A DNA stretch of 64,000 bases, taken from contig JBIOVB010000107.1 of the NCBI GenBank assembly GCA_044867525.1, positions 25,419 through 89,418 of the forward strand, written 5' to 3'. Both the position numbers and the translations under genes were made by a program. Source of the stretch: Acidimicrobiia bacterium (GTDB taxonomy: Bacteria > Actinomycetota > Acidimicrobiia > Spongiisociales > ZC4RG35). The notes under the pieces are model-generated. The model was not told where the DNA came from, ran no database searches, and saw only the letters and a list, made by a program, of their open reading frames with translations. Below are positions 1-64,000 of this stretch, in pieces (within the stretch, counting starts at the first letter, position 1; each line of letters begins with the position of its first letter).

Positions 1-1046
1 GAACGAGTGGCGATCTTCTCCCCGACGGCGAAACCCGGGCCGACGAGCTCCACCGGCTTGGGATTGTGGAAGGCATCCCACAGCGCCTTGCGATCCTCGC
101 CTGAGTCGGCGAACCGCTGGGCCCAACCTGCCCGGGCCACCCGGCCCCTGCCCATGGCGTCCCTGAAGAAGGCATACACGAGGTCGTCCACGAGGAACAT
201 CGGCTCCGTCGGATAGCCCATCGCCTCCTTGGCTAGGCGAACCTCATCTTCACCCAGTGGCGCACCGTGAGCCGCCGCGGTGTCCTGGGCATTCGGGGCC
301 CCATGGGCGATGTGAGTCCGGCAGGAGATCAACGAAGGGCGTTCCTCCTCCGTGAGCGCGGCGTCGATCGCCTCGGCGATCGCCCCCCGATCGTGGCCGT
401 CTACCTCGGCTGTGTGCCAACCCACAGCGTTGAAACGGGCGAGGACGTCCTCGCTGAAGGTGATATCCGTGCTGCCGTCGATGGAGATGTTGTTGTTGTC
501 GTAGAGGTAGATGAGGCGGCCCAGGCCGAGGTGGCCGGCGAGCGAGGCCGCCTCGCTGCTCACACCCTCCATGAGGTCGCCGTCGGACACGAATGCGTAA
601 GTGCGGTGGTCGACCAGGTCGGCGCCGAGACGAGCTCTCAGGTGGCTCTCCGCGATGCCCATCCCCACCGCGGTCGCGAAACCCTGGCCGAGGGGGCCGG
701 TTGTCATCTCGATCCCGAGTCGATGGTCGATCTCGGGATGGCCTGCCGTGTGACTGCCCCACTGCCGGAAGTTGCGCAGGTCGTCGAGGGTGAGTGGGAA
801 GCCGCTGAGATGGAGCAGGGAGTAGAGGAGCATCGATCCATGGCCGTTGGACAGGACGAATCGATCACGATCCGGCCACTCGGGCTCCTCGGGGTCGACG
901 AGCAGATAGCGGCTCCAGAGCACGACTGCGATGTCCGCCATCCCCATCGGCATCCCGGGATGACCACTGTCCGCTCTCTGTACTGCGTCCATGGCCAATG
1001 CCTTTATGGTGTCGACCGCTAATTGCTCGGCCTGGCGCTCCTCCAT
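1..1046 (-). CDS. tkt: Transketolase, N-terminal portion. The gene runs off the window edge at position 1, so it is 3'-truncated here.
   Basis: Minus-strand translation gives [44 protein letters not shown]...[24 protein letters not shown]...TTGPLGQG, the hallmark transketolase TPP-binding motifs. It is absent from the ORF track because there is no stop codon inside the window. Confidence 0.9.
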
Positions 1047-1089
1047 GGACGGCGAGAGTACCCGGCATCGCCGGCTCCCCCGATGGCTG

Positions 1090-1842
1090 TCATGGCCGGC
1101 ACACCTCGCACGCCCGGAAACCGGCTCGCGCCGCCTCACCTGACGACCTGAAGTCGACCACGTTCCCTTCCTTCGAACGGCGGAGCGCCCGGCACGTTGG
1201 GTTGCAGTAGATCCCGGTGGACTTGTTTCCCTGGACCCGGATGTGATGACCGGCGAGGTCTTCCAGGTGTGCCGGATCCGCTCCCTCGTGGGTGAGCAGC
1301 TCCCATTTCACTTCGGGACCACCGAGCGAGTACGCGCCGATGGTCCCATCGGACCGAACCACCCGGTGACAAGGGATGATCAGGGGAATCGGGTTGCGCG
1401 CCATCGTCGAACCCACCGCCCGAGCGGCTCCTGGGGCGTTGGCTTCCCGGGCCAGCCACCCGTAGGGACGGACCTCGCCACGCGGGATCGTGGTGGCGAT
1501 GCGAAGGATCGTCTGCTGAAACGGGGTCACCGATGTCAGGTCGACCGGCAGCTTCCCTGGTGTACCGGCCTCGATTGCATCCGTAATCCGGCTCGACCAG
1601 GCTGCCGGTGCCTCGGCGCGGATCAATGGACGGCCGTGTCGCCGCGCGTGATAGCCCTGCCAGTCCTCAGAGGCCAGAGTCAGAGAGGAGACACCATTGG
1701 GGTTGAAGGTGACGGCCACCTCTCCCACCGGGGACTCGTAGAAGTCGTAGCCGTCGGCGAGGCCCGTGCCCAGAGCCACTCCCTCGCTGATGCCCGCGGG
1801 CAGTGGGCCAATGAGCTGCTCCAGATGATGTTCGATGGTCAT
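1090..1842 (-). CDS. ogt: Methylated-DNA--protein-cysteine methyltransferase (Ogt/MGMT) with a C-terminal Ada-type zinc methyl-acceptor domain
   Basis: PCHRVV active-site motif ([20 protein letters not shown]). The C-terminus [42 protein letters not shown] matches the Ada N-domain Zn site (E. coli TGIFCRPSCRAR...AGFRPCKRCQP). Start trimmed to MTIEHH; the ORF track's longer N-terminus is antisense read-through. Confidence 0.85.
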
Positions 1843-2360
1843 TGTTCTTGCTCCATGATCTCTCGTAGCTTCTCCAAACCGCGATGGATGTCGGCCTTGA
1901 CAGTCCCCTGGGGGCGGCCGGTGGTTTCGGATATCTCCACGATCCCCAACCCGACCACATGGCGGAGCACGACCGCCATGCGTTGATTTCGGTTCAGAGC
2001 GGCGAACCTGGCATCCCAGGCTCGGGCATCGGGCGGATCGGGGGCTTGGTCGGGTTGCTCGTGGCCGTGCATCTCCACGAGGCTGGGCCGGCGGGACCGG
2101 GTCCGCAGATGATTCCTCCCCAGGTTCAAAGCGATGGTCCACATCCACGGCCCGAGGCGGAGGTCGTCGAACCGCTGCCGGTCGAAGTCGCCGAGTGAGC
2201 GATACGCCCGGATGAAGGTCTCCTGGGTCAGGTCTTGCGCCTCCCCGTGATCACCGCACAGCCGGCGCAGGCCCCAGTAGAGCCCGGGCCCCATTTCCTC
2301 GACCAGTCGGGGGAATGCCCGGTCGAGATCGGAGGCGAGCGCGGTGGTCAGCTCATCCAT
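1839..2360 (-). CDS. ECF-family RNA polymerase sigma factor. Its stop overlaps the ogt start by 4 nt (ATGA).
   Basis: Region 2 (AQDLTQETFIRAYRSL) and region 4 (RMAVVLRHVVGLGIVEISETTGRPQGTVKADIHRGLEKLR) motifs. An alternative start lies at 2387. Confidence 0.8.
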   Translation of the reverse strand: MDELTTALASDLDRAFPRLVEEMGPGLYWGLRRLCGDHGEAQDLTQETFIRAYRSLGDFDRQRFDDLRLGPWMWTIALNLGRNHLRTRSRRPSLVEMHGHEQPDQAPDPPDARAWDARFAALNRNQRMAVVLRHVVGLGIVEISETTGRPQGTVKADIHRGLEKLREIMEQEQ

Positions 2361-2423
2361 CCCTATCAGAACACCTACGAATCGCATCCGGTTGCAGGGC
2401 GGGCACCGTACTTAGATACGGGT

Positions 2424-3128
2424 GTGGACGACGCAGAGATCACCGAGGCCCTGCGAGGAGCGGAGTCCGCGGTCCGGTCCGGGGAGTCTCCGGGCCCGGG
2501 CTTCTGGCGTGCAGTCGCCGTAGTGAAGGCCGAGCCCGCCCTGATCGAGGAGCACGCCGATCGAATCGGGGTGATCGACTCCACGGCCTTTCGACAGTGG
2601 GCGTTGGTGACAGTTCCGCTGTGGATCGGGAATCTGGTCATGATCGGGGGGTCCCTGCTCGGTCTGGCGCTGGTCGCGTGGTCCTATTCGCTCTCCGGCA
2701 CCGCCGCGGGGGTTGTCTTCATTCTGGGGTTCGGCGCCCTCCTCGTCACCACCCACAGCCTCGCCCATCTCATAGTGGGGACGATCGTCGGGATCCGATT
2801 CACCCGATGGTTCATCGGTTCGATCCGACGACCCACGCCAGGGGTAAAGGTCGACTACGCCTCCTACCTGCGGACCCCTGCCGCGTCGAGGGCCTGGATG
2901 CACGCCTCCGGGGCGATCTTCACCAAGCTGGTCCCGTTTGCCTTGATCGGGGCCGCCATCGCCGCGGATGTCCCGGCCTGGGCCCTCTGGCTCCTGGTGT
3001 TGGTCGGGATCGCCCAGTTGGTCACCGACTACCTGTGGTCGACCAAGGGGTCAGACTGGAAGAAGTTCAAACGCGAGATGCAATTCGCGGAACGCGGGAC
3101 TGGCGCAGCCTCGGCTCAATCCTCCTGA
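2424..3128 (+). CDS. Integral membrane protein of unknown function, divergent from the ECF sigma gene
   Basis: 4-5 predicted hydrophobic helices (LVTVPLWIGNLVMIGGSLLGLALVAW..., LVPFALIGAAIAADVPAWALWLLVLVGIA). GTG start chosen downstream of the overlap with the sigma gene. The start is uncertain. Confidence 0.45.
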   Translation: MDDAEITEALRGAESAVRSGESPGPGFWRAVAVVKAEPALIEEHADRIGVIDSTAFRQWALVTVPLWIGNLVMIGGSLLGLALVAWSYSLSGTAAGVVFILGFGALLVTTHSLAHLIVGTIVGIRFTRWFIGSIRRPTPGVKVDYASYLRTPAASRAWMHASGAIFTKLVPFALIGAAIAADVPAWALWLLVLVGIAQLVTDYLWSTKGSDWKKFKREMQFAERGTGAASAQSS

Positions 3129-4768
3129 TCGACCATCGTTGGTATCGACCCATCGGTTTGGTGCATCCGCTCGTGGGTCAGCAACAGCTGGTCGAAGTTC
3201 GGCGGGTTCTCGACGTCGATGCCGATCAGGTGACGGGTCACCGGCCCATCCTCACGATCGAATGCCCTCGCCCTGGCGATCAGGGCAGCCGAGGCGTCAT
3301 CGATTCTCCGATGCTGCGCCAGATGCTCCTCCCAGGAACCGGTGGTGAACAACTCGGTGAGGCGGGTCGGAGACGAGGCATTCCGGAACAAGGCCCATCG
3401 GTAGGCGCCGGTGCGGAGCCGGACCATCCGCACCTCGTTCATGACCTCGGTGAACTCGGCGAGGTCATTTTCGTCAATCGTCCATGTGTTGAGGATGAAC
3501 ACCGGTCCACCTTCCATGGTCTCATCGTGTGGCGGCGGCTCTCGTTCCAGCGAAAACTCCGGCGACACCACCTCATCGAGGCTCGGCAGATGAAAGGCAG
3601 GGGAAGCGATCCCCAGGGCTACCGTCCCCAGAGAGAGGATCACCATGGCCTCGCCGGTGCCGACTGCGTCGGCGACGATCCCACCCAGGATCGAGCCAAG
3701 GGGAAGCACGCCCCCGAAGGCCAGGCTGTAGAGCGACATGGCCCGGCCTCTGATCCACTCCGGCGCCATGAGCTGTGCCGTGGCATTCAGGTTGGTCAGT
3801 GTGAGGACCCAGAAGGCACCGGATATGAACATGAAGATCCAGGCCGATGCGATGTTGGGTGACAAGCCGACTCCGATCCCGGAGACACCGAAAAGGGTGA
3901 TCGTCATCATTGGCGCCCGGTTTCCGAGGCGGCCGACGAAGCGGGATCGGACAGCTGCGCCGACCAGGGCGCCGAGTCCCATGGCCCCCAACAGCAGGCC
4001 GAGGGCGCCGGCGCCGCCCCCGAGGGTCTCGGTATGACCGGGGAGGACCGACTGCACCACCGCTGAGGTCACTGCGAACAGCGAAACCAAGAGCAGCAAT
4101 CTCCGAAAGACGGGGGTGAACCGGGCATAGCGGACACCAAGGCCGATGGCCGCGCCGAACGAAATGCTCTCGCGTATCGGGCTCACCACGCTGTTTCCAA
4201 CCAAGAGGAGAGCGGCCACCACGGCCGTGTAGGTGAGGGCGTTGATACCGAAGCCCCACGCCGGGCCGAAGGCCACGATCACCACGCCGCCGATTGCCGG
4301 CCCGATGGCGCGGGCGACGTTGAACGCTGCTGACTGCAGCGCGACTGCGGACGGAATCATCACCCTTGGGACCAGGTCGGGGAGCAGCGCTTGCCAGGTC
4401 GGGAGGTTGAGCGCAACCCCGGTCCCTAAGAGCAAGCCGAGGCCGAGTAGGAGGCCTGGTGTGATCAGGTCGGTCGCGGTGAAGAACGTCATCGCCAGAG
4501 CGGACAAAGCCATGATCGCCTGGGCGCTGATCATCAGCTTGGTCCGGTCGAACATGTCGGCCAGGGTCCCGGCGGCGAGCGCGAAGAAGAGCAGGGGGAG
4601 GGTGCTGGAGGCGACCATGAACCCGACCCAGGTGTTGGATCGGGTCATCTCGAACATGAGCCAGGAGCCGGCAACCGTTTGCACGAAGCTTCCGACTGCG
4701 GACAATGCCGAGGCGATCCAGAGCGTGCGGAACGAGCCAATGCGGAGTGGGGCGACCGCCGAGGTCAT
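3116..4768 (-). CDS. MFS transporter (EntS/MFS_3-like) with a roughly 150-aa C-terminal soluble extension
   Basis: 12-TM MFS profile (LWIASALSAVGSFVQTVAGSWLMFEMT..., MFDRTKLMISAQ...), then a hydrophilic C-terminal domain (GGPVFILNTWTIDENDLAEFTEVMNEVRMVRLRTGAYRWALFRN...). Confidence 0.8.
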   Translation of the reverse strand: MTSAVAPLRIGSFRTLWIASALSAVGSFVQTVAGSWLMFEMTRSNTWVGFMVASSTLPLLFFALAAGTLADMFDRTKLMISAQAIMALSALAMTFFTATDLITPGLLLGLGLLLGTGVALNLPTWQALLPDLVPRVMIPSAVALQSAAFNVARAIGPAIGGVVIVAFGPAWGFGINALTYTAVVAALLLVGNSVVSPIRESISFGAAIGLGVRYARFTPVFRRLLLLVSLFAVTSAVVQSVLPGHTETLGGGAGALGLLLGAMGLGALVGAAVRSRFVGRLGNRAPMMTITLFGVSGIGVGLSPNIASAWIFMFISGAFWVLTLTNLNATAQLMAPEWIRGRAMSLYSLAFGGVLPLGSILGGIVADAVGTGEAMVILSLGTVALGIASPAFHLPSLDEVVSPEFSLEREPPPHDETMEGGPVFILNTWTIDENDLAEFTEVMNEVRMVRLRTGAYRWALFRNASSPTRLTELFTTGSWEEHLAQHRRIDDASAALIARARAFDREDGPVTRHLIGIDVENPPNFDQLLLTHERMHQTDGSIPTMVDQED

Positions 4769-4798
4769 CGAGGCAAGCGTAGGGGGTAGGTTGCCTGG

Positions 4799-5449
4799 GT
4801 GGTTCGCGACCTCGCCTACTTCATCCAGGGCGATCAGGGCCCCGGTCCAGGCGTCCTCCTCCTCCACTCTTTCTGGGGCCTCACGTCATCGGTGAAGAGC
4901 CTGGCCGACGAGATGGCAGACCACGGCTTCACCGTCCTCGCTCCTGATATCAACTTTGGCGAGTTCCCCGAATCCGAGCAGGACGCCCTCGACCACCTGG
5001 GAAAGGCGGACCCGAACCGGCTGGCATCACTCGTCCTCTCGTCGGCGAAGCTCCTCCACGAGAAGTCCACTGAGGGCCCGATAGGAATCGTCGGGTTCGG
5101 CATGGGCGGCTCTCTGGCCTTGTGGGCATCGGTCCGACTCGCCTCGCTCGTTGGGGCGGTTGTTTCGTTCTACGGCAGCCAGCAGATCGACTTCGCCGGG
5201 GCGAGGGCGGCATACCTCATCCATCTCGCCGACGAGGACGAGTTCATCACGGACGACGAGGCGGCGTTCATGGAGGCAACGATGAGGCTGGAAGAGCTCG
5301 ACGTCCGGGTGGAGCGTCATCCCGGCACCCGTCACGGCTTCGGAGAGCCCGACGGCGACACCTTCGACCCGGGTGCATTCGACACCGCGTGGCAAGGCGC
5401 GCTCACCTTTCTCCGAGGGCACCTCCGGGCGAATTCGAACGCACGCTGA
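4799..5449 (+). CDS. Dienelactone hydrolase family alpha/beta hydrolase
   Basis: GPGVLLLHSFWGLT near the N-terminus and a GFGMGG nucleophile elbow. Typical DLH length. Confidence 0.7.
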   Translation: MVRDLAYFIQGDQGPGPGVLLLHSFWGLTSSVKSLADEMADHGFTVLAPDINFGEFPESEQDALDHLGKADPNRLASLVLSSAKLLHEKSTEGPIGIVGFGMGGSLALWASVRLASLVGAVVSFYGSQQIDFAGARAAYLIHLADEDEFITDDEAAFMEATMRLEELDVRVERHPGTRHGFGEPDGDTFDPGAFDTAWQGALTFLRGHLRANSNAR

Positions 5450-5462
5450 GTCGGGGTACCGC

Positions 5463-5798
5463 CTATGTGGGTTTGACGGTTGTCGTGGTCGTCGTTGTCG
5501 TCCCGTCGTCGACACAGGACTCAGTGACCGGATCCCAAAGTTGATCGTGGTCCCCGGTTTTGTGGTTGACGTGGTGTTCAGGGCTATGGCCTCTGGGCCC
5601 GTCGCTGTGCCACGCTGCGATGTCGATCGTGATCACGACATACGGATTCGTGGCGGAGTCGGTGACATGACAGATCGTGATCTTGTGCCCGTCTTCGAGA
5701 TCGGGAACGGTGCCCGGCTTTGTTGCCATTGCCGGACCGACAACGGTCACCAAAAATACGGTGGTGATCGATGCGAGTGTGATCAGCTTCCGACGCAA
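5463..5798 (-). CDS. Small secreted His-rich protein with a C-terminal poly-Thr tail (unknown function)
   Basis: Signal peptide MRRKLITLASITTVFLVTVVGPAMA. Mature part has 9 His in about 70 aa (ITICHVTD...AAWHSDGPRGHSPEHHVNHKTGDHD). Ends TTTTTTTTVKPT. Confidence 0.5.
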   Translation of the reverse strand: MRRKLITLASITTVFLVTVVGPAMATKPGTVPDLEDGHKITICHVTDSATNPYVVITIDIAAWHSDGPRGHSPEHHVNHKTGDHDQLWDPVTESCVDDGTTTTTTTTVKPT

Positions 5799-5994
5799 TT
5801 GGTCCTCCCCTCCGGTGATCCCTCTGAGTCCGAAAGTCTACGCCAGCCACTCTGCGTGTCTAGCCGTCACTGCAAGCGGTCGTCACGGATGTACCGGCTA
5901 CGCAAGTTCCGCCCAGATTGTGGGCGGCAGCGGCGCGTCTTTCTCGGATTTGGGCCGGCGTGTGTATGTACCGTTGACCGTGGTGGAAGACCAG

Positions 5995-7557
5995 ATGCTC
6001 ACCCCGCGGGTGGGATCCAGCCTGCTCCGTGGTCTGGAGGCCAGGATCGACGTCCCGATTGAGGGCAGGGAGACGATCGATGTCGACTCCCCGTTCACCC
6101 TCGAGGTCATCGGGCGGATTCCCCAGGCGACCGACCAGGATGTGGCTGCGGCGGTGGCACGGGCCCGGGCGGCTCAGCCGGGATGGGCCGCGGCCGGGGC
6201 TCGAAGGCGCTCGGATGTGCTCCTCCGCTTCCACGATCTGTTGCTCCGGGAGGTCGATACCGCCGTCGACATCATCCAGGTGGAGGGTGGAAAGACGCGT
6301 GCCGGGGCTTGGGAGGAGGTCGTGGACGTGATCGGGACCTCCCGCTACTACGCGAACATGGGCCCCCGGCTCACGAAGCGGCGCAGGCGGCAAGGGGCGA
6401 TGCCGGTGCTCACCCGGACCTACGAGTATCGCCACCCCAAAGGCGTGTGTGGGTTCATCTCGCCGTGGAACTTCCCGTTCAATCTCTCGATAGGGGATGC
6501 TCTCGCTGCCCTGGTCGCGGGCAATGCGGTGGTCATCAAGCCCGACGAGAGGACCCCATACTCACTTCTCTTCTCCGCTCGGCTCCTCGGCATGGCGGGG
6601 GTCCCCGAAGGGGTGATCCAGGTGCTGACCGGCGAAGGGGAGATCTGCGGCCCGGCGATGATCGACGAGGTCGACTACGTCATGTTCACCGGGTCGACCG
6701 CGGTCGGGTCCAAGGTCGCCGAGCAGGCGGGGCGCAACCTGATCGGGTCCTCGATGGAGCTCGGGGGAAAGAACGCGGCAATCGTGCTTGCCGACGCCGA
6801 CCTCGAGCGCACAATCCCCGAGATGGCCCGCGCCACCTTCGGCCACGCCGGGCAGATGTGTGTCCACATGGAGCGGATCTACGTCGAACAACCTGTGGTC
6901 GAGGAGTTCACCCGTCGCTTTGTGGAACACACCGAGCAACTCGAGGTAGCGCCCTCCTACGAGTTCGGGCCCCTGGTCAGCTCGCTGATCTCACGGGAGC
7001 ATCTCGCCGAGGTCGAGTCCCATGTCGACGATGCGGTGTCCAAGGGAGCGAACCTCCTCGCGGGGGGCAAGCCGAGACCGGACGCCGGGCCTCTCTTCTA
7101 CTCCCCGACGATCCTCAGCGGGGTCGATGAGACGATGACCGTGTGCCGGTCGGAGACCTTCGGCCCGGTGGTCTCCATCTACCCGGTTGGCTCGAGCGAG
7201 GAGGCGATCGCACTGGCCAACGACAGCGATCTCGGGCTCAGCTTCAGTGTGTGGTCGGCCGACACCCGGCGGGCGGTGGAGATCGCCGCCCGGCTCGAGG
7301 CCGGCAGCGTTTCCATCAATGACGGCTACGTCTCGACCTGGGCCTCCCACGATGCTCCTATGGGTGGAGTCAAGCGCTCGGGCCTGGGAAGACGGCATGG
7401 GCGGGAGGGACTGCTCAAGTTCACCGAGCCCCAGACGATCTCCGTGCAGCGGGTGCTTCCGGCCTACGCCCCGGGGCTCGGCCTCTCCTACGAGACGTAT
7501 CGCCGATTGGTGGAGAAGCTGACGGTCTTGTTCCGCCGGCTTCCGTTCTATAAATAG
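5995..7557 (+). CDS. NAD(P)-dependent aldehyde dehydrogenase (succinate-semialdehyde dehydrogenase-like)
   Basis: ALDH motifs FISPWNFP, ELGGKNA and FGHAGQMC (catalytic Cys). Start at MLTPRV downstream of the divergent secreted-protein gene. Confidence 0.85.
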   Translation: MLTPRVGSSLLRGLEARIDVPIEGRETIDVDSPFTLEVIGRIPQATDQDVAAAVARARAAQPGWAAAGARRRSDVLLRFHDLLLREVDTAVDIIQVEGGKTRAGAWEEVVDVIGTSRYYANMGPRLTKRRRRQGAMPVLTRTYEYRHPKGVCGFISPWNFPFNLSIGDALAALVAGNAVVIKPDERTPYSLLFSARLLGMAGVPEGVIQVLTGEGEICGPAMIDEVDYVMFTGSTAVGSKVAEQAGRNLIGSSMELGGKNAAIVLADADLERTIPEMARATFGHAGQMCVHMERIYVEQPVVEEFTRRFVEHTEQLEVAPSYEFGPLVSSLISREHLAEVESHVDDAVSKGANLLAGGKPRPDAGPLFYSPTILSGVDETMTVCRSETFGPVVSIYPVGSSEEAIALANDSDLGLSFSVWSADTRRAVEIAARLEAGSVSINDGYVSTWASHDAPMGGVKRSGLGRRHGREGLLKFTEPQTISVQRVLPAYAPGLGLSYETYRRLVEKLTVLFRRLPFYK

Positions 7558-7564
7558 CCCTGAT

Positions 7565-8059
7565 TCAGGGCTCGGACATCTCGGTCAGATCGGCCGACAG
7601 GACGTCCCGGTCTTCCGGGTCCTCGATATCAGGGAGTAGGGCCTTGGCCAGCTCCAGGTGCTCCGTGTAGGTCTCGACATCGTCCACTTCGGCGGCTGCT
7701 CGAGCTATGGCTTCGTGGGCGAACCCCCTGACAAAGGGGTCGAGGTCGTGTTCCTCACACACCGCCAGCGACCGCTCACCGAACCACTCCGCTAGGTCGG
7801 CATATCCGAGCACGACGGCCACCCGTGATACCTGCCAATCGGCTATGGCACGGCTTCGGGCGTCACCGACCCGGTACCAGTGGTAGCGCTGGGCGAAGGT
7901 GGAGGCCAGCATGTCCTCGTCCTGTTCCCGTGCCCGATCCGGGAGGTCGAGCAACTCCCAGGTGTGGTTGAAGGCCTGGGGGGCGAAGGTGCGGTGCCAG
8001 GTTTCAACTAGTTCCGGCGTGGGATCCTTGACCGGCTCGGCCATGTGCGTTCCCTCCAC
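7565..8059 (-). CDS. Conserved hypothetical cytoplasmic protein, divergent from the NHEJ polymerase gene
   Basis: Clean 164-aa ORF with acidic C-terminus and no recognisable catalytic motif. The first codon is GTG. Confidence 0.5.
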   Translation of the reverse strand: MEGTHMAEPVKDPTPELVETWHRTFAPQAFNHTWELLDLPDRAREQDEDMLASTFAQRYHWYRVGDARSRAIADWQVSRVAVVLGYADLAEWFGERSLAVCEEHDLDPFVRGFAHEAIARAAAEVDDVETYTEHLELAKALLPDIEDPEDRDVLSADLTEMSEP

Positions 8060-8090
8060 AGGGTCGGTTCCGGCGTACCTTAGGTAGGCG

Positions 8091-9092
8091 ATGAGCGACT
8101 ACACCACCGTCGAAGTGGGCGGCGAGCAGGTTCGGGTCTCCAGCCCGCAGCGGGTGATTTTTCCAAAGCAGGGTTGGACCAAGCTCGATGTCGTCGAGCA
8201 TTTCGTGGCGGTCAGCGAAGGTGCGATCCGAGGGATCGCGGGTCGCCCCACGATGCTCAAGCGTTACATGGGGACAGTCGACGAAGACCCGATCTATCAC
8301 AAGCGGGCGGCGAACAACACGCCATTCGAGACTGCCGCCATCCGCTTCCCGTCCCAACGCCCGGGTCGGATGAACGTGCCACGCGCCGAAGCCGATGTGA
8401 TCCGCCTCGCCCAGCTCGGATGCCTCGACTTTCATCCCTGGCCGGTTCGTGCCGAAGACACCGATCACCCCGATGAGCTGCGGTTCGACTTCGATCCCAC
8501 CCCTGGCGTCACCTTCGATCAGGTGCGCCGGGCCGCGGCTGCGGCCCGTCCGCTGCTCGAAGAGGTCGGGCTTGTCGGCTGGCCCAAGACCTCGGGAAGT
8601 CGCGGGGTACACGTCTACGTCCGGATCGAGCCACTTTGGGACTTCTTCCAGACCCGGCGGGCGGTCCTGGCTTTTGCTCGTGAGCTGGAGCGCCGGATGC
8701 CGGGAGAGGTGACCACCAAATGGTGGAAGGAGGAGCGCCAAGGGGTCTTCATCGACTACAACCAGAATGCCCGGGACAAGAGCGTGTCCTCCGCATATGG
8801 AGTCCGGCCCACAGGTTTCGTCTCGGCTCCGATCACATGGGATGAGCTGGAGACGGTCGAGATTCAAGACTTCCCGTTGGACCGGTTCGGTGTGCGATAT
8901 CAGGAGAGGGGGGACCTCTCCGAGGGGATCGACGAGTCGGCAGGTCGGATCGACACCCTCCTCGAGTGGATGCAACGTGACGAGGACAATGGGATCGGCG
9001 ATGCTCCCTGGCCGCCGCACTACCCGAAGATGCCGGGGGAGCCGCCCCGGGTCCAACCCTCACGCCAGCGACGGGCGGACGACGAGTACTGA
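8091..9092 (+). CDS. Standalone LigD-type NHEJ polymerase/primase domain protein (PolDom)
   Basis: Archaeo-eukaryotic-primase-like LigD-Pol motifs: FPKQGWTKLDVVEHF, DFHPW, KTSGSRGVHVYVRI, VFIDYNQN. No ligase or nuclease domain fused. Confidence 0.8.
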   Translation: MSDYTTVEVGGEQVRVSSPQRVIFPKQGWTKLDVVEHFVAVSEGAIRGIAGRPTMLKRYMGTVDEDPIYHKRAANNTPFETAAIRFPSQRPGRMNVPRAEADVIRLAQLGCLDFHPWPVRAEDTDHPDELRFDFDPTPGVTFDQVRRAAAAARPLLEEVGLVGWPKTSGSRGVHVYVRIEPLWDFFQTRRAVLAFARELERRMPGEVTTKWWKEERQGVFIDYNQNARDKSVSSAYGVRPTGFVSAPITWDELETVEIQDFPLDRFGVRYQERGDLSEGIDESAGRIDTLLEWMQRDEDNGIGDAPWPPHYPKMPGEPPRVQPSRQRRADDEY

Positions 9093-9148
9093 GCGAAATT
9101 GGGTGCGAGAGCCCTCACCACGGATGCTGACGCCCCTAATTTCGGCCA

Positions 9149-9880
9149 CTAGAGGGCGTCGCGACGCTTCAGAGCCCAGGTGAGAACCAGCATCCCAACG
9201 ACCACAACCGCGGCCAGCTTGGCGATGCCCCCGCCCACGCCGGGTGTCACCGGGCCCAATGTTTCCATGGCTGCCTCGCCGAACTCGTCCTCGAGATCTG
9301 CGTAGATGGATAGGGCGATGTGCCAGATCGAGAATTGGGCGAGCCCGGTCACCGCATTGGCCAGCACCGTCTCCCAGATCACGATGTAGCCGAGGCCGAT
9401 GAGGAGCGACCTGGGAGCTAGGTAGCCGAGGGGCACGAAGATCGCGGCGTAGCCGATTCCTGCCGCCGCGTAGAGGGCGAGACCGGCGAAGGTATGAGAG
9501 ATCCCGTTCCCGACCGCCAGGGAGGCCAGGACAGTGGTCAACCATCCCAAGAAGCCAATTGCGAGGGCAGCAGCGATTGCCGCGAGAAAGGACTGAATTG
9601 TGAACCCGAGTCGGGAGATCGGTCGCAGGTAGATGTAGGGAAGCGTCCCCGAGTCCTTCTCCTCCCGCAGTGTGGCCGCGGTGACGATGAGCACCGCGAT
9701 CACGAAGGTGTAACCGGCAGTCGCCAGGATGTCGCTATAGAGCTCGGTCAGCTCCTCCGGTCGGCTGTCGAAGCCCACCAGCCAGTACACCAGGCCGGGG
9801 ACCGAGGCCAGTGCCACCAGCGCGATGACCCGTCCCCGGCGCATGAGTCGCCGGTATAGGTGGATGGCCAGGGTCATCAA
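9149..9880 (-). CDS. ABC-2 type transporter permease
   Basis: 6 hydrophobic helices. Translationally coupled to the upstream ATPase (4-nt overlap). Confidence 0.7.
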   Translation of the reverse strand: MMTLAIHLYRRLMRRGRVIALVALASVPGLVYWLVGFDSRPEELTELYSDILATAGYTFVIAVLIVTAATLREEKDSGTLPYIYLRPISRLGFTIQSFLAAIAAALAIGFLGWLTTVLASLAVGNGISHTFAGLALYAAAGIGYAAIFVPLGYLAPRSLLIGLGYIVIWETVLANAVTGLAQFSIWHIALSIYADLEDEFGEAAMETLGPVTPGVGGGIAKLAAVVVVGMLVLTWALKRRDAL

Positions 9881-10794
9881 CGACCCTCGACCAGATAGCG
9901 GAACACCGATTCCAGGGACTCGTCGACGGGTTCCACCCGATGGAGGCCGATGCCGGATTCGATCGAGATGGAGGGCAGGCGGCGTGCCAGGTCGCCGGCG
10001 TCTGACGCCTCGACGTGGACGGTGTGACCGTCGAGGCTGACCCCGAGCACTCCCGGAGTCGACATCAGCAGGGAGGCCAAGCGCCGTGGGTCGGTGGCCT
10101 CAACGAAAACTCGTCTTGGCTTGTCGGTCATCGCCTCCCGGATCGTTGCCACGTCTCCAACGGCCGCCAGACGACCATCGACCATCGCCACAACGCGATC
10201 GGTCATCCTCTCCACTTCGGCAAGGACGTGGGACGACACGATCACAGTCCTCCCCTCACTCCCCAGTCGGCGGAACAGTCCGATGAGATGAGCGCGCTGC
10301 ACGGGGTCGGCGCCGTTGAGCGGCTCGTCCAGCAGCAGTACCTCCGGGTCCGAGACCAGGGCTTGGGCCACCTTGGCTCGTTGCTTCATCCCCTTGGAGA
10401 ATCCGCCCAGAGCACGATCGGCGGCGTCGGTCAACCCGACCGTGACCAGGGCAGAGTCGACCTTCTCCTTGGGTTTGTCGACCTTTGCCAGGCGGGCGGC
10501 CACGGTCACGAACTGGCGCCCGGTGAGCCTGTCGTATACCGACTCGTCCTCGGGCACCATGGCCACCCGCTTGTAGATCGAAGGGTGAGCCCTCGGATCC
10601 TCACCCAGGATCTGGACCGACCCCTGCGAGGGACGTTGCAGCCCGGTGATGACCCGCAGCAAGGTGGTCTTCCCGGCCCCGTTTGGACCGAGCAGGCCGG
10701 TCACCCCGGGTTGGAAGCCGATGGTCAGCTCGCTGACGGCGACCTTGAGCCCGAACCACTTGGAGAGGGCGCTGACGACGATGGTGTCCGTCAT
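9877..10794 (-). CDS. ABC transporter ATP-binding protein
   Basis: Walker A GPNGAGKTT, signature FSKGMKQR, Walker B LLLDEP, H-loop. Start at MTDTIVV. Confidence 0.85.
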   Translation of the reverse strand: MTDTIVVSALSKWFGLKVAVSELTIGFQPGVTGLLGPNGAGKTTLLRVITGLQRPSQGSVQILGEDPRAHPSIYKRVAMVPEDESVYDRLTGRQFVTVAARLAKVDKPKEKVDSALVTVGLTDAADRALGGFSKGMKQRAKVAQALVSDPEVLLLDEPLNGADPVQRAHLIGLFRRLGSEGRTVIVSSHVLAEVERMTDRVVAMVDGRLAAVGDVATIREAMTDKPRRVFVEATDPRRLASLLMSTPGVLGVSLDGHTVHVEASDAGDLARRLPSISIESGIGLHRVEPVDESLESVFRYLVEGR

Positions 10795-11669
10795 GCCAGC
10801 TTCCGGTATCGCCAACGGATGAACCAGGCGGCAAAGGCCATGACCACCACGATTGCCACCACCGACACCCAGAGCTCGAATCCGGCGATCTCGGCCGGAT
10901 AGTCCACGGTGTCGCCGAAGAGATGATCTCGGATGATCCTCGGGTGCTGATCGAAGTCGAGCAAGGCGGCGAACCGGGCGCCGGGGAACGTCGCCTCTGC
11001 CACCCTCCCCGCAACACCGCCGCCCGCGATCAGGAGTCCGAGGAAGGACGCGGCTGCGATCCCGGTTCGGTCGATGACCGAGGAGAGGGTGAAGACCACC
11101 GCCCCGTGGAGGCCGATGAACGCAAGAGTCGTCGCCGGGACCTTCCACAGGATGTCGAGGTTGTCACCTAGATAGGGGAGGAAGCCGTCGTCGGAGATCA
11201 GCGCCAGCCCGAGGTGGAGGAGAAGTTGGGGGACGATGTAGATGGCTCCGACCACTGTGGCAAAAGCGAGGGTTTTCGACCCCAGGTAGCCGTCGACGGT
11301 CAGTGGCCGGGAGAAGTAGACAGAGAGCACGCCCTTGGTCCGGTCCGGGATCAGGAGCTGGGGCCCGGCGAGGGCGATGAACAGCAGCGACACCCGCGAG
11401 TAGAAGTCGAAGAGGTCGCCGTATCTGGGCACCTCGGCAACTGCGGCCGGGACGTCGCCGGCGACCCAGTTCACGCCGATGAATACGGCCGCGGCGACCA
11501 CGGCGATCGATATCAGGCTCCAGGGGAAGATCTTCTCCCTGGCTTTGCGACCCAGCCCCAGCACACGGCGGACGCCGTCCTTGAACACCGCCTTGCGCGC
11601 ACCGGTTGGGCCGAGCCGGGGCCCGTCGTAGCTGCGATAGCCGCGGTCGTAGATGACCTGGTCGGTCAT
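10791..11669 (-). CDS. ABC-2 type transporter permease
   Basis: Multi-TM protein, 4-nt overlaps with both flanking ATPase genes. Confidence 0.7.
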   Translation of the reverse strand: MTDQVIYDRGYRSYDGPRLGPTGARKAVFKDGVRRVLGLGRKAREKIFPWSLISIAVVAAAVFIGVNWVAGDVPAAVAEVPRYGDLFDFYSRVSLLFIALAGPQLLIPDRTKGVLSVYFSRPLTVDGYLGSKTLAFATVVGAIYIVPQLLLHLGLALISDDGFLPYLGDNLDILWKVPATTLAFIGLHGAVVFTLSSVIDRTGIAAASFLGLLIAGGGVAGRVAEATFPGARFAALLDFDQHPRIIRDHLFGDTVDYPAEIAGFELWVSVVAIVVVMAFAAWFIRWRYRKLA

Positions 11670-12574
11670 CGCAGCGCCTCCCGGGCCAGGAACAGGTCCT
11701 CCAGAGAGGCCGAGCCCCGGACCATGCGGACCAGCCCGGCGTCGGAGGCCGCAGCTGCGGCGACGATCGCGGGTTCCAGGCTCTCGTCGCCCGGTCCTGC
11801 CATCAGCCGAAGCCCGTCTACGGTCGCCTCGTAGCCCTGATCTCGGATCGCCGCCGCTACCTCTTCGGCGTGGTCGAGCACCTCGACGAGGACGGTGCCC
11901 AGTTTCTCGAATCCCTGCAGCGGGCCGGATCGGAGCAGATCGCCGGCATCGAGCATCACCACCCAGTCGCAGGTCTGTTCGATGTCGCTCAGCACATGGG
12001 AGGAGATGATCACGCTGATGTCGAACTCAGCGAGGCGTGTGATCAGCGCCAGCATCTGGGTGCGCCCTTCTGGGTCGAGGCCCGAGGCCGGCTCGTCTAG
12101 TAGCAGGAGGTCGGGATCGTGGACGATGGCCTGGGCGAGCTTCACCCTCTGCTGCATACCGGTGGAGAAGTCGCCGAGGAAACGGAATCGCTCCTCTTCG
12201 AGGCCGACCAGGAACAGCGTTTCTGAGGCGCGTCGCTTGGCCTCGCGAGGCGGGATGCCCGCGAGCTGTGCGGTGTAGGAGACGAAGTCGGCCGCTGTCT
12301 GGTCTTTGGGGAGGCAATCTCCCTCGGGCATGTAACCGATCCGGGTCCGGACTTCGAGAGGCTCCCGTTGAGGATCGTGCCCCAGAACTTGCATCGACCC
12401 AACGGTGGGGTGGAGCAGGCCGAGCATCAATCGCAGCATCGTGGTCTTGCCCGCGCCGTTGGCTCCGACCAGCCCGGTCACCCCGGCGGGCACCTCGAGG
12501 GTCAGATCGCGAAGAGCGACAACTTCGCCGTAGTCGTGGGTGAGCCCCGATATTTCGAGAATCGGCTCGGTCAT
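11666..12574 (-). CDS. ABC transporter ATP-binding protein
   Basis: Walker A GANGAGKTT, signature FSTGMQQR, Walker B LLLDEP. Confidence 0.85.
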   Translation of the reverse strand: MTEPILEISGLTHDYGEVVALRDLTLEVPAGVTGLVGANGAGKTTMLRLMLGLLHPTVGSMQVLGHDPQREPLEVRTRIGYMPEGDCLPKDQTAADFVSYTAQLAGIPPREAKRRASETLFLVGLEEERFRFLGDFSTGMQQRVKLAQAIVHDPDLLLLDEPASGLDPEGRTQMLALITRLAEFDISVIISSHVLSDIEQTCDWVVMLDAGDLLRSGPLQGFEKLGTVLVEVLDHAEEVAAAIRDQGYEATVDGLRLMAGPGDESLEPAIVAAAAASDAGLVRMVRGSASLEDLFLAREALR

Positions 12575-12665
12575 GCGAGATCAGTGGTAGCTGTCATCAG
12601 CGGGTCGACGCAAGACTCCACGAGAAGCGAGGAAGTTGCAACCGGGGAGAACCCTGGCCTTTCCC

Positions 12666-13685
12666 CTACCCGACCAGGTCCTCGAAGCCAGGGCCTGCCG
12701 GTCGCTCCAGTTGGTCCATGGTGCAGGCCGAGGCATCTTTGTCTGGACGCCACCGGTGAAAACGGGTCGCGTGCCGGAAGCGGTCTCCCTCGAGCTGGTC
12801 GTAGCTGACCTCGACCACCACCCCGGGTTGCACCGGAGTCCATGAGCTGTCTTTGTCACCGCTCCACCTGCTCTGAGCGCCGGGCACCCGAGCCTCATGC
12901 CCGAAGCTGTCGTCGGCGACGAGCTCGAGGAAGCGCTCGAAGATCTCCACGCGTTGGCCATCGGGGAATCCCGAACAGTGGCCGATGAAATGGAGCTGCC
13001 CGGCGTCGTCGTAGAGCCCGAGGAGAAGAGACCCGATCTTGCCGCCATCCTTGTGCTCGCGGAATCCACCGACGACGCAGTCGATCGTTCGCCGGTGCTT
13101 GATCTTGATCATCGCTCGCTTGCCGTGTTGGTATGCGAGGTCTGGCACTTTGGCGATGATGCCATCGCATCCCGCCGATTCGAAGTCGTCGAACCAACGT
13201 TGGGCCACCTCCTCGGATTCGGTCTGAGGGGTCAGATGCCAGGGCGCACCGAGTCCCTCAGTCAGGGCCTCGAGACGGCCCCGGCGGGAGTGGAACGGCT
13301 CGTTGCGCAGGTCGTCACCTCGATCGGCGAGCAAATCGAAGGCCACGAGCTCTGCCGGAGTGGCCTCGGAGAGCATCTTCACCCTCGACTCTGCAGGGTG
13401 GATGCGCTGCTGTAGGGCGTCGAAATCGGTGGCCCCGTCGAGCACGACCACGATCTCGCCATCGACGACGGTGCCCGGGGGAAGCTGCTCGAGAGCCGGG
13501 AGCAGTTCCGGGAAATAGCGGAGGAGCGGCCTTTGATTGCGAGAGTCGAGGCGGACCTCGGGTCGCGACCACGAGATCGAGCGAAATCCGTCCCATTTCG
13601 GCTCATACAGGTAGGACCCCTTCGGCCATCGCTCGGAGACCTTGGCCTCCATCGTCTCGATGGGGGGCGGGAAGGGGTGACTCAC
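12666..13685 (-). CDS. ATP-dependent DNA ligase (standalone LigC/LigD-ligase-domain type)
   Basis: Motif I EPKWDGFR (KxDG adenylation lysine), then DGEIVV and OB-fold region. 339 aa with no pol or nuclease domains. Confidence 0.8.
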   Translation of the reverse strand: MSHPFPPPIETMEAKVSERWPKGSYLYEPKWDGFRSISWSRPEVRLDSRNQRPLLRYFPELLPALEQLPPGTVVDGEIVVVLDGATDFDALQQRIHPAESRVKMLSEATPAELVAFDLLADRGDDLRNEPFHSRRGRLEALTEGLGAPWHLTPQTESEEVAQRWFDDFESAGCDGIIAKVPDLAYQHGKRAMIKIKHRRTIDCVVGGFREHKDGGKIGSLLLGLYDDAGQLHFIGHCSGFPDGQRVEIFERFLELVADDSFGHEARVPGAQSRWSGDKDSSWTPVQPGVVVEVSYDQLEGDRFRHATRFHRWRPDKDASACTMDQLERPAGPGFEDLVG

Positions 13686-13720
13686 TCTGCGGGAGCTTAT
13701 TGCGGGGATACCCTGAGCCC

Positions 13721-14743
13721 ATGATCGACGGCAACATCCATCGGCTGCCCCGATGGGCGAGGACCCCGGCCGAGATCCTCTATGGGGCGTCTAAGAGCTA
13801 CGGAAGGGACCGCGCCGGGCGGATGTCGGCGGCGATCGCCTACCGCACGGTCTTCGCCCTTGCCCCGATCCTGATCATCGCCATCTCCGTCGCCGGATGG
13901 GTTCTCGGGAGCTCAGAGCTGGCCCAGGCAGAGCTGCTCGCGGGAATCGAGTCCATTGCCGGGCCAGAAGTCGCGGAAGCCATGGCGTCCTTTCTGGCGA
14001 GCGCGGTCAGCTCGGCCAACACTGCTGCGGTCATCGGGTTCGTGCTCCTGTTGTGGACCGCCTCGAGTCTCTTCATCGAGCTTCAACATGATCTCAACGA
14101 CATCTTCGGCGTGCCCTACGAGAAGGTGAGAGGTCTGGTTGCACTGGTGCGGAAGCGAGGGATGGGTTTCGTCTGGGTCTTCGGGCTCGGGTTGCTGATG
14201 ATTGCAATCCTCCTGGTGAACACCGTTTGGGGAATCATCGATTCGCTCCTTCCCGCCAATCTCAAGGGTCTGGATGGGGTGGTGACCGTCCTGGCCCCGA
14301 TCATTTCGCTGACTCTGCTCCCCTTCGTCTTCGGTTTGATCTTCAAGACGCTGACCGTTGCACCACTCCCCTGGAAGGCGGCCTGGGGAGGCGGGCTGTT
14401 CACAGCGGTGGTGTTCACCATCGCGGCATGGGGCATCGGCCTCTACTTCCAGGTGGTCGGCCCGACCACTGCGCTCGGGTTCGCAGGATCGCTGGTGGTG
14501 GTCCTCTTCCTCGCCTACATGTTGTCTGCCGTGTTCTTGTTTGGGGCGGAGGTGACCAACACCGCGACTGAGCGAATGGAGATGGCGGAACAGGAAGCGA
14601 GAAGGGCGATGTCTGCAGCCCGTCTCCAGATTCCCGTCGACCCGCTCGTGGTGGTGGCCGAGCCTCCACGGGCCCTCCCTGCGGCAGCAATCTTCGCCTT
14701 CTTCGGCGGGATGCTCGTGGGATGGAGGAAATGGCGCCGTTGA
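13721..14743 (+). CDS. YihY/BrkB (virulence factor BrkB / RNase BN-like) family membrane protein
   Basis: N-terminal SKSYGRDRAGRMSAAIAYRTVFALAPILI is the typical YihY signature, with a multi-TM body. Confidence 0.7.
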   Translation: MIDGNIHRLPRWARTPAEILYGASKSYGRDRAGRMSAAIAYRTVFALAPILIIAISVAGWVLGSSELAQAELLAGIESIAGPEVAEAMASFLASAVSSANTAAVIGFVLLLWTASSLFIELQHDLNDIFGVPYEKVRGLVALVRKRGMGFVWVFGLGLLMIAILLVNTVWGIIDSLLPANLKGLDGVVTVLAPIISLTLLPFVFGLIFKTLTVAPLPWKAAWGGGLFTAVVFTIAAWGIGLYFQVVGPTTALGFAGSLVVVLFLAYMLSAVFLFGAEVTNTATERMEMAEQEARRAMSAARLQIPVDPLVVVAEPPRALPAAAIFAFFGGMLVGWRKWRR

Positions 14744-14787
14744 GCCCTATTAGCTTTCCGGCTCCGCTCCAATAACCTCACACCAAC

Positions 14788-15354
14788 ATGTCTGTTGACA
14801 TCGCCGGGTTCGTGACAGACCTCAAGGAGCATGCCACCGAGCACGGGTTCCATGTACACGACGAGCGGCATTTCGTCGAGACTTACTCGCTGCGCCAGTC
14901 GTGGGAGGTGGATCTGCATCCGGAGGCAGGATGTGGAGGGCCGATCGACCTCCATCTCGCTCTCGACGTCGACCCCAAGGTGATCCTCTCGTTGCGGGAG
15001 CGTCTGGACGAGATGGACTCCGACTTCGAAGAGCCCGAGGACGTCTATCACCTCGATCTGTTCTTCAATTGGGCGGTGCCTCCGCTGCACCGGCCACCTG
15101 ATCTCTTGGTGCTAGCCACCGACCTGGCCGGCATTGGGCGCCTGTCTCTGGCTGTAGAGGTATCGGCGATCGACTCCTATGGCGCAGTGACAGACGCCCC
15201 GGAGCGGCGGCTGACCCTCACCGGGAAATCATCGGTGAGCCTCGTCGATGTGCTGATGGGCCGGGAGCAACTATGCGATGTCCTCGACCGCTCCCATGAG
15301 GTCAGTGAATACCTGCTGGACCGCGTCGACGGCTGGATGGAGCTGCCCGGCTGA
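14788..15354 (+). CDS. Hypothetical acidic cytoplasmic protein
   Basis: 188-aa ORF with plausible coding character and no motifs recognised. Confidence 0.4.
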   Translation: MSVDIAGFVTDLKEHATEHGFHVHDERHFVETYSLRQSWEVDLHPEAGCGGPIDLHLALDVDPKVILSLRERLDEMDSDFEEPEDVYHLDLFFNWAVPPLHRPPDLLVLATDLAGIGRLSLAVEVSAIDSYGAVTDAPERRLTLTGKSSVSLVDVLMGREQLCDVLDRSHEVSEYLLDRVDGWMELPG

Positions 15355-15780
15355 TCAGTTAACGACGTTGACGAAAGCCCACACCCCCATCGCCACCGTT
15401 CCCGCGGCGAGGGCGTAGAACCCAACGACCGTCAGCGGTCGGGGCGGAGGACCGTCGAGGATCACGAGCTCGGTTCCTGCGTCGAGCGACGCCGGATGGG
15501 CAGTCAGCTGGTCGGCCAGTCCCCTCTCGAACTGTCGAGGGTCGTCGGGGCGGAAGGACACCGAGCCTTCGTCGGCCTCGATGACCCAGGTCCCGTCCCC
15601 GTTCTCGACGAAGACGCAGTCCTCCGCGGGCCATTTCCCGATCTCGACCCGGCCGGAGACCAGGGTCACCTCGTCACGATCGAGACCGATGGTGACCGGT
15701 ACCCGGTCGTCCTCCATGGTCACCACGCCGGCGAACGTGATCATTGTCTCGAATCCCCTGCTGTCTGCTGTCCCCAACAT
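15355..15780 (-). CDS. Hypothetical protein with a C-terminal TM anchor
   Basis: Start trimmed to MLGTADS to avoid overlap with the upstream DUF2461 gene. C-terminal hydrophobic helix LTVVGFYALAAGTVAMGVWAFV. Confidence 0.35.
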   Translation of the reverse strand: MLGTADSRGFETMITFAGVVTMEDDRVPVTIGLDRDEVTLVSGRVEIGKWPAEDCVFVENGDGTWVIEADEGSVSFRPDDPRQFERGLADQLTAHPASLDAGTELVILDGPPPRPLTVVGFYALAAGTVAMGVWAFVNVVN

Positions 15781-15841
15781 ACGCCCGGTGAAAAACCGGT
15801 GCAAAGCCGGCCAACTGGCCCGCAACCGCGTCGAAGGGTCA

Positions 15842-16489
15842 TCAATAGGGGAGGCCGATGGCGGCGCATAGGAAGCCGGTGAAGCCACCAGCCCTCCGGT
15901 ATCTCGCCTCGAGGTCGGCGTCGAATCCGGGCGAGGCGACCGCGGTGTCGGCGACACGGGCGCCAGCGACGAAACTCTTCATCCGCAGGTCGTCGGCGTA
16001 TGGGTGATCACCGTCGAACTCCCGGGGCACCTGCTTCAGGTACTCGTCGGGGTCCGCCTCGATGGACCAGGAGTCGAGAAATGCCTTGCCTTTGGTCGCC
16101 TTGCGCCACCCGGGGATGTCGTCGTGGATCGCCTGCCTGATTTGGCGGGCCACCGCGGTCTCCGGGTGCCACATCCCCACGCCGACGAAACTGGCGCCAG
16201 GCTCGATGTGCACGTAGAAGCCGGGGGCATGGATATCGCGGCCGGTGTTGTGCCGGAACTGGATCCCAACGTTCGTCTTGTAGGGCGTCTTGTCCTTGGA
16301 AAACCGAATGTCGCGGAAGGGCCGCATCAGAGACCCACCAACCGTGCGGGCGTCGGCACTGAAGTGAGGGGAGAGCTTCGCCAACCTTGGCCTGAAGTCA
16401 TCGATGAAGTCGAGGGCGGGCTCCCGCACCGAACCGACATAGCGATCCTTGTTTCGCTCCCACCATTCCTTGTCGTTGTTGGCTGCCAA
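15842..16489 (-). CDS. DUF2461 (TIGR02453) family conserved hypothetical protein
   Basis: The characteristic motif run of this family: ...FFAAVEDN..WWERNKDRY...PFRDIRFSKDKTPYKT..GIQFRH...GFYVHIEPG. Confidence 0.6.
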   Translation of the reverse strand: MAANNDKEWWERNKDRYVGSVREPALDFIDDFRPRLAKLSPHFSADARTVGGSLMRPFRDIRFSKDKTPYKTNVGIQFRHNTGRDIHAPGFYVHIEPGASFVGVGMWHPETAVARQIRQAIHDDIPGWRKATKGKAFLDSWSIEADPDEYLKQVPREFDGDHPYADDLRMKSFVAGARVADTAVASPGFDADLEARYRRAGGFTGFLCAAIGLPY

Positions 16490-16609
16490 CTCGGTCAGGA
16501 AGTCGAACGTCGCCTGTGTGAAATGCTGCTTGGCCGTGGTTCCCCCTTTCGCCTGACTCCGAACCTACAACAGTCGCCGACCGGGTGACAGGGGGCGCTC
16601 GAGTGCGGT

Positions 16610-17920
16610 TCAGTCCTCGACCAACTGGTCCCACGGGGTGCGCAAACCGTCGCGCACCACCTGCCCCAGGCTCCGCACCTCCTTGCGCAGCACCCAGACC
16701 GCGGCGATCAGGAAGACGACCCCGACCCCGATCCTGGCCATCGCCGAAGCGTCCTCCGAGATGTGCCCGAGCTCGGTGAGCCCCGACTCCAGGAGTTGAA
16801 GAAGGAACAACGAGAGCATCACCCAGGCCTCCTTGGTGGAGACCGACCTGCTGGCGACGATGGCAACGGCGAACACAGACTGCGCCGCGGTGACCATCAG
16901 CTCCACTCGCTGCACCGTGTCCAGGGGCAGGCCGTGAAGGGTTCCCGAGAAGATCGAAAACACTATGGGCAGGGTCCCCACGAGCAGCGTCCACTGGTTC
17001 ACCTTCGATGAGATCAGGGCCCCGAACCCGGTGCGCGCCGCCAGACGCCAGGCGAAGAGAGCTGCGACCAGGAGCTCTGGGGCCTCCGACGCGGTAGGGG
17101 CGATCCATTTGACGAGCAGGAACTCACTGACACCCAGGGCCTCTCCCATCTCGACGATCGCCTCGGCGAAGGGCTCGGCGCAGAGGAGGATCACGACCGC
17201 CGCAACGACGAACCCGGAGTAGTTGATTATCCGCCTGGTCGTCTTGGGTAGGGAACCGATGTAGGCGGAGGGCCCTACGAGATGGGGAGCACTTGGTGGT
17301 GCCCCGGAGAGGCGCCGCAGATAGAAGACGTAGATCCCGATCAGGATCGCGGCGTCCCAGAGGGTGAGGTGGTCCTTGAGGAACAGGGTCAGCCCGTAGA
17401 GGGAGGCGATCGCCAGGTACGCGATTTCCACGGACTGAGACCGGTCGAGATGGATGGTGGTCGCGGTGGTGTTCTCGGCGTCCTCAGGCGCCGCCTGGGT
17501 CCGACGGACCCTCCAGGTGCCGAGCAGGATCACCAGCGGCCAACCCAGCCCGATCAGCAACTGGTTGCCCCCGGTCATGTTGGCCAGGGCGAGTGGCCCG
17601 TATTGGGTCGCCTCGCCGGTCTCGGCGAACTCCTGCCCGGCTTTCATGGTGAACACGAAGTCGACCGCGTATTCGGGGAGGATGGCGATCAGTGCGAGGA
17701 GCGCCAGCGCCAGGCCGGCGGCGATGTCGAGTTGGATGACTTCTGCAGCCCAGGAGAGGATGAAGGCGGCTCCCACGATCGCCATTCCGAAGAGCACAGC
17801 ACCCAGAACCGGCTCGGGGTGGGTGCCGGTGAGCCTGAGGGCGACACCAGGGATGGTCACCCCCGCGGCGAGTGCCATGTAGAGGATTTGGCGGGATGGA
17901 TTGAGAGTTACGTAGTCCAT
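16610..17920 (-). CDS. CaCA-family cation (Ca2+/Na+) antiporter
   Basis: Two internal alpha-repeat regions flank a hydrophilic loop. GNQLLIGLGWP and GTLPIVFSIFSG resemble Na+/Ca2+ exchanger alpha repeats. Confidence 0.7.
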   Translation of the reverse strand: MDYVTLNPSRQILYMALAAGVTIPGVALRLTGTHPEPVLGAVLFGMAIVGAAFILSWAAEVIQLDIAAGLALALLALIAILPEYAVDFVFTMKAGQEFAETGEATQYGPLALANMTGGNQLLIGLGWPLVILLGTWRVRRTQAAPEDAENTTATTIHLDRSQSVEIAYLAIASLYGLTLFLKDHLTLWDAAILIGIYVFYLRRLSGAPPSAPHLVGPSAYIGSLPKTTRRIINYSGFVVAAVVILLCAEPFAEAIVEMGEALGVSEFLLVKWIAPTASEAPELLVAALFAWRLAARTGFGALISSKVNQWTLLVGTLPIVFSIFSGTLHGLPLDTVQRVELMVTAAQSVFAVAIVASRSVSTKEAWVMLSLFLLQLLESGLTELGHISEDASAMARIGVGVVFLIAAVWVLRKEVRSLGQVVRDGLRTPWDQLVED

Positions 17921-17978
17921 CGGGCGGGGGATTGTATGGAGATGGCCCTCGTCCCCTCGAAATCGGGTGCCCCCGGTG

Positions 17979-19133
17979 TCAGGTCAGGACTCGCCGGCAC
18001 GACCAGGGCTTCCAAAAGCCCTGCCCCAGCGCCTCGTAGCGTTTACCCAGCCACGCAGCGGTGCCGATGTTGGCCACCGGGTCGAACGGCTCCGCGCCGG
18101 CGAAACCGGCCTTCGGCGAGGTGGCCGCCCAGGTCGATGGGAGGAATTGGAACAGGCCCGAAGCCCCGGTGTAGGGGTTGTATGCGTCCGGATCGCCCAG
18201 GCTCTCACATTGGAGGACTGCGAGAGCTTCATCCACCCGCGAGGCCGGGAAATACGCACTGACCTCGTCCCGCCACCGCTCGATTGCCGCCGGGAACTCC
18301 CTGCGCTCGCCGCCGCCACCACCACCGCCGTCCTCGGTTGTCGGCGGATTGGGCCGGGTGGTCGTGGTGGGCTCCTCGGCAGGCTCGGGCGTCGTCGTGT
18401 CCGGCGGGGGCCGCTCCTCCTGCCTCCGCTGTTCGGCTTCGCGGGCGCGAGCGGCGTCGACCGCGCTCAACGCCTCCCCGTACGCCGCTGCGGAGCGATC
18501 CGCGTCGCGGATCGCCTCCGCAACAGCGGCGTCGGCCTCCTCATAGAGGGCTGCGAGGTTCTCGACCTCGGCGTCCACCTCGGCCTTGAGCTCTCCCACC
18601 CGGTCCTGTTCCGCCCGAAACGAAGCGATCAAACCCTCGAGGTCCTCGCGCTTGATCACCAGCCGGTCGACTTCCTGTCGCCCGGTGTCGATCAAGTCCT
18701 CGACGAAGAGCCCGGTCACCATGACGTCCTCGACATCGCGCGAGTTGACGAAGTTCACCCCGGGTGAGCCGAGGGCGGTCATGTAGGCATCAACAGCACC
18801 GGTCTCGATGTCCTCCTGGATGCCCACCAGCTCGGCGTCGGCGAACCCCACCTGCTCCCGAAGGCGGTCGACTCCGGCCGACACCCTGGAGAGCTCGTCG
18901 GCGAGGGTGCTGATCCGGGCCATGCTCTCCGCCAACTCGGCCTCGATCCCGGAGCGCTCGGCCAACGCACTGTCGACCAGGCCCGCGGCCACCTCGGCGT
19001 CCTGTTCGGCGTCCTCGGCTGCATCTTCGGCGTCGTCGACACTCTGGGCGTGGGCGGGGAGCACTGCCCCGTTCAAGGCGGAGACAGCCAGCGTCAATGC
19101 CAGGACGAAGGGAAGGCTGCGGCGGAGGCGCAT
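17979..19133 (-). CDS. Secreted coiled-coil protein with a C-terminal lytic-transglycosylase (SLT-like) domain
   Basis: Signal peptide (LALTLAVSALNGAVLPAHA), long Ala/Glu-rich heptad region, Pro/Thr and Gly6 linker. C-terminus LQCESLGDPDAYNPYTGASGLFQFLPSTW has the catalytic Glu-Ser and GLxQ pattern of SLT domains. Confidence 0.65.
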   Translation of the reverse strand: MRLRRSLPFVLALTLAVSALNGAVLPAHAQSVDDAEDAAEDAEQDAEVAAGLVDSALAERSGIEAELAESMARISTLADELSRVSAGVDRLREQVGFADAELVGIQEDIETGAVDAYMTALGSPGVNFVNSRDVEDVMVTGLFVEDLIDTGRQEVDRLVIKREDLEGLIASFRAEQDRVGELKAEVDAEVENLAALYEEADAAVAEAIRDADRSAAAYGEALSAVDAARAREAEQRRQEERPPPDTTTPEPAEEPTTTTRPNPPTTEDGGGGGGGERREFPAAIERWRDEVSAYFPASRVDEALAVLQCESLGDPDAYNPYTGASGLFQFLPSTWAATSPKAGFAGAEPFDPVANIGTAAWLGKRYEALGQGFWKPWSCRRVLT

Positions 19134-19206
19134 CGGTGGCTGGTGAGGGTAACCAATGCCCGTTGTTCACGGGAAGTGAGGCAGCTCTCGGCGTATCGTC
19201 CGCCCA

Positions 19207-19626
19207 ATGACCCGGATCAACATCTCTTCGGGCTCGCCGTACGAGCCAGTGATCGGCTTCAGTCGTGCGGTGCGCATCGGCAACCGGGTTCTGGTCTCCG
19301 GGACGGCTCCGATCTGGCCCGATGGGGAGGTAGATCCCGACCCGGGGGCGCAGGCTCGCCGCTGCCTCGAGATCATCCTCGATGCTCTCTACCAGGCCGG
19401 GGCGAGACCTTCAGACGTCGTCCGCACCCGTGTCTACATCTCCACCCGCGCCATCGCCGACGAAGTGGGCCGTGTCATGGGGGAGGTTTTCGGGACGGTC
19501 CTGCCGGCATCGACGATGATCGTTGTCAGCGGGTTCCTCGACGAGCGATGGGTCGTCGAGATCGAGGCCGAGGCGGAAGTAGGGCATCCTCAGCCTGAGC
19601 CGAAAGTGTCACAGGAGGAAGGCTGA
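19207..19626 (+). CDS. RidA/YjgF/Endoribonuclease L-PSP family protein
   Basis: Size and motifs (RVLVSGT..., RTRVYIST...EVFG) are typical of RidA. Confidence 0.75.
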   Translation: MTRINISSGSPYEPVIGFSRAVRIGNRVLVSGTAPIWPDGEVDPDPGAQARRCLEIILDALYQAGARPSDVVRTRVYISTRAIADEVGRVMGEVFGTVLPASTMIVVSGFLDERWVVEIEAEAEVGHPQPEPKVSQEEG

Positions 19627-20420
19627 CCGGTCTCGTACCCGGTCATGGTCCACTGAGCGCGAGCCTCGGCGGAACCGTGGGTCCAGGTCTCGGGGTTGAT
19701 CTGTCCCGTGGCCTGCCTCTGGATGCGGTCGTCGCCGACCGCGGCGGCAGCCTCGATTGCCTCCTGGATCTCCCCGGGATCGAGCTCCACGTTCGCACCG
19801 CTGCCCTGGGCCACTTGCAGGGTGCCTGCCCAGACACCTGCGAAGCAATCTGCCTGGAGCTCCATGGCGACCGAGAGCTCGTTCGCCTGGTCCGGGCTCT
19901 GCTGTTGCATTCCGCGAACCTCTTCGGAGACGCCAAGCACGGTCTGGATGTGATGACCGAACTCGTGAGCCATCACATAGGCGGGTGCGAAGTCACCCCG
20001 AGCCCCGAAGTCGTCCCGAAGCTGGTTGAAGAAGTCGAAGTCGAGATAGATGTTCTCGTCGAGTGGGCAGTAATGGGGCCCGACTGCTTCGTCTGCACCC
20101 CCACACGCCGAGTTGGTGAACTGCTCGAAGAAGACCAACCCCGGGGCTCGATAGTCGTCCCTCCCTGCCTCCGCGAAGATCTCGGACCACATGAGGTCGA
20201 GATCGATGTAGACCGAGTTCATGTAGTCCCGCATCTCCGCGTAGGGATCCGTCGCCGGGTCGAGGGTGCCTGCGTTGGCAGGGGCAGCTGGAGAGAGGGC
20301 CCCGGTGAGATCCTCGAGCTGCTCGACGGAAGGACCGCCACCGAGGAAAATCACGACCAGGGCCACGACGATCCCGATCACCCCGGCGCCGCCGCCAAGG
20401 GCCGCGCCTCGCCTAGTCAT
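19590..20420 (-). CDS. Membrane-anchored neutral zinc metallopeptidase (YpfJ/Zn_peptidase family)
   Basis: N-terminal TM helix. HEFGHH zinc-binding motif (AYVMAHEFGHHIQ). Confidence 0.7.
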   Translation of the reverse strand: MTRRGAALGGGAGVIGIVVALVVIFLGGGPSVEQLEDLTGALSPAAPANAGTLDPATDPYAEMRDYMNSVYIDLDLMWSEIFAEAGRDDYRAPGLVFFEQFTNSACGGADEAVGPHYCPLDENIYLDFDFFNQLRDDFGARGDFAPAYVMAHEFGHHIQTVLGVSEEVRGMQQQSPDQANELSVAMELQADCFAGVWAGTLQVAQGSGANVELDPGEIQEAIEAAAAVGDDRIQRQATGQINPETWTHGSAEARAQWTMTGYETGQPSSCDTFGSG

Positions 20421-20563
20421 GGTCTGGCCCCGCCGGTCTTCGACGCCCTTGGCCTGGGCTTGTTTCCTGTATCTGACCATTCCGGAGGGCTCCAATGAAA
20501 CCTACCCCGGGTCGGGAACGCGGAACCACCCGATCCGGTTGAATGAGGCCAGGAGGTCGTCAC

Positions 20564-21202
20564 ATGTTCGGATCGAGGAAGACTGCTGTCCCGGAGGCCA
20601 CTCAGGCGCTCCCCGGTCGCGGAACGCCGGTGGCGGTGCCGGCTGCTCATTTCGTCAATGGCAATCCGTTGACCGCGCCATTCCCTGAAGACACCGAGAT
20701 CGCCGTGTTCGGGATGGGATGTTTCTGGGGGGCGGAGCGAAGGTTCTGGCAGATGCCTGGCGTGCACACGACCGCCGCCGGCTATGCCGGTGGCATCACT
20801 CCCAACCCGTCATACGAGGAGGTGTGCACCGGGCGCACCGGGCATTCCGAAGTGGTCATGGTCGTCTACCGGCCTGCCCAGGTCTCCTACGAGGAGTTGC
20901 TGAGGGTCTTTTGGGAGACCCACGACCCCACCCAAGGGATGCGCCAGGGAAACGACATCGGCTCCCAATACCGCTCCGCGATCTACACCACCACCGACGA
21001 GCAACTGGAGGTGGCGAAACGGTCGCTGGACAAGTACCAGGCCGAGTTGACCCCACTCGGCTTTGGGGATATCACGACCGAGATCACCCCCCTCGGGGAG
21101 TTCTACTACGCCGAGGACTATCACCAGCAGTATCTGGGGAAGAACCCGCATGGCTACGACTGTCATGCCAACACAGGCATTGCCTACCCGCTGGAGGGTT
21201 GA
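20564..21202 (+). CDS. msrA: Peptide methionine sulfoxide reductase MsrA
   Basis: GCFWG active-site motif ([18 protein letters not shown]) and GYAGG. Confidence 0.9.
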
Positions 21203-21217
21203 CAGGGAATCCCCGGT

Positions 21218-22618
21218 TCACCCGGGGCGGCCGCCGCTCATGGCAAGCGACGCGGTGAGGGCCTCGTCCACGACCTGGTCCACAGATAGGCCGGGCTCGA
21301 GGTGCTTCTCAACGTCGGGGGTGACCCCGACACCACCGAAGTCGAGCCCGCCAGGTGTCACCCAGCGGGCGATGGTCAGCTTCAGAGCACCGCCGTTGGC
21401 CAATCCGAATCGCTGCTGGACGGTGTTCTTGCCAAAGGTGCTCTCACCGATGACGGTCGCCCGTCCTCTCTCCTGCAGCACGGCGGAGACGACCTCCGAA
21501 GCCGACGCGCTCCCTTTGTTGACCACGAACACCACGTCGAGATCGGAAGGCACGATCGGTTGGCCGGAGACCTCATATGAGGTCTCTGATTCCGGTCCCT
21601 GGGTGACAACCACGTCCCCATCGGCGAGGAAAACCGATGCCACCTCGATCGCGGTGTCGAGAAGGCCGCCGGGGTTGTCGCGAAGGTCGATTACCAGCGA
21701 CTCGACGCCTTGTCCGAGCAGGCGAGAGACCGCTTCTTCGAACTGTTCGTCCGCTCCGTCGGTGAACAGGTTGAGCCTCACATATCCCGCTTCGCCGACG
21801 GTTTCGCTCTCCACCACGGGGATGACCACGTCGGCCCTGGTGATGGTCAGGGTGAGACGATCGTGGTCCCTGAGGACCTCGAGTTCGACCTCCGTGCCCG
21901 CCGGCCCCCTCACGGTTGCGGTCACTTCGTCGACCGTCCAGCCCGAGACGTCGCTGCCGTCGACGGCGACGATGACGTCGCCGGAACGCAGACCCGCCTG
22001 AGCCGCGGGGCTATCGGTGATGGTGGAGATGATCGTGAGACGACAGGTCTCCGAGACGATGGCACATTGGCCGGGGTCTCCATCCGCTGAGTCTTCGGCG
22101 CTGACGAGGGCGCCGATCCCCTGGATCTCGCCATCCTGTTCCTGGTCGAGCAGGTCGAGGGCGTTCCGGTCGAGATACACCGAGTTGGGGTCGAGGGCGT
22201 ACTTGGCAACTCCGGCGACCATGGCCTCGGCAGCCTCGGTGGCACTTTCTGCCTCGTCGAGGGCAAGCCGGCACGTCGCGTCGAATTCACCCGTCGGAGC
22301 GGCACACATCAGTTCGCCCTGGCTGGCAGCTCCATCGAGGTCGGACACGCCCCGGGCCGCCGCCTCGGCGAGCTCGGTATCGGACACTTGATCGACGTAG
22401 TTGCGCTGGATCAGGTCGTAGGCCTGGCATACGATCTCGACCTCTTCAACCGGGGCATCACACCCCGAGATCTGGAGCTCACGCGCCGTCTCGGACGGTG
22501 TGGGACCGGGGACGGTCGTCGCCTCCGGAGTGTCGGGGCCTGCGTCGGGCCGGCTGCAACCGGAAACCACAAGGGCCATGGCGGCGGCGATGCCGAGCCG
22601 AATGGCCCATCGACTCAT
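21218..22618 (-). CDS. S41 family C-terminal processing protease, lipoprotein (paralog 1)
   Basis: Lipobox LVVSGCS, PDZ region, S41 catalytic core (DLRDNPGG...TFGK). Confidence 0.8.
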   Translation of the reverse strand: MSRWAIRLGIAAAMALVVSGCSRPDAGPDTPEATTVPGPTPSETARELQISGCDAPVEEVEIVCQAYDLIQRNYVDQVSDTELAEAAARGVSDLDGAASQGELMCAAPTGEFDATCRLALDEAESATEAAEAMVAGVAKYALDPNSVYLDRNALDLLDQEQDGEIQGIGALVSAEDSADGDPGQCAIVSETCRLTIISTITDSPAAQAGLRSGDVIVAVDGSDVSGWTVDEVTATVRGPAGTEVELEVLRDHDRLTLTITRADVVIPVVESETVGEAGYVRLNLFTDGADEQFEEAVSRLLGQGVESLVIDLRDNPGGLLDTAIEVASVFLADGDVVVTQGPESETSYEVSGQPIVPSDLDVVFVVNKGSASASEVVSAVLQERGRATVIGESTFGKNTVQQRFGLANGGALKLTIARWVTPGGLDFGGVGVTPDVEKHLEPGLSVDQVVDEALTASLAMSGGRPG

Positions 22619-24000
22619 CGGGCCACCTCAAGGGCTTGGTCGACCACCTGGTCGGGGCTCAGGTCTGCTGAGAGTGTGAGGGGATGATCGGGGATGATCC
22701 CACCATCGGAAACCGAGTCCCCGGATGGGCTCGTCCAATGGGCGACGGCCACGTAGAGCTCTCCACCGTTGCGAAGGTCAAAGGGTATCTGCACCGCATC
22801 CTTACCGAAGGTGGGCTGTCCCACGATGACGGCGCCAAGCCGGTCTCGGAGTGCGGCTGCCGTGATCTCCGCGGCGGATGCCGTCCCCTCGTTGACCACC
22901 ACAACCACATCCAGACCGGTCGCCACCCCGTCTCCAACGGACAATAGGGGTGCGTCACCGTCCGGGGCGGTGGTCTGGGCGAGCACCCCATCGGAGATGA
23001 ACTCGGACATCACGAGGATCGAGACGTCGACGAAGCCTCCCGGGTTGTCTCGCAAGTCCACCACCAGGGTGTCGATCCCGCCGTCGAGCAGTTCCAGGAG
23101 ACCATCGCGCACCAGGTCGGCGATGTCCTCCTCGAAGTCCGGGATCCGTATCCATCCAACGCCTTCTCTGGGGATTGCGACCTCGACGGTTGGAACGACC
23201 AGGGCCGCCCTGGTCATCGAAATCTCCTGTGAGCTTCCCCCGCGGTCGATGGTGACTTCGACCTCCCCGGTTTCGTCGCCCGAGAGCAGGCCGGCCGCCT
23301 CCACGAAGCCGAGACCGTCTACCGCCTCTCCGTCGATCGCCGTGATCACGTCTCCAGCGGCCATTCCCGCCGCGGCCGCGGGATTGTCCTCGACGACGAA
23401 GACGATGCGGAGCGGGCAGGAAGCCGTGACCCTCACGCACCGCGACCCGACCGCGTCGGTCGCGTCGAGGAGCACTCCGATCCCACCGACTACGCCGTTG
23501 GCCCGAAAGGAACCGACCTGGTCGGGCGGTACGTAATAGGAGAAGGGATCGAGCGCCAGGTCGATCATGGATGTCACCGCCGCTCCGATCGTCGGAGCCA
23601 GGGGAACCGAGGTTGCGCCGATCCGGGCTCCGAGCAGATCACACATCGGGGCGAATGCCGCGTCTGGGACTGCGCAGATCAGTGCCCGTGGCGGGGGCTC
23701 GGTCGCCTCGGTCTCGAACCCCTCCACTCCGGCGATCGCCGCCTGGGCGAGGCTGTCGGCATCGAAGGGCCGGTCGACGTGCCACTCCTGGATCAGTTCG
23801 TACGACTCGCAGAGCGGCGAGAAGGGCACGGACGGCGCCGAGCAGTCCTGTATCTCGACTGGAAGTGCGAGCGTGGTCGATGTCGTGGCCACCCTCGTCG
23901 TCGACGGCGCCAAGGGCACGGTGGTGGTGCTCGACGTGGCAACCGACGACGACGAACAAGCCACGAGCAGGAAGGCGATGGCGATCGTCGGCTTGAACAT
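22615..24000 (-). CDS. S41 family C-terminal processing protease, lipoprotein (paralog 2, tandem)
   Basis: Lipobox LLVACSS, DLRDNPGG, TFGK. 4-nt overlap with the downstream paralog. Confidence 0.8.
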   Translation of the reverse strand: MFKPTIAIAFLLVACSSSSVATSSTTTVPLAPSTTRVATTSTTLALPVEIQDCSAPSVPFSPLCESYELIQEWHVDRPFDADSLAQAAIAGVEGFETEATEPPPRALICAVPDAAFAPMCDLLGARIGATSVPLAPTIGAAVTSMIDLALDPFSYYVPPDQVGSFRANGVVGGIGVLLDATDAVGSRCVRVTASCPLRIVFVVEDNPAAAAGMAAGDVITAIDGEAVDGLGFVEAAGLLSGDETGEVEVTIDRGGSSQEISMTRAALVVPTVEVAIPREGVGWIRIPDFEEDIADLVRDGLLELLDGGIDTLVVDLRDNPGGFVDVSILVMSEFISDGVLAQTTAPDGDAPLLSVGDGVATGLDVVVVVNEGTASAAEITAAALRDRLGAVIVGQPTFGKDAVQIPFDLRNGGELYVAVAHWTSPSGDSVSDGGIIPDHPLTLSADLSPDQVVDQALEVAR

Positions 24001-24042
24001 CCCGATCATTATCGGCAAGCGAGGGCGGTTACCGTCGCAGTT

Positions 24043-25113
24043 GTGAGCCCGCGTTTCTCACTCCGGCAACCCGGTTCGGAGCCGGTCCTCCTCGACGTTG
24101 CAGGAGGGATCTGGGTCGAGCCCGAGCGGCCCGCTGCTGAGGTGATCGGGCACGAGCTCTGGGCTCTCCCCGGGCTAGTGGACGCCCATGCCCACTTCGC
24201 TGCCGCAGAGGGCGAGAGTTGGGTCCCCGCGGGGGTCGACGGTGCAGAGCACAGCGCCAGGCGAGCGCTCGAGGCGGGGGTGATGCTCGCACTGGACAAG
24301 GGGTGGAGCGATATGACAGTGCTCGAGATGTTGGCTCGGGTTGGCCCTCAGAACCGGCCAGACATCGAAGCCGCAGGTGTTGTCCTCGCTGTCGATGGGG
24401 GGTACTGGCCGGATTTCGCCAAAGAGATCGACCCCGCGGTCATCGCCGAAGCGGTGGGGGACGCAGCGAAGGAGGCCAATGGCTGGGTCAAGTTGATAGG
24501 CGACTGGCCGCGTCGCAGCCAGGGACCCGTCGCCAACTTCAACGAGGAGCAGTTGCGGACCGCGGTCGACGTGGCAACCGGGCTCGGCGCCCGGGTCGCG
24601 ATCCACACCATGGCCCGCGAGGTCCCGTCCCTTGCGGTGAGCGCCGGTGTCCACTCGATAGAGCACGGGATGTTCCTCGACGAAGCAGATCTCGCCCTCC
24701 TGGGCCAACGAGGCGGGATGTGGGTGCCCACAGTCCTCCAGGTCGATTCCGTGATCACCCAGTTGGGTGTCGAGTCCTCGGGCGGGAGGTTGCTTCGAGA
24801 AGGCCTCGAGAACGTGGCCAGACTGCTGGACACCGCCGTGGAGGCCGGGGTCCACGTCCTGACCGGCACCGATCTGGCTGTAGGGCCACGACGAGTTGCC
24901 GAAGAGGCGATACGGCTCTGGGAGATGGGCATGTCGGCGTCAGCGGTGGTCGCCGCCGTGTCCGGCTCTGGGCTGTTGGCCAACGACCGGGCCGCGAGTT
25001 TCGAGCCGGGCGAAGCGGCGAATGCCGTGTTCTACGAGTCCGACCCGATTGGCGATCCCCGGATCCTGGCTCACCCCAAAGGGGTTCTCCGGCTGGGGAG
25101 GCTGCTGGGATGA
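24043..25113 (+). CDS. Metal-dependent amidohydrolase family protein
   Basis: HAHF metal-binding motif near the N-terminus (GLVDAHAHFAA) and later His/Asp positions. GTG start. The long upstream track ORF is antisense to the S41 gene. Confidence 0.65.
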   Translation: MSPRFSLRQPGSEPVLLDVAGGIWVEPERPAAEVIGHELWALPGLVDAHAHFAAAEGESWVPAGVDGAEHSARRALEAGVMLALDKGWSDMTVLEMLARVGPQNRPDIEAAGVVLAVDGGYWPDFAKEIDPAVIAEAVGDAAKEANGWVKLIGDWPRRSQGPVANFNEEQLRTAVDVATGLGARVAIHTMAREVPSLAVSAGVHSIEHGMFLDEADLALLGQRGGMWVPTVLQVDSVITQLGVESSGGRLLREGLENVARLLDTAVEAGVHVLTGTDLAVGPRRVAEEAIRLWEMGMSASAVVAAVSGSGLLANDRAASFEPGEAANAVFYESDPIGDPRILAHPKGVLRLGRLLG

Positions 25114-25706
25114 GGCTGGTGTTGGCCTCGGGCTCGACGCGGCGCCGGGAAATCCTGGCCCGACTCGGGCTCGATTTCGATGTGATGGCTCCCGATGTCG
25201 ATGAGACTCGGCGACCCGACGAGGCGCCCGCGATCTATGTCGATCGTGTGGCCCGGGCCAAGGCGGAATCCGTGGTCGCCGACGGTCTCGTGGTCGTTGC
25301 GGCCGACACGACCGTGGTTTTCGACGGAAAGGTCTTCGGCAAGCCGGCCCACCCTGAGGAGGCCCGAGCGATGCTGCGGCGCCTCCAGGGCACGACGCAC
25401 GAGGTGTTCACCTCATTGGCCGTCGCCGTGTTGGAGGAAACCGCGCGGGTCTCCTCGATCGTTGACATGACTGAAGTGGAGATGGTTCCGATGACCGAGG
25501 ACGAGATCGCAGACTACGTGACGAGCGGGGAGCCGATGGACAAGGCGGGCGCCTACGCCTTGCAGGGATGGGGCGGGCTGTATGTCAAGCGGGTGGCTGG
25601 CAGCCCTTTCACCGTGATCGGACTACCCGTGCATCTGCTCGAGCGTCTGATCGGTTCGACGGGGCACAAGCTGTCCCGGTTCCGCCTCCAAGGAGTGGGT
25701 AGATGA
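25110..25706 (+). CDS. maf: Maf-like nucleoside triphosphate pyrophosphatase
   Basis: LVLASGSTRRREIL and YALQGWGG motifs. ATGA overlap with the upstream gene. Confidence 0.85.
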   Translation: MRLVLASGSTRRREILARLGLDFDVMAPDVDETRRPDEAPAIYVDRVARAKAESVVADGLVVVAADTTVVFDGKVFGKPAHPEEARAMLRRLQGTTHEVFTSLAVAVLEETARVSSIVDMTEVEMVPMTEDEIADYVTSGEPMDKAGAYALQGWGGLYVKRVAGSPFTVIGLPVHLLERLIGSTGHKLSRFRLQGVGR

Positions 25707-26680
25707 CCCCGGGACGTGGATGGGCCATTGCCGGAGGAGTTGTTCTCGTCGTGCTGATGATCGTCCTCTTCGCGGTGTGCTCGGATGACGAACCCGGAGA
25801 CTCGACGACGACCTCCGCGGCACCGTCTTCCACGGTCGTCGAAGTCACCACCACCGCCCCGGAGGCCACCACGACATCCATCGCGGCGGAGACCACGACC
25901 TCGGTGGCGGAGACCACGACCACCGTCGACGACGGATTGCTCGAAGGAAACTGGGCGACGGAGCCACTCGTGGTTGCCAGCGTCGGGGCACTTGGCTGGT
26001 GGGACGACGCGACCTGGGTACAAGCCGAAGAGGGCGGCGCGCTTCCGATCTCAGGTGGCGAGGACTACCAGGTGGCCCGATACGGGGTGGAGCAGATCAT
26101 CACCGGGGGCGCCGAGGAGCTGGTGTGCGGCGGGATCGGTCTACCAGGCGTTGCTTTCGATGACCCCGAGGTCTTGGGAAGGGGAGTCGCCATCTCGGCG
26201 CCGTGGGCACTCACACCACATACCGTGGAAGCCGCCGAGGATGATGGCACGTATGCCGCGATCGCCTCCGAGCTGCTCGCAGACCGCGGCCTCATCGTGC
26301 CCGCGCCCGTGATCAAGCAAGTGTTCAGGGTCGACCTGGAGGGTGACGGGGTGAACGAGGTGATCGTGGTCGCCGAGGACGTTCCGGATGCCCTCTACGG
26401 TGAGGTGGGTGATTACTCGATCGTCTTCATGCAGCGGGTGATCGACGCCGACATCACCACCATCGTGTTCGGGGAGTCGGTGATCGTCGAGGTCGCCGAC
26501 GGGGAGTTCGGTTTTCTCGTTTCGTTCGAGGTCCCTGCGATCGCCGATTTGAACGGAGATGGACGGATGGAGATCGTCCTCCACGGGGCCTACTACGAGG
26601 GGGCGGGCGTGGAGGTCTGGGAGTACGTCGGTGACGAATTGGGCTTGCAGAACCAGGTGGCAGGAGGGTGCGGCTCCTGA
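25703..26680 (+). CDS. Membrane-anchored extracytoplasmic protein with a Thr-rich linker (unknown function)
   Basis: N-terminal TM, Thr/Ser/Ala-rich low-complexity stretch, then an acidic globular domain. ATGA overlap with maf. Confidence 0.45.
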   Translation: MTPGRGWAIAGGVVLVVLMIVLFAVCSDDEPGDSTTTSAAPSSTVVEVTTTAPEATTTSIAAETTTSVAETTTTVDDGLLEGNWATEPLVVASVGALGWWDDATWVQAEEGGALPISGGEDYQVARYGVEQIITGGAEELVCGGIGLPGVAFDDPEVLGRGVAISAPWALTPHTVEAAEDDGTYAAIASELLADRGLIVPAPVIKQVFRVDLEGDGVNEVIVVAEDVPDALYGEVGDYSIVFMQRVIDADITTIVFGESVIVEVADGEFGFLVSFEVPAIADLNGDGRMEIVLHGAYYEGAGVEVWEYVGDELGLQNQVAGGCGS

Positions 26681-27093
26681 TGGAGAACCCATTCATCGAC
26701 CGCACCACCTTCGTCGGGCATACGGGGATAGAGCTGACGGACGCCTCAGCTGATCACTGCAATGGCAAAATCGTGATCGACGAGATCCACCATCAGCCCT
26801 ACGGGGTCGTCCACGGTGGCGTCTACTGCACCTTGATCGAGACCCTGGCCTCGACCGGTGCCGCCATCTGGGCCATGGAGAACGGGATGGCCGGAGCGGT
26901 CGGGGTGAGCAACCAGACCGACTTCATCCGGGCCACCGCCGCAGGAGTCCTCCTCGGGGAGGCCACACCCATTCACCGGGGGCGGACCCAGCAGCTGTGG
27001 CAGGTGGTGATCGCCAGGGAGTCGGACGGGAAGCTGGCGGCACGTGGGCAGGTGCGCCTCCAGAATGTGAGCACCACCGACGTAGCCCGGTAG
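26680..27093 (+). CDS. PaaI/hotdog-fold thioesterase
   Basis: GVVHGGVYCTLIETLAS... is the typical PaaI-family core. Confidence 0.7.
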   Translation: MENPFIDRTTFVGHTGIELTDASADHCNGKIVIDEIHHQPYGVVHGGVYCTLIETLASTGAAIWAMENGMAGAVGVSNQTDFIRATAAGVLLGEATPIHRGRTQQLWQVVIARESDGKLAARGQVRLQNVSTTDVAR

Positions 27094-27121
27094 AAGGCCA
27101 TTTCTTCTTAGCCTGTGGGAA

Positions 27122-28234
27122 ATGCTGCACATCGGCCCTCTCCAGGTCGACCCTCCGGTGGTGCTCGCCCCGATGGCCGGTGTCACCAACGCGCCGTTCC
27201 GCCGGCTGTGCCGCGAGTTCGGCGCCGGGCTCTACGTCTCGGAGATGATCGGCGCCAGGGGGTTGATCGAAGGCAACGAGAAGTCGCTGTCGCTCGCATC
27301 CTTCGATCCGGATGAGAGCCCTCGTTCGATCCAGCTATATGGCACCGACCCCGGGACCCTGGGCGACGCGGTCGCCCATCTGGTGGAAGTGGAGCGAGTC
27401 GACCACATCGACATGAACTTCGGCTGTCCGATGGGAAAAGTCACCCGACACGGCGGGGGGGCGGCCCTTCCCTGGAAGCAGGACCTGTTCCGGTCGATCG
27501 TGCGCGCAGCAGTCGCCAATGCGGGGTCGGTCCCGGTCACCGTCAAGTTCCGCAAGGGGATCGACGACGACCACCTCACCTTCCTCGAGACCGGGTTGAC
27601 GGCTGAAGAGGAAGGAGCGGCCGCGGTCGCCCTCCATGCCAGGACTGCTCGCCAGCTCTATTCGGGCGCGGCCGATTGGGGCGCGATCCGCGCACTGAAG
27701 GACGCAGTGACCAGCATCCCGGTACTGGGAAACGGGGACATCTGGGTGGCGGAGGATGCGGTCGCCATGATGTCGAGCACCGGATGCGACGGCGTGATCG
27801 TGGGCCGAGGGTGCCTGGGGCGGCCCTGGCTGTTCCGTGATCTCGCCGATGTCATGGCCGGCCGCGCCCTGCAGCCCGCTCCGGCGCTCGGGGTGGTGGC
27901 TTCGATCATGGTTGCCCACGCCCAGATGCTCGCCGACAAGTTCGGAGAGGAGATCGGGATCACCCTCTTCAGAAGACATGCCGCCTGGTATCTGAAGGGT
28001 TTTCCGGTGGGCCCCGGGCTCCGCGACGGGTTCGCCCGGGCCGCCTCGCTGGATGAACTCGTGGGCCTCACCGGGGCACTGGATCCGGATACTCCCTACC
28101 CCGAGGGCGCCGATCGGATGGTGCGGGGACATTCCGCGGGACCGCGGCCGGTGCGGCTGCCACACGGGTTTCTCGACCACCGCGGGGGGATGACGGTTGA
28201 GCGCGGCGCCGAAGAGGTGATCAGCGGAGGCTGA
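27122..28234 (+). CDS. dus: tRNA-dihydrouridine synthase
   Basis: LAPMAGVTNAPFRRLC and MNFGCP motifs of Dus. Confidence 0.85.
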   Translation: MLHIGPLQVDPPVVLAPMAGVTNAPFRRLCREFGAGLYVSEMIGARGLIEGNEKSLSLASFDPDESPRSIQLYGTDPGTLGDAVAHLVEVERVDHIDMNFGCPMGKVTRHGGGAALPWKQDLFRSIVRAAVANAGSVPVTVKFRKGIDDDHLTFLETGLTAEEEGAAAVALHARTARQLYSGAADWGAIRALKDAVTSIPVLGNGDIWVAEDAVAMMSSTGCDGVIVGRGCLGRPWLFRDLADVMAGRALQPAPALGVVASIMVAHAQMLADKFGEEIGITLFRRHAAWYLKGFPVGPGLRDGFARAASLDELVGLTGALDPDTPYPEGADRMVRGHSAGPRPVRLPHGFLDHRGGMTVERGAEEVISGG

Positions 28235-28237
28235 GGA

Positions 28238-29137
28238 TCATCGTTCTGCGTAGCCCGCAACCGCTGCGAGGAAGAGGTGCGCCATGACGTCGAGCGTGGC
28301 GCCGTCCGGATCTGCCTCTGCGTCTACCTCGACGAAGTCGATCCATTTCACGAGTGGGTGCCGCGCGCTGGTCCTCACCCCCTCGGCCAGGTCGCGTGGC
28401 GTCATCCCGCCGGGCCGCGACCCGGGGCAAGCAGGGGCAAAGGCTCTGTCGAGGACATCGACATCGACATCGACGTAGATGGCGTCGCATTTGTCGGCGA
28501 GCTCGTCCAGGGTGTGGGAGACGACAGCGACGATCCCGGTCCGCTCGATGTCGGCGATGGTCACCACACCGATCCTGTTCTCGTCGCAATAGGAGCGGTA
28601 CTGAGATGAGTTGGCGAAGCTGTGAATCCCGACCTGGGTCACGTTCTCCCCGGGGAGGCCGTCCTCGTCGATCAGGCCCCGGATCGGATTTCCGTTGGTC
28701 GGGCCCAACTCGAGGGTTCGAACGTCGTGATGGGCGTCGAAGGTGAGGACACCGACCCGGCTCAGGTTTGCGGATGCCGAGCGGACGAGGGGCCTGGTGA
28801 TGGCATTGTCTCCACCGAGGAAGATCGTCAGGTCGACAGACGGGAGACCGTCCGCCAACTCCTGGATCAAGTCGATCAGTCGGTGCCGGTCGGCCTCCGA
28901 TACCGGCCAGTTCCCGAGGTCACGAACCGCTACCTGCCCGAAGTCGATGCCCCACTCCCCGTGAAATGTGGAGAACCGGGCCAAGCGGTCCCGCATCGCC
29001 AACGGCGCCAGATCGGCCCGGCTAGGCGAGAGAGAAGCCTGGGACGAAGGGACGCCTACGACTGCGATGTCCGGATCCGGGTGGTCCTGGGCCAGCCAGA
29101 CGTCGGCACGCGGCCAATAAGGGTCGGAGATGGGCAT
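28238..29137 (-). CDS. Arginase-family hydrolase, candidate formimidoylglutamase (HutG)
   Basis: Arginase/ureohydrolase Mn-binding motifs (GGDNAIT, DAHHD, DVDVDVLD). Located immediately downstream of hutU. Confidence 0.65.
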   Translation of the reverse strand: MPISDPYWPRADVWLAQDHPDPDIAVVGVPSSQASLSPSRADLAPLAMRDRLARFSTFHGEWGIDFGQVAVRDLGNWPVSEADRHRLIDLIQELADGLPSVDLTIFLGGDNAITRPLVRSASANLSRVGVLTFDAHHDVRTLELGPTNGNPIRGLIDEDGLPGENVTQVGIHSFANSSQYRSYCDENRIGVVTIADIERTGIVAVVSHTLDELADKCDAIYVDVDVDVLDRAFAPACPGSRPGGMTPRDLAEGVRTSARHPLVKWIDFVEVDAEADPDGATLDVMAHLFLAAVAGYAER

Positions 29138-29186
29138 CGCGGGTCAGGGTAAACCCGGGTCGGGATCTTTCCGCAGTCGGGAGAGG

Positions 29187-30890
29187 TCAGCGGAGCATCG
29201 GGAGATCGAGTCCTCGCTCGACGGCGACCCGTTGCGCGATCTCGTAGCCGGCATCGGCGTGCCGCATCACCCCGGTGCCCGGGTCATTGGTCAAGACCAG
29301 TTCCAAGCGAAGCGCACCCTGAGTCGTGCCATCGGCGACCACCTGGGCTCCGGCGTGGATCGAATTCCCGATGCCCACACCGCCGCCATGATGCACCGCC
29401 ACCCATGCCGCCCCCGACGCCACGTTGAGCATCGCGTTGAGGATGGGCCAGTCCGCCACCGCGTCCGAGCCGTCGGCCATGGACTCGGTCTCCCGGTAGG
29501 GAGAAGCAACCGACCCCGAGTCGAGATGATCCCTGCCAATCACGATCGGTGCCGAGACCTCGCCATCGGCGACCAACTCGTTGAAGCGGAGACCGGCGAG
29601 GTGGCGCTCCCCGTATGACAACCAGCAGATGCGAGCCGGCAGGCCCTGGAACTCGACCCGGTCCTCGGCCATTCGCAACCAACGAAGCAGTGGCTCGTTC
29701 TCGGGGAAAAGTCGGGCCAGGGCGCGATCGGTGACGGCGATGTCGGCAGGATCGCCGCTGAGGGCGACCCAGCGAAACGGCCCCGATCCCTCACAGAACA
29801 GGGGCCGGATGTAGGCGGGGACGAACCCGGGATAGGAGAAGGCATCGGCGTAGCCGGCAGCCTGGGCCTCGCCCCGAAGATTGTTCCCGTAGTCGAAGGT
29901 CTCCGCTCCTGCGGTCTGGAACCCAACCATCGCTTCACACTGGGTCGCCATCGATTCCCTTGCCGCCTTGATGTAGGTGTCCGGGTCGTCGCGTCGCAAC
30001 GCCTCCACTTCCTGCAAGCTGTGCCCGGCGGGGACGTACCCGTAGAGAGGGTCGTGGGCGGAGGTCTGGTCGGTCACGATGTCGGGGTCGAAGCCCATCC
30101 CGAGCAGGATCGGGAATACGTCTGCGGCATTGCCCAGAAGGCCAATGGAAACTGGCTTCCTGGCCGACTTCGCCTCCAGAGCACGCTTCACCGCGGCATC
30201 GAGGTCCTCGTAGCTCTCATCGAGGTACCTGGTCTCCAACCTGCGCTCGATACGAGAGGGATCGACCTCGACACAGAGGGCGACACCCCCGTTCATGGTC
30301 ACTGCCAGCGGCTGAGCTCCCCCCATCCCGCCCAGTCCGGCGGTGAGGGTGAGGGTTCCGGCCAGCGTTCCCCCAAACCGCTGCTCGGCGATGGCGGCGA
30401 AGGTCTGGAAGGTGCCCTGGAGGATTCCCTGGGTGCCGATGTAGATCCAGGACCCGGCCGTCATTTGCCCGTACATCATCAGACCCTCGGCCTCGAGCTT
30501 CCAGAAATGCTCCAGGGTTGCCCATTTCGGGACCAAGAGACTGTTGGCGATCAGGACCCGGGGCGCCATCTCGTGGGTGCGGAACACACCGACCGGCTGC
30601 CCGGACTGGACGAGAAGCGTCTCGTCGTTGTCGATGCGCTCCAAGGTGCGGACGATGGCGTGCAGGCTCTCGATGTTTCGCGCCGCCTTGCCCCGGCCGC
30701 CGTAGACGATCAGGTTCTCCGGATCCTCGGCGACAGCAGGGTCGAGGTTGTTGAGCAGACAGCGCAGAGCCGCTTCCTGGAGCCATCCCTTGGTATTCAG
30801 GGTCGACCCGTGCGGAGAATGCAGCGGGAAGGAGAGGTCGAGCATGGGGCGAGTCGAGCCTATTCCTACATCTCTCTTGGAACCTGACAA
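29187..30890 (-). CDS. hutU: Urocanate hydratase
   Basis: Near-collinear with known HutU ([39 protein letters not shown]). The true start may be MLDLSF at about 30845. Confidence 0.9.
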
Positions 30891-30902
30891 CAGGGAGGTA
30901 CG

Positions 30903-31808
30903 TTGATCGCCATCATGAGGAGCGGTCGCGTGTTGCTTGTGGTGATCGCGCTGGCTGCGTGTTCCCCTTCCGACGCGGCCTCATCTCCGACAGCCTCTCC
31001 TTCCCTATCGACGAGCGCACCCATGACACTCGTGACATCCGCCACGACCACCACCCGACCTGGCGAGACTGCGACCTCAGCGGTTTCGACCACCACCGAG
31101 GCCGATGCGGAGAGAGAGGCGATCCTCGTCGCCACTCCCGACGGCGTGTTACGCATCGCCGACTCCGGGACCGAACTTGTCTATGACGCCGGGGCGACGG
31201 CGGTGAGAAGCGACCACCGGGGAGGCGTGGTCTATCAGACGTCCGCCGATGAGGTCACGGAGATCTGGTGGCGCCCGCTTGATGACCAGCCCAGACCGAT
31301 CGCGGTGGGCTCGGCCGGCGCCGATGTCTTGCTGCAGGATGTGTCGAGTGGGGCGCATGGCGAAATCTGGTACATCGAGCTGGTAGGGGACTGGGGCGAC
31401 GACCAACCGGATTCATTGGTGCGAGTGTCGCTGTCCAGCGGTCGAGAGACCGAGCGGACTGTCCTGGAAGGGATTTGGGGTGTTGAGTTCCACGTCGGAG
31501 AAGATCTCGTCGGTCGTACCTCCTATCGGGTCGAGTCGTCGGAGTTTGCAATCGAATTCTTCGACTTGTCGATGAATCCAGTGACGTTCTCATGGAACCC
31601 GTATGCGGAACCGTCGATGGATGAAGACTGCCGCTTATGCGGCGTCGAGTTGGCGGTGTCAGACGACGCTGCACATGTCGCGTGGAGCGTCGGCCTGTCC
31701 CTTGAGGTGATCGAGGTCGCGACTGGAGCCACTCAAGTGATCCCCATGCCGGAGGAAGCTAGGGAGCCAAGGGGGCCTCGATGTGAGTCCGGATTCCTTG
31801 TTGGTTAA
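30903..31808 (+). CDS. Lipoprotein of unknown function with a Ser/Thr-rich linker
   Basis: Lipobox LAACS, then low-complexity S/T/A segment and a globular domain. Confidence 0.45.
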
Positions 31809-31940
31809 CCCCATCGAGTTCTTGGCGGATTTGGGCATGCTCCGGCCATCTGTCCGAATCGATCTGAATACAGGGGAGTCTTCGACGTTGGATGTTGTCG
31901 GCGATGCCTCCTTCGACAGCTCCTGGCCGAGCTAGGAGCA

Positions 31941-33281
31941 TCAGTTCGCCACGAAGTCGGTGACGAAGAAGGCCAGCTCGTCGTCGATGGCGTTGGTGAG
32001 GCTGTCGATGCGGATCTCCACCGGGTAGCCGATATCGGGATCGAAGGAGGCGAGCATGTTGTCCGGTGCCTGCCCGCCACCCCAGTCGTCGATCAGGGCG
32101 AACAGGCCTTCCACGTCGTAGGTCATGAAGTTGTCGGGCGACTCGAGGTCGACCGGGCCGGTCTCGGCCGATGTCACCTCGATCACCTCCCCTTCGTTGA
32201 CAGTGACCTGGAAACGCCCGGAGATGGTGCAGAAGCAAATCACGTCGAGGGTGTAGGCGTAGTCGTCGATCCCTGAGGCATTCCACGCGGCCAGCGCGGC
32301 ATCAGCGGCGGCGAGGGATTGCTCGGTCCCGATCATCGCCTCCATCACGCGAGGCAAGAACACCTCGACGCTGGCTCCGATGTCGACACTGCGGTCGTAG
32401 GCACGGAAATTCTGAATGTATCCGAGCTCTTGGTCGTATGAGATCGGGTCGGTGATCGCGCCGGCGTTGGCAAGTGCCAACTCGAACAGATCGTCGACCA
32501 CCGGCACCGACGAGAGATCCGTCACCTCGCAGTACCGGGCGATGTCGGTTGCCCCGATCACCAACCCGTCGACGACGAGGACCCGGAGCACTGTGTCCTT
32601 CCCACACTCGTCGGCCGAGTAAGAGCCCTGATAGACGCTCAACACGGCCGTGTAGTCATCGATGCCGGCGGCACGCCACTGTTCCTGGTGCTCTTCGATC
32701 TCGGCCACCAGTGCCGGGTCGGGATCGTTCTCGGGGACGTCGGATCCGGCTGCGACCGGTGCGCCGAAGCGGTCGGCCCATGTCTGCCGGGCCTGGTTGC
32801 TGACCGGTTCCGTGACGCAAGGGAACACCTCACCCGATTGTTGGCCCAGGCTCCCGTAGAGGGCCCCTCCGATCAGCCAGGTCTCCCCGATCTCGCCTTC
32901 GAAGTTGGGCGCCCACATCGAGAACTCGACGCCGTAATCCTGCGTATACCAGGAGGAGACTTCGAACGTGACCCACTGCCAGGTCTCCTCGCCAAGAGTC
33001 ACTCGGGTCTCCTCGGCGATGGTCTGTCGGTCCTCGTTGATGCGGGGCTCGATGGCGGTGACCGTACCTTCGAAGGCGGTCTCCACCATGGTCCACGGGT
33101 CGCTCTGCTTGCAGGCGGTTGCCGAGACGATCTCCACGGCAGCCTCGTCGGGTGGGTCGAGCGGCGTTGTGGTGCCAGTGGTCGAAGCGGTCGGGTCCTG
33201 TTCGCTGTCCACCGGCATCCCACAGGCGGCGACAAGAACCACGGCAAGGACCACGGACGCGACCCTGGCCACAGATCTCAT
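31941..33281 (-). CDS. Lipoprotein of unknown function, last gene of the ABC exporter cluster
   Basis: Lipobox LVAACG, Thr-rich segment and 420-aa acidic mature domain. Confidence 0.45.
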   Translation of the reverse strand: MRSVARVASVVLAVVLVAACGMPVDSEQDPTASTTGTTTPLDPPDEAAVEIVSATACKQSDPWTMVETAFEGTVTAIEPRINEDRQTIAEETRVTLGEETWQWVTFEVSSWYTQDYGVEFSMWAPNFEGEIGETWLIGGALYGSLGQQSGEVFPCVTEPVSNQARQTWADRFGAPVAAGSDVPENDPDPALVAEIEEHQEQWRAAGIDDYTAVLSVYQGSYSADECGKDTVLRVLVVDGLVIGATDIARYCEVTDLSSVPVVDDLFELALANAGAITDPISYDQELGYIQNFRAYDRSVDIGASVEVFLPRVMEAMIGTEQSLAAADAALAAWNASGIDDYAYTLDVICFCTISGRFQVTVNEGEVIEVTSAETGPVDLESPDNFMTYDVEGLFALIDDWGGGQAPDNMLASFDPDIGYPVEIRIDSLTNAIDDELAFFVTDFVAN

Positions 33282-33323
33282 GGCACTTTGACGCCCGGGG
33301 CCGATCGTCGGTTCCTCTGGCCG

Positions 33324-34091
33324 TTATTTGCGAAGCATCCCGTCGAGTCGCCGCGAAGCGATGGCAGCGCCAATCAGCCCGAACCCGACGAGGAATCCGA
33401 CATGGACCGCCATGGTCCAGTCGAAGACTCCAAATGAAAAGGCACGCATCATCTCCGTGCCGTGATAGAGGGGGGAGAGCTGGGCAAGTCTCTGGATCCA
33501 TGGGGGGTAGACGTCGATCGGGTAGAAGGTCGCCGAGAACAGGAACAATGGGATCGTGACCAGCGACACCAGGTCGAGGTCCTGCCAGGACCGCATCAGC
33601 GTGGCCGCTGCCAGTCCTGCGGCTCCGAATGCAAACCCGATGAGGACCGCACCGGGAACCATCATCACCGCCCACCATGACTCGGTCAGGCCCATCAGTG
33701 CCATGACGATCAGGAACACCACGGCGTAGGCGAAGCCGCGGAGCAGCGACCATCCGAGCTCACCGATGGCGATGTCCCGGGTAACCAGGGGGGTAGTGAG
33801 CATTCCCTCGTACACGTTCTCGAACTTGAGCCGGAAGAAGATGTTGAAGGTGGTTTCCAAGACTGCACCGTTCATCGCCGACGTGGCCATCAGGGCCGGC
33901 GCAACGAACGCCGGGTAGGGGATGGCTTGCCCGTTCGAGAGGGTGACCTCGCCGACGAGGACTCCGATCCCGATCCCGATCGAGAACAAGTAGAGGACCG
34001 GCTCGAAGAAGCCGGTGAAGATGATCTTCCACAACCGTCGATAGACGAGGGCGTTGCGCTCCCAGATCCTCTGTGCCCGGAACGGGTTCAT
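33324..34091 (-). CDS. ABC-2 type exporter permease
   Basis: 6 TM helices. Start trimmed to MNPFRAQ. Confidence 0.7.
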   Translation of the reverse strand: MNPFRAQRIWERNALVYRRLWKIIFTGFFEPVLYLFSIGIGIGVLVGEVTLSNGQAIPYPAFVAPALMATSAMNGAVLETTFNIFFRLKFENVYEGMLTTPLVTRDIAIGELGWSLLRGFAYAVVFLIVMALMGLTESWWAVMMVPGAVLIGFAFGAAGLAAATLMRSWQDLDLVSLVTIPLFLFSATFYPIDVYPPWIQRLAQLSPLYHGTEMMRAFSFGVFDWTMAVHVGFLVGFGLIGAAIASRRLDGMLRK

Positions 34092-34129
34092 GCGCCGGGG
34101 CGGGGTGAGCCGTGTGGGAGCAGAGATGC

Positions 34130-34918
34130 TCACGGCCGGATCCTCCTGTCCAGCCAGCGGGCGGCCAGGACCATTCCGATCGCGGTCATCGCCACCAGGT
34201 AGGCCACATGGACCCAGATCGGGATCGAGGTCACCACCGGCTCTCCAACCCCGGGGATCGAGACCTTTCGCACCAACTCGACGCCGTGGAACAACGGGGT
34301 TAGATAGGCGATCGGCTCGAGGTACCCGGGAAGCTGGGTGATGGGGAAGAAGGTTCCCGAGAAGAGGAACAGTGGGGTGATCCCGAACCGGAACAACGTC
34401 GACAGGCTGGTCTCGTTTTCCCGGGTCACAGTGAACGCAGTCGTTGCGGTGACGAAGGCGAGCCCGGTGAGGACCCCTGGGGGAACCGCGAGGAAGGCGG
34501 TCTGCGGCTCGAGGGCGCCGAAGAGGACCGAGATCAGGACGAACACCAGAAGAATGAAGGTGAGCCGTATCGCTGCCCACAGGAATCGCCCGTACACGAT
34601 GTCTGCCGGGCCCACCGGCGTCGTGATCGTGGCGAAGAAGCCCTTGCGCCACTTGATCCCCGCCATGACCGGGAAGCTGCCGTCGGAGGCGCCCGCCTGC
34701 ATGGCGCTGGCGGCGACCAATCCTGTGGCGACGAACGTGAGATAGGGCACACCGAGATCGGCTGAGCTGGCGTCGACGAATGTGCCGAGCCCGATCCCCA
34801 GGGAGGAGAGGAACAGAACCGGGTTGACGAAGCTGGAGATGACCGTCCCCCGCCAGGTGCGGCGGTAGTTGACCAGCTCGGCTTCCACGACCCTCACCGA
34901 TCGCGTGAGCACGGTCAT
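34130..34918 (-). CDS. ABC-2 type exporter permease
   Basis: 6 TM helices. 1-nt overlap with the upstream ATPase gene. Confidence 0.7.
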   Translation of the reverse strand: MTVLTRSVRVVEAELVNYRRTWRGTVISSFVNPVLFLSSLGIGLGTFVDASSADLGVPYLTFVATGLVAASAMQAGASDGSFPVMAGIKWRKGFFATITTPVGPADIVYGRFLWAAIRLTFILLVFVLISVLFGALEPQTAFLAVPPGVLTGLAFVTATTAFTVTRENETSLSTLFRFGITPLFLFSGTFFPITQLPGYLEPIAYLTPLFHGVELVRKVSIPGVGEPVVTSIPIWVHVAYLVAMTAIGMVLAARWLDRRIRP

Positions 34919-35844
34919 CAGTCGATCAGGCTCCGGCCCGTGAGCTTCAGGAACACGTCCTCGAGTGTGGAGCGTCTGACCAACACCTGCTCAGGGTGGA
35001 TCCCGCGCAGGCCCATCTCGTGCTGCGTGCCCTCCGCGTCCTGGGTGTAGAGGAGGACCCGGTCGGCAAGCACCTCGCATCGATCGGCAAGCTCCTCGAG
35101 GACCCCGACTGCATGCTCTTGCTGGCCGTCCTGAAAGCGAAGCTCGACCACCTCGCGGGTGGCGTGTTCGTTGATCAGAGTTCGGGGAGAGCCTTCGGCC
35201 ACGATCTCGCCTTTGTCCATCACCACCAGCCGGTCACAGAGCTGCTCTGCCTCGTCCATGTAGTGGGTGGTGATGATCAGGGTCGCCCCCTGTTGCTTCA
35301 GCCGGTATAGGCGGTCCCATAGAACGTGGCGTGCCTGGGGGTCGAGTCCGGTGGTCGGCTCGTCGAGAACAACCAGCTCGGGGTCGTTGATCAGCGCCCT
35401 GGCGATGGTCAGGCGGCGCTTCATGCCGCCGGACAACGGGTCCACCAACGACTTTGCACGGTCGGCGAGTTGGGCGAATTCCAGGAGCTCGGTCGTGCGT
35501 CTCCGGATGTCCGCCCGATTCATGTCGTGGTAGCGCCCGAAGACATAGAGGTTCTCGGCGACGGTCAGCTCGAGGTCGAGGTTGTCCTCTTGGGGAACCA
35601 CGCCGATCCGGCTTCTGATCTGGCGGCCCTCCGTTGTCGGGTCGAGGCCGAACACGGTGAGCTTTCCTTCCGTGATCGGGCTCACCGTGGTGATCATCTT
35701 CATGGTGGAGGTCTTGCCCGCGCCGTTGGGGCCGAGGAACCCGAAGGCCTCACCTTTAGCGATGTCGAAATCGACGGCGTCGACCGCGGTGAAGTCACCG
35801 AACTTCTTGGTGAGGCCCCGCGCTTGGACGATCGGCTCCGGCAT
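34918..35844 (-). CDS. ABC exporter ATP-binding protein (DrrA/NodI-like)
   Basis: Walker A GPNGAGKTS, signature LSGGMKRR, Walker B LVVLDEP. Confidence 0.85.
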   Translation of the reverse strand: MPEPIVQARGLTKKFGDFTAVDAVDFDIAKGEAFGFLGPNGAGKTSTMKMITTVSPITEGKLTVFGLDPTTEGRQIRSRIGVVPQEDNLDLELTVAENLYVFGRYHDMNRADIRRRTTELLEFAQLADRAKSLVDPLSGGMKRRLTIARALINDPELVVLDEPTTGLDPQARHVLWDRLYRLKQQGATLIITTHYMDEAEQLCDRLVVMDKGEIVAEGSPRTLINEHATREVVELRFQDGQQEHAVGVLEELADRCEVLADRVLLYTQDAEGTQHEMGLRGIHPEQVLVRRSTLEDVFLKLTGRSLID

Positions 35845-35901
35845 AGGTCAGGAGACGGTAGTGCCGCCTCCGGATGGTGAACTCAGGGTTCTGAGTCGAG
35901 C

Positions 35902-36417
35902 TCAATAACTCTCTCGATGGACGATTGAGTCCTCCGATTTGCGGCCGCCGTACTGCCTGGGCTGGGCTCCAGGGGTCGGATAGCCGAGAGCGACGGCATA
36001 CCGGGCCACCCGATCGTCGGGCACTCCCAGGAAGGCTCGCGTCTGCGCTTCACGATGAAGAGTGATCGGGCACGACGCCACGCCGACGGAGGCGGCGCCG
36101 AGCATGATGTTCTGGGCTGCGCGCCCGATGTCGAACATGTTTCCGCCCGGCTCCTGGACCAGGACCACCGTCGCCGCCGAGTCCCGCACCGGCTGTGTGA
36201 AGTCACCGTGCTCGGCCAGCCCTTGCAACCGATCATGATCGGTGACGACGATGAAGGACCAGTCCTGGCGGTTCTTCGAGCTCCCGGTCCAACGCCCAGC
36301 TTCCAGGATTGCTGCGAGGTCCGAATCACTGAGGGGGTCTGGCCGATAGTCCCGGATCGCCCGCAACTTGACGATCGATTGATAACGGTCGTTCATCTGT
36401 GGTCCCTTGCCCTTCAC
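35902..36417 (-). CDS. Nitroreductase family protein
   Basis: AAILEAGRWTGSSKNRQDW... matches the nitroreductase fold pattern. Confidence 0.65.
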   Translation of the reverse strand: MKGKGPQMNDRYQSIVKLRAIRDYRPDPLSDSDLAAILEAGRWTGSSKNRQDWSFIVVTDHDRLQGLAEHGDFTQPVRDSAATVVLVQEPGGNMFDIGRAAQNIMLGAASVGVASCPITLHREAQTRAFLGVPDDRVARYAVALGYPTPGAQPRQYGGRKSEDSIVHRESY

Positions 36418-36857
36418 TGCCGATAGAGGATGAACTGGGTACAGCGAAACAGCGCGAGCGCCCTCCCGGTCTTCTCATCGCTGACTGTCACGTCCCAAAC
36501 CTGCGTGCTGCGCCCGCCGTGTGCCATCCTGCCATTGGAGGCCAGAACTCCCTCGGTGAGGGTTGCCAGGTGATTGGACTTCAACTCCACCGTGGTGAAC
36601 CCGTAGGCCCCGTCGGGGAGATTGGCCACACACCCGTATCCGGCGGTTGTGTCGGCGAGGGCGATCACCGAGGCGGCGTGCAGATAACCGTTCGATGCCA
36701 GATGCCTCTCGCTGATCGGGCAGCGCATGGCCGAGCTCCCTTCGCCGAGCTCGACAAGCTCGATTCCGAGGACTCCCGGCAGGCGCTCGGCTCCGAGGCT
36801 CTCGAGGGTCCTTGCGAGCTCGTCCCGGTCCTTTGGGAAATGGGGCACCTCCGGCAT
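36414..36857 (-). CDS. Hotdog-fold thioesterase (PaaI/DUF4442-like)
   Basis: GYLHAASVIALADTTAGYG core. 4-nt overlap with the nitroreductase gene. Confidence 0.65.
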   Translation of the reverse strand: MPEVPHFPKDRDELARTLESLGAERLPGVLGIELVELGEGSSAMRCPISERHLASNGYLHAASVIALADTTAGYGCVANLPDGAYGFTTVELKSNHLATLTEGVLASNGRMAHGGRSTQVWDVTVSDEKTGRALALFRCTQFILYRQ

Positions 36858-36889
36858 TCCCCGGCGACCCTACCGGTAACGTCGCGAGC

Positions 36890-38608
36890 GTGAATGGCAC
36901 GGTGACACTTGCCGGCGATCGCTGGTCGGTAGGCCCGCGTCGGTTCTCCGATCCGGTCCGGATCTTGACTGCCACTGAGATCGACGGGGTCTTGGCCGCT
37001 TTGCGTGAGGCCGAAGCGGCCGCTCTCGGGGGCGCCTGGGTGGTCGGTTTCGTCTCCTACCAGGCGGCACCGGCCTTCGCTCCAAAGTTGTCGGTTCCGA
37101 AGCGACACCACGTCCCCGATCTCCCGCTTGCCTGGTTCGGCGTGTACGAGCGGGAGATCGACCCCGTACCCAATCCGCCCGGGTCGTTCCGCTTGGGGGG
37201 ATGGGAACCCGCGTTGACCGCAGCTGAGCACGCCGACCTCGTCGCCCGGATTCGGGAAGCGATTGCCTCCGGGGACAGCTACCAGGTGAATCTCACATTC
37301 CCGATGTGGGCAGAGCTATCCGGTGACCCGGGTCACCTCTTTGAGGCGATGATCCGAGCCCAACCTCACAGTCATGGGGCGTGGCTCGACCTCGGGGGGG
37401 CAAAGATCCTCTCGGTCTCCCCGGAGCTCTTCTTTGCTCGAGTCGGACGCGAGGTGACGACCCGGCCGATGAAGGGCACCGCACCACGTGGGAGGTCCAG
37501 TGTCGAGGACCTGTTGCGTGCCGAGGAGTTGAGCACCTCGGAGAAGGAGCGGGCCGGGAACATGATGATCGTCGACATGATTCGCAACGATCTCGGTCGG
37601 GTGGCCGAGGTCGGCTCGGTCGAGGTTCCGTCGTTGTTCGAGGTGGAACGCCATCCCACCGTGTGGCAGATGACATCCACGGTCACCGCTCGGCTCCGGG
37701 AGAATGTTGGCCTCGACGCATTGTTCGCCGCGATGTTCCCTTCGGGATCCGTGACCGGGGCGCCAAAGGTATCGACCATGGGTCTGATCGCCGACCTCGA
37801 ACCGGATGCCCGTGGGCCCTACTGCGGGGCCATCGGATATCTGGCACCTGGCGGGGGCTCGGCCGAATTCTCTGTCGCCATCCGCACCGGTGTAGTCCGG
37901 GACGGCTCGTTCAGCTATCACGTCGGGGGTGGCATCACCTATGACTCCGAACCATCTGTCGAGTACGAGGAATGTCTCTGGAAGGCGCTGGTCGTCAGCC
38001 AGAGCAGGGAGGTTCCCGACCTGCTGGAGACGATGCGCTACGACCCAGAAGCCGGGATCCCGATGCTGGACAAGCACGTTGCCCGATTGGCATCTTCCGC
38101 CGCTTACTGGGGGATAACGATCGATCCCGCTTCCATCGGCGATGCCCTTTCCGCAGTTGGGGGATCGGCTTCGCTCAGGGTGAGGCTCATAGTCTCCAAG
38201 TCGGGCGAGATCGAGGTGGGAATCGAACCGATGCCAGTGTGGGACGAGCCGGTGGGGCTCAGGATCTGGGAAGGTCGTGTCGACCAAGGCGAGCCGCGAT
38301 GGGCTCACAAGCTCGCCGACCGATCTCACTACCCGCTGCCCGAAGACGACGGGGTGGAGAGGGTGATGCTCAATCTCGATGGCGAGGTCACCGAGACCGA
38401 GCGTTCCAACCTCATGATGCGCATCGACGGAAAATGGCTCACCCCGGCACTCGATTCGGGCTGCCTACCCGGGATCTATCGCGGGCAATTGCTCGAGCAA
38501 GGAGAGGTCGCGGAGGCCTCGTTGGACCTCGACGACCTGCACCGGGCCGAGGAGATCGCAGTGACCAACGCGGTGCGAGGATGGAGGAAGGCAGTCCTCA
38601 TCGAATAA
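36890..38608 (+). CDS. Bifunctional aminodeoxychorismate synthase component I / aminodeoxychorismate lyase fusion (PabB-PabC)
   Basis: Chorismate-binding motifs (SPELFF, MKGTAPRG, MIVDMIRNDL, GAPK, GGGIT...EYEE) followed by a class-IV aminotransferase-like C-terminal domain. Confidence 0.75.
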   Translation: MNGTVTLAGDRWSVGPRRFSDPVRILTATEIDGVLAALREAEAAALGGAWVVGFVSYQAAPAFAPKLSVPKRHHVPDLPLAWFGVYEREIDPVPNPPGSFRLGGWEPALTAAEHADLVARIREAIASGDSYQVNLTFPMWAELSGDPGHLFEAMIRAQPHSHGAWLDLGGAKILSVSPELFFARVGREVTTRPMKGTAPRGRSSVEDLLRAEELSTSEKERAGNMMIVDMIRNDLGRVAEVGSVEVPSLFEVERHPTVWQMTSTVTARLRENVGLDALFAAMFPSGSVTGAPKVSTMGLIADLEPDARGPYCGAIGYLAPGGGSAEFSVAIRTGVVRDGSFSYHVGGGITYDSEPSVEYEECLWKALVVSQSREVPDLLETMRYDPEAGIPMLDKHVARLASSAAYWGITIDPASIGDALSAVGGSASLRVRLIVSKSGEIEVGIEPMPVWDEPVGLRIWEGRVDQGEPRWAHKLADRSHYPLPEDDGVERVMLNLDGEVTETERSNLMMRIDGKWLTPALDSGCLPGIYRGQLLEQGEVAEASLDLDDLHRAEEIAVTNAVRGWRKAVLIE

Positions 38609-38644
38609 GTTGGGGGACACGCCCAGGTCCAGGAGTCACAGTTC

Positions 38645-39364
38645 ATGCCCACTCCCCACATCGCCGCCGAAAAAGGGGACTTTGCGCCCTCGATCCTCCT
38701 CCCCGGTGACCCGCTTCGCGCCAAGCACATCGCGGAGAACTTCCTGGAGGGGGCGCTCGAGGTGAATGCGGTCAGGAACATGCTGGGGTACACCGGCACC
38801 TACCAGGGCCTGGACGTCTCAGTAATGGGCACAGGCATGGGCATCCCCTCGGCCTCCATCTATGCCACGGAATTGATCACCCAATATGGAGTCGAGCGCC
38901 TGATCAGGGTTGGGTCCTGCGGAGGGATCCTGCCTTCGGTCGAGCTCCGGGATGTGGTTCTCGCCATCGGCGCCTGCACCGATTCCGGCGTCAATCGGGT
39001 GCGCTACGGAGGCTATGACTTCGCGGCGACCGCCGACTTCTGGCTCCTTCAGGCCGCGGCCGACGCCGCCGCCGCCCGCGGTCTCGGGGTCAAAGTGGGC
39101 AATGTCCACTCCGCCGACCTGTTCTACAACCCGGACCCGGCCGCTTTCGACCGGATGGAGGCGATGGGAGTGCTCGCAGTGGAGATGGAGGCCGCCGGCC
39201 TCTACGGGGTTGCAGCCGAAAAAGGGGGCCGAGCCTTGACCATCGCCACGGTCTCCGATCACGTCAGGTCCGGCGAGTCGACCACTGCACAGGAACGGCA
39301 GGAAACCTTCGACGAGATGGTCGAAATCGCCCTCGACGCCCTGATTCGCGACTCTGCCCGATAA
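38645..39364 (+). CDS. deoD: Purine nucleoside phosphorylase, DeoD type
   Basis: [25 protein letters not shown] and [10 protein letters not shown] motifs. Confidence 0.85.
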
Positions 39365-39451
39365 GGCGTAACTCGCCGAAATCCTTTATCTTCTCTAAAC
39401 GTCGGGTCAGCGAGATTCCGCGAGTTTGGTCGCATTTACGGAGATGAAACA

Positions 39452-40624
39452 GTGAAGAGAGTTCCTCATGTGCTTTTCGTGGCCGCCTTGACGGTCGTCG
39501 CGCTCGCCGCTCCGGCGGCCGCCCAAGAGACACCGCCTTCGATCCCGACACCGACCACGGTGTCGATCACATCACCCTTCGTCGGCGTCGCGGTGAAGCC
39601 TGGCGACAGCGCCACCTTCGCCGTGACAGTGGCAGCACCCCCCGGTGACCGTGTCGGGCTCGCCATCGAGGGCCTACCCGAAGGGTGGGAGGGCGAGCTG
39701 AGGGGCGGGGGCTTCGTGGTCGATTCCGTCCAGGTAGATGCCACCGGTCAGGTTGCTCTCGAACTCCAGGTCGACGTCCCGCCCGACGCCGCCGAGGGCG
39801 AGTACCCGATTTCCGTGGTCGCCAACGCAGGTTCGGGCAACGACCAGTTGGATCTTGGGATCAGAGTCGCGGCCACCGTGGGCGGCAGCGTTTCGATGAG
39901 CACAGAGTTTCCGGCGCTGCAGGGCCCGGCGGACTCGACGTTCAGTTTCGATCTTTCGTTGGTGAACAACACTCCATCCGAGGTCCAGTTCGGTCTTTCT
40001 GCCTCGGGCCCTGAGGGCTGGCTCACCGAGATCAGGCCGTCGGGTGAGGCTCAGGCCTCGACGGTGACCGTGGCCGCGGGAGAGACTGCGACAGTCACGG
40101 TGTCGGTCGACCCAGCGGACGCCGCTCCAGCGGGCGAATACGTGGTGACGGCGAGAGCGGAGGGTGGCGGCCTCTCGGCCGACTCCGAGCTCGGGGTTCA
40201 GATCACCGGCTCGTTCGCTGTCGACATCAACACCGTCAACGAGGCGCTCAACGTGACGGTGCGGGGCGAGGAGGCAACCGACCTACCTCTGGTCGTGACC
40301 AATTCCGGCACCGCCCCCCTGGTCGGGGTGACCATGACCGCCACCCCGCCGCAGGGTTGGGACGTCGCCTTCGATCAGGACGTGCTTCAGGGTTTGGAGC
40401 CCGGTCAGTCGGCGCAGGTCACCGCCACGATCACCCCCTCGGGTGATGCGATCAACGGCGATTACGTGATCACATTCAGTGCTGGTGTTGCCGAGGCGAC
40501 GGACCAGGTGGACGTGCGGGCAACCGTGGAGACATCGGCCATCTGGGGCCTGGTCGGGATAGCGGTGATCGTGGTCGCCCTTGTCGGGCTCACCATGGTG
40601 TTTCGCCGCTACGGCCGGAGATGA
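39452..40624 (+). CDS. Secreted, C-terminally TM-anchored protein with tandem NEW3/NPCBM-associated-like beta-sandwich repeats
   Basis: Signal peptide, then repeated segments (GEYPISVVANAG, GEYVVTARAEGG, GDYVITFSAG). Ends with a TM helix and RRYGRR. GTG start. First gene of an operon with an ABC ATPase and permease. Confidence 0.55.
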   Translation: MKRVPHVLFVAALTVVALAAPAAAQETPPSIPTPTTVSITSPFVGVAVKPGDSATFAVTVAAPPGDRVGLAIEGLPEGWEGELRGGGFVVDSVQVDATGQVALELQVDVPPDAAEGEYPISVVANAGSGNDQLDLGIRVAATVGGSVSMSTEFPALQGPADSTFSFDLSLVNNTPSEVQFGLSASGPEGWLTEIRPSGEAQASTVTVAAGETATVTVSVDPADAAPAGEYVVTARAEGGGLSADSELGVQITGSFAVDINTVNEALNVTVRGEEATDLPLVVTNSGTAPLVGVTMTATPPQGWDVAFDQDVLQGLEPGQSAQVTATITPSGDAINGDYVITFSAGVAEATDQVDVRATVETSAIWGLVGIAVIVVALVGLTMVFRRYGRR

Positions 40625-41598
40625 CCTTGGCGGAAAAAGTCATCGAGGTCGAGGGCCTGGTCAAGCACTACGGCGACCGGGTCGCGGTCGACGGGATCGA
40701 CTTCAACCTGTCACACGGGGAGATCTACGGAGTGCTCGGCCCCAACGGGGCGGGCAAGACGACGACCATCCTGATGCTCCTCGGGCTCACCGAGCCGACT
40801 GATGGCACCGTCCGGGTATGCGGCCTCGACCCGGCGTACGACGCCATCGGGGTCAAGCGACGCGTCGGTTATCTCCCCGACTCTGTCGGCTTCTACGACG
40901 ACCTGACCGGCAGACAGAACCTGCGTTACACGGCGAGGCTCAACGAGCTCGAGCCCGACGAGGCCGAGGATCGGATCTCGCAGCTGCTGATCGACGTTGG
41001 CCTCGACTACGCCGCCGACTTCGAAGTGGGCACCTACTCCCGGGGCATGCGCCAACGGCTCGGTGTTGCCGACACTCTGGTCAAAGACCCGGATGTGGTG
41101 ATTCTCGACGAGCCGACCACTGCCATCGACCCCGAGGGCGTGGTCGAGATCCTGGCTCTCATCTCTCGCCTCGCCCACACCGATGGCCGGGCGGTGCTCA
41201 TCTCGAGCCACCTCCTGAATCAAGTGCAACAGGTCTGCGACCGGGTGGGGATCTTCGTCGAGGGCAGGATCGTGGCTCAAGGAACACCCGACGAGCTCGC
41301 TGCATCGCTCTCTGAGGGAGGGTCGGTTTACGAATTCGTGGTGGAGGCCACCGAGGCCCAGATCAGGGACGCGGTCCAGTCCGGATTCCCCCAGGCCGGT
41401 GAGGATGCGATCGGGATCACCGAGACCGGGCCGTTCAAGTGGCGGGTCGCCCTGCCGGAGCGGGACATCTCCGGCGTGGTCCGAGCCCTGGTGGAGGCCG
41501 ACCTCGAGGTGAAGCAAATCCGCGATCTGGGAACGAACCTCGACGAGATCTACCGCCGCTACTTCCGTGAGCATGAGCAGGAGGCGGTGAGCGCATGA
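40621..41598 (+). CDS. ABC transporter ATP-binding protein
   Basis: Walker A GPNGAGKTT, signature YSRGMRQR, Walker B VVILDEP. Confidence 0.85.
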   Translation: MTLAEKVIEVEGLVKHYGDRVAVDGIDFNLSHGEIYGVLGPNGAGKTTTILMLLGLTEPTDGTVRVCGLDPAYDAIGVKRRVGYLPDSVGFYDDLTGRQNLRYTARLNELEPDEAEDRISQLLIDVGLDYAADFEVGTYSRGMRQRLGVADTLVKDPDVVILDEPTTAIDPEGVVEILALISRLAHTDGRAVLISSHLLNQVQQVCDRVGIFVEGRIVAQGTPDELAASLSEGGSVYEFVVEATEAQIRDAVQSGFPQAGEDAIGITETGPFKWRVALPERDISGVVRALVEADLEVKQIRDLGTNLDEIYRRYFREHEQEAVSA

Positions 41599-42584
41599 CA
41601 GCGGTAGCCGCCCCGGCGCAGGCCACCTGGCAGCGGGAGCGCCCGGGTTGGGTGGAAGTCGCCCGCAAGGAGTTCACCGACCACCTGTTGTCGGTGCGAT
41701 TCTTCATCCTCCTCCTCATCCTCGGCCTGGTGGCGGTGGGTACTGTCTATGGGGCGGCGAGTGCGCTTCGGGAGTCGGCCCAGGATGCGTCCGACGCGGG
41801 GATCAGCGTGTTCCTCCGGCTGTTCACGGTAAATGCGGACCCGATCCCGTTCTCGTTCATGACGATCCTCGGGTTCCTGCTCCCGGTGTTCGGCATCGCA
41901 TACGGGTTCGACGCGATCAGCGGAGAGCGATCGCGGGGCACTCTGCCTCGACTCGTCTCCCAGCCCATCCATCGCGACGACGTGATCAACGGCAAGTTCG
42001 TCGCCGGGTTGGCGATCATCGGTCTGACTCTCACCGTCGTGACGTTGATCGTGGCCGGGGTCGGCATATTCGCCCTCGGCGTGGTACCCGAGCTGAGCGA
42101 CACCTTCCGCCTGATCACCTGGCTCCTGGCCTCGTTCGTATACGTGGCGGTGTGGCTTGCGTTGTCCATGCTGTGCTCGGTTGTGTTCCGCGCCGCGGCC
42201 ACATCGGCGATCGTCACCATCGGGATCTGGCTGGCCCTCTACTTCTTCGGGAGCCTGTTGTTCACCTTGCTCGCCGACGTCATCAACCCGGTGGATCCCT
42301 CGAATCCGGTCAGCGAGATCAACAATGTCCGTATCGAAACCAACGTGTCGCGCTTGTCTCCGGTGGTCCTCTACAACGAGTCGGCGACTGCGCTGCTGGT
42401 ACCCGAGGTCCGCACCCTGGGTTTTGTGACCTTGGAACAGATCGATCGAGCGATCGTCTCCGAGCTCTCGTTTCCCCAGAGCCTGTTACTGGTGTGGCCG
42501 CAATTGGTGGCCATGGTGGCGATCACCGTGGTCCTGTTCGCGATCGCCTACATCAAGTTCATGCGCCAAGAGGTGAGGGCCTGA
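41595..42584 (+). CDS. ABC-2 type transporter permease
   Basis: 6 TM helices. 4-nt overlap with the ATPase gene. Confidence 0.65.
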   Translation: MTAVAAPAQATWQRERPGWVEVARKEFTDHLLSVRFFILLLILGLVAVGTVYGAASALRESAQDASDAGISVFLRLFTVNADPIPFSFMTILGFLLPVFGIAYGFDAISGERSRGTLPRLVSQPIHRDDVINGKFVAGLAIIGLTLTVVTLIVAGVGIFALGVVPELSDTFRLITWLLASFVYVAVWLALSMLCSVVFRAAATSAIVTIGIWLALYFFGSLLFTLLADVINPVDPSNPVSEINNVRIETNVSRLSPVVLYNESATALLVPEVRTLGFVTLEQIDRAIVSELSFPQSLLLVWPQLVAMVAITVVLFAIAYIKFMRQEVRA

Positions 42585-42616
42585 CCGCTCTCGCCTTTGC
42601 TGACACACCATTCTGT

Positions 42617-42652
42617 CGCGCCGTTCTCGACCTATAGGTCAAGAACGGCGCG
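42617..42652. promoter_or_regulatory. 36-bp near-perfect palindrome between the ABC permease stop and the azlC start (terminator hairpin or operator)
   Basis: cgcgccgttctcgacctataggtcaagaacggcgcg is its own reverse complement except for 2 mismatches. Centre ctatag. Confidence 0.4.
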
Positions 42653-42689
42653 AGAAAAGGGTTCGAGCCGGAATATCGTGCCTTCGCTC

Positions 42690-43373
42690 ATGTCTGTGGA
42701 CCGTGCCCTGTCCCGTCGCGCATTCACCGATGCGGTGCCGCTGTTCATACCCGCCATCCCTTTCGCGTTGGTCCTCGGCCTGGCGATCACCGAGACCGGG
42801 ATGAACCCGCTCGTTGGGTGGTCTAGCTCCCCGATCATCTTCGGCGGGGCTGGCCAGCTCACCCTCATCTCGTTGCTCGGCACCGGCGCGTCGGTGGTGG
42901 CGGCGATAACGGCCGGTCTGGTGGTGAATGCCCGTCACCTCATGTATTCGGCCGCGCTGGCCCCGGTGTTCCAGACCCAACCTCGCTGGTTCCGCTGGTT
43001 CGGGCCGTATCTCCTCATCGATCAGCTCTTTGCATTGTCAACGTTTCGCAGCAACGACAGCCCGGAGGAATTCCGCACCTACTACCTGGTGGCCGGCATG
43101 ACCTTTTGGGTCACCTGGCTGGCAACCACGGCGCTCGGGCTGCTGCTCGGGCCGGTGGTCCCCGTGGCCTGGCACCTGGAATTCGCCGTCCCCGTCCTTT
43201 TCATCGGGCTTCTGGTCCTCGGCATTGACAACCGGCCCAAGGTCGTGGCGGCCGCGGTGGGGGCGGCGGTCACCTGGCTCACGGCTGGGCTTCCCAATCG
43301 CGGTGGGCTCCTCATCGGGTCAGTGGCCGGGATCCTGGCCGGGACGGTGGCGGCAAGGCTGAGCCGTGACTGA
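42690..43373 (+). CDS. azlC: AzlC family branched-chain amino acid exporter component
   Basis: Multi-TM protein. Followed by an overlapping small AzlD-like gene, the canonical azlCD arrangement. Confidence 0.7.
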   Translation: MSVDRALSRRAFTDAVPLFIPAIPFALVLGLAITETGMNPLVGWSSSPIIFGGAGQLTLISLLGTGASVVAAITAGLVVNARHLMYSAALAPVFQTQPRWFRWFGPYLLIDQLFALSTFRSNDSPEEFRTYYLVAGMTFWVTWLATTALGLLLGPVVPVAWHLEFAVPVLFIGLLVLGIDNRPKVVAAAVGAAVTWLTAGLPNRGGLLIGSVAGILAGTVAARLSRD

Positions 43374-43674
43374 CCTCGCCGCAATCGTCGTCGTCGGGAT
43401 CGGGACCTACATCAGCCGGGCTCTGTTCATCGTGTCTCTTTCCGGCAGGAAGATCCCAGATGGCGTGCTGGTGGCCCTGCAGTTCGTGGCGCCGGCGGTT
43501 CTCGCTGCCCTCGTGGTTGCGTTGCTCACCGATTCCTCGGGGCAGGTCGAAATCGGTCTCCCCGAGTTGTCAGGGCTCGTCATCGGGGCAATTGTCGCCT
43601 TCAGGACCAGGAGTCATGTCTGGACCCTGGTGGCCGGGATGTCTGCGTTCTGGTTGGTGGATCTCCTCGTCTGA
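43366..43674 (+). CDS. azlD: AzlD family branched-chain amino acid transport protein
   Basis: About 100 aa with 3 TM helices. Overlaps the azlC stop by 8 nt. Confidence 0.65.
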   Translation: MTDLAAIVVVGIGTYISRALFIVSLSGRKIPDGVLVALQFVAPAVLAALVVALLTDSSGQVEIGLPELSGLVIGAIVAFRTRSHVWTLVAGMSAFWLVDLLV

Positions 43675-43783
43675 CACCGCGAATCATCGACCCCGGTTCC
43701 TGGGGCAGGGGGTAACCCCGCGTTGTTACTTTGGGTCGAACGATGGATGTCGACAGACGACATCCTGTAATTGGGAGGAGACC

Positions 43784-45166
43784 ATGACCGACACGGTGGA
43801 TCGAAAGCAGTCGAGCCCGGGCGCATCCGGTCTCGATTCCTTCTTCAAGCTCTCCGAGCGTGGAACCTCGGTGAGCACCGAGATCCGCGCCGGGTTCACC
43901 ACTTTCCTGGTGATGGCCTACATCATCTTCGTCAACCCGAGCATCCTCAACTCCGACTTTGGCTTCGGTGATGCGGCAGCAGTGGCCGCGGCTACCGCCT
44001 TGGTGGCGGGCCTGCTCTGCATCCTGATGGGGGTTGTAGCCAATGTCCCGATTGCGCTGGCGGCAGGCCTGGGGATCAACGGGGTAGTCGCCTTCGGCCT
44101 CGTGCTTGGACAGGGCCTGACTCCGGCTGGGGCGATGGGCGTGATCGTGATCGAGGGCTTGGTCGTCCTCGCCCTGGTGGTGGTCGGGCTACGGGAGGCG
44201 ATCATGAACGCCGTCCCCATGTCGTTGAAGCGGGCAATCGGGGTCGGGATCGGGCTCTTCATCCTCTTCATCGGATTCGTCGATGGAGGCCTGATCGGGC
44301 ACGGCGACCCGGACGGTCCGGTGCCGGTAGCGTTCATCTTCCCGAACACCATGGGAGCATGGCTGACCCTGATCGGGCTTCTGATCACACTCATTCTCTA
44401 CGTGCGCAAGGTGCGTGGCGCTTTGGTGATCAGCATTCTCCTGACAGCGATAGTGAGCTTGATCATTGGTTTCACGGACGTCCCCGAACAACTGGCGACG
44501 ACTCCCAGCTTTGCCACTCTCGGTGACTTCGACCTGGGCAACGTCTTTACCCAGCTCGGTCTTGTCGCTGCTCTGTTGACCATATTCAGCCTCATGCTCA
44601 CCGACTTCTTCGACACCATGGGCACCGCGACGGCGATCGCCGAGCAAGCCGATCTCATCGACGAGGACGGGAAGGTTCCCGCCGTCGGCAGGTTGTTGTT
44701 CGTCGACTCGCTGGGTGCCGCCGCTGGTGGCGCCGCCGGGGTGAGCTCCAACACCAGCTACATCGAAAGCTCTGCTGGGGTCGCCGAAGGAGGCCGCACA
44801 GGTCTGACTGCCATCGTCGTCGGGTTGTTGTTTCTGGTGGCGATCTTCTTCACTCCGTTGGCTCCGTTGATCCCGCTACAGGCGACAGCACCGGTGCTGA
44901 TCCTGATCGGGTTTCTCATGGCGGGCTTGATCAAGGGAATCGACTTCGATGACATCGAGGAGGGCTTTCCGGCCTTGCTCACCATGATCCTCATGCCGTT
45001 GACGTTCAGCATCACCGTCGGCATCGGTGCCGGGTTTGTGATGTTCGTCCTGATCAAGTTGATCAAGGGCAAGTTCCGCGAGGTCCACCCCTTGATGTGG
45101 GTGGTGGCTGTGGCCTTCCTGATCTACTTCGGGCAGGCGGTGCTGGGGCAGGCAATCTCAGCCTGA
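43784..45166 (+). CDS. NCS2 family nucleobase (adenine/guanine/hypoxanthine) permease
   Basis: AzgA/PurP-like profile (GFTTFLVMAYIIFVNPSIL, FDTMGTATAIAEQA, NTSYIESSAGVAEGGRTGLTA). ATG after a GGGAGG RBS. Confidence 0.8.
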   Translation: MTDTVDRKQSSPGASGLDSFFKLSERGTSVSTEIRAGFTTFLVMAYIIFVNPSILNSDFGFGDAAAVAAATALVAGLLCILMGVVANVPIALAAGLGINGVVAFGLVLGQGLTPAGAMGVIVIEGLVVLALVVVGLREAIMNAVPMSLKRAIGVGIGLFILFIGFVDGGLIGHGDPDGPVPVAFIFPNTMGAWLTLIGLLITLILYVRKVRGALVISILLTAIVSLIIGFTDVPEQLATTPSFATLGDFDLGNVFTQLGLVAALLTIFSLMLTDFFDTMGTATAIAEQADLIDEDGKVPAVGRLLFVDSLGAAAGGAAGVSSNTSYIESSAGVAEGGRTGLTAIVVGLLFLVAIFFTPLAPLIPLQATAPVLILIGFLMAGLIKGIDFDDIEEGFPALLTMILMPLTFSITVGIGAGFVMFVLIKLIKGKFREVHPLMWVVAVAFLIYFGQAVLGQAISA

Positions 45167-45226
45167 ACTGGGGCTGATGCGGAGGGCGGCGTCGGGGACG
45201 CCGCCCTCGTCGCGTTAGGAGGACCG

Positions 45227-46069
45227 TTGATGCGGTTAACTTCGGTGGCAGTCATGGCTGAGCTCTCCGCCAGTGCACGCGCCAAGCTCCCCAACAGCGC
45301 TTTCGCGTATGTCGACGCTCAGGGAAACCGCCGGCTCCCAATCAATGACGAGGCCCACGTCCGCAACGCCCTATCCCGGTTCAATCAGGTCAAGTTCGAG
45401 AATGACGCCGCCCGGGAGCGGGCCTTTCGCAAGGTCCTGACCGCAGCGACCAAATATGGCATAGCTCCTGTCGGGTTTGTCGCCCGTCAGCTCAGGGAGG
45501 CGGCCGCCAGGGCGGGCTCGTCCGACCTTCCCTCCGGTCCGGTGACATTCCTCTTCAGTGACATCGAGGGCTCCACGGTCTTGGTCCAGCGGTTGGGAGA
45601 TGGCTATTCGGCGGTGCTCTCCACCGTCCAGGGTCTCATCGGCTCCGCGGTCGATGCCAATGGTGGCTACGAGGTGGATGCTCGTGCCGACGAGTTCTTC
45701 GCCGCCTTCGCCGAGGCCGGGTCGGCTTTGCAGGCCGCGATCGACGTGCAGCGGTCGATGCGAAGTCACGAATGGCCAGACGGGGTCGAAGTCCGGGTTC
45801 GCATCGGCTTGCACAGCGGGGAACCGGCCCGGACAGAGACCGGCTACGTCGGGTTGCCGGTGAACACCGGGGCCCGGGTCTGCGACGCCGGGCACGGGGG
45901 CCAGATCCTGCTTTCCGCAGCGACCAGAGAAGCCCTGGGGCCAGCCACAGGGGAGGCTCAGGTCGTAGAGCTCGGTGGATTCGAATTGAGGGGGTTGCCC
46001 GAGCCAGTGACGCTCTTTCAGGCAACGGTGCCCGACTTGCCATCCGTGTTTCCGGGGTTGCGAGTCTGA
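45227..46069 (+). CDS. Soluble class III adenylate/guanylate cyclase with an uncharacterised roughly 100-aa N-terminal domain
   Basis: Cyclase motifs FLFSDIEGST, RIGLHSGEP and VNTGARV. N-terminal domain has the conserved-looking block LPINDEAHVRNALSRFNQVKFEND. Its stop overlaps the next gene's start. Confidence 0.75.
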   Translation: MMRLTSVAVMAELSASARAKLPNSAFAYVDAQGNRRLPINDEAHVRNALSRFNQVKFENDAARERAFRKVLTAATKYGIAPVGFVARQLREAAARAGSSDLPSGPVTFLFSDIEGSTVLVQRLGDGYSAVLSTVQGLIGSAVDANGGYEVDARADEFFAAFAEAGSALQAAIDVQRSMRSHEWPDGVEVRVRIGLHSGEPARTETGYVGLPVNTGARVCDAGHGGQILLSAATREALGPATGEAQVVELGGFELRGLPEPVTLFQATVPDLPSVFPGLRV

Positions 46070-47478
46070 TGGCCCGGCGTCGGGTGGATCTCGCCGTGAG
46101 ACGCAGGCGTTCGCTCGCAATGCTGATCCTCGCGGTGATCGGCTTGGTCGCCATTCCGACAACAGCCGGCGCTGCCGCCCCAGTGCCCGGTCGTTTCGTC
46201 GACGATGACGGTCATCCAGGAGAGGTGTATCTGGAGTGGCTCGCCGACCTCGGTGTGGTCGAAGGCTGCAACCCTCCCGCCAACGACCGGATTTGCCCCG
46301 AAAGAACCCTGAATCGTGCGGAAGCAGCGAAGATCCTCATCGGGACCGGGCAGCGCACCGGGTTCCTCCCGGCGATCCCGGCCGACCTCCCCGACCGTTT
46401 CGTGGACGACAACGAGATCTGGGCGGGGAGCGCCTCGAGGCTGGCGAACTTCCTCGCCCAACTCGGGGTGGTTTCCGGTTGTGATCCCCCTGCCAATCGG
46501 AGGTTCTGCCCGACTCAGTCCCTGACCCGTGGCCAGGTGGCGAAGATGATCGTGAACGTCTTCGACCTGACCGCCCCCGACTCCTACGTCTCGCCGTGGA
46601 CCGACACCAAGGGCCGGTTCTACGACGAGTCGGCTCGGGTCGCCGCCTATCACCTGCTTTGGGACTCGAGCTCGGGTCGTTTCATCGGGGGGGAGGCCAT
46701 CGATCGCTCAGAGTTCGCCAGGACCGTGGTGCTGGCGGCAACCGGAAATGACCTTTGTCCTCCGACGCCGTTCACCGCGGCCCGGGTTGGCTCACTCGGC
46801 CGCAGGTTCCCCAACCAGTCGTTCACCGCTTACGCATATGACACTCGAACCGGTTGCGCCTACTGGATGCATCCCGACAACCGGTTACGCACCGCCTCGG
46901 TGTTCAAGGTCATGGTCATTGCCGGGACCTTGCTCGAAGCTCAGAACGATGAACGCGGGGTCTCCTCATGGGAGTGGGGACAGCTGGTGCCGATGATCAC
47001 CGAATCGGCGAACAACCCGGTGCGGGCCCTGTGGAGCCACTTTGGAGGCTCGCCCTGGTTCCGCCGCCAGGCGCAGTTGTACGGTCTCACCGAGACCAGC
47101 CCGGTCGGGGATTCCGGTGGGGTGTGGGGTCGTACCACGACTTCGGCCAAGGATCAGGCCGATCTGTTGCGTCAGGTGTTGAGAGGGGAGTGGGGTCCGC
47201 TGGAAGAGCCATATCGATCCCGGGCCTGGGACCTGATGACCTCGGTCGTCCCCTCACAGACCTGGGGCGTGACCGGTGGTGTGCCGGCGGGCTGGGTGGT
47301 GGCACAGAAGAACGGGTTTGCGGGTCACATCGCGAACTCGGTCGGTTTCGTGCGCCAGCCCGATGGCGAGGAGGGGTATGTGATCGCCGTGCTCAGCAAC
47401 GGATGGTCTGACTGGCATCGGGGCGTCCCGGTCGTGGACGAGATCTCGGGCTGGGTCTCCGGAAAGCTCGCTCGGTGA
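46069..47478 (+). CDS. Secreted protein: 2 SLH-like Cys-pair repeats plus a class A beta-lactamase/PBP-like serine hydrolase domain
   Basis: Signal peptide, then two repeats (GCNPPANDRICP...NRAEAAKIL; GCDPPANRRFCP...TRGQVAKMIV). SxxK (ASVFK), SxN (ESANN) and KxG (QKNG) motifs of the class A fold. Confidence 0.65.
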   Translation: MARRRVDLAVRRRRSLAMLILAVIGLVAIPTTAGAAAPVPGRFVDDDGHPGEVYLEWLADLGVVEGCNPPANDRICPERTLNRAEAAKILIGTGQRTGFLPAIPADLPDRFVDDNEIWAGSASRLANFLAQLGVVSGCDPPANRRFCPTQSLTRGQVAKMIVNVFDLTAPDSYVSPWTDTKGRFYDESARVAAYHLLWDSSSGRFIGGEAIDRSEFARTVVLAATGNDLCPPTPFTAARVGSLGRRFPNQSFTAYAYDTRTGCAYWMHPDNRLRTASVFKVMVIAGTLLEAQNDERGVSSWEWGQLVPMITESANNPVRALWSHFGGSPWFRRQAQLYGLTETSPVGDSGGVWGRTTTSAKDQADLLRQVLRGEWGPLEEPYRSRAWDLMTSVVPSQTWGVTGGVPAGWVVAQKNGFAGHIANSVGFVRQPDGEEGYVIAVLSNGWSDWHRGVPVVDEISGWVSGKLAR

Positions 47479-47496
47479 GCCCAAGGATCGAAGCAA

Positions 47497-48942
47497 GTGC
47501 CTGAGGTCGACCCCCACCTATTCGTGATCTTTGGCGGCACCGGTGATCTCGCCGAGCGCAAGCTGATTCCGTCCCTCTACCGGCTAATGGCGGAACAGGG
47601 TGCCACCGAAAAGTCCTTGGTTCTCGGTGTGTCCAGGAAAGACGTGGGCGACGATGCCTATCGGAAGTGGACTATCCACGCGCTGGCGGCGAGTGGCCAG
47701 TCCGGTGAGGACGTGGCCCGATGGTGCCAGTCGAATGTCTTTCAGCAGCAAGTCTCGGATCAGACAGAGGGCTACCTCGACCTCAGCAAGCGGGTAGAGG
47801 CGATCGAGTTGGAGCGCGGCCTGCCCGGGAACAGGGTCTTCTACCTGGCAACACCACCCCGGGCATTCCCGTCGACAATCGAGGGGCTGGGGAACGCGGG
47901 CTTGAACCAGAGTGCGGGGTGGACCCGGGTGGTGGTCGAGAAGCCTTTTGGCACCGATTTGGAAACGGCTCGTGAGCTGAATGAGATCCTGCTCGCGGGT
48001 TTCGACGAGTCACAGATCTTCCGCATCGATCATTACCTGGGCAAGGCGACGGTCCAGAACCTCCTCGGTTTCCGGTTCACCAACCCCATGTTCGAGCGGC
48101 TGTGGAATCGGGATCTGGTCGACCACATCGAGATCACGGTCGCCGAGGATGGTGGGATCGGTGATCGCGCCGGCTACTACGAGCATGCGGGAGTTGTGCG
48201 CGACATGGTCCAGAACCATCTCACCCAGCTTCTCGCCCTTGTCGCCATGGAGCCACCGAATGTCTTCGATGCTGACCGAATCCGTGACGAGAAGGTCAAG
48301 GTGATCAAGGCGATCGCACCGATCAAAACCCATGATGTGGTGTATGGCCAGTACGGCTCAGGAGGATCCGGCGGGTCAGTTCCCGGTTACCTGGAGGAGA
48401 GCGGGGTCTCCGCCGACTCCCTGACCCCGACCTTCGTGGGAATCAGGCTGTTCGTCGACTCCTGGCGCTGGCAGGGCGTGCCTTTCTTTCTTCGCACCGG
48501 GAAGCGGCTTCCCGGTCGCTTCACCCAGGTCGCGGTCACATTTCGCAAGCCGGCGTTGTGCATGCTTCATGGGCTGACAGACGATTGCGCCTATCCCGAC
48601 GTGCTCCTGATCATCCTCGAGCCGGACGAGGGATTCTCTCTCAGGTTCAACGTGCGCTCACCCAAGGACGAGGACAGGGTCGACTCCCAGGCGCTCCATT
48701 TTCGCTACTCGGATGTGTACGACGAGCTGCCTCCCGCCTACTTGACCCTGATTCTCGACATCCTCGAAGGTGATCAGACGCTGTTCGTCAGGGCAGACGA
48801 GGTCGAGGCCTCCTGGCACGTCTACGACCCGGTTCTGGCTCATATGCCGGCGCCGATCGTGTACGCGGCCGGTACCTGGGGCCCGGTTGCCATGGACCAG
48901 GGATTGCCGATTGGAGGTGAGGACTGGCGGCACCGGCGCTGA
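47497..48942 (+). CDS. zwf: Glucose-6-phosphate 1-dehydrogenase
   Basis: FVIFGGTGDLAERKLIPSLY NADP motif, RIDHYLGK, EKPFG. GTG start. Confidence 0.9.
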   Translation: MPEVDPHLFVIFGGTGDLAERKLIPSLYRLMAEQGATEKSLVLGVSRKDVGDDAYRKWTIHALAASGQSGEDVARWCQSNVFQQQVSDQTEGYLDLSKRVEAIELERGLPGNRVFYLATPPRAFPSTIEGLGNAGLNQSAGWTRVVVEKPFGTDLETARELNEILLAGFDESQIFRIDHYLGKATVQNLLGFRFTNPMFERLWNRDLVDHIEITVAEDGGIGDRAGYYEHAGVVRDMVQNHLTQLLALVAMEPPNVFDADRIRDEKVKVIKAIAPIKTHDVVYGQYGSGGSGGSVPGYLEESGVSADSLTPTFVGIRLFVDSWRWQGVPFFLRTGKRLPGRFTQVAVTFRKPALCMLHGLTDDCAYPDVLLIILEPDEGFSLRFNVRSPKDEDRVDSQALHFRYSDVYDELPPAYLTLILDILEGDQTLFVRADEVEASWHVYDPVLAHMPAPIVYAAGTWGPVAMDQGLPIGGEDWRHRR

Positions 48943-48950
48943 AGGAACGC

Positions 48951-50294
48951 TTGGCCTTGCAACGCAGACATGGGACACTCGCCCGAATGTTTCGCCGGTT
49001 GACGAGTCTGGTTGCCCTGACGGTGGTCGCATTCTCGGTTTTCGCGACCGCAGCTGCCTCTGCCGCTCTCCCCCCGGGCGGCACCTTTATCGATGATGAC
49101 GGTGACGTTCACGAGGGCTCGATCGAGGCCATATATGCCGCCGGCCTCACCGTCGGATGCGACGAGCGGGGCATCCGCTACTGCCCGGACATCGGGGTCA
49201 CCAGAGGGCAGATGGCGGCGTTTCTCGCTCGCGCTCTGAATCTTCCCGCATCCTCGGACGACCGGTTCACCGATGACGATCGCTCAGAGTTCGAAGGAGC
49301 GATCAACAAGGTGGCCGCCGCCGGGATCACAGTCGGCTGCAACCCTCCGGCCAACACGCGCTTCTGCCCCGATCGGCGGGTGACCAGGGCGGAGATGGCC
49401 ACGTTCCTGGTGCGGAGCTTCCCCAACCGGATGCCGGCCACCGCCCCGGACGCGTTCGTCGACGACGACGCCGACGTTCATCAAGGGAACATCAACCGCA
49501 TCGCTGCCGCCGCCATCACCCTGGGGTGCAACCCGCCGACCAACAATCGCTACTGCCCTGGTGACCATGTCACCCGGGGGCAGATGGCCACGTTCCTGAC
49601 CCGGGCCCTCGGGCTCCAGTCGGACAAGCCCCCACCCCAGCTCCCGATCGAGCGGGTGTCCAGCTTCACCACGTTCTACAGCTGCTGTGAGGACCGGGTG
49701 ATCAACATCAGGGCAATGGCCCGCCAGATCAACGGGTATGTGGTCATGCCCGGTGAGACCTTCTCGGTGGACCGGATTGCCGGGCCCCGCACCACCGCCA
49801 AGGGATACGTGCCGGCCCCATACATGCAGGGCGGCCAGGGCCATTGCTGCGCGGTGGGGGGCGGGGTGAGCCAGTTCGGCACCACGATGCACAACGCGGT
49901 GTTCTGGGGCGGCTACCGGGTGGTCGACCATCAGCCGCACAGCGGGTGGATCTCCCGCTATCCCCTGGGGATCGAGGCGACTCTCGTGTATTCGTCCATC
50001 GACTACAAGTTCATCAACGACACCGTGACCCCGGTCTACATTCGGGCTCTCGCCTCCTCCTCCTCACTCACCATCGAGTTGTGGGGAAACCAGGGCGGGT
50101 GGCGGGTCCGGGGCTCGCACCCCATCGGATCACGTAGCTCGTCGATCACGGTCCTCGATCGTGGAGGGTCGAACGCGAAGCGGGTCACGGCACGGGTCAC
50201 CGGCTCGGCGCCGGGATCGGTGAGGGTGATCCGGACCCTGACCCAAGGCGGGGTCGCAACTTCACAAGCCTGGAATTGGTTCTACTTGAGCTGA
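48951..50294 (+). CDS. Secreted protein: 3 SLH-like Cys-pair repeats plus a VanW-like domain
   Basis: Signal peptide. Three copies of F.DDD..H.G.I..I..AGIT.GCNPP.N.R(F/Y)CP....VTRG.MA.FL.RAL. C-terminal YSCCE...GGGVSQFGTTMHNAVFWGGY resembles the VanW family. Confidence 0.65.
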   Translation: MALQRRHGTLARMFRRLTSLVALTVVAFSVFATAAASAALPPGGTFIDDDGDVHEGSIEAIYAAGLTVGCDERGIRYCPDIGVTRGQMAAFLARALNLPASSDDRFTDDDRSEFEGAINKVAAAGITVGCNPPANTRFCPDRRVTRAEMATFLVRSFPNRMPATAPDAFVDDDADVHQGNINRIAAAAITLGCNPPTNNRYCPGDHVTRGQMATFLTRALGLQSDKPPPQLPIERVSSFTTFYSCCEDRVINIRAMARQINGYVVMPGETFSVDRIAGPRTTAKGYVPAPYMQGGQGHCCAVGGGVSQFGTTMHNAVFWGGYRVVDHQPHSGWISRYPLGIEATLVYSSIDYKFINDTVTPVYIRALASSSSLTIELWGNQGGWRVRGSHPIGSRSSSITVLDRGGSNAKRVTARVTGSAPGSVRVIRTLTQGGVATSQAWNWFYLS

Positions 50295-50337
50295 GCCGAA
50301 CGGCGGCCCGGGCAAGCCCGTCGCGTAGCCTGCCAGC

Positions 50338-51303
50338 ATGATCGTCGACGCCGCCATCTACAGGCACGGGCACCGTGAGCCTGGGCCCTTCGACTTCGAG
50401 GAGGCCGGTCGACTTCGGGCGGACCCGGCGACCTCGGTGTGGGTGGGTCTCTACGAGCCCACTGAAGAGGAGTTCGAAGCGGCGCGCAAGGCATTCGATC
50501 TCCACCCCCTTGCGGTGGACGACGCGGTCAACGCCCATCAGCGGCCCAAGCTCGAGACCTATGGCCAGACTCTGTTCGTCGTCACCAAGCCGGCCAGGTA
50601 TGTCGATCCGGTGGAGATCATCGAATTCGGCGAGATCCTGCTCTTCGTCGATCCCGACTTCGTCGTCGCGGTGCGTCATAGGGAAGCAAGTCAGCTGGTG
50701 CAGGTGCGTCAGGAGTTGGAGGCTGATCCCGAGCGGCTGCTACTCGGCCCGGGAGCAGTCCTGCACGCGATCTTCAATCAGGTGGTCAGGGACTACGGCA
50801 AGGTTCTCGACGAGTTGGAAGCCGATGTGCTCGAAGTGGAGAGGGAAGTCTTTTCCGAGGGCGGCGACCTGGAGCGGATATACCGGCTCAAGCAGGAAGT
50901 GATGAGCTTCCAGTTCGCCGCCGAGCCGCTGGCCGAGCCCCTGCTCCGGCTTGCTGGAGACGATTTCGCAGCGATACATCCCAAGCTCAAGCCCTACTTC
51001 CGTGACGTCAACGACCATCTGTTGCGCGTCGTCGACCGGATCCACGGCTATCGGGACATGTTGACCTCGATGCTCGCCGCAAACCTCACCCAGGTCAGCC
51101 TCCGCCAGAACGAGGACATGCGGAAGATCTCGGCCTACGTCGCGATCGCTGCGGTCCCCACGTTTCTCGCTGGGATCTGGGGGATGAATTTCGAGTTCAT
51201 GCCCGAGATCGACGAGGTGTGGGGCTATCCCCTGGCGCTGCTGGTTATGGCCGGAGCCTGCACCTTCCTCTACACCCGGTTCAAGAAGTCGGGCTGGCTA
51301 TGA
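50338..51303 (+). CDS. corA: CorA family magnesium/cobalt transporter
   Basis: GMNF signature (AGIWGMNFEFMPE), two C-terminal TM helices, cytoplasmic N-domain. Confidence 0.85.
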   Translation: MIVDAAIYRHGHREPGPFDFEEAGRLRADPATSVWVGLYEPTEEEFEAARKAFDLHPLAVDDAVNAHQRPKLETYGQTLFVVTKPARYVDPVEIIEFGEILLFVDPDFVVAVRHREASQLVQVRQELEADPERLLLGPGAVLHAIFNQVVRDYGKVLDELEADVLEVEREVFSEGGDLERIYRLKQEVMSFQFAAEPLAEPLLRLAGDDFAAIHPKLKPYFRDVNDHLLRVVDRIHGYRDMLTSMLAANLTQVSLRQNEDMRKISAYVAIAAVPTFLAGIWGMNFEFMPEIDEVWGYPLALLVMAGACTFLYTRFKKSGWL

Positions 51304-51306
51304 GGA

Positions 51307-51714
51307 TCACGCGGTCAACAAAACCACCCCGAGAGTGATCACCCCGACGCCGAGGGCGATTGCGCCCATGTAGACGAGGGCGATGAGGCGGTTCGGGGAA
51401 GTGCGTCCCTCACCAACGGCCGAGAGGAAGAAGCCTGCCGGCATGAGGATCGCGGCCAGAGGTATCGCCGACGTGCCGGCGAATTCGCCGAGACCGTCGA
51501 GCGCGACGGCGTCGGCGTAGAGGAGGGCGACGAGGGAGAGGATCACGAGGACTCCAGCATGGGCATGGCCCGCGCGGAACGAGGCTTTCTGAAATTCCGT
51601 GAAGGTTGCCTTGCCACGAAGTATGCCGAGCATGAAAACGCCGCCGTATTCCACTGCCGCGACTGTGAGCAGGAGGACGCCTGCGGTGCTGAGTGTGGCT
51701 GCTGACAATTCCAT
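51307..51714 (-). CDS. Small integral membrane protein (unknown)
   Basis: 4 hydrophobic helices. Start at MELSAA. Confidence 0.4.
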   Translation of the reverse strand: MELSAATLSTAGVLLLTVAAVEYGGVFMLGILRGKATFTEFQKASFRAGHAHAGVLVILSLVALLYADAVALDGLGEFAGTSAIPLAAILMPAGFFLSAVGEGRTSPNRLIALVYMGAIALGVGVITLGVVLLTA

Positions 51715-51804
51715 GTCTCCTCCTCTTCCACGAGCCTTTGCCACAACCTACGGTGCCGCCGGATACGATCGGCCCTGGCGGTCGAGACAGTTGAGGAGTA
51801 TTGA

Positions 51805-52413
51805 GTGGCGATCATCTCACGTGGGTTCACGGGTCGCCGGCCACAGGTCGATGACCCGAGCAGGCTCCCGCCCGGGCAGTACATCACCGCCGACTTTCCG
51901 GTGCTGTCCGCCGGTCCCACACCCCGGACCAGGCTCGACGAATGGACCTTCGAGATTCGGGGCTTCCCTGGGGAGCCGAGGTCATGGTCGTGGAACGACT
52001 TCACAGCCCTCCCAGCCGAGACGTTCACAGTCGACATCCACTGCGTCACCAAGTGGTCGAAGTTCGACACCGTTTGGACCGGCGTCTCAGTGGACCGCCT
52101 GCTCGATGGATTGGATCTCGGCGAGACGAAGTTCGTCAGCGCCTTCTGCGACGGGGGCTACACCACCAACCTCCCGCTTGCCGAGGTGATGGGTGGGAAG
52201 GCATGGGTGGCATACCAATACGATGGCCAGCCTCTCGAGCCGGCTCACGGCGGCCCGGCGCGCTTACTGGTCCCTCATCTCTACTTCTGGAAGAGCGCCA
52301 AATGGGTCCGCGGCCTGGAACTGCTCGTCGAGGACCGACGGGGGTTCTGGGAGACCTATGGCTACCACAATCACGGAGACCCATGGCGGGAACAGAGGTA
52401 TTGGGGCGACTGA
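51805..52413 (+). CDS. Sulfite-oxidase-family molybdopterin-binding oxidoreductase (no signal peptide)
   Basis: Oxidoreductase molybdopterin-binding pattern: ...WTFEIRG...DIHCVTKWSKFDTVWTGVS...GGPARLLVPHLYFWKSAKW. Confidence 0.65.
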   Translation: MAIISRGFTGRRPQVDDPSRLPPGQYITADFPVLSAGPTPRTRLDEWTFEIRGFPGEPRSWSWNDFTALPAETFTVDIHCVTKWSKFDTVWTGVSVDRLLDGLDLGETKFVSAFCDGGYTTNLPLAEVMGGKAWVAYQYDGQPLEPAHGGPARLLVPHLYFWKSAKWVRGLELLVEDRRGFWETYGYHNHGDPWREQRYWGD

Positions 52414-53117
52414 ACTGGCTGGCGGCCTCGGTGACCGAAGTCCGCCCCGAGACCCACCGGGTGAGGAGCATCGTGTTCGAATGCCCGGGCTGGGAGGGGC
52501 ACCAGGCAGGTCAGCATGTCGATGTCCGGCTGACCGCCGAGGACGGGTACCAGGCCCAACGCAGCTACTCGATCGCCTCCGCCCCCGAGGACGACCACCT
52601 GGTGCTCTCGATCGAGCGACTGCAGGATGGCGAAGTCTCCCCGTACCTGGTCGATGTCGTGGAGCCAGGTGACCAGCTCGAGATGCGGGGCCCGATCGGC
52701 GGCTACTTCATCTGGGATGGAGAGGAACCGCTCATGATGATCGCCGGGGGCTCCGGCGTAGTGCCGTTTCGAGCCATGATCCGCCACCGACGGGCAATGG
52801 GCTCGCTCGCCCCAGCCAAGCTCCTGTACTCATCGAGATCGTGGGAGGACGTGATCTACAGGGACGATCTTGCTGACCCGGGGCCTGGGGCCGAGGTGAT
52901 CCATACCCTGACCCGGTCCCGGCCCGGGGACTGGGATGGCTACCAGCGACGTGTCGACACGGAGATGCTCGCCGATGTCGTCTTCCCGCCGTCGTCCAGG
53001 CCCTGGATCTTCATATGCGGCCCGACGGCGTTCGTGGAGACGGCAGCCGGAGCATTGGTCGACCTAGGCCACGATGCGGCGATGATCAGGACCGAGCGAT
53101 TCGGGCCCACCGGCTGA
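52383..53117 (+). CDS. FNR-like FAD/NAD(P)H-binding oxidoreductase (flavin reductase partner)
   Basis: RSYSIAS (RxYS FAD motif), GPIGGYF and MIAGGSGVVPF (NAD(P)-binding). Overlaps the upstream Moco gene by about 30 nt. The start is uncertain. Confidence 0.65.
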   Translation: MAGTEVLGRLNWLAASVTEVRPETHRVRSIVFECPGWEGHQAGQHVDVRLTAEDGYQAQRSYSIASAPEDDHLVLSIERLQDGEVSPYLVDVVEPGDQLEMRGPIGGYFIWDGEEPLMMIAGGSGVVPFRAMIRHRRAMGSLAPAKLLYSSRSWEDVIYRDDLADPGPGAEVIHTLTRSRPGDWDGYQRRVDTEMLADVVFPPSSRPWIFICGPTAFVETAAGALVDLGHDAAMIRTERFGPTG

Positions 53118-53121
53118 CCCC

Positions 53122-53469
53122 TTAGAAGTCCCTACGTCCGTTGAAGTGGGCAACCACCTCGGGCCGGGTGGGCTGGTACACCGCCACCCGGTGCCCGCCA
53201 CTGGTGCGAAACGAGCAGCAGGGGCCCTGCGGGATCTCGAACACCCCTTCCGGCTCCCATCCCTCGCTCTCCAGGCGGGTGAGCGTTGCCGCTAGGTCGG
53301 CCACCCGATAGATGAGGATGGGGCGCTCGCCTTCGACGTGGTCGGTGAAGAGGAGGTCGGGCGGCATGGGGGACATCCGCACCATGGCGACCCGGGTGTT
53401 CCACTCCTGGATGGCGAAAATCAACTCGCCACCGAGCACACCGCTGAAGTAGGAGGCGTCGGCGGCCAC
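53122..53469 (-). CDS. Glyoxalase/VOC superfamily protein
   Basis: Small beta-alpha-beta-beta-beta module pattern. GTG start. Confidence 0.5.
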   Translation of the reverse strand: MAADASYFSGVLGGELIFAIQEWNTRVAMVRMSPMPPDLLFTDHVEGERPILIYRVADLAATLTRLESEGWEPEGVFEIPQGPCCSFRTSGGHRVAVYQPTRPEVVAHFNGRRDF

Positions 53470-53559
53470 ATCCCGGCTCGGGATGTAAAGGAAGTCCAGC
53501 GAGTCGAAAGGGGTCGTTGTGTCTACCCGCCGATTATCGCCTCGCCGCCTTGTCGATGC

Positions 53560-54606
53560 TCAGAGACCAAGCCCACGAGCCAGGAAGGCGGCCATCATCC
53601 CCCGGGTCACATACTGGTTGGGGCAGAACCGGTTGTTGTCGGGTGGGTTGCATCCCTGGGTGATCCCGGCGGCAGCGAGCTTCTCGATCGCCGACTCGAA
53701 CTGTGATCCGTTGTCGTCGATGAAGTCGACGCTGCCCTGATTGGTGAGACCGAGCCCGCGCACCAGGAAGGCGGCCATCATCCCCCGGGTCACGTACTGG
53801 TTGGGGCAGAACCGGTCATTGCGCGGCGGGTTGCATCCTTCGGTGATTCCGGCGGCGGCGAGCTTCTCGATCGCCCCTTCGAAGGTGGAACCATTGTCGT
53901 CGGTGAAGTCGACGTTGCCTTGGTCGGTGAGGCCGAGACCGCGCACCAGGAAGGCGGCCATCATCCCCCTCGTGACATAGTCATCGGGGCAGAACCGATC
54001 GTTACGGGCCGGGTTGCACCCTTGGGTGATCCCGGCATCGGCGAAGCGCTCGATCGCTCCTTCGAAGATCGAGGCGTCGTCGTCCCAGAACTCACCGGCG
54101 ATCGAGGGCGTGTAGGTGGAGGCCTGGAAGAAGAGCTGGGTGACCCAGGTCCCGCTGCCGTCGATGTAAACCCCGAAAGCACCAAAACGGTAGGCGGGGT
54201 TCATGATGTTGGCCCGATGCCCCGGTGAGTTCATCAACATCTGATGGACCCGGGAGCAATCGGCGTCGGGATCACCCCACATCGCGATGTTCTCGCCCCA
54301 GGTGTGGGCTCCGTCGGGGAGGATGCTGGCGCGTGCCGAAGTCGACATGTGGCGAAAGTCGTTGTTCCGCATCCACCGGGAGTGGCTACGAGCTCCGGGG
54401 AACACATCCGAGGCCATTGTGAGCGGGGCGAGGCCGGCGGACGCTCGCGATGCGTTCACGGAGGCCTCCAGGCAAACCTCGTAGGCACCAGGACCCTGGT
54501 CGGCACGGACGGATAGGGCCAGGGCGGGAGCGAAGGAGGACGCGACGAGTAGGACGACAACGGCCGATCGTCGAAGGATGATTTGGAGTCCGCTTTTGGT
54601 GGCCAC
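53560..54606 (-). CDS. Secreted protein: CAP/SCP/PR-1 domain plus 3 SLH-like Cys-pair repeats
   Basis: Signal peptide. CAP-like block (HMSTSARASIL...GENIAMWG...NSPGHRANIMNPAYRFGAFGVY...TWVTQLF). Then three 61-aa repeats (F.DDNGS.FEGAIEKLAAAGIT.GCNPP.NDRFCPNQYVTRGMMAAFLVRGLGL). Confidence 0.65.
   Translation of the reverse strand: MATKSGLQIILRRSAVVVLLVASSFAPALALSVRADQGPGAYEVCLEASVNASRASAGLAPLTMASDVFPGARSHSRWMRNNDFRHMSTSARASILPDGAHTWGENIAMWGDPDADCSRVHQMLMNSPGHRANIMNPAYRFGAFGVYIDGSGTWVTQLFFQASTYTPSIAGEFWDDDASIFEGAIERFADAGITQGCNPARNDRFCPDDYVTRGMMAAFLVRGLGLTDQGNVDFTDDNGSTFEGAIEKLAAAGITEGCNPPRNDRFCPNQYVTRGMMAAFLVRGLGLTNQGSVDFIDDNGSQFESAIEKLAAAGITQGCNPPDNNRFCPNQYVTRGMMAAFLARGLGL
53571..54119. repeat. 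Three tandem direct DNA repeats of 183 bp (about 85-90% identity), encoding the SLH-like repeats of the CAP protein
   Basis: The block ...gcgcaccaggaaggcggccatcatcccc... recurs at about 53571, 53754 and 53937. The track shows two near-identical spurious plus-strand ORFs (53519-53740, 53741-53980) caused by this periodicity. Confidence 0.8.
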
Positions 54607-54741
54607 TGACCCTTGGAAAAAGAGGCTGTGCCCCTTTCATCGGTATCCCAAACCAGGGGCTTTAGGTGGTCGCGGGTAACCTCGCGTCGGAAGCTTTGCT
54701 CGGATCCAGAAGGTCCGACCGATCTGGGCCTGGAGGTCCGA

Positions 54742-55416
54742 ATGAAAACCTCGCGTTTCGCCCTGCTGGGCCTGATGCTCCTGGTGGTACTTGCCTGTGG
54801 CGGGAGCTCATCGGGGGATACCACCACACCCGCGGATGACGGCGCCGGGGAAACGACGACCACCCCTACCACCGTGGCCACCACCACCGACTCGGGCGAA
54901 CAGGTTTCCAGCCTCGCCGACATGCCGCAGGAGTGCCTCGACGCCTTCAGGGCCTTCCTCCAGGAGCTGGAGCCGTTGGTCGAGGGTCGGGATTTCAACC
55001 AGATGACCCAAGCGGACATGGAGGCCTTTCTCGCCGAGATCGAGCCGATCAGCGCTCCCTTGGAGGAACAGACCGCCGATTGTCCCGACGTCGACCTGAG
55101 CGCTGAGGAGAGCCTGGCTGCCATGCGTGAGTTTGCCGAAACGGAGGCACCGGGAACGGTCGCTTACTTCGCATGGCTCGAGGAGTTCATTGTCAGCTTC
55201 GGAGAAGGCGGCGGCGTGGAGGCCAGCGGGGACTGTGAGACCGACCTGGCGACTCTCGACGAATACGTGGGTCAAGGCGGGACGATGAGTGATCTACCGG
55301 TTGGCGAGCTCGCCGGGGTCGGGGCGCTGCTCACGGCGGTGAGCACCGAGTGCCCTCCCGAGCGATTCCAGGAATGGGTGACCGAGGAGGCCAACGCCAC
55401 CTGGATGGCCGGGTAG
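54742..55416 (+). CDS. Lipoprotein of unknown function
   Basis: Lipobox LVVLACGG, Thr-rich linker and an acidic domain with 4 Cys. Start trimmed to MKTSRF. Confidence 0.5.
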   Translation: MKTSRFALLGLMLLVVLACGGSSSGDTTTPADDGAGETTTTPTTVATTTDSGEQVSSLADMPQECLDAFRAFLQELEPLVEGRDFNQMTQADMEAFLAEIEPISAPLEEQTADCPDVDLSAEESLAAMREFAETEAPGTVAYFAWLEEFIVSFGEGGGVEASGDCETDLATLDEYVGQGGTMSDLPVGELAGVGALLTAVSTECPPERFQEWVTEEANATWMAG

Positions 55417-55436
55417 CCCGTCTTCGGGCGTTGGGC

Positions 55437-56603
55437 TCAGCCCAGGGGCACGGAGAATCGGACCCTGCCCCCGGGCCCTTCTTCCACCGTGATCGTCCCG
55501 CCGTGGGCCTCGACGAGGCTCTTGGCTATGGCCAGGCCGAGCCCGGCGCCACCCGACTCACGGCTGCGTGAGTCGTCGGCGCGTGTGAACCGCTCGAAGG
55601 CCTTCGACTTGAACTCTTCGCTGAATCCGGGCCCCTGGTCGATCACGGTCGTCACGGCATAGTCGCCATTGCGGGAGACCACCACTTCCACGTCGCCCGA
55701 CTTCGGGCTGTGCGCAACCGCGTTGGCGAGCAGGTTGCGGAACACCCTTCCCAAGGCAGCCGGGTCACCGGTGACTCCAACCCGTCCAGGAGCAGCCACT
55801 CGCAATGAGATCCCGCGACCGGCGGCCATCGGCGTCACCGCCTCCACGGCCTCGTCAGCCAGCTCCGCGAGGTCGACCTCGACATCGGACAGCTCGAAAC
55901 GGCCGGCCTCGATCCTGGAGAGAAGGAAGAGGTCGTCGACGAGGTGCTTGAGATGATCCAGGTCGAGGGAGAGGCCATGGAGATACCCTGCGGGATCCGG
56001 CGCGAACCCGTCCTCGAGGGCCTCGACCGCCGCCTGCATCGAACTGAGTGGGGTGCGCAGATCGTGTCCTATCGCAGATAGCAGTATCTGGCGCTCCGAC
56101 TCGGAGGTCTCGAGCTTTGAGATCATGTCGTCGAGGGCGGCCGCAGCCTGGCCCAATTCGTCGGCCCGTTCCACGCCGGTGCGAGCTGATAGGTCGCCGT
56201 CACCGACCCGCTCGGCGGTGCGGGCAATGGCGGCCAGATCGTCGGTGAGTGGACGGGCGACGGCACCTGCCACCACTCCTCCGAGGCCCACCCCGAGCAG
56301 GATGGAGACCAAGACGAGCGTGAGGTCGTGGGGCTCGATGAACATGGTGAGCGCCGCCACCGCCACTGCCGCCCCGGTCACTGCAACAGCTGCGAACGCC
56401 ACCACTATGAGGCTGGTGCGAAGGGAACGGAGTCGGCCCGCTAGTCGTATCGAAGTCAACGCGGCGATGAAGGTGACGGCGGCCATCACGAAGAAGATCA
56501 GGTAGAGGCGGCGCCTGTCCTCGACGGTCACATCCATGGTGAGCTCCACGACCAAGAGGACGACTGCTAACACCAGGAGCAGAGTCCAGAGGGTCCGCCT
56601 CAT
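55437..56603 (-). CDS. Two-component sensor histidine kinase
   Basis: Two N-terminal TM helices. H-box SAIGHDLRTPL, N-box LLANAVAHS, G-boxes DQGPGF and GGAGLGLAI. The start overlaps the regulator gene's stop. Confidence 0.8.
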   Translation of the reverse strand: MRRTLWTLLLVLAVVLLVVELTMDVTVEDRRRLYLIFFVMAAVTFIAALTSIRLAGRLRSLRTSLIVVAFAAVAVTGAAVAVAALTMFIEPHDLTLVLVSILLGVGLGGVVAGAVARPLTDDLAAIARTAERVGDGDLSARTGVERADELGQAAAALDDMISKLETSESERQILLSAIGHDLRTPLSSMQAAVEALEDGFAPDPAGYLHGLSLDLDHLKHLVDDLFLLSRIEAGRFELSDVEVDLAELADEAVEAVTPMAAGRGISLRVAAPGRVGVTGDPAALGRVFRNLLANAVAHSPKSGDVEVVVSRNGDYAVTTVIDQGPGFSEEFKSKAFERFTRADDSRSRESGGAGLGLAIAKSLVEAHGGTITVEEGPGGRVRFSVPLG

Positions 56604-57295
56604 GAGCCGAGGCGATATCCGACGCCCCATACCGTCTGCACCCAGCGCGGTGCCTGCGTGTCGAGCTCGATCTTCTGTCTTATCCGCCGGACGTGGACGG
56701 TCACCGTCGCCGGGTCCTGCCATTCGGGCGAGGACCCCCACACTTGCTCCAGCAACTGGCCCCGGCTGAATACCTGGCGCGGGTTCGCGGTCAGGAAGGA
56801 GAGGAGGTCGAACTCCTTGGCTGTCAGATCGACATCTCGACCCTCGACCGAGGCCACCCGCCTGGCACCATCGATCACGATCCCGTCGTATTCCACGGGC
56901 CCGGAGGGTGATTTGGGCCCCGCTCGCCGCAAAACGGTTCGCACCCTTGCCACCAGCTCCCGCGGCGAGAATGGCTTGACCACGTAGTCGTCCGCGCCGA
57001 GCTCGAGCCCGGCGACTCGATCAGTCTCCTCCGCTCTCGCGGTGAGAAGGATCACGGGCAAGTCGCCGTTGCGCCGGATCTCCGACAAGACGTCGAATCC
57101 GGAGACTGCGGGCAGCATGAGGTCGAGCACCACGAGGTCTGGTTGGAACTCCGACAGCCCGCGCCGGGCACCTTCTCCGTCCTCTGCGGTTTCGACCAGG
57201 TAGCCATCCCGGCGCAGGTACCCGGCAACGACTTCGCGAATGCGAGGCTCGTCGTCGACGAGGAGGATGCGCTGAACTTTCGAGTCCGGGGCCAT
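56600..57295 (-). CDS. OmpR/PhoB-family response regulator
   Basis: Receiver domain (LLVDDEP...DLVVLDLMLP, acceptor Asp) and winged-helix C-terminus (VWGVGYRL). Confidence 0.9.
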   Translation of the reverse strand: MAPDSKVQRILLVDDEPRIREVVAGYLRRDGYLVETAEDGEGARRGLSEFQPDLVVLDLMLPAVSGFDVLSEIRRNGDLPVILLTARAEETDRVAGLELGADDYVVKPFSPRELVARVRTVLRRAGPKSPSGPVEYDGIVIDGARRVASVEGRDVDLTAKEFDLLSFLTANPRQVFSRGQLLEQVWGSSPEWQDPATVTVHVRRIRQKIELDTQAPRWVQTVWGVGYRLGS

Positions 57296-57309
57296 GTGAT
57301 CCTGGATGC

Positions 57310-57390
57310 TATTTCGAGCCGGTTCCTTCGCCGCCGGACGGGCGGATGGTTTCGAGAAGTTTCACCTCCGCTGCCGGAGATTTCGGATCT
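57310..57390. promoter_or_regulatory. Phased TTTCGAG/TTTCAC/TTTCGGA direct repeats in the regulator/fasciclin intergenic region (candidate response-regulator binding site)
   Basis: TTTCGAG at about 57314 and 57351, TTTCAC at 57361 (10 bp later), TTTCGGA at 57382 (21 bp later). The 10-11 bp phasing is typical of OmpR-family direct-repeat boxes. Confidence 0.35.
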
Positions 57391-57481
57391 GACAAAGAAC
57401 CATTAACTGGCTGTGAAACCGGGCCATGACCGACGTCTTGAACCCTACGTTGGCGGGAGACCCGATACCAAGGAGTGTTCG

Positions 57482-58021
57482 ATGAGACTCGCCACGTTGT
57501 CCCTGCTGCTCGTGACCCTCGCCGCATGCGGGGGTGACAGCAGTGCCACAACCACCGCCCCGGCTCCAGAAACCACCACGACTGTGGAGATGACGGAGGA
57601 GGACGTGCTCGCCTTGGCCGAGGCGGAGGGGGACCTGGGAACCTTCCTCGCAGCCACCGAAGCGGCCGGGATCATGGAGGACTTCCACGGCGAGGGACCG
57701 TTCACCCTGTTCATCCCCACCGATGAAGCCTTCTCCGCATACCTCGAGGGTGCTGGAATGACTCAGGAAGAGGCGTTCGCCGGTGGCGAGATGCTCCAGT
57801 CAATCGTTGGCTACCACGTGGTGACCATGATGGAGGACTCCGAGATGGTGATGGGAATGGATGGGCAGACCTTCACCACACTTCAAGGTTCTCCGCTGGA
57901 AGTGACGGTCGACGGGGAGACGGTCATGGTCGGAGATGCCACCATCCTTCGCTATGACATCGAAGCGTCCAATGGCGTGATCCACGTGATAGACACCGTG
58001 CTGACCCCACCCGAGGGTTGA
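57482..58021 (+). CDS. Fasciclin (FAS1) domain lipoprotein
   Basis: Lipobox LAACGG. FAS1 motifs GPFTLFIPTDEAF and NGVIHVIDTVL. Confidence 0.75.
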   Translation: MRLATLSLLLVTLAACGGDSSATTTAPAPETTTTVEMTEEDVLALAEAEGDLGTFLAATEAAGIMEDFHGEGPFTLFIPTDEAFSAYLEGAGMTQEEAFAGGEMLQSIVGYHVVTMMEDSEMVMGMDGQTFTTLQGSPLEVTVDGETVMVGDATILRYDIEASNGVIHVIDTVLTPPEG

Positions 58022-58566
58022 TGACACCCCGGCGCTGGACTCTGGTTGGAATTCTGGCGGCAGTCGGTGTCGTTTCATTCCTCCTCTTCCGACCGGACAC
58101 CCTGGTCACCGAGGTGGAGACCACCGAGGCCCTCGAAGACGCCTTCGCCACCTCGACATCGGCCGGGCCCACTACCACCGGCGTCGCCCCACCCGTTCAA
58201 GAGGACGCCACGTCCACGTCCACCGAGCCGCCGCAGCCGGTCCTGCTTGCCTCCGGCCAATTTGTCGGGATCGACCATTCGGCGGTGGGCACCGCCGGGA
58301 TCTACGAACAGGACGGGACCTATGTGCTCAGGTTCGAGGACGACACCGACATCCAGAACGGCCCGGATCTGTATGTCTGGGTGTTGGCGGAGGGCTCGTA
58401 TCAGGGGGGAGATCCTGGCGCGCACCTCGACCTGGGGAACCTGAAGGGCACCACCGGTGGGCAGAACTACGACCTACCGCCCGAGTTCGACCCGGCGCTC
58501 CACCGCACGGTGCTGATCTGGTGTCTTCGATTCTCGGTCCCCTTCGCCACCGCGCCCTTGGAATGA
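58018..58566 (+). CDS. Membrane-anchored DM13-domain protein
   Basis: N-terminal TM. GQFVGIDHSAVGTAGIY...GTYVLRFED.F...NGPDLYVWL matches the DM13 pattern. 4-nt overlap with the fasciclin gene. Confidence 0.6.
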   Translation: MMTPRRWTLVGILAAVGVVSFLLFRPDTLVTEVETTEALEDAFATSTSAGPTTTGVAPPVQEDATSTSTEPPQPVLLASGQFVGIDHSAVGTAGIYEQDGTYVLRFEDDTDIQNGPDLYVWVLAEGSYQGGDPGAHLDLGNLKGTTGGQNYDLPPEFDPALHRTVLIWCLRFSVPFATAPLE

Positions 58567-58577
58567 CCGCTACCGAC

Positions 58578-58964
58578 TCAGCGGTAGGCGAACAGATCGA
58601 CGGCGTTGCCATCGTGGTCGTGGACGGTGGCGTAGCGCTGGCCCCACGGGGCGTCGAACGGGGGTAGGTGACCCTGCCCTCCCGCGCCGACCAGTTCCTC
58701 GAAGAGGAGATCGACGTCGGCGGAACTGTCACAGAGGAAGGCAAGTGCGGTTCGGGGGCCACCGTTGGTCGGCGGCTGCCAATCAGAGAACGACTGGACG
58801 CTGGCCTCAGTGTCGAGCATCACCCGTAGCCCTTCGGGTGTGGTCGCTTCGGCATGCACCTCGTCGGCCGCCTCTGCGCTGAACTCCAAGCCAAGGCGAC
58901 CGTAGAAGTCGATGGCCCGTGCCATGTCGGAGACGATGATCCCGATGGCGTCGAGGCGTGGCAT
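58578..58964 (-). CDS. Glyoxalase/bleomycin-resistance (VOC) family protein
   Basis: LDAIGIIVSDMARAIDFYGRLG N-terminal module and HDHDGNAVDLF C-terminal pattern. Confidence 0.6.
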   Translation of the reverse strand: MPRLDAIGIIVSDMARAIDFYGRLGLEFSAEAADEVHAEATTPEGLRVMLDTEASVQSFSDWQPPTNGGPRTALAFLCDSSADVDLLFEELVGAGGQGHLPPFDAPWGQRYATVHDHDGNAVDLFAYR

Positions 58965-59004
58965 GCGCCGAGTCTATGGCCGTTGCGAAGAAGCGTCGGT
59001 GCGC

Positions 59005-60918
59005 CTAGTCGCACCTGGTCTCGACGAGGTACTCCTCGACGGACCGCCGGTATTCGTAGGAGCACTCACCCATCGACACGTCGAGGACGAAAACGTCTTC
59101 GAACCAGTCGTAGCTGCCGGTCCCTGACATCAGTACATCCCTGCTCAGGCCACACTCGTCGAACGCAAAGTCGTTTCCGACCTCGGTGGCGGTGAATGCC
59201 AGTGTCCCCCCGTTGGCGCAACCGGTGCTGGTGTCGGTGTGCCCGTCCCAGTAGTAGTACTCAGGGAGGTACCCGATCTCCCATTCGATGTCGCTGAGCA
59301 TGGTCTCCGGGTCCTCTGTGTCGACCACGCCGAGCTGCGGCTGATAGGGGGCGACGACGACGCCGTCGCAGACCTCGGTCGTGGGCGGACTCCCGTCGAT
59401 GATGAAAGCGGTCACCTCCTCGTCGGGGCAGGGCTCGCCCCAGCCGAAGATGACATGGGGCCCGCCATCCTTGGACATGATGTAACCGTCGGCGAGCCGG
59501 GAATGGACCTCTACCCCTTGCTGATAGGGGGTTACCGGGTCGACCGTGGACCCGAGAACCAGCACCGGGATCCCGTCTGCGGTCAGTGGCGGCGGCCGCC
59601 CCCCTGTCGCCTTGTGTGGCCAGAAGGCGCAGGGGAGGTCCCCGTAGTACACCGAGGCGAGGCGCAATCCCTCAGGCCCGGGGGCGGCGTCGACGTAACG
59701 CTTGACGCTGTCTTCCGGTGTGGCGCCGTAGGCGTAGTCCAGGCACTCCACCCCGTAGTACATGGCATCCGACCAGGTGGGGTCTTCGATCACCTCCTGG
59801 GTTTGTGGGTCGAGACCGAGATTGACGTTGAGAAGGCGGAGCAGTGGTACCAGGTCGTCGTCCCCGCCCCATGCAGAGAGCGCCCGGAGGAAGAGCATTC
59901 GGTCGTACTCCTCGTAGAGGTGCCCGCTGGCGATGGCCTCCAGGTCACCGAGACCGAGTGACCTGCTGGTGGCGGTGCCGTCGGGCAGCGGGAACTCGGC
60001 GCTGAGCTCGCCCTCCAGTAGCTGGGCGTAGAGCCGGTCATAGGTGTCGCCAGCGGCCATCCCGAAGTCATCGGCGCACCCGTCGTCCTGGTCGCACGCC
60101 TCGAGCATCAGGTCGAGGGTGCGGCTGGACGCAGCCGCCATCTCCTGGTGGTAGGTGATGCCCTCCAGGGTGAGGTCCACCACCCCATCGAGGATCAGCC
60201 GGTCCAGGTTTTCGGGGTGGGTCGCGGCATAGGTCTGCCCGAACTGGGTTCCGTAGCTCTCTCCGAACACGACGAACTCCCGAAAGCCGAAGGTCTCCCG
60301 GAAAACCTCCAGGTCCTCGACGGCCTGCGCGGTAGAGACATAAGCGAGCTCCTCGGGATCCCCCATCTCGGCGACACAGTCGGCGGTGAAGGTCTCGGCC
60401 GCCTCGACCAGGAGGTTGATCCCGGCCGCGGAGGCAGCATCACCCGGAGCTCGGAGGTAGGCGTTGGCGGCCTGAGGGCAGGTCAGCCCGCCGGAGCTGG
60501 CGATCCCCCGTTGGTCGAAGAAGACGATGTCGAACTGTCCTGCGATCGCCGGGTCGTAGAGATCGGTGTAGCCATCGGCGGAGGAGATCCCGGATGTGCC
60601 CGGGCCCCCGGTGACCGTGACGAAGGCGCCTCGACTCTCACCGGCGGATGGAAGCACGGCGAAGGTGACGCCAATTGTCCTCGCGTCGTCCGGGTTGAAG
60701 TGGTCGAGGGGCAACTCCATCGTGACGCAGGTGAACACGGAATCGGGGCAGAGCTCGCCGCCCAGGGATTCCAGGATCTCGGTCGTCGTCGCCTGGCTTG
60801 CCGTCGTTGTCGTAGCTGAAGTGGACTTGGTCGTCGGCGACGCGAGGGTGGTCGTGGGATCAGCCTGGGAGGTGCATGCGGCGAAGGCCACGAGGAGGGC
60901 GACACATCCCGTTTTCAC
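59005..60918 (-). CDS. Alpha/beta-hydrolase lipoprotein, S33 (tripeptidyl-aminopeptidase-like) family, with a Cys-rich C-terminal extension
   Basis: Lipobox LVAFAACTS, Thr-rich linker, GESYG nucleophile elbow, Cys-rich C-terminal 150 aa. GTG start chosen to avoid the divergent GNAT gene. Confidence 0.7.
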   Translation of the reverse strand: MKTGCVALLVAFAACTSQADPTTTLASPTTKSTSATTTTASQATTTEILESLGGELCPDSVFTCVTMELPLDHFNPDDARTIGVTFAVLPSAGESRGAFVTVTGGPGTSGISSADGYTDLYDPAIAGQFDIVFFDQRGIASSGGLTCPQAANAYLRAPGDAASAAGINLLVEAAETFTADCVAEMGDPEELAYVSTAQAVEDLEVFRETFGFREFVVFGESYGTQFGQTYAATHPENLDRLILDGVVDLTLEGITYHQEMAAASSRTLDLMLEACDQDDGCADDFGMAAGDTYDRLYAQLLEGELSAEFPLPDGTATSRSLGLGDLEAIASGHLYEEYDRMLFLRALSAWGGDDDLVPLLRLLNVNLGLDPQTQEVIEDPTWSDAMYYGVECLDYAYGATPEDSVKRYVDAAPGPEGLRLASVYYGDLPCAFWPHKATGGRPPPLTADGIPVLVLGSTVDPVTPYQQGVEVHSRLADGYIMSKDGGPHVIFGWGEPCPDEEVTAFIIDGSPPTTEVCDGVVVAPYQPQLGVVDTEDPETMLSDIEWEIGYLPEYYYWDGHTDTSTGCANGGTLAFTATEVGNDFAFDECGLSRDVLMSGTGSYDWFEDVFVLDVSMGECSYEYRRSVEEYLVETRCD

Positions 60919-60993
60919 GGCGGCAATGTACTTTGGCGGGATGAACGTGGCGGAAAGGGCCGGGAAGCTCCTCGACGAGCTGAGCCGCCGCTG

Positions 60994-61404
60994 ATGGATT
61001 CCGACGCAGTCGATTTCGAATGGAAGGGTGGCTTTGGCAACGAGGAGGTCAACGCCCTCCACGCCGAGGCCTTCGAGACCCGGGTGTTCGACGACGACTG
61101 GCTGGCGCTTCTCGAAGAGCACTCACTGGGATGGGTGGTGGCCAGGGGCGGGTCGCAGCTGGTCGGATTCGTGAACGTGATCTGGGACGGCCAGGTCCAC
61201 GCCTGGATCCAGGACTTGATGGTGGCGACGGTGGAGCGTGGACGTGGGGTCGGTACCCGGCTGGTGGGGATCGCCCGTGAGGAGGCGAAGCAGGCAGGGT
61301 GCGAGTGGCTCCATGTCGACTTCGACGACCACCTGCGTTCGTTCTATTACGACGCCTGCGGGTTCATCCCCACCAATGCCGGGTTGATCGACCTGACCCG
61401 ATGA
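60994..61404 (+). CDS. GNAT family N-acetyltransferase
   Basis: RGRGVGTRLV acetyl-CoA binding motif. Confidence 0.65.
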   Translation: MDSDAVDFEWKGGFGNEEVNALHAEAFETRVFDDDWLALLEEHSLGWVVARGGSQLVGFVNVIWDGQVHAWIQDLMVATVERGRGVGTRLVGIAREEAKQAGCEWLHVDFDDHLRSFYYDACGFIPTNAGLIDLTR

Positions 61405-61407
61405 GAG

Positions 61408-61812
61408 TCAGGCCGCCGACGCCTGAGTCGACCGGGATCGGTTCACAGCCAGGATCACGAAGCCGAGGGCCCCGATTCCGAGATGGAGCAGGTTGTCCGC
61501 GTTGTTGATCGCAAGGATGTTGGCCTGCGTGTCCATCAGCATCACTCCGAGCACACCAACCAGGAAGTAGGCAGCGGAAAGGATCAAGACCACCGACCGG
61601 GCACCGGCTTCGGTGGCGCGCGCCCCGAGCAGGTAGACCGCTCCCAGCATCAGGTGGACCACGTTGTGCGCCGGGTTGATCTCGAAGAAGAGAAGGTGAT
61701 CCCCCTCCATCCCGAAGAAATCACCTAACCCGGTGAGTACGAATCCCACCACCCCGATCGCTAAGAACACCCAACCCAGGATCTTTGCGTACGTCTTGAC
61801 GTAGCTCATCAT
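61408..61812 (-). CDS. DUF4383-like small membrane protein
   Basis: 4 TM helices with HLMLG/HLGIG patterns. Start at MMSYV. Confidence 0.5.
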   Translation of the reverse strand: MMSYVKTYAKILGWVFLAIGVVGFVLTGLGDFFGMEGDHLLFFEINPAHNVVHLMLGAVYLLGARATEAGARSVVLILSAAYFLVGVLGVMLMDTQANILAINNADNLLHLGIGALGFVILAVNRSRSTQASAA

Positions 61813-61954
61813 TGGCTCCCTTCGATACCAGAGCATGTCGCCCGGTATTCGGAGCCACAGCTGTCGGCGGATGGGTGGTTCGGTCTCTGGGCTCAGTGGG
61901 ACTCGGTCAACCGGCGCTGCAGCATTTCCAGCTCGTGGTCAGCGCCGACCGCCG

Positions 61955-62374
61955 TCAGTGTGCGTCATTCCAGGCCTCGACTTGACGCTGCACCGCAGCC
62001 GCGTCGAACCAGGTGTTCTCGTACTCGATCAAACCACCGCGGAGACGGAAGAGATGGAGGATTCTGATCTCGACCCGGGCTCCTCCGCCCTCGATCCCGG
62101 CCCACTGGCCAGCAACGTGTCCGGTCACATTGGATTCGTCCACTACCCAAAGGCCGTCGTCGGAGCTGAACCGGCGCACCGAGACGAAATGGACGTCGGG
62201 GATGGCGTCGATGATGTCGGAGTACACCGCGCCTACCGCGTCCTTCCCGTGGACCGGGCTCAACGGATGGGTCACGTCGTCCCAGACGATGTCGTCGGTA
62301 TAGGTGGCCAGAGTGCCCGGCACATCGTGGGCGTTCTCGGCGGCGAAGTGGCGGTCGATGATGTCCATCGGCAA
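61955..62374 (-). CDS. SnoaL-like / NTF2-fold protein
   Basis: IDRHFAAENAHD...WDDVT...G.DAV...Y pattern of SnoaL-like polyketide cyclase/ester cyclase-like proteins. Confidence 0.6.
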   Translation of the reverse strand: MPMDIIDRHFAAENAHDVPGTLATYTDDIVWDDVTHPLSPVHGKDAVGAVYSDIIDAIPDVHFVSVRRFSSDDGLWVVDESNVTGHVAGQWAGIEGGGARVEIRILHLFRLRGGLIEYENTWFDAAAVQRQVEAWNDAH

Positions 62375-62406
62375 TTTCTAGCGTGGTACGCAGAGGTCGT
62401 GAGGTT

Positions 62407-63315
62407 CTAGCCCGTGGTCGAAGAAAGGTGGCGCAGCTTGTCGGGGTTGACTACCGCCCGCACGGTCTGGACCACCCGGTCAACAATGTCGAGCGAAAGC
62501 ACCGCGACGGTTTCTCCGGACTGGTCGAGGACCACCGCTCCTGGCTGTCCGTTGACGTCCACGAGGGTCAACTTCCAGACGCCTGGCCCGGCACGACGAG
62601 CGAAGCTGGTCAGCAGTCGTGCTGACTCGAGGCCACCCCGGACCGGGGTCCTCCGCGCAGGCGCCTTGCCCCCGCCGTCTCCGTACATGACGGCGTCATC
62701 GGCGAGCAGACGCACCAGGCCGTCGGTGTCACCGTCTTCAACCGCGGCGAAGAACTTCTCCGCAAGCGCCCAGCGCTTCTCGACGGAAGACTCGAATCGG
62801 GGCTTGCCCTGCTGGACCTTCTCCCTCGATCGCACGGCCAACTGACGGCAATTGGCTTCGTTCTTTCCGATGATCTCGGCGATCTCGTCATATCCATACC
62901 CGAAGACATCCCGGAGCAGGAGCACCGCTCGCTCCGGCGGAGTCAGCCGCTCGAGGAGGACGAGAAATGCCATCGAAAGGCTGTCGGAGAGCTCAGCATG
63001 CTCCTGAGGATCAAGAGTGGGCTCGGTCACGATGGGCTCGGGGAGCCATTCCCCCACGTACTCCTCGCGGCGGACCCGAGCCGAACGCAAATGGTCGATC
63101 GAGAGGCGGGTCATCACTGCGCAGGCGTAGGCACGACGGGATTGGATCTCGGTCCCCCGCTGCACCGCGTCGTGGACCCGGAGGAGCGTCTCCTGGATCA
63201 AGTCCTCGGCATCGTTCACGCTCCCGGTCATGCGGTAGGCAATCGAAAAGAGCAGAGGCCGGAGCGAGGCGTCGGTCTCGTCGCGCTCCGGTTCAGGGGA
63301 GGGGGCAGCGGGCAT
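62407..63315 (-). CDS. ECF sigma factor of the SigJ-like type (sigma-70 r2/r4 plus a C-terminal SnoaL-like domain)
   Basis: Region 2 DLIQETLLRVHDA and region 4 ERAVLLLRDVFGYGYDEIAEIIGKNEANCRQLAVRSREKV, then a roughly 120-aa C-terminal extension. Start trimmed to MPAAPS. Confidence 0.8.
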   Translation of the reverse strand: MPAAPSPEPERDETDASLRPLLFSIAYRMTGSVNDAEDLIQETLLRVHDAVQRGTEIQSRRAYACAVMTRLSIDHLRSARVRREEYVGEWLPEPIVTEPTLDPQEHAELSDSLSMAFLVLLERLTPPERAVLLLRDVFGYGYDEIAEIIGKNEANCRQLAVRSREKVQQGKPRFESSVEKRWALAEKFFAAVEDGDTDGLVRLLADDAVMYGDGGGKAPARRTPVRGGLESARLLTSFARRAGPGVWKLTLVDVNGQPGAVVLDQSGETVAVLSLDIVDRVVQTVRAVVNPDKLRHLSSTTG

Positions 63316-63346
63316 ATGTCCTCTAGGACGAGATGACACCCCGGAT

Positions 63347-63372
63347 TGTGACACCCGATGCTGGTTGTCACA
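63347..63372. promoter_or_regulatory. Inverted repeat TGTGACA-N12-TGTCACA between the divergent SigJ-like and NmrA-like genes (candidate operator)
   Basis: A perfect 7-bp inverted repeat with a 12-bp spacer (attgtgacacccgatgctggttgtcacag). Confidence 0.35.
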
Positions 63373-63421
63373 GAGCCGGGACCTGTCTCGTCTCAGGTTG
63401 GTAGAACGGAAGGAGAAGCCG

Positions 63422-64000
63422 ATGAGAGTTTTCATAGCCGGAGCAACCGGCGCCATCGGACATCGGCTGGTGCCGTTGCTGGTCGACGCCGGCCACCAGG
63501 TGACGGGGACCACCCGGACCCCCGCGAAGATGGATGGCTTGCGACTGGCGGGAGCCACCCCACTCCTGCTCGACGGCCGCGACGGCCCTGCCGTAGGTCG
63601 CGCGGTGCTCGATTCGGCACCCGAGGTCGTGATCCATCAGATGACTGCGCTCTCGGGTGACCTCGACTTCCGCCATTTTGCGAGGACCTTCGCCGAGACC
63701 AACCGCTTGCGCACCGAGACCACCGATCGGCTGATCGAGGCCGCGGTCGAGGCCGGCGCCCGGCGCTTCATCGCCCAGAGCTTCACGGGCTGGCCAAACG
63801 AGCAGAGCGGGAGCCGGGTGAAGACCGAAGAGGATCCGCTGCTCGTCAATCCCACGGGGCCGGTCAAGGAGACGGTCGAGGCCATCCTGCATCTCGAGAG
63901 TGTGACCACGGGCTCGGCTGGGATCGAGGGTCTCGCCCTTCGGTACGGCGGCTTCTACGGCGCGGGAAACGCCCTCGGTAAGGGCGGGGCGATGCTCGAG
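63422..64000 (+). CDS. NAD(P)-binding NmrA/SDR-like epimerase-dehydratase family protein. The gene runs off the window edge, so it is 3'-truncated here.
   Basis: N-terminal Rossmann motif MRVFIAGATGAIGHRLVPLL. Confidence 0.7.
   Translation, partial: MRVFIAGATGAIGHRLVPLLVDAGHQVTGTTRTPAKMDGLRLAGATPLLLDGRDGPAVGRAVLDSAPEVVIHQMTALSGDLDFRHFARTFAETNRLRTETTDRLIEAAVEAGARRFIAQSFTGWPNEQSGSRVKTEEDPLLVNPTGPVKETVEAILHLESVTTGSAGIEGLALRYGGFYGAGNALGKGGAMLE

Follow-up and report, generated by a model that had tools for sequence, protein, structure and literature searches.

Could a DNA repair protein that is consumed by the methyl groups it accepts also control an ECF sigma factor? This question is raised by a locus within the 64,000 nucleotides of Acidimicrobiia DNA analysed here (contig JBIOVB010000107.1, hereafter the window), where an ECF sigma gene is directly followed by the gene of an Ogt-type methyltransferase with an Ada-type zinc domain at its C-terminus (Ogt-AdaZn, hereafter the partner). 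E. coli Ada consists of the N-Ada Zn domain, an AraC-type HTH and a C-terminal alkyltransferase, whereas in the window protein the Ogt part comes first and the Zn domain last. Based on domain searches, structural models and the comparison of related loci, we suggest that the sigma factor and its partner probably form a self-regulating, alkylation-responsive ECF sigma/anti-sigma module. The features of the locus are listed in Table 1.

Table 1. Features of the sigma/Ogt-AdaZn locus, with positions numbered within the window
Feature	Position	Strand	Basis or remark
ECF (group 4) sigma gene, 173 aa, starting MDELTT	1839..2360	-	Pfam, NCBIfam, NCBI call
ATGA overlap, sigma stop / partner start	1839..1842	-	Read from sequence
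Predicted ECF-type promoter	2369..2396	-	-35 TGCAACC 2396..2390, 15-nt spacer, -10 GTGTTC 2374..2369
Ogt-AdaZn partner gene, 250 aa	1090..1842	-	Proposed alkylation-sensing anti-sigma factor
N-terminal extension, residues 1-33	1744..1842	-	Candidate sigma-binding element
Alkyltransferase body	1279..1743	-	Putative RNase-like domain residues 34-105, PF01035 domain residues 107-188
Acceptor Cys158 codon	1369..1371	-	Within PCHRV motif
Ada-type Zn(Cys)4 domain, residues 203-250	1093..1236	-	PF02805, 1adn, fold match
C213 codon	1204..1206	-	Equivalent of Ada Cys38 methyl acceptor

The two methyl-acceptor domains of the partner

In the partner, PF01035 is matched at residues 107-188 with an E-value of 1.6e-28 (98.8 bits against a Pfam cut-off of 27), and TIGR00589 of NCBIfam scores 91 bits against a cut-off of 46.4. 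For the alkyltransferase body, the PDB sequence search gave the matches 4bhb and 1sfe, and M. tuberculosis OGT matches residues 34-185, its own residue 6 being paired with residue 34 of the window protein. PF02870, the N-terminal RNase-like domain, found no match in the partner by Pfam. The AlphaFold model is of moderate overall confidence (mean pLDDT 70.9), and residues 151-175 fall below 50. It can be superposed on entire Ogt structures, of which 1sfe ranks first in Foldseek (TM 0.71, target-normalised). Y127, R141, N150, P157-C158-H159-R160 and E186 are invariant across 114 sigma-linked relatives, and P157-C158-H159-R160 is also invariant in 24 close relatives. From the alignment, we take Y127, R141, N150 and E186 to be the counterparts of human Y114, R128, N137 and E172, that is, the conserved Tyr, the Arg finger, the Asn hinge and Glu. 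It should be noted that a longer partner frame of 352 aa, extending upstream to 2148, was rejected, as the added part, which overlaps the sigma gene, is R/P/G-rich and out-of-frame, and M1 is invariant in the relatives.

The C-terminal domain is matched by PF02805 (Ada_Zn_binding) at residues 203-250, covering model positions 18-64 of 65 with an E-value of 2.9e-13 (score 50.1 bits, Pfam cut-off 23). In the PDB sequence search, residues 206-250 are matched by E. coli N-Ada (1adn, E 2.2e-6). C213, C217, C245 and C248 pair with C38, C42, C69 and C72 of Ada in the spacing CxxxC...CxxC, and all four are invariant both in the 24 close relatives and in the 114 distant sigma-linked relatives, every one of which is matched by PF02805. 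The domain is modelled with a local pLDDT of 80-90, and Foldseek matched it to 1u8b, 1zgw, 1wpk and 1adn; superposition on the last three gave an rmsd of 1.7-3.0 A over 48 columns, with 1.7 A and 44% identity for 1zgw. The first helix of PF02805 (model positions 1-17) is unmatched in Pfam, and a helix at residues 190-198 of the structural model takes that place. No AraC/HTH_18 domain was found in the partner by Pfam, and the NCBIfam Ada equivalog scores 94.5 bits, below its cut-off of 345.

The original prediction of a PCHRV acceptor followed by a C-terminal copy of the Ada Zn domain with its four Cys, in reversed domain order and without the AraC HTH, is therefore borne out by the profile searches and by the invariant cysteines. 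Judged by its sequence, the partner is intact as a suicide methyl acceptor and has two predicted sites, Cys158 for O6-alkylguanine and the Zn-thiolate Cys213 for methylphosphotriesters.

The sigma gene, its junction with the partner gene and the promoter

Of the sigma-70 regions, only 2 and 4 occur in the product of the upstream gene (by Pfam, Sigma70_r2 covers residues 28-100 and Sigma70_r4_2 residues 125-174, in the numbering of a 182-aa ORF), and its score for TIGR02937 of NCBIfam is 64 bits, above the cut-off of 42.9. With these regions and 173 aa, it is an ECF (group 4) sigma factor. The longest ORF, of 182 aa, reaches 2387, the position adopted in the original prediction. This start has to be corrected, because the NCBI call is of 173 aa, the relatives are of 172-173 aa and the conserved promoter lies inside the longer ORF; the ATG at 2360 is most likely the true start. 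As had been proposed, the partner gene overlaps the stop of the sigma gene by ATGA, where the partner ATG (1842..1840) overlaps the sigma TGA (1841..1839), and GGAG occurs 8 nt upstream of the partner ATG. Of 128 related sigma/partner pairs, 75 share the 4-nt overlap and another 12 overlap by a single nucleotide. Such an overlap argues for translational coupling of the two genes.

The motif GCAAC-N15-17-GTGTT has only one exact match in the 64 kb, which is the operon promoter (0.16 matches are expected by chance), and the PWM score of this promoter, 27.5, is the highest of the window. Upstream of the sigma gene, the motif occurs in 60 of 93 non-redundant related loci; it is absent from all 92 coding controls, and shuffles gave 1.1 on average. 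Since the sigma ATG is only 8 nt downstream of the -10 element, we infer that the operon mRNA is probably leaderless or nearly so. On this sequence evidence, the sigma and partner genes are predicted to be served by one ECF-type promoter and to be translationally coupled.

Which other genes could be controlled by the same sigma factor? In four related loci (L059, L113, L117 and L122), the same promoter is found ahead of a plain ogt gene, which is itself ahead of the sigma gene. In L059, it also precedes a gene for a PF09859 2OG-Fe(II) 'damaged DNA' oxygenase (AlkB-like, E 6.9e-80), and the promoter with one mismatch lies ahead of a PF09859 oxygenase gene in L064.

Conservation of the pair and the N-terminal extension

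In 121 of the 124 C-terminal-AdaZn Ogt loci with enough upstream DNA, the gene immediately upstream, in the same orientation, is that of an ECF sigma factor; the related loci were selected by similarity to two query proteins and do not represent independent samples. For plain Ogt, the corresponding count is 5 of 17 loci. The pairing spans Acidimicrobiia, Chloroflexota, Dormibacterota, Acidobacteriota, Eremiobacterota and Actinomycetes, so that the gene pair is conserved across several phyla. In addition, the identities of sigma and partner co-vary (Mantel r 0.80, with none of 999 permutations as high).

A further hallmark of the sigma-linked proteins is found at the N-terminus. Plain Ogt proteins have no N-terminal extension, and the alignment of M. 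tuberculosis OGT begins at residue 34 of the window protein; the extension is also missing from the AdaZn-bearing Ogts L057 and L061, which have no sigma gene. In the model, the extension is predicted to be composed of a helix (residues 3-11), a motif beginning LP and a second helix (residues 20-26). Both HxxxCxxC and helices I-III of the ZAS domain are absent in the window protein, as in most of its relatives (short type). P15 is invariant in 60 short-type N-termini, in which the conservation of L7 and G27 reaches 90% or more. It is the region of helices I-III and HxxxCxxC that binds sigma region 4 in solved complexes of anti-sigma factors.

What, then, is the origin of the extension? In 15 of the 114 sigma-linked partners, a PF13490 zf-HC2 domain (HxxxCxxC) stands ahead of the same Ogt-AdaZn body. 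The N-terminal profile of these relatives matches RsiW (5wuq_C, E 1.9e-6), including RsiW 'VEAPADFTANVMAKL', as well as the solved anti-sigma factors DdvA, ChrR, RslA and RsrA. When the window-type N-terminus was compared with the N-termini of the zf-HC2 relatives by hhalign, the two matched with 91% probability (E 1.1e-6, columns 44-75 of 78). Residues 3-33 of the window protein are thus homologous to the last part of the zf-HC2 anti-sigma domain, and the equivalent segment of the zf-HC2 relatives aligns with RsiW residues ~57-71. The extension resembles the post-zinc-finger, helix-IV-like 'AP..L...VL' part of class I anti-sigma domains; the short-type N-terminal profile alone found no match in the PDB. 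We propose residues 1-33 as a putative sigma-binding element.

Because some relatives carry a true anti-sigma domain, the partner is most likely an alkylation sensor that controls the sigma factor. The comparative genomics of the gene pair, the zf-HC2 domain and the promoter thus strongly supports the original idea of a methyl acceptor wired to an ECF sigma factor in place of AraC. The sensor may be the Zn domain, as in the narrower claim, or else the Ogt Cys; the AdaZn domain is absent from five sigma-linked partners and is therefore dispensable for the partnership.

Proposed mechanism, alternatives and known systems

In undamaged cells, the unmethylated partner would hold the sigma factor via its N-terminal helix pair, and the Ogt and/or Zn domain would cover the remainder of sigma. 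Irreversible S-methylation of one or both cysteines would alter or destabilise the partner, or relocate it to DNA. There are precedents for such changes: alkyltransferases become unstable once alkylated, and N-Ada binds DNA more tightly when methylated. The freed sigma factor would transcribe from TGCAACC-N15-GTGTTC promoters, and the output would be more sigma and fresh unmethylated partner, roughly 1:1, together with plain Ogt and the AlkB-like dioxygenase in some organisms. With stoichiometric use of the sensor, the response would be graded by the lesion load and would be off once new partner exceeds the lesions. More tentatively, the partner may be a suicide-enzyme anti-sigma factor, in which a repair protein consumed once per methyl group also inhibits an ECF sigma factor, the lesion load titrates the release of sigma, resynthesis resets the system, and the short form holds region 4 by its Ogt or Zn(Cys)4 domain. 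For example, the anionic Zn-thiolate of the short form could act as a DNA mimic whose charge is lowered by methylation.

Could the partner instead be a bifunctional repair enzyme only, that is, an Ada without HTH, which is the target of the sigma factor and not its regulator? Sigma would then be set elsewhere, e.g., by transcription, an unlinked anti-sigma factor or proteolysis. In its favour, Pfam recognises no anti-sigma domain in the short-type protein, and the sigma-less Ogt-AdaZn proteins L057 and L061 indicate that the fusion can serve as an enzyme by itself. Moreover, several ECF groups are without anti-sigma factors, ECF122 being summarised among those of 'unknown mechanism' (PMC8999054). 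However, this explanation, which we consider rather unlikely, accounts neither for the extension, which is confined to sigma-linked proteins and homologous to the end of an anti-sigma domain, nor for the zf-HC2-bearing relatives. It also leaves unexplained the near-universal place of the partner gene right after the sigma gene with overlapping codons, and the operons that contain a separate plain ogt besides the partner.

Another explanation is that the partner is an anti-sigma factor sensing reactive chemicals directly and not DNA lesions, where the Zn-thiolate or the PCHR Cys would be alkylated or oxidised by methyl halides, electrophiles or oxidants, as in RsrA. Agents of the methyl iodide type can activate Ada by methylating it directly, RsrA is a redox-sensitive zinc anti-sigma factor that senses thiol oxidants, and Zn(Cys)4 and zf-HC2 centres are both present in the family. 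However, the DNA-contacting Y127, R141 and N150 of the alkyltransferase domain are all invariant, and this points to DNA as the substrate. The co-regulated genes (plain ogt and PF09859 oxygenase) are those of DNA repair, and the zf-HC2 centre is missing from most partners. Direct chemical sensing is judged improbable. That adjacency and domain call have arisen by chance or as an annotation artefact is hardly conceivable, and is refuted by two Pfam matches well above the curated cut-offs, the invariant cysteines, the pairing at nearly all of the loci and the conserved promoter. The reading preferred here therefore remains that of an alkylation-responsive sigma/anti-sigma module.

How does such a module compare with known systems? 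It shares with E. coli Ada the same acceptor modules, PF02805 (where C213 is the equivalent of Cys38) and a PF01035 alkyltransferase with PCHR, as well as, in our proposal, the use of a suicide methyl acceptor as the damage sensor that induces its own gene. Unlike Ada, the window protein is without AraC/HTH_18, and the proposed output is the release of an ECF sigma factor, not direct promoter binding. In B. subtilis AdaA/AdaB and M. tuberculosis AdaA-AlkA/Ogt, the Ada modules are split among proteins, and plain Ogt is in the operon of the sensor, as in some relatives here. To our knowledge, the AraC-type HTH is kept on the Zn-domain protein in these systems, and none of them uses a sigma factor.

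As with the class I (ZAS) anti-sigma factors (RsiW-SigW, PDB 5WUQ; ChrR-SigE; RsrA-SigR), the partner gene immediately follows that of the ECF sigma factor and overlaps it, the operon appears to be autoregulated, and the final 'AP..L...VL' segment is retained. Apart from the missing HxxxCxxC and first helices, the difference is that the sensor part of the partner is a cytoplasmic DNA-repair methyltransferase and not a membrane, periplasmic or redox module. In Caulobacter Cada2, Cys methylation of the PF01035 domain switches on the transcription factor, which controls an adaptive response including an AlkB-like dioxygenase (PMC10957082). Activation of a regulator by methylation of the conserved PF01035 Cys is thus a precedent for the proposed module, although Cada2 is itself an HTH transcription factor and lacks both a sigma partner and a C-terminal Zn domain.

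The pairing of sigma and methyltransferase is also less new than the original prediction implied, as it is catalogued as ECF122 (Casas-Pastor et al., 2021). According to the summary of this group, a 6-O-methylguanine DNA methyltransferase is conserved in the neighbourhood and no anti-sigma factor is recognised; the group is listed under 'unknown mechanism', and the example cited is from Cellulomonas (PMC8999054). The window sigma factor is comparable with ECF122 by the shared methyltransferase-neighbour context alone, and the same summary mentions no Ada-Zn domain, zf-HC2 variants or promoter (PMC8999054). A search of the full-text literature for experimental work on the sigma/methyltransferase pairing returned only this mention of ECF122.

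If the more tentative reading of a suicide-enzyme anti-sigma factor is true, it would be a third design of the bacterial adaptive response to alkylation, independent of Ada/AraC and common among Actinomycetota, Chloroflexota, Acidobacteriota and candidate phyla. The proposed module, if true, would define the alkylation response of large, mostly uncultured groups lacking E. coli-type Ada, namely Acidimicrobiia, Chloroflexota, Dormibacterota and many Actinomycetes. It would also introduce a new principle of ECF signalling, in which the anti-sigma factor is irreversibly and covalently consumed by its own repair substrate. The ECF122-type sigma factors of the published summary become directly testable, because a promoter, a segment that may bind sigma, two cysteines as candidate sensors and cultured carriers are now supplied. 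Among these carriers are Streptosporangium carneum VKM Ac-2007 (L060), Nonomuraea sp. NPDC052265 (L049) and Actinokineospora spheciospongiae EG49 (L070), the last of which has a natural variant of the partner lacking AdaZn. Orthogonal ECF sigma/anti-sigma pairs that answer a specific chemical insult would be of interest as synthetic-biology switches.

Several minor observations concern the surroundings of the pair. Neighbour clustering found no further conserved neighbour gene, only lineage-specific synteny (largest cluster, 17 loci). The divergent membrane protein encoded at 2424..3128 on the plus strand, which has no Pfam or NCBIfam match, was dismissed as a universal anti-sigma partner, being restricted to 8 close Acidimicrobiia loci, and Rfam and tRNA scans of the window gave nothing. 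No natural sigma-partner fusion was found with a concatenated query against 5.8 billion proteins, the best 120 matches all being unfused; an apparent fusion, L058, turned out to be a frameshifted assembly whose junction peptide is out-of-frame junk. A canonical Ada of clearly different architecture (L080) is among the distant matches. As for promoters, the motif and PWM scans found no second target promoter in the 64-kb window, and two sites with 2 mismatches, 20515..20544 and, within a coding region, 11582..11611, were rejected as weak. Among the relatives, extra high-scoring promoter sites lie ahead of the gene for an MFS transporter in L122 and that for an alpha/beta hydrolase in L130.

The partner protein and its surroundings

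In the original prediction, the partner of the ECF sigma factor was described as an Ogt with a C-terminal Ada-type zinc domain and without an AraC-type HTH. The profile search proposed for PF01035 and PF02805 gave matches far over the curated Pfam cut-offs, that is, the alkyltransferase DNA-binding/active-site family PF01035 at partner residues 107-188 (E 1.6e-28) and the Ada metal-binding family PF02805 at residues 203-250 (E 2.9e-13), while no AraC-type HTH was found in the partner by Pfam. In the PDB sequence search, M. tuberculosis OGT matches residues 34-185 and E. coli N-Ada matches residues 206-250. The AlphaFold model has a mean pLDDT of 70.9, with 80-90 for the C-terminal domain and poor values for residues 151-175. 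As modelled, the protein is structurally closest to E. coli Ada-C (1sfe), and its C-terminal domain matches N-Ada 1zgw with an rmsd of 1.7 A over 48 columns. C213, C217, C245 and C248 are the counterparts of Ada C38, C42, C69 and C72. The described architecture is thus borne out: the partner belongs to the alkyltransferase family and has a genuine Ada-type Zn domain. In addition, the NCBIfam 'sunset domain' NF051437 matches residues 203-244 (1093..1236, minus strand) weakly (E 0.005, 16.8 bits, cut-off 27), and this sub-threshold match may reflect a relationship between small Cys-rich domains.

The start codon of the partner gene (1842..1840) overlaps the TGA (1841..1839) of the sigma gene, as had been read from the sequence, and the sigma factor carries Sigma70_r2 and r4_2 and matches TIGR02937. 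However, its start, placed at 2387 originally, should be corrected to the ATG at 2360 (173 aa), since the NCBI call is also 173 aa, the relatives have the same length and the conserved promoter lies inside the longer ORF. The neighbouring features are listed in the table. For the divergent membrane protein, whose conservation is confined to 8 close Acidimicrobiia loci, no Pfam or NCBIfam match was found, and the small ORF has no Pfam match. The transketolase gene, a neighbour not conserved beyond close relatives, starts 43 nt past the partner stop with no terminator-like site in the gap; transcription from the ECF promoter may therefore continue into it.

Features of the window discussed in the text
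Feature	Coordinates	Strand	Remark
Transketolase	1..1046	-	cut by the window edge; downstream of the partner gene
Partner gene	1090..1842	-	encodes 250 aa
ECF-type promoter	2396..2369	-	only exact match in 64 kb, 0.16 expected by chance
Multi-pass membrane protein	2424..3128	+	~234 aa; divergent from the sigma gene
Small ORF	5463..5798	-	111 aa; hydrophobic N-terminus, eight-threonine run at the C-terminal end
ECF-promoter-like site	20515..20544	-	TTCAACC-N15-GCGTTC, two mismatches to the motif; short intergenic gap

Conservation of the pair and of the acceptor sites

Is the sigma/partner pair kept together in other genomes, as the original prediction proposed to check? Close relatives, all from named Acidimicrobiia MAGs, are abundant (65-88% identity, 250-252 aa, all with PF01035 and PF02805), and in them the sigma gene likewise overlaps the partner gene by 4 nt. 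Among 1.84 billion cluster representatives searched, the similarity runs on across the Zn domain in most of the best 150 (50% identity clusters), and the architecture is therefore common. We collected two sets of 80 loci each, one from the genomes of GTDB species and one from metagenomes, the latter related to a distant homolog, and scored all their ORFs against the sigma and partner proteins of the window. Among loci with a C-terminal Ada-Zn Ogt and at least 800 nt upstream, which were chosen by similarity to two query proteins and include near-duplicates, a same-strand ECF sigma ORF lies directly upstream in 121 of 124. The first count was 120/125, and the five exceptions were inspected: at L072 a divergent ECF sigma was found by Pfam, and L080 was removed as a canonical Ada with an N-terminal Zn domain and HTH. 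For plain Ogt genes (without the Ada-Zn domain) of the same locus set, a sigma gene is present in 5/17. Sigma and partner genes overlap by 4 nt in 75 of 128 pairs, the divergences of sigma and partner correlate (Mantel r 0.80), and no third conserved gene accompanies them in the fetched loci. As judged from gene order, the two form a conserved two-gene module. At another locus (L109, 1295..3012), it is a hemerythrin-domain gene that stands ahead of the gene for a zf-HC2-Ogt-AdaZn protein, in the place of a sigma gene.

An alignment was made of 114 sigma-linked partners, that is, the window's own and 113 others after removal of identical proteins (mean column identity 45%). Both Pfam families are matched in 114/114. 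All four Zn cysteines are invariant, as are P157-C158-H159-R160, Y127, R141, N150 and E186, which we take to be the residues that serve catalysis and DNA flipping in alkyltransferases. This conservation points to strong selection on both acceptor sites, and neither domain is degenerate.

Anti-sigma ancestry of the N-terminus

Distant homologs of ~300 aa (e.g. P0130, P0134, P0153, P0185 and P0189) carry an N-terminal zf-HC2 domain (PF13490, HxxxCxxC) before the same Ogt-AdaZn body. Such proteins, 15 of the 114 sigma-linked partners, likewise directly follow an ECF sigma gene, and their N-terminal profile matches RsiW in the SigW complex (5wuq_C, E 1.9e-6) in the PDB, as well as DdvA, ChrR, RslA and RsrA. 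The window partner belongs to the commoner short type, with about 30-50 residues ahead of the Ogt fold. This extension is not found in plain Ogt (M. tuberculosis OGT begins at window residue 34) or in the AdaZn-bearing Ogts without sigma of L057 and L061. Its pattern L..L...AP..L...VL...GL.D.Y is conserved, with P15 invariant. In a profile-profile comparison it aligns with the zf-HC2 N-terminus at columns 44-75 out of 78 (91% probability, E 1.1e-6), namely the post-zinc-finger segment, whose RsiW counterpart reads 'VEAPADFTANVMAKL'. The short-type profile alone has no match in the PDB, and the anti-sigma link is therefore transitive, via the zf-HC2 relatives. By these profiles, the partner-specific segment is a homolog of the final part of class I anti-sigma domains.

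Promoter, candidate regulon and a predicted switch

A bipartite ECF-type motif was found upstream of the sigma genes, TGCAACC-N15-GTGTT(C) for the short type and CGAACG-N15-GTGTT for the zf-HC2 type. It occurs in 60/93 non-redundant upstream regions versus 0/92 coding controls and a mean of ~1.1 in shuffles. In the window the sigma ATG lies 8 nt past the -10 element GTGTTC, which suggests that the operon mRNA is leaderless; the short spacing recurs in many relatives, e.g. L001, L002, L013 and both L059 promoters. Searches around the operon gave no sigma-70-like promoter and no intrinsic terminator.

Extra promoter copies were sought by a PWM scan of all loci, at scores with no matches in shuffled sequences. 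In L059, L113, L117 and L122, high-scoring copies precede a plain ogt located ahead of the sigma gene. The fullest module, L059 4527..7336 of a Mycobacteriales MAG, comprises promoter, plain ogt, sigma, Ogt-AdaZn, a second promoter and, just downstream, a PF09859 'Oxygenase-NA' 2OG-Fe(II) oxygenase gene (E 6.9e-80), which is again leaderless. In L064 a promoter with one mismatch precedes an oxygenase-sigma-partner operon, and two further sites lie ahead of the genes for an MFS transporter and a hydrolase. Consequently, the visible candidate targets are mostly DNA-alkylation repair genes. No further target is evident within the 64-kb window. The promoter-like site flanked by a gene for a PF04228 Zn metallopeptidase (19590..20495, minus strand) and by the divergent msrA (20543..21202, plus strand) may belong to another ECF sigma.

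The predicted co-transcription and translational coupling of the pair behind this promoter, two intact suicide methyl-acceptor sites, the partner-specific N-terminal segment, the anti-sigma domains recognized in full in relatives, and the repair genes predicted to share the promoter in some genomes are consistent with an alkylation-sensing sigma/anti-sigma switch. Unmethylated partner would sequester the sigma factor; uptake of methyl groups by C158 (from O6-alkylguanine) and/or by C213 (from methylphosphotriesters) would change or destabilise the partner; the freed sigma would transcribe its own operon and the repair genes, and fresh partner would close the switch again. In Cada2, methylation of the PF01035 cysteine can indeed serve as a transcriptional switch (PMC10957082). 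We regard the model as a whole as reasonably probable. The main rival, in which the partner is only a co-expressed repair enzyme, seems unlikely; in the second rival, which looks improbable, the partner would respond to electrophiles themselves and not to DNA lesions. Genomic context strongly supports the original idea of a methyl sensor wired to a sigma factor, which overall is partly supported and, at the level of biochemistry, a prediction.

The module is a variant of ECF sigma/anti-sigma signalling and of the Ada adaptive response. With its reversed domain order and no HTH, the partner falls outside the Ada/AdaA type of regulator. Its predicted mode of action is that of the anti-sigma factor in a sigma/anti-sigma pair, although the defining zf-HC2 domain is absent from the window protein. 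In a review on non-canonical ECF sigmas (PMC8999054, citing Casas-Pastor et al., 2021), '6-O-methylguanine DNA methyltransferases (ECF122)' figure among the neighbours that are conserved next to ECF groups of unknown mechanism, and therefore the association itself has already been catalogued; by the description of this neighbour, the window sigma is a candidate member of ECF122. Neither a C-terminal Ada-Zn domain in an ECF sigma context nor zf-HC2-Ogt-AdaZn fusions, the promoter or any experiment was found described in the searchable literature.

The module is widespread and directly testable. C158 and C213 are both candidate sensors, because the Ada-Zn domain is absent from five sigma-linked partners (L017, L018, L070, L071 and L085), near which no separately encoded Ada-Zn domain was found; these loci could serve as natural controls for finding the sensing cysteine. 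All five retain the N-terminal extension, in L071 as zf-HC2.

What the first reader, a model, noticed from the sequence alone, without database searches (positions are those of the whole stretch)
46069..54606. Three secreted enzymes (class A beta-lactamase/PBP-like, VanW-like, CAP/PR-1-like) share a divergent Cys-pair SLH-like repeat module
Three genes within 8.5 kb each carry 2-3 copies of the same roughly 61-aa repeat: F.DD(D/N)...FEGAI.K.AAAGIT.GCNPP.N.RFCP...VTRG.MA.FL.R.LGL.

- It aligns position by position with the S-layer-homology consensus (F.D....A..AI..L...GI..GY.DG.F.P...ITRAE.A..L.RAL).
- The canonical GYPDGTFRP turn is replaced by GCNPPxNxRFCP, with two invariant Cys that could form a disulfide.
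- Each repeat array is attached to a different extracytoplasmic catalytic domain. This looks like a shared cell-surface anchoring cassette decorating a set of wall-active enzymes.
- The genes are interleaved with zwf and corA and sit next to a cyclase gene.

I am not aware of a described SLH variant with this Cys pair, nor of this PBP-like/VanW/CAP trio.
Basis: partly seen in the sequence, partly recalled or inferred. Interest (0 to 1): 0.78.

Follow-up and report, generated by a model that had tools for sequence, protein, structure and literature searches.

The report
Cysteine-stapled SLH cell-wall anchors
Three secreted proteins in this Acidimicrobiia genome fragment carry genuine S-layer-homology cell-wall anchor domains of a lineage-specific, two-cysteine type that occurs in thousands of related, already SLH-annotated proteins, so the finding is real but mostly ordinary.

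Summary
Three genes (46069-47478 +, 48951-50294 +, 53560-54606 -) carry eight ~61-aa repeats with an invariant GC-x8-CP turn.

- **The repeats are SLH domains.** Pfam PF00395 passes its cut-off in two proteins and is borderline in the third. AlphaFold models of two triads (pLDDT 96 and 85) superpose on the B. anthracis Sap and P. alvei SpaA SLH trimers (TM up to 0.83). The ligand-contacting aromatic, Gly29 and Arg43 equivalents are conserved.
- **The Cys-pair type is not rare.** About 1,700 protein clusters (50% identity) match at E<=1e-30, mostly from uncultured Acidimicrobiia. It is fused to about 59 different Pfam families, and homologs are already named "S-layer homology domain-containing protein".
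- **The three genes are not a conserved unit.** Syntenic relatives lack the P1-zwf-P2-corA block.
- **There is no csaB in the window.** In relatives, however, arrays of these SLH genes sit beside a GT2 + CsaB-like pyruvyl-transferase fusion gene inside glycan-synthesis clusters.

Most likely mechanism: non-covalent anchoring of exoproteins to a pyruvylated wall glycopolymer. A disulfide probably staples the groove-lining loop, but that was not tested. I found no paper describing the Cys-pair subtype.

The parts
46069..47478 (+). P1: signal peptide, SLH triad, then a class-A beta-lactamase/PBP-A-like serine hydrolase domain (aa 226-469).
   Evidence: PF13354 E 1.7e-14; SLH 19.4 bits against a 20.8 cut-off. 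Nearest solved relative is Tll2115 (PBP-A), E 5e-9. Motifs are SVFK, SAN and KNG. Six Cys in total, an even number.
46189..46350 (+). P1 SLH repeat 1 (Cys-pair type, GCNPPANDRICP).
46393..46569 (+). P1 SLH repeat 2 (Cys-pair type, GCDPPANRRFCP; has a 4-aa insertion in helix 1).
46591..46743 (+). P1 SLH repeat 3. It is degenerate and lacks both Cys (WDSSSGRFIGGEAIDRSEFA).
   Evidence: The AF2 model of aa 41-229 has six helices, pLDDT 85 and pTM 0.81. Foldseek gives TM 0.74/0.78 to the 3PYW SLH trimer over 195 columns.
48951..50294 (+). P2: signal peptide, SLH triad, then a VanW domain (aa 249-378). The start may instead be the ATG at 48987.
   Evidence: PF04294 E 2.2e-37; SLH 29.7 bits. It has Ser at the position of the Cys conserved in Bacillota VanW. 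Ten Cys in total.
49080..49244 (+). P2 SLH repeat 1 (short turn, GCDERGIRYCP).
49260..49421 (+). P2 SLH repeat 2 (GCNPPANTRFCP).
49449..49616 (+). P2 SLH repeat 3 (GCNPPTNNRYCP).
53560..54606 (-). P3: signal peptide, CAP/SCP (YkwD-like) domain (aa 50-158), then a C-terminal SLH triad.
   Evidence: PF00188 E 1.8e-9; SLH 37.9 bits; TIGR02909 YkwD E 3.8e-13. Orthologs sit in synteny in L001 and L002. Eight Cys in total.
53563..54096 (-). P3 SLH triad: three Cys-pair repeats at 53929-54096, 53746-53913 and 53563-53730. It is also a 183-bp tandem DNA array.
   Evidence: AF2 pLDDT 96, pTM 0.90. Foldseek gives 3PYW TM 0.83, rmsd 2.5 Å, E 1e-8, followed by 6BT4 and the SpaA-SLH entries. TRF finds period 183, 2.8 copies, 84% identity.

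Best explanation
The repeats are true S-layer-homology (SLH) domains of a lineage-specific subtype found in uncultured Acidimicrobiia (Actinomycetota).

**How the module is built.** In each protein three tandem repeats fold into the usual pseudo-threefold SLH 'spindle'. Each repeat gives one helix to a central three-helix bundle.

**What it most likely does.** It holds a Sec/Tat-exported protein non-covalently on the cell wall. It would do so by binding a pyruvylated (anionic) secondary cell-wall glycopolymer through three conserved positions: an aromatic residue (SLH-13), the Gly of G-I-T-x-G (SLH-Gly29) and the Arg of T-R-G-Q (SLH-Arg43).

**What is different.** The loop between the two helices lines the ligand groove. 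Here it is 3-4 residues longer than in canonical SLH and is bracketed by two invariant cysteines (G-C-NPPxNxRF-C-P). In the oxidising extracytoplasmic space these most likely form a disulfide that staples the loop.

**Status of the three genes.** They are independent members of a very large paralogous set of SLH-anchored exoproteins, not a dedicated trio.

**Shown versus inferred.**
- Shown: domain identity, fold, conservation of ligand residues, abundance, partner diversity, and linkage to a CsaB-like pyruvyl transferase in relatives.
- Inferred: the disulfide, the ligand, and wall binding in this particular organism.
For: - **Profile.** PF00395 scores 29.7 and 37.9 bits (cut-off 20.8) in P2 and P3, and 19.4 in P1.
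- **Fold.** The AF2 triad models have pLDDT 96 and 85. The only significant PDB matches are SLH trimers: Sap 3PYW at TM 0.83, rmsd 2.5 Å; 6BT4; and the SpaA entries 6CW*/7SV*. The next hits have E>0.2.
- **Ligand residues.** Over 1,194 repeats the SLH-13 position is F 83% or H 11%, the GIIxG glycines are 91% and 99% Gly, and the TRAE Arg is 99% Arg. The roles of these residues come from Blackler et al. 2018 (PMC6081394).
- **Cys pair.** Both Cys are present in 1,188 of 1,194 repeats and in 337 of 337 12-residue turns. P1 repeat 3 has lost both together.
- **Export.** All three proteins have N-terminal signal-like sequences and an even Cys count (6, 10, 8).
- **Linkage to a pyruvyl transferase, forward direction.** A GT2 + PS_pyruv_trans fusion abuts Cys-SLH gene arrays in L018 and L046. 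It scores PF04230 E 1e-16 to 1e-23, and its best NCBIfam pyruvyl-transferase match is CsaB TIGR03609 at 80-88 bits.
- **Linkage, reverse direction.** Of metagenome loci encoding relatives of that enzyme at >=54% identity, 9 of 10 loci of >=7 kb carry Cys-SLH genes in the flanks (8 of 9 if the duplicate is counted once). None of the loci with relatives at <=35% identity do.
- **Context of those loci.** They also hold GT1, GT28 and GT2 glycosyltransferases and a UDP-sugar dehydrogenase.
- **Generic cassette.** The triad is C-terminal in 104 and N-terminal in 30 of 137 cluster representatives, with 59 partner Pfam families.
Against: - No pyruvyl transferase or wall-glycan synthesis gene lies in the 64-kb window (Pfam; phmmer/jackhmmer). 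Whether this genome can make the ligand is therefore unknown.
- The CsaB-like domain is far below the NCBIfam CsaB equivalog cut-off (88 against 213 bits) and is fused to a GT2. Its product may not be the pyruvyl-ManNAc epitope of Bacillota.
- The TRAE motif is TRGQ/TRGM here, and the groove loop is longer, so ligand specificity could differ.
- The disulfide could not be measured because no coordinates were available.
- No thiol-disulfide oxidoreductase was seen in the window.
- P1 is just below the Pfam SLH threshold.
Confidence: 0.8

Rival explanations
1. The fold is SLH but the ligand is different. The lengthened, Cys-bracketed loop and the TRGQ motif would retarget the triad. Candidate ligands are peptidoglycan itself (as with the polyamine-modified PG bound by Negativicutes OmpM), a non-pyruvylated anionic polymer, or an S-layer or other protein partner.
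For: - The groove-lining loop carries a 3-4 residue insertion relative to Sap SLH2 and the canonical consensus (HMMER alignment).
- The Glu of TRAE is replaced by Gln or Met.
- No csaB lies in the window.
- The linked pyruvyl transferase is only CsaB-like and is fused to a GT2.
- SLH domains with a non-pyruvate ligand are reported for Negativicutes (bioRxiv 10.1101/2021.05.31.446380).
Against: - All three pyruvate- and ManNAc-contacting positions (aromatic-13, Gly29, Arg43) are conserved at 94-99%.
- SpaA's own third repeat reads TRAQ and is functional (PMC6081394).
- There is tight genomic linkage to a PF04230 enzyme in relatives.
Confidence: 0.12
2. The three genes form a dedicated, co-regulated wall-remodelling cassette: a DD-peptidase, an L,D-transpeptidase and a CAP protein that share an anchor so they act at the same wall site.
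For: - Three SLH genes fall within 8.5 kb.
- cyclase-P1-zwf-P2-corA are co-directional, with a 1-nt stop/start overlap and gaps of 18, 8 and 43 bp.
- P1 resembles PBP-A.
- VanW domains are L,D-transpeptidases in Bacillota (PMC11348318).
Against: - The syntenic loci L001 and L002 keep the histidine kinase, P3 and the cyclase (L002 also the molybdopterin-oxidoreductase and FAD/NAD-reductase genes). They lack P1, zwf, P2 and corA.
- P1 orthologs (60% identity) lie elsewhere, in L023 and L027.
- P3 is on the opposite strand, 3.3 kb away, behind unrelated redox genes.
- 38 of 79 relatives' loci hold two or more Cys-SLH genes with unrelated partner domains, so clustering is generic.
- P2 lacks the conserved VanW Cys.
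Confidence: 0.05
3. The Cys pairs are not disulfides. They would be metal-binding or redox-sensing thiols (three CX8C units per triad), making anchoring metal- or redox-dependent.
For: - The two Cys are strictly invariant.
- The disulfide geometry could not be checked.
Against: - The proteins are exported.
- The Cys come in pairs within one short loop, and total Cys counts are even.
- No His or Asp co-ligands are conserved next to them; the loop is N-P-P-x-N-D-R-F.
- The AF2 model is very confident without any metal.
Confidence: 0.03

Closest known systems
SLH domain trimers of Bacillus anthracis Sap (PDB 3PYW, 6BT4) and Paenibacillus alvei SpaA (6CWC and related entries)
   Same: - Three tandem repeats of about 55-60 aa forming a pseudo-threefold spindle (TM 0.72-0.83).
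- Conserved aromatic-13, GIIxG Gly and TRAE Arg.
- PF00395 profile match.
   Different: - Only about 20% sequence identity.
- The inter-helix loop is 3-4 residues longer and bracketed by two invariant Cys.
- TRAE reads TRGQ.
- The host is Acidimicrobiia rather than Bacillota.
- Ligand binding is untested.
B. anthracis BSL proteins and clostridial/Thermoanaerobacterium SLH-anchored enzymes (for example BslO, AmiA, XynA), named from my own knowledge of the literature. The general principle appears in the reviews retrieved.
   Same: A large paralogous set of exoproteins and enzymes, some of them wall-active, each displayed through an N- or C-terminal SLH triad. csaB-type pyruvylation is genetically linked to SLH genes.
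   Different: - Different partner-domain repertoire (PBP-A-like, Ser-type VanW, CAP, many Ig/cadherin/propeller domains).
- The pyruvyl transferase is fused to a GT2.
CsaB (TIGR03609), the SCWP ketal-pyruvyl transferase
   Same: The enzyme linked to Cys-SLH arrays in relatives matches PF04230. CsaB is its best NCBIfam pyruvyl-transferase hit (E 1e-22 to 1e-25).
   Different: - It scores 80-88 bits against an equivalog cut-off of 213.
- It is the C-terminal domain of an 875-917 aa GT2 fusion.
- It is not present in this window.
PBP-A / Tll2115 of Thermosynechococcus (PDB 2J9O) and VanW-type L,D-transpeptidases Ldt4/Ldt5 of C. difficile (PMC11348318)
   Same: - The P1 catalytic domain aligns to Tll2115 with SxxK, SxN and KxG motifs.
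- P2 matches the full VanW profile and keeps the invariant His and Asp columns.
   Different: - P1 reads SAN and KNG instead of SDN and KTG.
- P2 has Ser (GGGVSQ) where Bacillota, Rubrobacter and Deinococcus VanW have the conserved Cys (GGGVCQ). Streptomyces, Nocardia and Rhodococcus VanW also have Ser there.
- Neither known protein uses an SLH anchor.

Membership tests
SLH domain (Pfam PF00395 / PROSITE PS51272) | Profile match at or above the curated threshold. | tested here: met
   P2 scores 29.7 bits and P3 37.9 bits against a 20.8 cut-off. P1 scores 19.4, just below. 88 of 93 family representatives hit PF00395 at E<=1e-5.
SLH domain (Pfam PF00395 / PROSITE PS51272) | Three tandem copies folding into the three-pronged spindle with a central three-helix bundle. 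| tested here: met
   AF2 models have pLDDT 96 (P3) and 85 (P1). Foldseek gives TM 0.83 and 0.74-0.78 to 3PYW. Only SLH trimers are significant. This is a prediction, not an experimental structure.
SLH domain (Pfam PF00395 / PROSITE PS51272) | Conserved ligand-contact residues: aromatic SLH-13, GIIxG (Gly29) and TRAE (Arg43). | tested here: met
   F 83% or H 11%; G-I-T-x-G with Gly at 91% and 99%; T-R-G-Q with Arg at 99%, over 1,194 repeats. All eight Cys-type window repeats keep the Gly and the Arg. The residue definitions come from PMC6081394.
SLH domain (Pfam PF00395 / PROSITE PS51272) | Canonical GYPDGTFRP-type turn. | tested here: not met
   It is replaced by G-C-N-P-P-x-N-x-R-F-C-P, 3-4 residues longer with two invariant Cys. 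This turn is typical of the family but is not used to define membership.
SLH/CsaB cell-wall anchoring system | A pyruvyl transferase (CsaB, PF04230) encoded in the same genome. | tested here: inconclusive
   None lies in the 64-kb window, and the rest of the genome is unavailable. In relatives a GT2 + PF04230 fusion is tightly linked to Cys-SLH gene arrays.
SLH/CsaB cell-wall anchoring system | [quoted passage not shown] | not testable with these tools
   This needs wall-binding or ITC assays.
Class A beta-lactamase / PBP-A-like serine hydrolases (PF13354) | Profile match plus the SxxK, SDN and KTG motifs. | tested here: met
   PF13354 E 1.7e-14. Tll2115 E 5e-9. SVFK is present; SDN is SAN and KTG is KNG. 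Activity and substrate were not tested.
VanW-type L,D-transpeptidases (PF04294) | Profile match over the full domain. | tested here: met
   E 2.2e-37, profile positions 2-130 of 130.
VanW-type L,D-transpeptidases (PF04294) | The conserved catalytic Cys of the Cys-His-Asp triad (PMC11348318). | tested here: not met
   The only Cys column shared by the Bacillota, Rubrobacter and Deinococcus VanW sequences (GGG[VL]CQ) is Ser in P2 (GGGVSQ). The His and Asp columns are invariant. That this column is the catalytic Cys is my inference; the paper's text gives no motif.
CAP/SCP/PR-1 superfamily (PF00188) | Profile match above threshold. | tested here: met
   38.9 bits against a 21.1 cut-off. TIGR02909 YkwD E 3.8e-13, below its own cut-off.

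The most novel reading that the evidence does not exclude
Uncultured Acidimicrobiia use a so far undescribed, disulfide-stapled subtype of the SLH domain as their general surface-display system.

- It appears on hundreds to thousands of exoprotein families.
- It is genetically coupled to an unusual GT2-CsaB-like fusion enzyme.
- The enzyme would build a lineage-specific pyruvylated wall glycan.
- The stapled, lengthened groove loop would change ligand specificity or stability relative to Bacillota SLH domains.
Probability: 0.45. Interest if true: 0.4.

Novelty: new variant of a known kind. Interest (0 to 1): 0.3.

Why it matters
SLH/CsaB anchoring has been studied almost only in Bacillota, Cyanobacteria, Deinococcus-Thermus and diderm Terrabacteria. 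For Actinobacteria the literature I could read notes only "a few examples".

These data show that a whole class of abundant soil and sediment Actinomycetota relies heavily on a distinct, probably disulfide-locked SLH subtype, and they point to a candidate ligand-synthesis locus.

- This is useful for annotating Acidimicrobiia surface proteomes.
- A compact, stapled wall-binding module may also have engineering value.
- It does not reveal a new kind of system, and the window's three genes are ordinary members of the set.

Tried and rejected
- **Exact look-up of P3 in public assemblies.** Not on record, so the source genome could not be retrieved.
- **Sequence search of the triad against PDB.** It gave only a marginal Sap hit (E 0.29). 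The fold comparison was needed.
- **csaB in the window.** Pfam scans of about 63 ORFs, plus phmmer with E. coli WcaK and jackhmmer with the Acidimicrobiia pyruvyl-transferase domain, found none.
- **jackhmmer for the pyruvyl transferase in L001-L079.** It found only L018 and L046. The forward test was therefore weak, so the reverse metagenome scan was run.
- **Literature.** Searches for SLH with Acidimicrobiia, or with Actinobacteria and disulfide, returned nothing relevant.
- **Solved structures.** None was found for the VanW or CAP parts. The one VanW hit is a spurious antibody match.
- **Cys-Cys distance.** It could not be measured because model coordinates are not exposed.
- **Rejected: the 'dedicated trio' reading**, on synteny.
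- **Rejected: chance repeats.** The Cys pair is invariant across more than 1,100 repeats.
- **Rejected: a non-SLH fold**.

Full report

Yes. The ORF list and a six-frame motif scan show three ORFs:
- P1, 46069-47478 (+), 469 aa
- P2, 48951-50294 (+), 447 aa
- P3, 53560-54606 (-), 348 aa

Together they contain eight copies of a G-C-x(7-8)-C-P turn inside ~61-aa repeats. No other real ORF in the 64 kb has it.

The eight repeats align with invariant F, DD, GC, R, CP, R and A columns.

Two refinements:
- P1 has a third repeat (aa 175-225) that has lost both cysteines.
- P3's three repeats are also a 183-bp tandem DNA array at 84% identity.

**2. What are the repeats?**

They are SLH domains.

- Pfam SLH (PF00395) scores 29.7 bits in P2 and 37.9 bits in P3 against a cut-off of 20.8. 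P1 scores 19.4.
- An AlphaFold2 model of the P3 triad, built on 121 sequences, has pLDDT 96 and pTM 0.90, with two helices per repeat.
- Against the PDB its only significant matches are SLH trimers: B. anthracis Sap 3PYW (TM 0.83, rmsd 2.5 Å), 6BT4, and the P. alvei SpaA-SLH entries. All other hits have E>0.2.
- The P1 N-terminal region, including the Cys-less third repeat, also models as a complete trimer: pLDDT 85, TM 0.74-0.78 to 3PYW.

Blackler et al. 2018 (PMC6081394) define the ligand-contacting residues as SLH-Trp13, the Gly29 of GIIxG, and the Arg43 of TRAE. In 1,194 repeats of this family these positions are:

| Position | Residue frequency |
|---|---|
| SLH-13 (aromatic) | F 83% or H 11% |
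| GIIxG glycines | Gly 91% and 99% |
| TRAE arginine | Arg 99% |

The difference from canonical SLH lies in the loop between the two helices. It is 3-4 residues longer (HMMER alignment to Sap) and bracketed by two Cys. Both Cys are present in 1,188 of 1,194 repeats.

A disulfide is the obvious reading, but it is inferred. It rests on three points: the proteins have signal-like N-termini; total Cys counts are even, at 6, 10 and 8; and P1 repeat 3 lost both Cys together. I could not measure the geometry.

**3. How common is it?**

Very common.

- A word-indexed search found at least 1,158 clusters at 90% identity (a capped figure). All carry PF00395, and several are named by NCBI 'S-layer homology domain-containing protein [Acidimicrobiia bacterium]'.
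- All 120 best hits carry the motif, mostly three times.
- An exhaustive HMMER search of 1.84 billion cluster representatives gave 1,733 proteins at E<=1e-30 and 8,244 at E<=1e-10.
- In 137 representatives the triad is C-terminal in 104 and N-terminal in 30.
- 93 representatives carry 59 different partner Pfam families: Ig-like, fn3, VanY, subtilase, FG-GAP, cadherin, phosphoesterase and others.
The best 79 loci are all uncultured Acidimicrobiia or Actinomycetota MAGs.
- Of these loci, 38 of 79 contain two or more Cys-SLH genes and 10 contain three to five.

Three such genes in 8.5 kb is therefore normal for this lineage.

**4. Are the three genes a unit?**

No.

- The surrounding genes are housekeeping.
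- cyclase-P1-zwf-P2-corA are co-directional and tightly packed. The cyclase stop overlaps the P1 ATG.
- The syntenic loci L001 and L002 keep the histidine kinase, the P3 ortholog and the cyclase. L002 also keeps the two redox genes. Neither has any match to P1, zwf, P2 or corA.
- P1 orthologs (60% identity) lie in other contexts, in L023 and L027.
- CAP+SLH and VanW+SLH architectures recur independently elsewhere.

**5. What is the ligand?**

The window has no pyruvyl transferase.

Using E. coli WcaK as a probe, I found a large GT2 + PS_pyruv_trans fusion directly beside arrays of Cys-SLH genes in L018 and L046.
- It matches PF04230 at E 1e-16 to 1e-23.
- Its best NCBIfam pyruvyl-transferase match is CsaB (TIGR03609, 80-88 bits). 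That is well below the equivalog cut-off of 213, but far above its WcaK scores.

The reverse test was a scan of metagenome contigs for relatives of this enzyme:
- It returned 21 loci with relatives at >=54% identity.
- Eleven of them carry Cys-SLH genes.
- That includes 9 of the 10 loci that are >=7 kb long (8 of 9 if the duplicate L082/L084 is counted once). The SLH genes are often immediately adjacent, as in L090, L096 and L018.
- None of the loci with relatives at <=35% identity has any Cys-SLH gene.

In L018 and L097 the same neighbourhood holds GT1-like, GT28-like and GT2 glycosyltransferases and a UDP-sugar dehydrogenase.

This reproduces, in Acidimicrobiia, the SLH/CsaB linkage known from Bacillota and diderm Terrabacteria. 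It supports a pyruvylated wall glycan as the ligand. It remains an inference for this genome.

**6. The enzymes**

- **P1.** Its catalytic domain is closest to Tll2115, deposited in PDB 2J9O as 'TLL2115 protein'. To my knowledge this is the cyanobacterial PBP-A DD-peptidase. The match has E 5e-9 and SVFK/SAN/KNG motifs.
- **P2.** VanW domains were shown in 2024 to be L,D-transpeptidases with a Cys-His-Asp triad (PMC11348318). P2 has Ser at the only Cys column shared by Bacillota, Rubrobacter and Deinococcus VanW proteins (GGGVCQ becomes GGGVSQ). VanW proteins of Streptomyces, Nocardia and Rhodococcus also have Ser there. Only Bacillota VanW proteins were tested in that paper. P2's activity is therefore open.
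- **P3.** The CAP/YkwD-like domain has no assigned function.

**7. Comparison and novelty**

Functionally this is the SLH display system, as in the B. anthracis BSL proteins. By profile, fold and ligand residues it is a member of the SLH family.

What is not described in any paper I could search is the Cys-bracketed, lengthened loop as a lineage-wide subtype, and its link to a GT2-CsaB-like fusion. Absence from a full-text library of open-access papers is weak evidence of novelty. Databases already label these proteins SLH.

I rate it a new variant of a known kind. Interest is low to moderate (0.3).

Noticed in passing
window 49695-50084 (P2 VanW domain; motif GHCCAVGGGVSQFGTT): P2 has Ser where Bacillota, Rubrobacter and Deinococcus VanW proteins have their only shared Cys (GGG[VL]CQ), the presumed catalytic Cys of VanW L,D-transpeptidases. 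Streptomyces, Nocardia and Rhodococcus VanW also have Ser there. The His and Asp columns are invariant. This suggests a Ser-type VanW subfamily in Actinomycetota whose activity has not been tested.
   Followed up: partly
L018 3973-6597, L046 1-2577, L097 8210-10960 (relatives, not the window): An 875-917 aa fusion of a GT2 glycosyltransferase with a CsaB-like pyruvyl transferase. It sits among GT1, GT28 and GT2 glycosyltransferases and a UDP-sugar dehydrogenase, directly beside arrays of 3-5 Cys-pair SLH genes. It is a candidate wall-glycan (SLH ligand) locus of Acidimicrobiia.
   Followed up: partly
window 46067-46071 and 45227-51303: The cyclase stop codon overlaps the P1 start (TGATG). cyclase-P1-zwf-P2-corA are co-directional with gaps of 18, 8 and 43 bp, which looks like one transcription unit. 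The P1-zwf-P2-corA block is nevertheless absent from the syntenic loci L001 and L002.
   Followed up: partly
window 53563-54067: The three SLH repeats of P3 form a 183-bp tandem DNA array (2.8 copies, 84% identity). This points to recent duplication or concerted evolution. The repeats of P1 and P2 are much more diverged.
   Followed up: no
window 8091-9092 and 12666-13685: A LigD primase-polymerase domain gene and an ATP-dependent DNA ligase gene (NHEJ-type repair) are separated by ABC-transporter genes.
   Followed up: no
window 17979-19133, 21218-24018, 39452-40624, 57413-58566, 59005-61122: Other predicted envelope or exported proteins in the window have no SLH triad: an SLT transglycosylase, two tandem S41/PDZ peptidases, an NPCBM_assoc protein, fasciclin and DM13 proteins, and a TAP-like alpha/beta hydrolase. 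SLH anchoring is therefore selective and does not apply to all exoproteins.
   Followed up: no
window 31941-33281 and 54613-55416: A 446-aa protein with two DUF6174 stretches, and a 267-aa lipoprotein-like ORF next to P3 with a Thr-rich linker and no Pfam match. The functions of both are unknown.
   Followed up: no

What the first reader, a model, noticed from the sequence alone, without database searches (positions are those of the whole stretch)
45227..47478. Soluble nucleotidyl cyclase with a novel N-terminal domain, translationally coupled to a secreted SLH/PBP-like protein
- The cyclase has intact class III motifs (FSDIEGST, RIGLHSGE, VNTGARV) but no membrane or classic sensor domain.
- Instead it carries a roughly 100-aa N-terminal module with the block LPINDEAHVRNALSRFNQVKFEND, which I cannot assign to a known domain.
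- Its stop codon overlaps the start of the SLH-like/class-A-beta-lactamase-like secreted protein (TGATG).

This implies a cAMP/cGMP (or other NMP) signal is co-expressed with a cell-wall-facing serine hydrolase or PBP-like sensor. It is a possible envelope-stress signalling pair, reminiscent of BlaR/PASTA-type logic but with different parts.
Basis: partly seen in the sequence, partly recalled or inferred. Interest (0 to 1): 0.55.

Follow-up and report, generated by a model that had tools for sequence, protein, structure and literature searches.

The report
Orphan DUF6582 cyclase, accidental PBP neighbour
The gene is a real soluble nucleotide cyclase from a large, well-conserved but unstudied family whose N-terminal domain (Pfam DUF6582) has no known function and whose base pocket resembles cGMP- rather than cAMP-making enzymes. 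Its tight junction with the cell-wall enzyme gene next door is a recent local accident, not a signalling pair.

Summary
The sequence facts hold. A soluble class III cyclase of 271-280 aa (45227/45254-46069) is followed at once by a secreted SLH-like plus PBP-A/class-A-beta-lactamase-like gene (46069-47478), and the TGATG is there.

The interpretation does not hold.
- The N-terminal module is Pfam DUF6582: catalogued, function unknown.
- The pairing is local. Of 80 species genomes with an orthologue, only 3 have the PBP-like gene nearby. In two of those a convergent DUF6855 gene lies between the two genes.
- In the nearest relative (88% identity) the genes are 17 nt apart, and the ATG of its TGATG opens a 6-codon dead frame.

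What is really there is one member of a phylum-spanning family (434 confirmed matches in the species-genome collection) of stand-alone DUF6582-cyclases.
- Metal Asp112/Asp155, Arg192 and Arg217 are invariant.
- The adenine-specifying Lys/Asp pair is replaced by Asp151 (Glu in 3 of 80) and Gly206, a guanylyl-cyclase-like pattern. Arg153 is nearly invariant.
- DUF6582 is better conserved than the catalytic domain and has no solved structural relative.
- DUF6582 also occurs as an 83-aa stand-alone protein, on a PP2C phosphatase, and inside phage prohead protease/scaffold proteins.

Best reading: an orphan homodimeric cyclase, probably not cAMP-specific, controlled or assembled through DUF6582.

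The parts
45176..45216 (+). G+C-rich hairpin (perfect 12-bp core 45182-45193 / 45197-45208) between the purine-permease stop (45164-45166) and the cyclase ribosome-binding site. It is a likely terminator-like boundary without a T tract.
   Evidence: -39.6 kcal/mol, z = -3.1 against shuffles. The consensus terminator scan does not list it because there is no T run.
45217..45222 (+). AGGAGG Shine-Dalgarno-like hexamer, 7 nt before ATG 45230.
   Evidence: Direct reading.
45254..46069 (+). DUF6582-class III nucleotidyl cyclase gene, 271 aa from the start that homologues share. Alternative starts are TTG 45227 (280 aa) and ATG 45230 (279 aa).
45254..45466 (+). DUF6582 domain (residues 10-80 in 280-aa numbering): a beta-hairpin (26-29, 35-38) and two helices (42-54, 60-76). 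Invariant F26, R35, L37, P38, D41, E42, H44, V45, R46, N47, A48, L49, R51, F52.
   Evidence: Pfam PF20223 31.0 bits against a threshold of 27.3. AlphaFold model pLDDT 88.5. Conservation in 80 genomes.
45470..45526 (+). Linker: third helix (residues 82-97, with invariant G83 and F84) and a short coil leading into the catalytic domain (the LPxG motif starts at residue 101).
45527..46036 (+). Class III cyclase catalytic domain (residues 101-270).
   Evidence: PF00211 37.6 bits against a threshold of 21.9. Ma1120 E 7e-20. Foldseek match to Ma1120 E 9e-15, TM-score on target 0.87.
45560..45562 (+). Asp112, first metal-binding Asp (FSDIE).
   Evidence: 80/80 Asp. Aligns with the FTDIE Asp of Ma1120.
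45677..45691 (+). Asp151-Ala-Arg153-Ala-Asp155. Asp155 is the second metal-binding Asp. Asp151 occupies the adenine-specifying Lys position (Ma1120 K101). Arg153 is nearly invariant.
   Evidence: D155 80/80; position 151 is D in 77 and E in 3; R153 78/80.
45842..45844 (+). Gly206, at the position of the second base-specifying residue (Ma1120 D157).
   Evidence: Ungapped alignment to Ma1120. G in 79/80.
45863..45877 (+). Asn213-Thr-Gly-Ala-Arg217, the transition-state Asn/Arg pair.
   Evidence: R217 80/80. Position 213 is N in 35 and H in 45 of 80.
46067..46071 (+). TGATG: the cyclase stop overlaps the first candidate ATG of the next gene.
   Evidence: In L001 the TGATG is present but its ATG opens a 6-codon dead frame.
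46069..47478 (+). Secreted SLH-like plus PBP-A/class-A-beta-lactamase-like protein (469 aa; alternative starts GTG 46096 and ATG 46120). Signal-peptide-like N-terminus. SLH-like repeats at 46195-46344 and 46399-46563. Penicillin-binding-type domain at about 46756-47475, with S277-V-F-K280 (46897-46908), S313-A-N315 (47005-47013) and K414-N-G416 (47308-47316). This is a neighbour, not a functional part of the cyclase system.

Best explanation
The gene encodes a stand-alone cytoplasmic class III nucleotidyl cyclase of an uncharacterised, widely conserved family, built as DUF6582 - short helix - catalytic domain.

Shown:
- The fold and all residues needed for two-metal catalysis are present and invariant across phyla.
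- The family has no conserved gene partner.
- The junction with the PBP-like gene is lineage-specific.

Inferred:
- The base pocket is not that of an adenylyl cyclase. It has an acidic residue (Asp151, rarely Glu) where adenylyl cyclases have Lys, Gly206 where they have Asp, and a nearly invariant Arg153 two residues on.
- An acid that accepts hydrogen bonds from N1-H/N2-H, plus a small second residue, is the guanylyl-cyclase solution. I therefore expect GTP (product cGMP), or at least a non-ATP or promiscuous substrate. I put about 35-40% on a GTP preference.
- The N-terminal DUF6582 domain is more conserved than the catalytic domain and always sits at the extreme N-terminus, even when another domain is inserted before the cyclase. 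I take it to be the module that holds or positions the dimer and receives the regulatory input, through a conserved polar face (R35, D41, H44, R46, R51).
- Whether that input is a small ligand, a protein partner or self-association is not known.

The downstream secreted PBP-A-like protein is an independent cell-wall enzyme. It came to abut the cyclase after loss of an intervening convergent DUF6855 gene.
For: Cyclase identity:
- PF00211 above threshold.
- Ma1120 E 7e-20 and Rv1900c E 7e-12 by sequence.
- The AlphaFold catalytic domain (block-mean pLDDT mostly 84-96, apart from a low-confidence loop at residues 202-206) superposes on Ma1120, GRESAG4 and Rv1900c.

Catalytic residues across 80 genomes:
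- D112, D155, R192 and R217 are 80/80.

Base pocket:
- The alignment to Ma1120 is ungapped. It places D151 at K101, G206 at D157, N213 at A164 and R217 at R168. The roles of those Ma1120 residues are given in PMC4215837.
- That paper states that guanylyl cyclases have Glu plus C/S/T/H/A/G at these positions, and that Cya2 has E-G.
- PMC7384201 reports that the Glu-N1/N2 contact is the main determinant for GTP.
- Position 151 is D in 77 and E in 3 of 80; G206 is 79/80; R153 is 78/80.

Family breadth:
- The top 120 protein hits all carry DUF6582 and/or cyclase Pfam domains; nearly all are 268-297 aa and most carry both.
- 434 confirmed matches in the species-genome collection (one genome per species); the 80 kept span Acidimicrobiia, Gaiellaceae, Dormibacterota, Methylomirabilota, Chloroflexota and Armatimonadota.

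No partner:
- The most frequent neighbour is a convergent DUF6855 gene, in 21/80 loci. Nothing else exceeds 25/80.

Adjacency:
- The PBP-like gene is present in L001, L005 and L009 only.
- In L005 and L009 DUF6855 lies between it and the cyclase.
- In L001 there is a 17-nt spacer.

DUF6582:
- Mean identity is 71% against 57% for the catalytic domain.
- It stays N-terminal in long forms that have an extra domain of about 110 aa.
- It also occurs on a PP2C phosphatase, in phage prohead protease/scaffold proteins, and as an abundant 83-aa stand-alone protein in ordinary chromosomal contexts.
Against: - There is no biochemistry. Asp is one methylene shorter than the Glu of proven guanylyl cyclases. 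The Tyr that boosts GTP use in Cya2 is Ala216 here. Class III specificity is known to be hard to read from two residues (PMC4215837).
- The transition-state Asn is His in 45 of 80 homologues, so the chemistry may deviate from the textbook.
- The role of DUF6582 is inferred only from position, conservation and the company it keeps. Its model has no structural relative, and its orientation relative to the catalytic domain was predicted with low confidence.
- The PP2C fusion is a single sequence on a 1-kb contig.
- Co-transcription of the cyclase with the PBP-like gene in this organism is still likely, because the gap is at most 51 nt. A strain-specific link cannot be excluded by comparison alone.
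Confidence: 0.6

Rival explanations
1. The cyclase and the secreted PBP-like protein form a translationally coupled envelope-stress signalling pair. The PBP-like domain senses beta-lactams or muropeptides and the cyclase emits the signal.
For: - TGATG junction.
- SxxK/SxN-bearing PBP-A-like domain with cell-wall-binding-type repeats.
- The same gene order in the closest relative L001.
Against: - The pair is absent from 77 of 80 orthologous loci.
- It is split by a convergent gene in L005 and L009.
- The overlap is not kept in L001.
- The overlapping start is one of three candidates, and gene callers disagree on it.
- Overlaps are common in this window (10 of 36 pairs).
- One protein is cytoplasmic and the other exported, with no membrane-spanning link.
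- SLH-like secreted proteins are frequent here: three within 10 kb.
Confidence: 0.04
2. An ordinary cAMP-forming adenylyl cyclase. The Asp/Gly pair is tolerated, as non-canonical pairs are in some mycobacterial enzymes, and DUF6582 is merely a constitutive dimerisation handle.
For: - The closest solved relatives, Ma1120 and Rv1900c, are adenylyl cyclases.
- Public annotation calls the family 'class 3 adenylate cyclase'.
- Ma1120 mutants with E/G still make cAMP (PMC4215837).
Against: - Lys and Asp, conserved in adenylyl cyclases across species (PMC4215837), are both absent in essentially all 80 genomes.
- The substitution is to the opposite charge, and it is conserved across phyla.
- The polar surface residues of DUF6582 are invariant, which is more than a simple dimer handle needs.
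Confidence: 0.28
3. A phage-sensing or defence cyclase (Pycsar-like or new). DUF6582 is shared with phage prohead protease/scaffold proteins, and here it would let the host enzyme detect capsid assembly and emit a cyclic nucleotide alarm.
For: - DUF6582 is embedded in phage prohead protease/scaffold proteins: 245 viral contigs carry it, and 70 of 80 sampled ORFs are 300 aa or longer.
- The D-x-R-x-D layout puts conserved residues at the same offsets from the second metal Asp (-4 and -2) as the CTP-specifying R142 and Q144 of the pyrimidine cyclase EaPycC (PMC11224242).
Against: - The PADLOC PycC model gives only a 13.9-bit local match.
- There is no effector gene next to it in any locus.
- The gene sits in a stable housekeeping synteny block (permease-cyclase-DUF6855-zwf/corA) and is 52-88% identical across phyla. 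Both are unlike mobile, fast-evolving defence genes.
- Stand-alone DUF6582 genes lie in non-phage contexts.
Confidence: 0.05
4. A catalytically dead cyclase-like scaffold.
For: The transition-state Asn is replaced by His in 45 of 80 homologues, and the base pair is non-canonical.
Against: - Both metal Asp residues, Arg192 and Arg217 are invariant across phyla.
- The window protein keeps Asn213.
- Ma1120 is active with Ala at that position (PMC4215837).
Confidence: 0.03

Closest known systems
Ma1120 (Mycobacterium avium), a minimal class III adenylyl cyclase (PDB 4WP3, 5D0E)
   Same: Best sequence match (E 7e-20; 32-34% identity in the structural superposition) and best structural match for the catalytic domain. 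Same ungapped spacing of all six functional positions. Both are soluble.
   Different: Ma1120 has Lys101/Asp157 and makes cAMP. This protein has Asp151/Gly206, close to the engineered Ma1120 K101E/D157G variant that gained guanylyl cyclase activity. Ma1120 has Ala at the Asn position; this protein keeps Asn. Ma1120 has no DUF6582.
Cya2 (Synechocystis), a bacterial guanylyl cyclase (PDB 2W01)
   Same: An acidic residue plus Gly at the two base-specifying positions (E-G in Cya2 according to PMC4215837; D/E-G here). Weak but significant sequence match (E 0.004).
   Different: Asp rather than Glu in 77 of 80 family members. The Cya2 Tyr that favours GTP is Ala216 here. The N-terminal architecture differs. 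The residue-level alignment to Cya2 itself was not inspected.
Rv1900c / LipJ (M. tuberculosis), lipase-like domain plus class III cyclase (PDB 1YBT)
   Same: The catalytic domain is related (E 7e-12). The best NCBIfam hit is the LipJ model, though far below its cut-off.
   Different: The N-terminal domain differs (alpha/beta hydrolase versus DUF6582). From memory, not checked here (the paper is not held), Rv1900c also has non-canonical base residues and a His at the Asn position. If so, it parallels the N/H dimorphism seen in this family.
Rv1264 (M. tuberculosis), a soluble cyclase with an N-terminal autoregulatory domain (PDB 1Y10/1Y11)
   Same: Works alike in outline: a small cytoplasmic enzyme in which an N-terminal domain and a connecting helix set the geometry of the catalytic dimer. 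The catalytic domain matches.
   Different: The N-terminal domains are unrelated in sequence. No sensing role has been shown for DUF6582.
PBP-A Tll2115 (Thermosynechococcus), a penicillin-binding protein close to class A beta-lactamases (PDB 2J7V), for the downstream gene
   Same: Best solved relative of the downstream protein (E 1.6e-8). SxxK and SxN are conserved. There is no Glu at the place of the class A general base (Ser aligns with Tll2115 position 158).
   Different: KNG instead of KTG. It also has two N-terminal Cys-containing SLH-like repeats and a region of about 65 aa with no family match.
Pycsar pyrimidine cyclases (PycC)
   Same: Same fold class. Specificity residues sit 4 and 2 positions before the second metal Asp in EaPycC (R142, Q144, D146), the same places as D151 and R153 here.
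   Different: No meaningful match to the PycC profile (13.9 bits). No adjacent effector. Stable chromosomal synteny.

Membership tests
Class III nucleotidyl cyclase (PF00211) | Profile match above the curated threshold, and the cyclase fold | tested here: met
   37.6 bits against a threshold of 21.9. Foldseek E 9e-15, TM-score on target 0.87-0.90 to Ma1120.
Class III nucleotidyl cyclase (PF00211) | Two metal-binding Asp residues | tested here: met
   D112 and D155 are invariant in 80 of 80 genomes and align with the Ma1120 metal Asp residues.
Class III nucleotidyl cyclase (PF00211) | Transition-state Asn and Arg, four residues apart | tested here: met
   N213 and R217 are present in the window protein. 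R217 is 80/80. Position 213 is N in 35 and H in 45 across the family.
Class III nucleotidyl cyclase (PF00211) | Dimeric enzyme that cyclises an NTP | not testable with these tools
   Needs a purified protein assay and a measurement of oligomeric state.
Adenylyl cyclase (ATP-specific class III) | Lys and Asp at the two base-specifying positions | tested here: not met
   Asp151 (D in 77, E in 3 of 80) and Gly206 (79/80) occupy the positions of Ma1120 K101 and D157.
Guanylyl cyclase (class III, Cya2-like) | Glu at the first position and a small or Cys-type residue at the second | tested here: inconclusive
   Acidic plus Gly fits the pattern, but Asp rather than Glu is found in 77 of 80. The Tyr of Cya2 is Ala216 here.
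DUF6582 (PF20223) | Profile match above the curated threshold | tested here: met
   31.0 bits against a threshold of 27.3, residues 24-79. 49-60% identity to stand-alone DUF6582 proteins.
Pycsar (PycC cyclase plus effector) | Match to the PycC profile and an adjacent cNMP-binding effector gene | tested here: not met
   13.9 bits over 39 residues only. No conserved neighbour in 80 loci.
   Adjacency in 3 of 80 loci, 2 of them interrupted by a convergent gene. The overlap is not kept in the 88%-identical relative.
Penicillin-binding / class A beta-lactamase superfamily (downstream gene) | Profile match, and the SxxK, SxN and KTG motifs | tested here: met
   PF13354 54.1 bits against a threshold of 22. 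S277-V-F-K280 and S313-A-N315 are invariant in 4 orthologues. The third motif is K414-N-G416, a variant of KTG.
Class A beta-lactamase proper (downstream gene) | Omega-loop general-base Glu (Glu166) and the curated NCBIfam score | tested here: not met
   Ser aligns with the position that is Leu in wild-type Tll2115 and Glu in its engineered variant. The NCBIfam bla_class_A score is 35 bits against a cut-off of 200.
SLH domain (downstream gene) | Profile match above the curated threshold | tested here: inconclusive
   19.4 bits against a threshold of 20.8. Weak match to the Sap SLH structure 3PYW (E 0.008). The paralogous repeats in the VanW-like protein pass (29.7 bits).

The most novel reading that the evidence does not exclude
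DUF6582-cyclases are a large, phylum-spanning family of bacterial cyclases that make cGMP (or another non-cAMP cyclic nucleotide). They are present in uncultured soil and freshwater lineages (Acidimicrobiia, Chloroflexota, Dormibacterota, Methylomirabilota). They are switched by a small, extremely conserved domain that bacteria also use alone and that phages build into their head-maturation proteins.
Probability: 0.25. Interest if true: 0.65.

Novelty: new variant of a known kind. Interest (0 to 1): 0.38.

Why it matters
The proposed envelope-stress pair is not real, so nothing follows from it. The cyclase itself is worth noting for two reasons.
- If the acidic/Gly pocket does mean GTP, this family would add hundreds of species to the very short list of bacteria with cGMP signalling. 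Those species belong to abundant, mostly uncultured soil phyla.
- DUF6582 is a small domain with near-invariant polar residues and no structural relative. It appears in three settings: alone, on signalling enzymes, and in phage prohead protease/scaffold proteins. Finding out what it binds would explain all three at once.

Both questions can be tested directly with one recombinant protein.

Tried and rejected
- Structural relatives of DUF6582.
  - Sequence search of the PDB with the single domain and with a 147-sequence profile found nothing.
  - Foldseek of a confident model (pLDDT 88.5) against the PDB gave nothing below E = 1.
  - Against BFVD it gave only weak hits to unnamed phage proteins, best E 7.5e-3.
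- The full-length AlphaFold model gave the N-domain only pLDDT 42-61, so the inter-domain geometry was not used.
- Literature: no paper in the held library mentions DUF6582 or PF20223, and none links Acidimicrobiia with cAMP. The Rv1900c structure paper and the text of the actinobacterial cyclase survey were not available.
- Rfam found no RNA family anywhere in the window, so there is no riboswitch ahead of the cyclase.
- The consensus promoter scan found nothing in 44900-47700.
- There is no second DUF6582 or cyclase copy in the window.
- Defence-system reading: the PADLOC scan was negative apart from a 13.9-bit local PycC match.
- Conserved-partner search: all-against-all clustering of ORFs in 81 loci found no co-oriented neighbour conserved beyond close relatives.
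- The upstream purine-type permease is adjacent in 11 of 80 loci (a twelfth locus shows only a 27-residue fragment of the match), all close Acidimicrobiia relatives. It is separated from the cyclase by a strong hairpin. I treated this as synteny, not function.
Full report
1. THE OBSERVATION

Its TGA (46067-46069) shares a base with an ATG (46069-46071), and that ATG opens a frame running to 47478.

Pfam finds Guanylate_cyc (37.6 bits, threshold 21.9, residues 104-259) in the first protein. It finds Beta-lactamase2 (54.1 bits) plus a sub-threshold SLH match in the second. The cyclase has no hydrophobic stretch. The second protein starts with an Arg-rich, then strongly hydrophobic segment typical of an export signal.

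Three caveats apply.
- All aligned homologues begin their conserved sequence at the Met encoded by ATG 45254. A strong AGGAGG nevertheless precedes ATG 45230, so the true start is one of these.
- The start of the second gene is ambiguous (ATG 46069, GTG 46096 or ATG 46120). Public gene calls on two contigs with the identical cyclase give 469 aa (overlapping) and 452 aa (51 nt downstream).
- With longest ORFs, 10 of 36 same-strand neighbour pairs in this window overlap. A one-base overlap is the local norm, not a signal.

2. THE N-TERMINAL DOMAIN IS CATALOGUED BUT UNEXPLAINED

Residues 24-79 match Pfam DUF6582 (PF20223) at 31.0 bits against a threshold of 27.3. Nearly all close homologues carry the same precomputed assignment. 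No paper in the held library mentions DUF6582 or PF20223.

With an alignment of 147 sequences the domain folds confidently (pLDDT 88.5) into a beta-hairpin followed by three helices. Nothing in the PDB resembles it by sequence or by Foldseek. BFVD gives only weak hits to unnamed phage proteins.

The domain keeps varied company.
- The short cyclase form seen here.
- A longer cyclase form with an extra domain of about 110 aa between DUF6582 and the catalytic domain. One of these also has a C-terminal DinB/MDMPI_N domain.
- One PP2C (SpoIIE-type) phosphatase, a single sequence on a 1-kb contig.
- Phage head-maturation proteins: Mu-like protease I, S78 prohead protease, XkdF-type protease and scaffold-like coiled coils. 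In 245 viral contigs the domain is almost always embedded in proteins of 300-670 aa, sometimes twice.
- A very abundant stand-alone protein of about 83 aa: 6069 hits at E of 0.001 or better among 8000 scored candidates. Three examples lie in ordinary, non-phage chromosomal surroundings with no shared neighbours.

3. THE CATALYTIC DOMAIN

The nearest solved relatives are Ma1120 (E 7e-20), trypanosomal GRESAG4, Rv1900c/LipJ and Rv1264. The AlphaFold catalytic domain superposes on them, with a TM-score of 0.87-0.90 on Ma1120.

The alignment to Ma1120 is ungapped through both functional segments. Using the residue roles established for Ma1120 (K101 and D157 bind the base, A164 stands at the usual Asn position, R168 is the transition-state Arg; PMC4215837), the equivalents here are D151, G206, N213 and R217, with metal ligands D112 and D155.

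I extracted the orthologue from 80 species genomes and aligned them. The counts out of 80 are:

| Position | Role | Residues found |
|---|---|---|
| D112 | metal ligand | D 80 |
| D155 | metal ligand | D 80 |
| R192 | presumed phosphate-binding Arg (RIGLHSG motif; my inference) | R 80 |
| R217 | transition-state Arg | R 80 |
| 151 | first base-specifying position (Lys in adenylyl cyclases) | D 77, E 3 |
| R153 | two residues before the second metal Asp | R 78 |
| G206 | second base-specifying position (Asp in adenylyl cyclases) | G 79 |
| 213 | transition-state Asn | N 35, H 45 |

The machinery for catalysis is therefore intact, but the adenine-reading Lys/Asp pair is absent throughout the family.

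- PMC4215837 states that guanylyl cyclases carry Glu at the first position and C, S, T, H, A or G at the second, and that bacterial Cya2 has E-G.
- PMC7384201 concludes that the Glu contact to guanine N1/N2 is the main determinant, with the second residue mostly providing shape.
- An acidic residue plus Gly is thus the guanylyl-cyclase pattern, with the reservation that Asp is shorter than Glu.
- In the pyrimidine cyclase EaPycC the specificity residues R142 and Q144 lie 4 and 2 residues before the metal Asp146. These are the same places as D151 and R153 here. However, the PADLOC PycC profile gives only a 13.9-bit local match.
- My inference is that an Asp acceptor plus an Arg donor suits a base with an N-H next to a carbonyl (G or U) better than A or C, and that Gly206 leaves room for a purine.

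4. THE GENE PAIR

A scan of one genome per species gave 434 confirmed matches, and I kept the 80 best with 6-kb flanks. They come from metagenome-assembled genomes of Acidimicrobiia, Gaiellaceae, Dormibacterota, Methylomirabilota/Rokubacteria, Chloroflexota and others, at 52-88% identity.

tblastn with the window's neighbours shows the PBP-like gene in only three loci: L001, L005 and L009. ORF clustering over all loci shows no co-oriented partner conserved beyond close relatives. The commonest neighbour is a convergent 139-aa DUF6855 gene that abuts the cyclase stop in 21 loci.

Within the Acidimicrobiia block the order is permease - cyclase - DUF6855 (convergent) - then variously the PBP-like gene, zwf or corA.
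- In L005 and L009 the PBP-like gene lies beyond DUF6855.
- Only the window and L001 lack DUF6855, so that the PBP-like gene abuts the cyclase.
- Even in L001 (88% identical cyclase, 91% identical PBP-like protein) the ATG of the TGATG runs into a stop after six codons. The real start follows 17 nt later, behind its own GGGGAGGG.

The junction is therefore a recent product of gene loss in one lineage. SLH-like secreted proteins are also common here: the VanW-like protein at 48951-50294 and a CAP-domain protein at 53560-54606 carry the same kind of repeat.

5. THE DOWNSTREAM PROTEIN

Its closest solved relative is PBP-A Tll2115 (E 1.6e-8). S277-V-F-K280, S313-A-N315 and K414-N-G416 are invariant in four orthologues.

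At the position where the two deposited Tll2115 sequences differ (Leu or Glu), this protein has Ser. From memory, that is the place of the class A general base. The NCBIfam class A model scores 35 bits against a cut-off of 200.

It is best described as a wall-anchored PBP-A-like serine enzyme (a likely DD-peptidase-type protein), not a beta-lactamase. Nothing ties it to the cyclase.

6. SURROUNDINGS

Upstream lie an ABC transporter, AzlC/AzlD and a purine-type permease. Downstream lie zwf, a VanW-like protein and corA. A strong hairpin (-39.6 kcal/mol, z = -3.1) separates the permease from the cyclase. Rfam finds nothing in the window. This is an ordinary chromosomal neighbourhood.

7. MECHANISM AND VERDICT

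Most likely (0.6 overall) this is an orphan cytoplasmic class III cyclase that works as a homodimer. Its pocket leans away from ATP and toward GTP; I put 35-40% on that preference. DUF6582 would assemble or regulate the dimer through its invariant polar face.

Three things point to a module that does more than dimerise:
- it is more conserved than the catalytic domain (71% against 57% mean identity);
- it stays at the extreme N-terminus when another domain is inserted;
- it recurs on enzymes and assemblies that depend on oligomerisation.

What it binds is unknown.

The rivals are:
- a plain adenylyl cyclase (0.28);
- a phage-sensing cyclase (0.05);
- a dead enzyme (0.03).

8. NOVELTY

The architecture is visible in public annotation, but no member has been studied. 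No characterised cyclase has this N-domain or an Asp/Gly pocket. I rate it a new variant of a known kind, of moderate interest, and I rate the specific claim of a signalling pair as not supported.

Noticed in passing
L002-L025 (for example L006:6842-7261, minus strand); absent from the window and from L001: A convergent 139-aa DUF6855 gene (PF21619, 228 bits) abuts the cyclase stop, 2-33 nt away in 18 loci and 0.1-1.7 kb downstream in three, in 21 of 80 loci in all. Its loss in the window lineage created the cyclase/PBP-like junction. Its function is unknown.
   Followed up: partly
Viral loci L084-L163; proteins P0271, P0342, P0366, P0371, P0375, P0382: DUF6582 is a recurrent domain of phage prohead protease/scaffold proteins (Mu-like protease I, S78, XkdF-type). 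It can be N-terminal, internal or duplicated, and was found on 245 viral contigs. Its role in head assembly is undescribed.
   Followed up: partly
P0266 (326 aa, JGI contig of 1053 bp): DUF6582 fused to a SpoIIE/PP2C phosphatase that its source names RsbU. This would be a second signalling output for the domain, but it is a single observation on a short contig.
   Followed up: no
P0268, P0310, P0330, P0245: Long-form DUF6582 cyclases carry an extra domain of about 110 aa with no family match (GRLVIELG...DPTLxVLHWSD...) between DUF6582 and the catalytic domain. P0245 adds a C-terminal MDMPI_N/DinB-like domain.
   Followed up: no
P0386-P0503; loci L081, L082, L083: Stand-alone DUF6582 proteins of 83 aa are very abundant (thousands of clusters). 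They sit as isolated genes in unrelated chromosomal contexts, and are 49-60% identical to the cyclase N-domain.
   Followed up: partly
window 46195-46563, 48951-50294, 53560-54606 (minus strand): Three secreted proteins within 10 kb carry SLH-like repeats: a PBP-A-like, a VanW-like and a CAP-domain protein. In the first two I read a conserved Cys pair in the repeats (GCxPPxNxRxCP). This suggests a lineage-typical wall-anchoring module.
   Followed up: no
window 45176-45216: A perfect 12-bp G+C hairpin without a T tract lies between the permease and the cyclase. The consensus terminator scan missed it.
   Followed up: partly
window 36812-38608: A single ORF fuses a chorismate-binding (PabB-like) domain to a class IV aminotransferase (PabC-like) domain.
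   Followed up: no
L001-L004, L006, L007 and others (record titles): Several metagenome-assembled genomes whose loci are syntenic with, and 65-88% identical to, Acidimicrobiia loci are titled 'uncultured Acidobacteriota bacterium'. These are probably mislabelled records.
   Followed up: no
L060 and L062 (same genome, CAWIVT01): One Chloroflexia genome carries two DUF6582-cyclase paralogues on different contigs.
   Followed up: no
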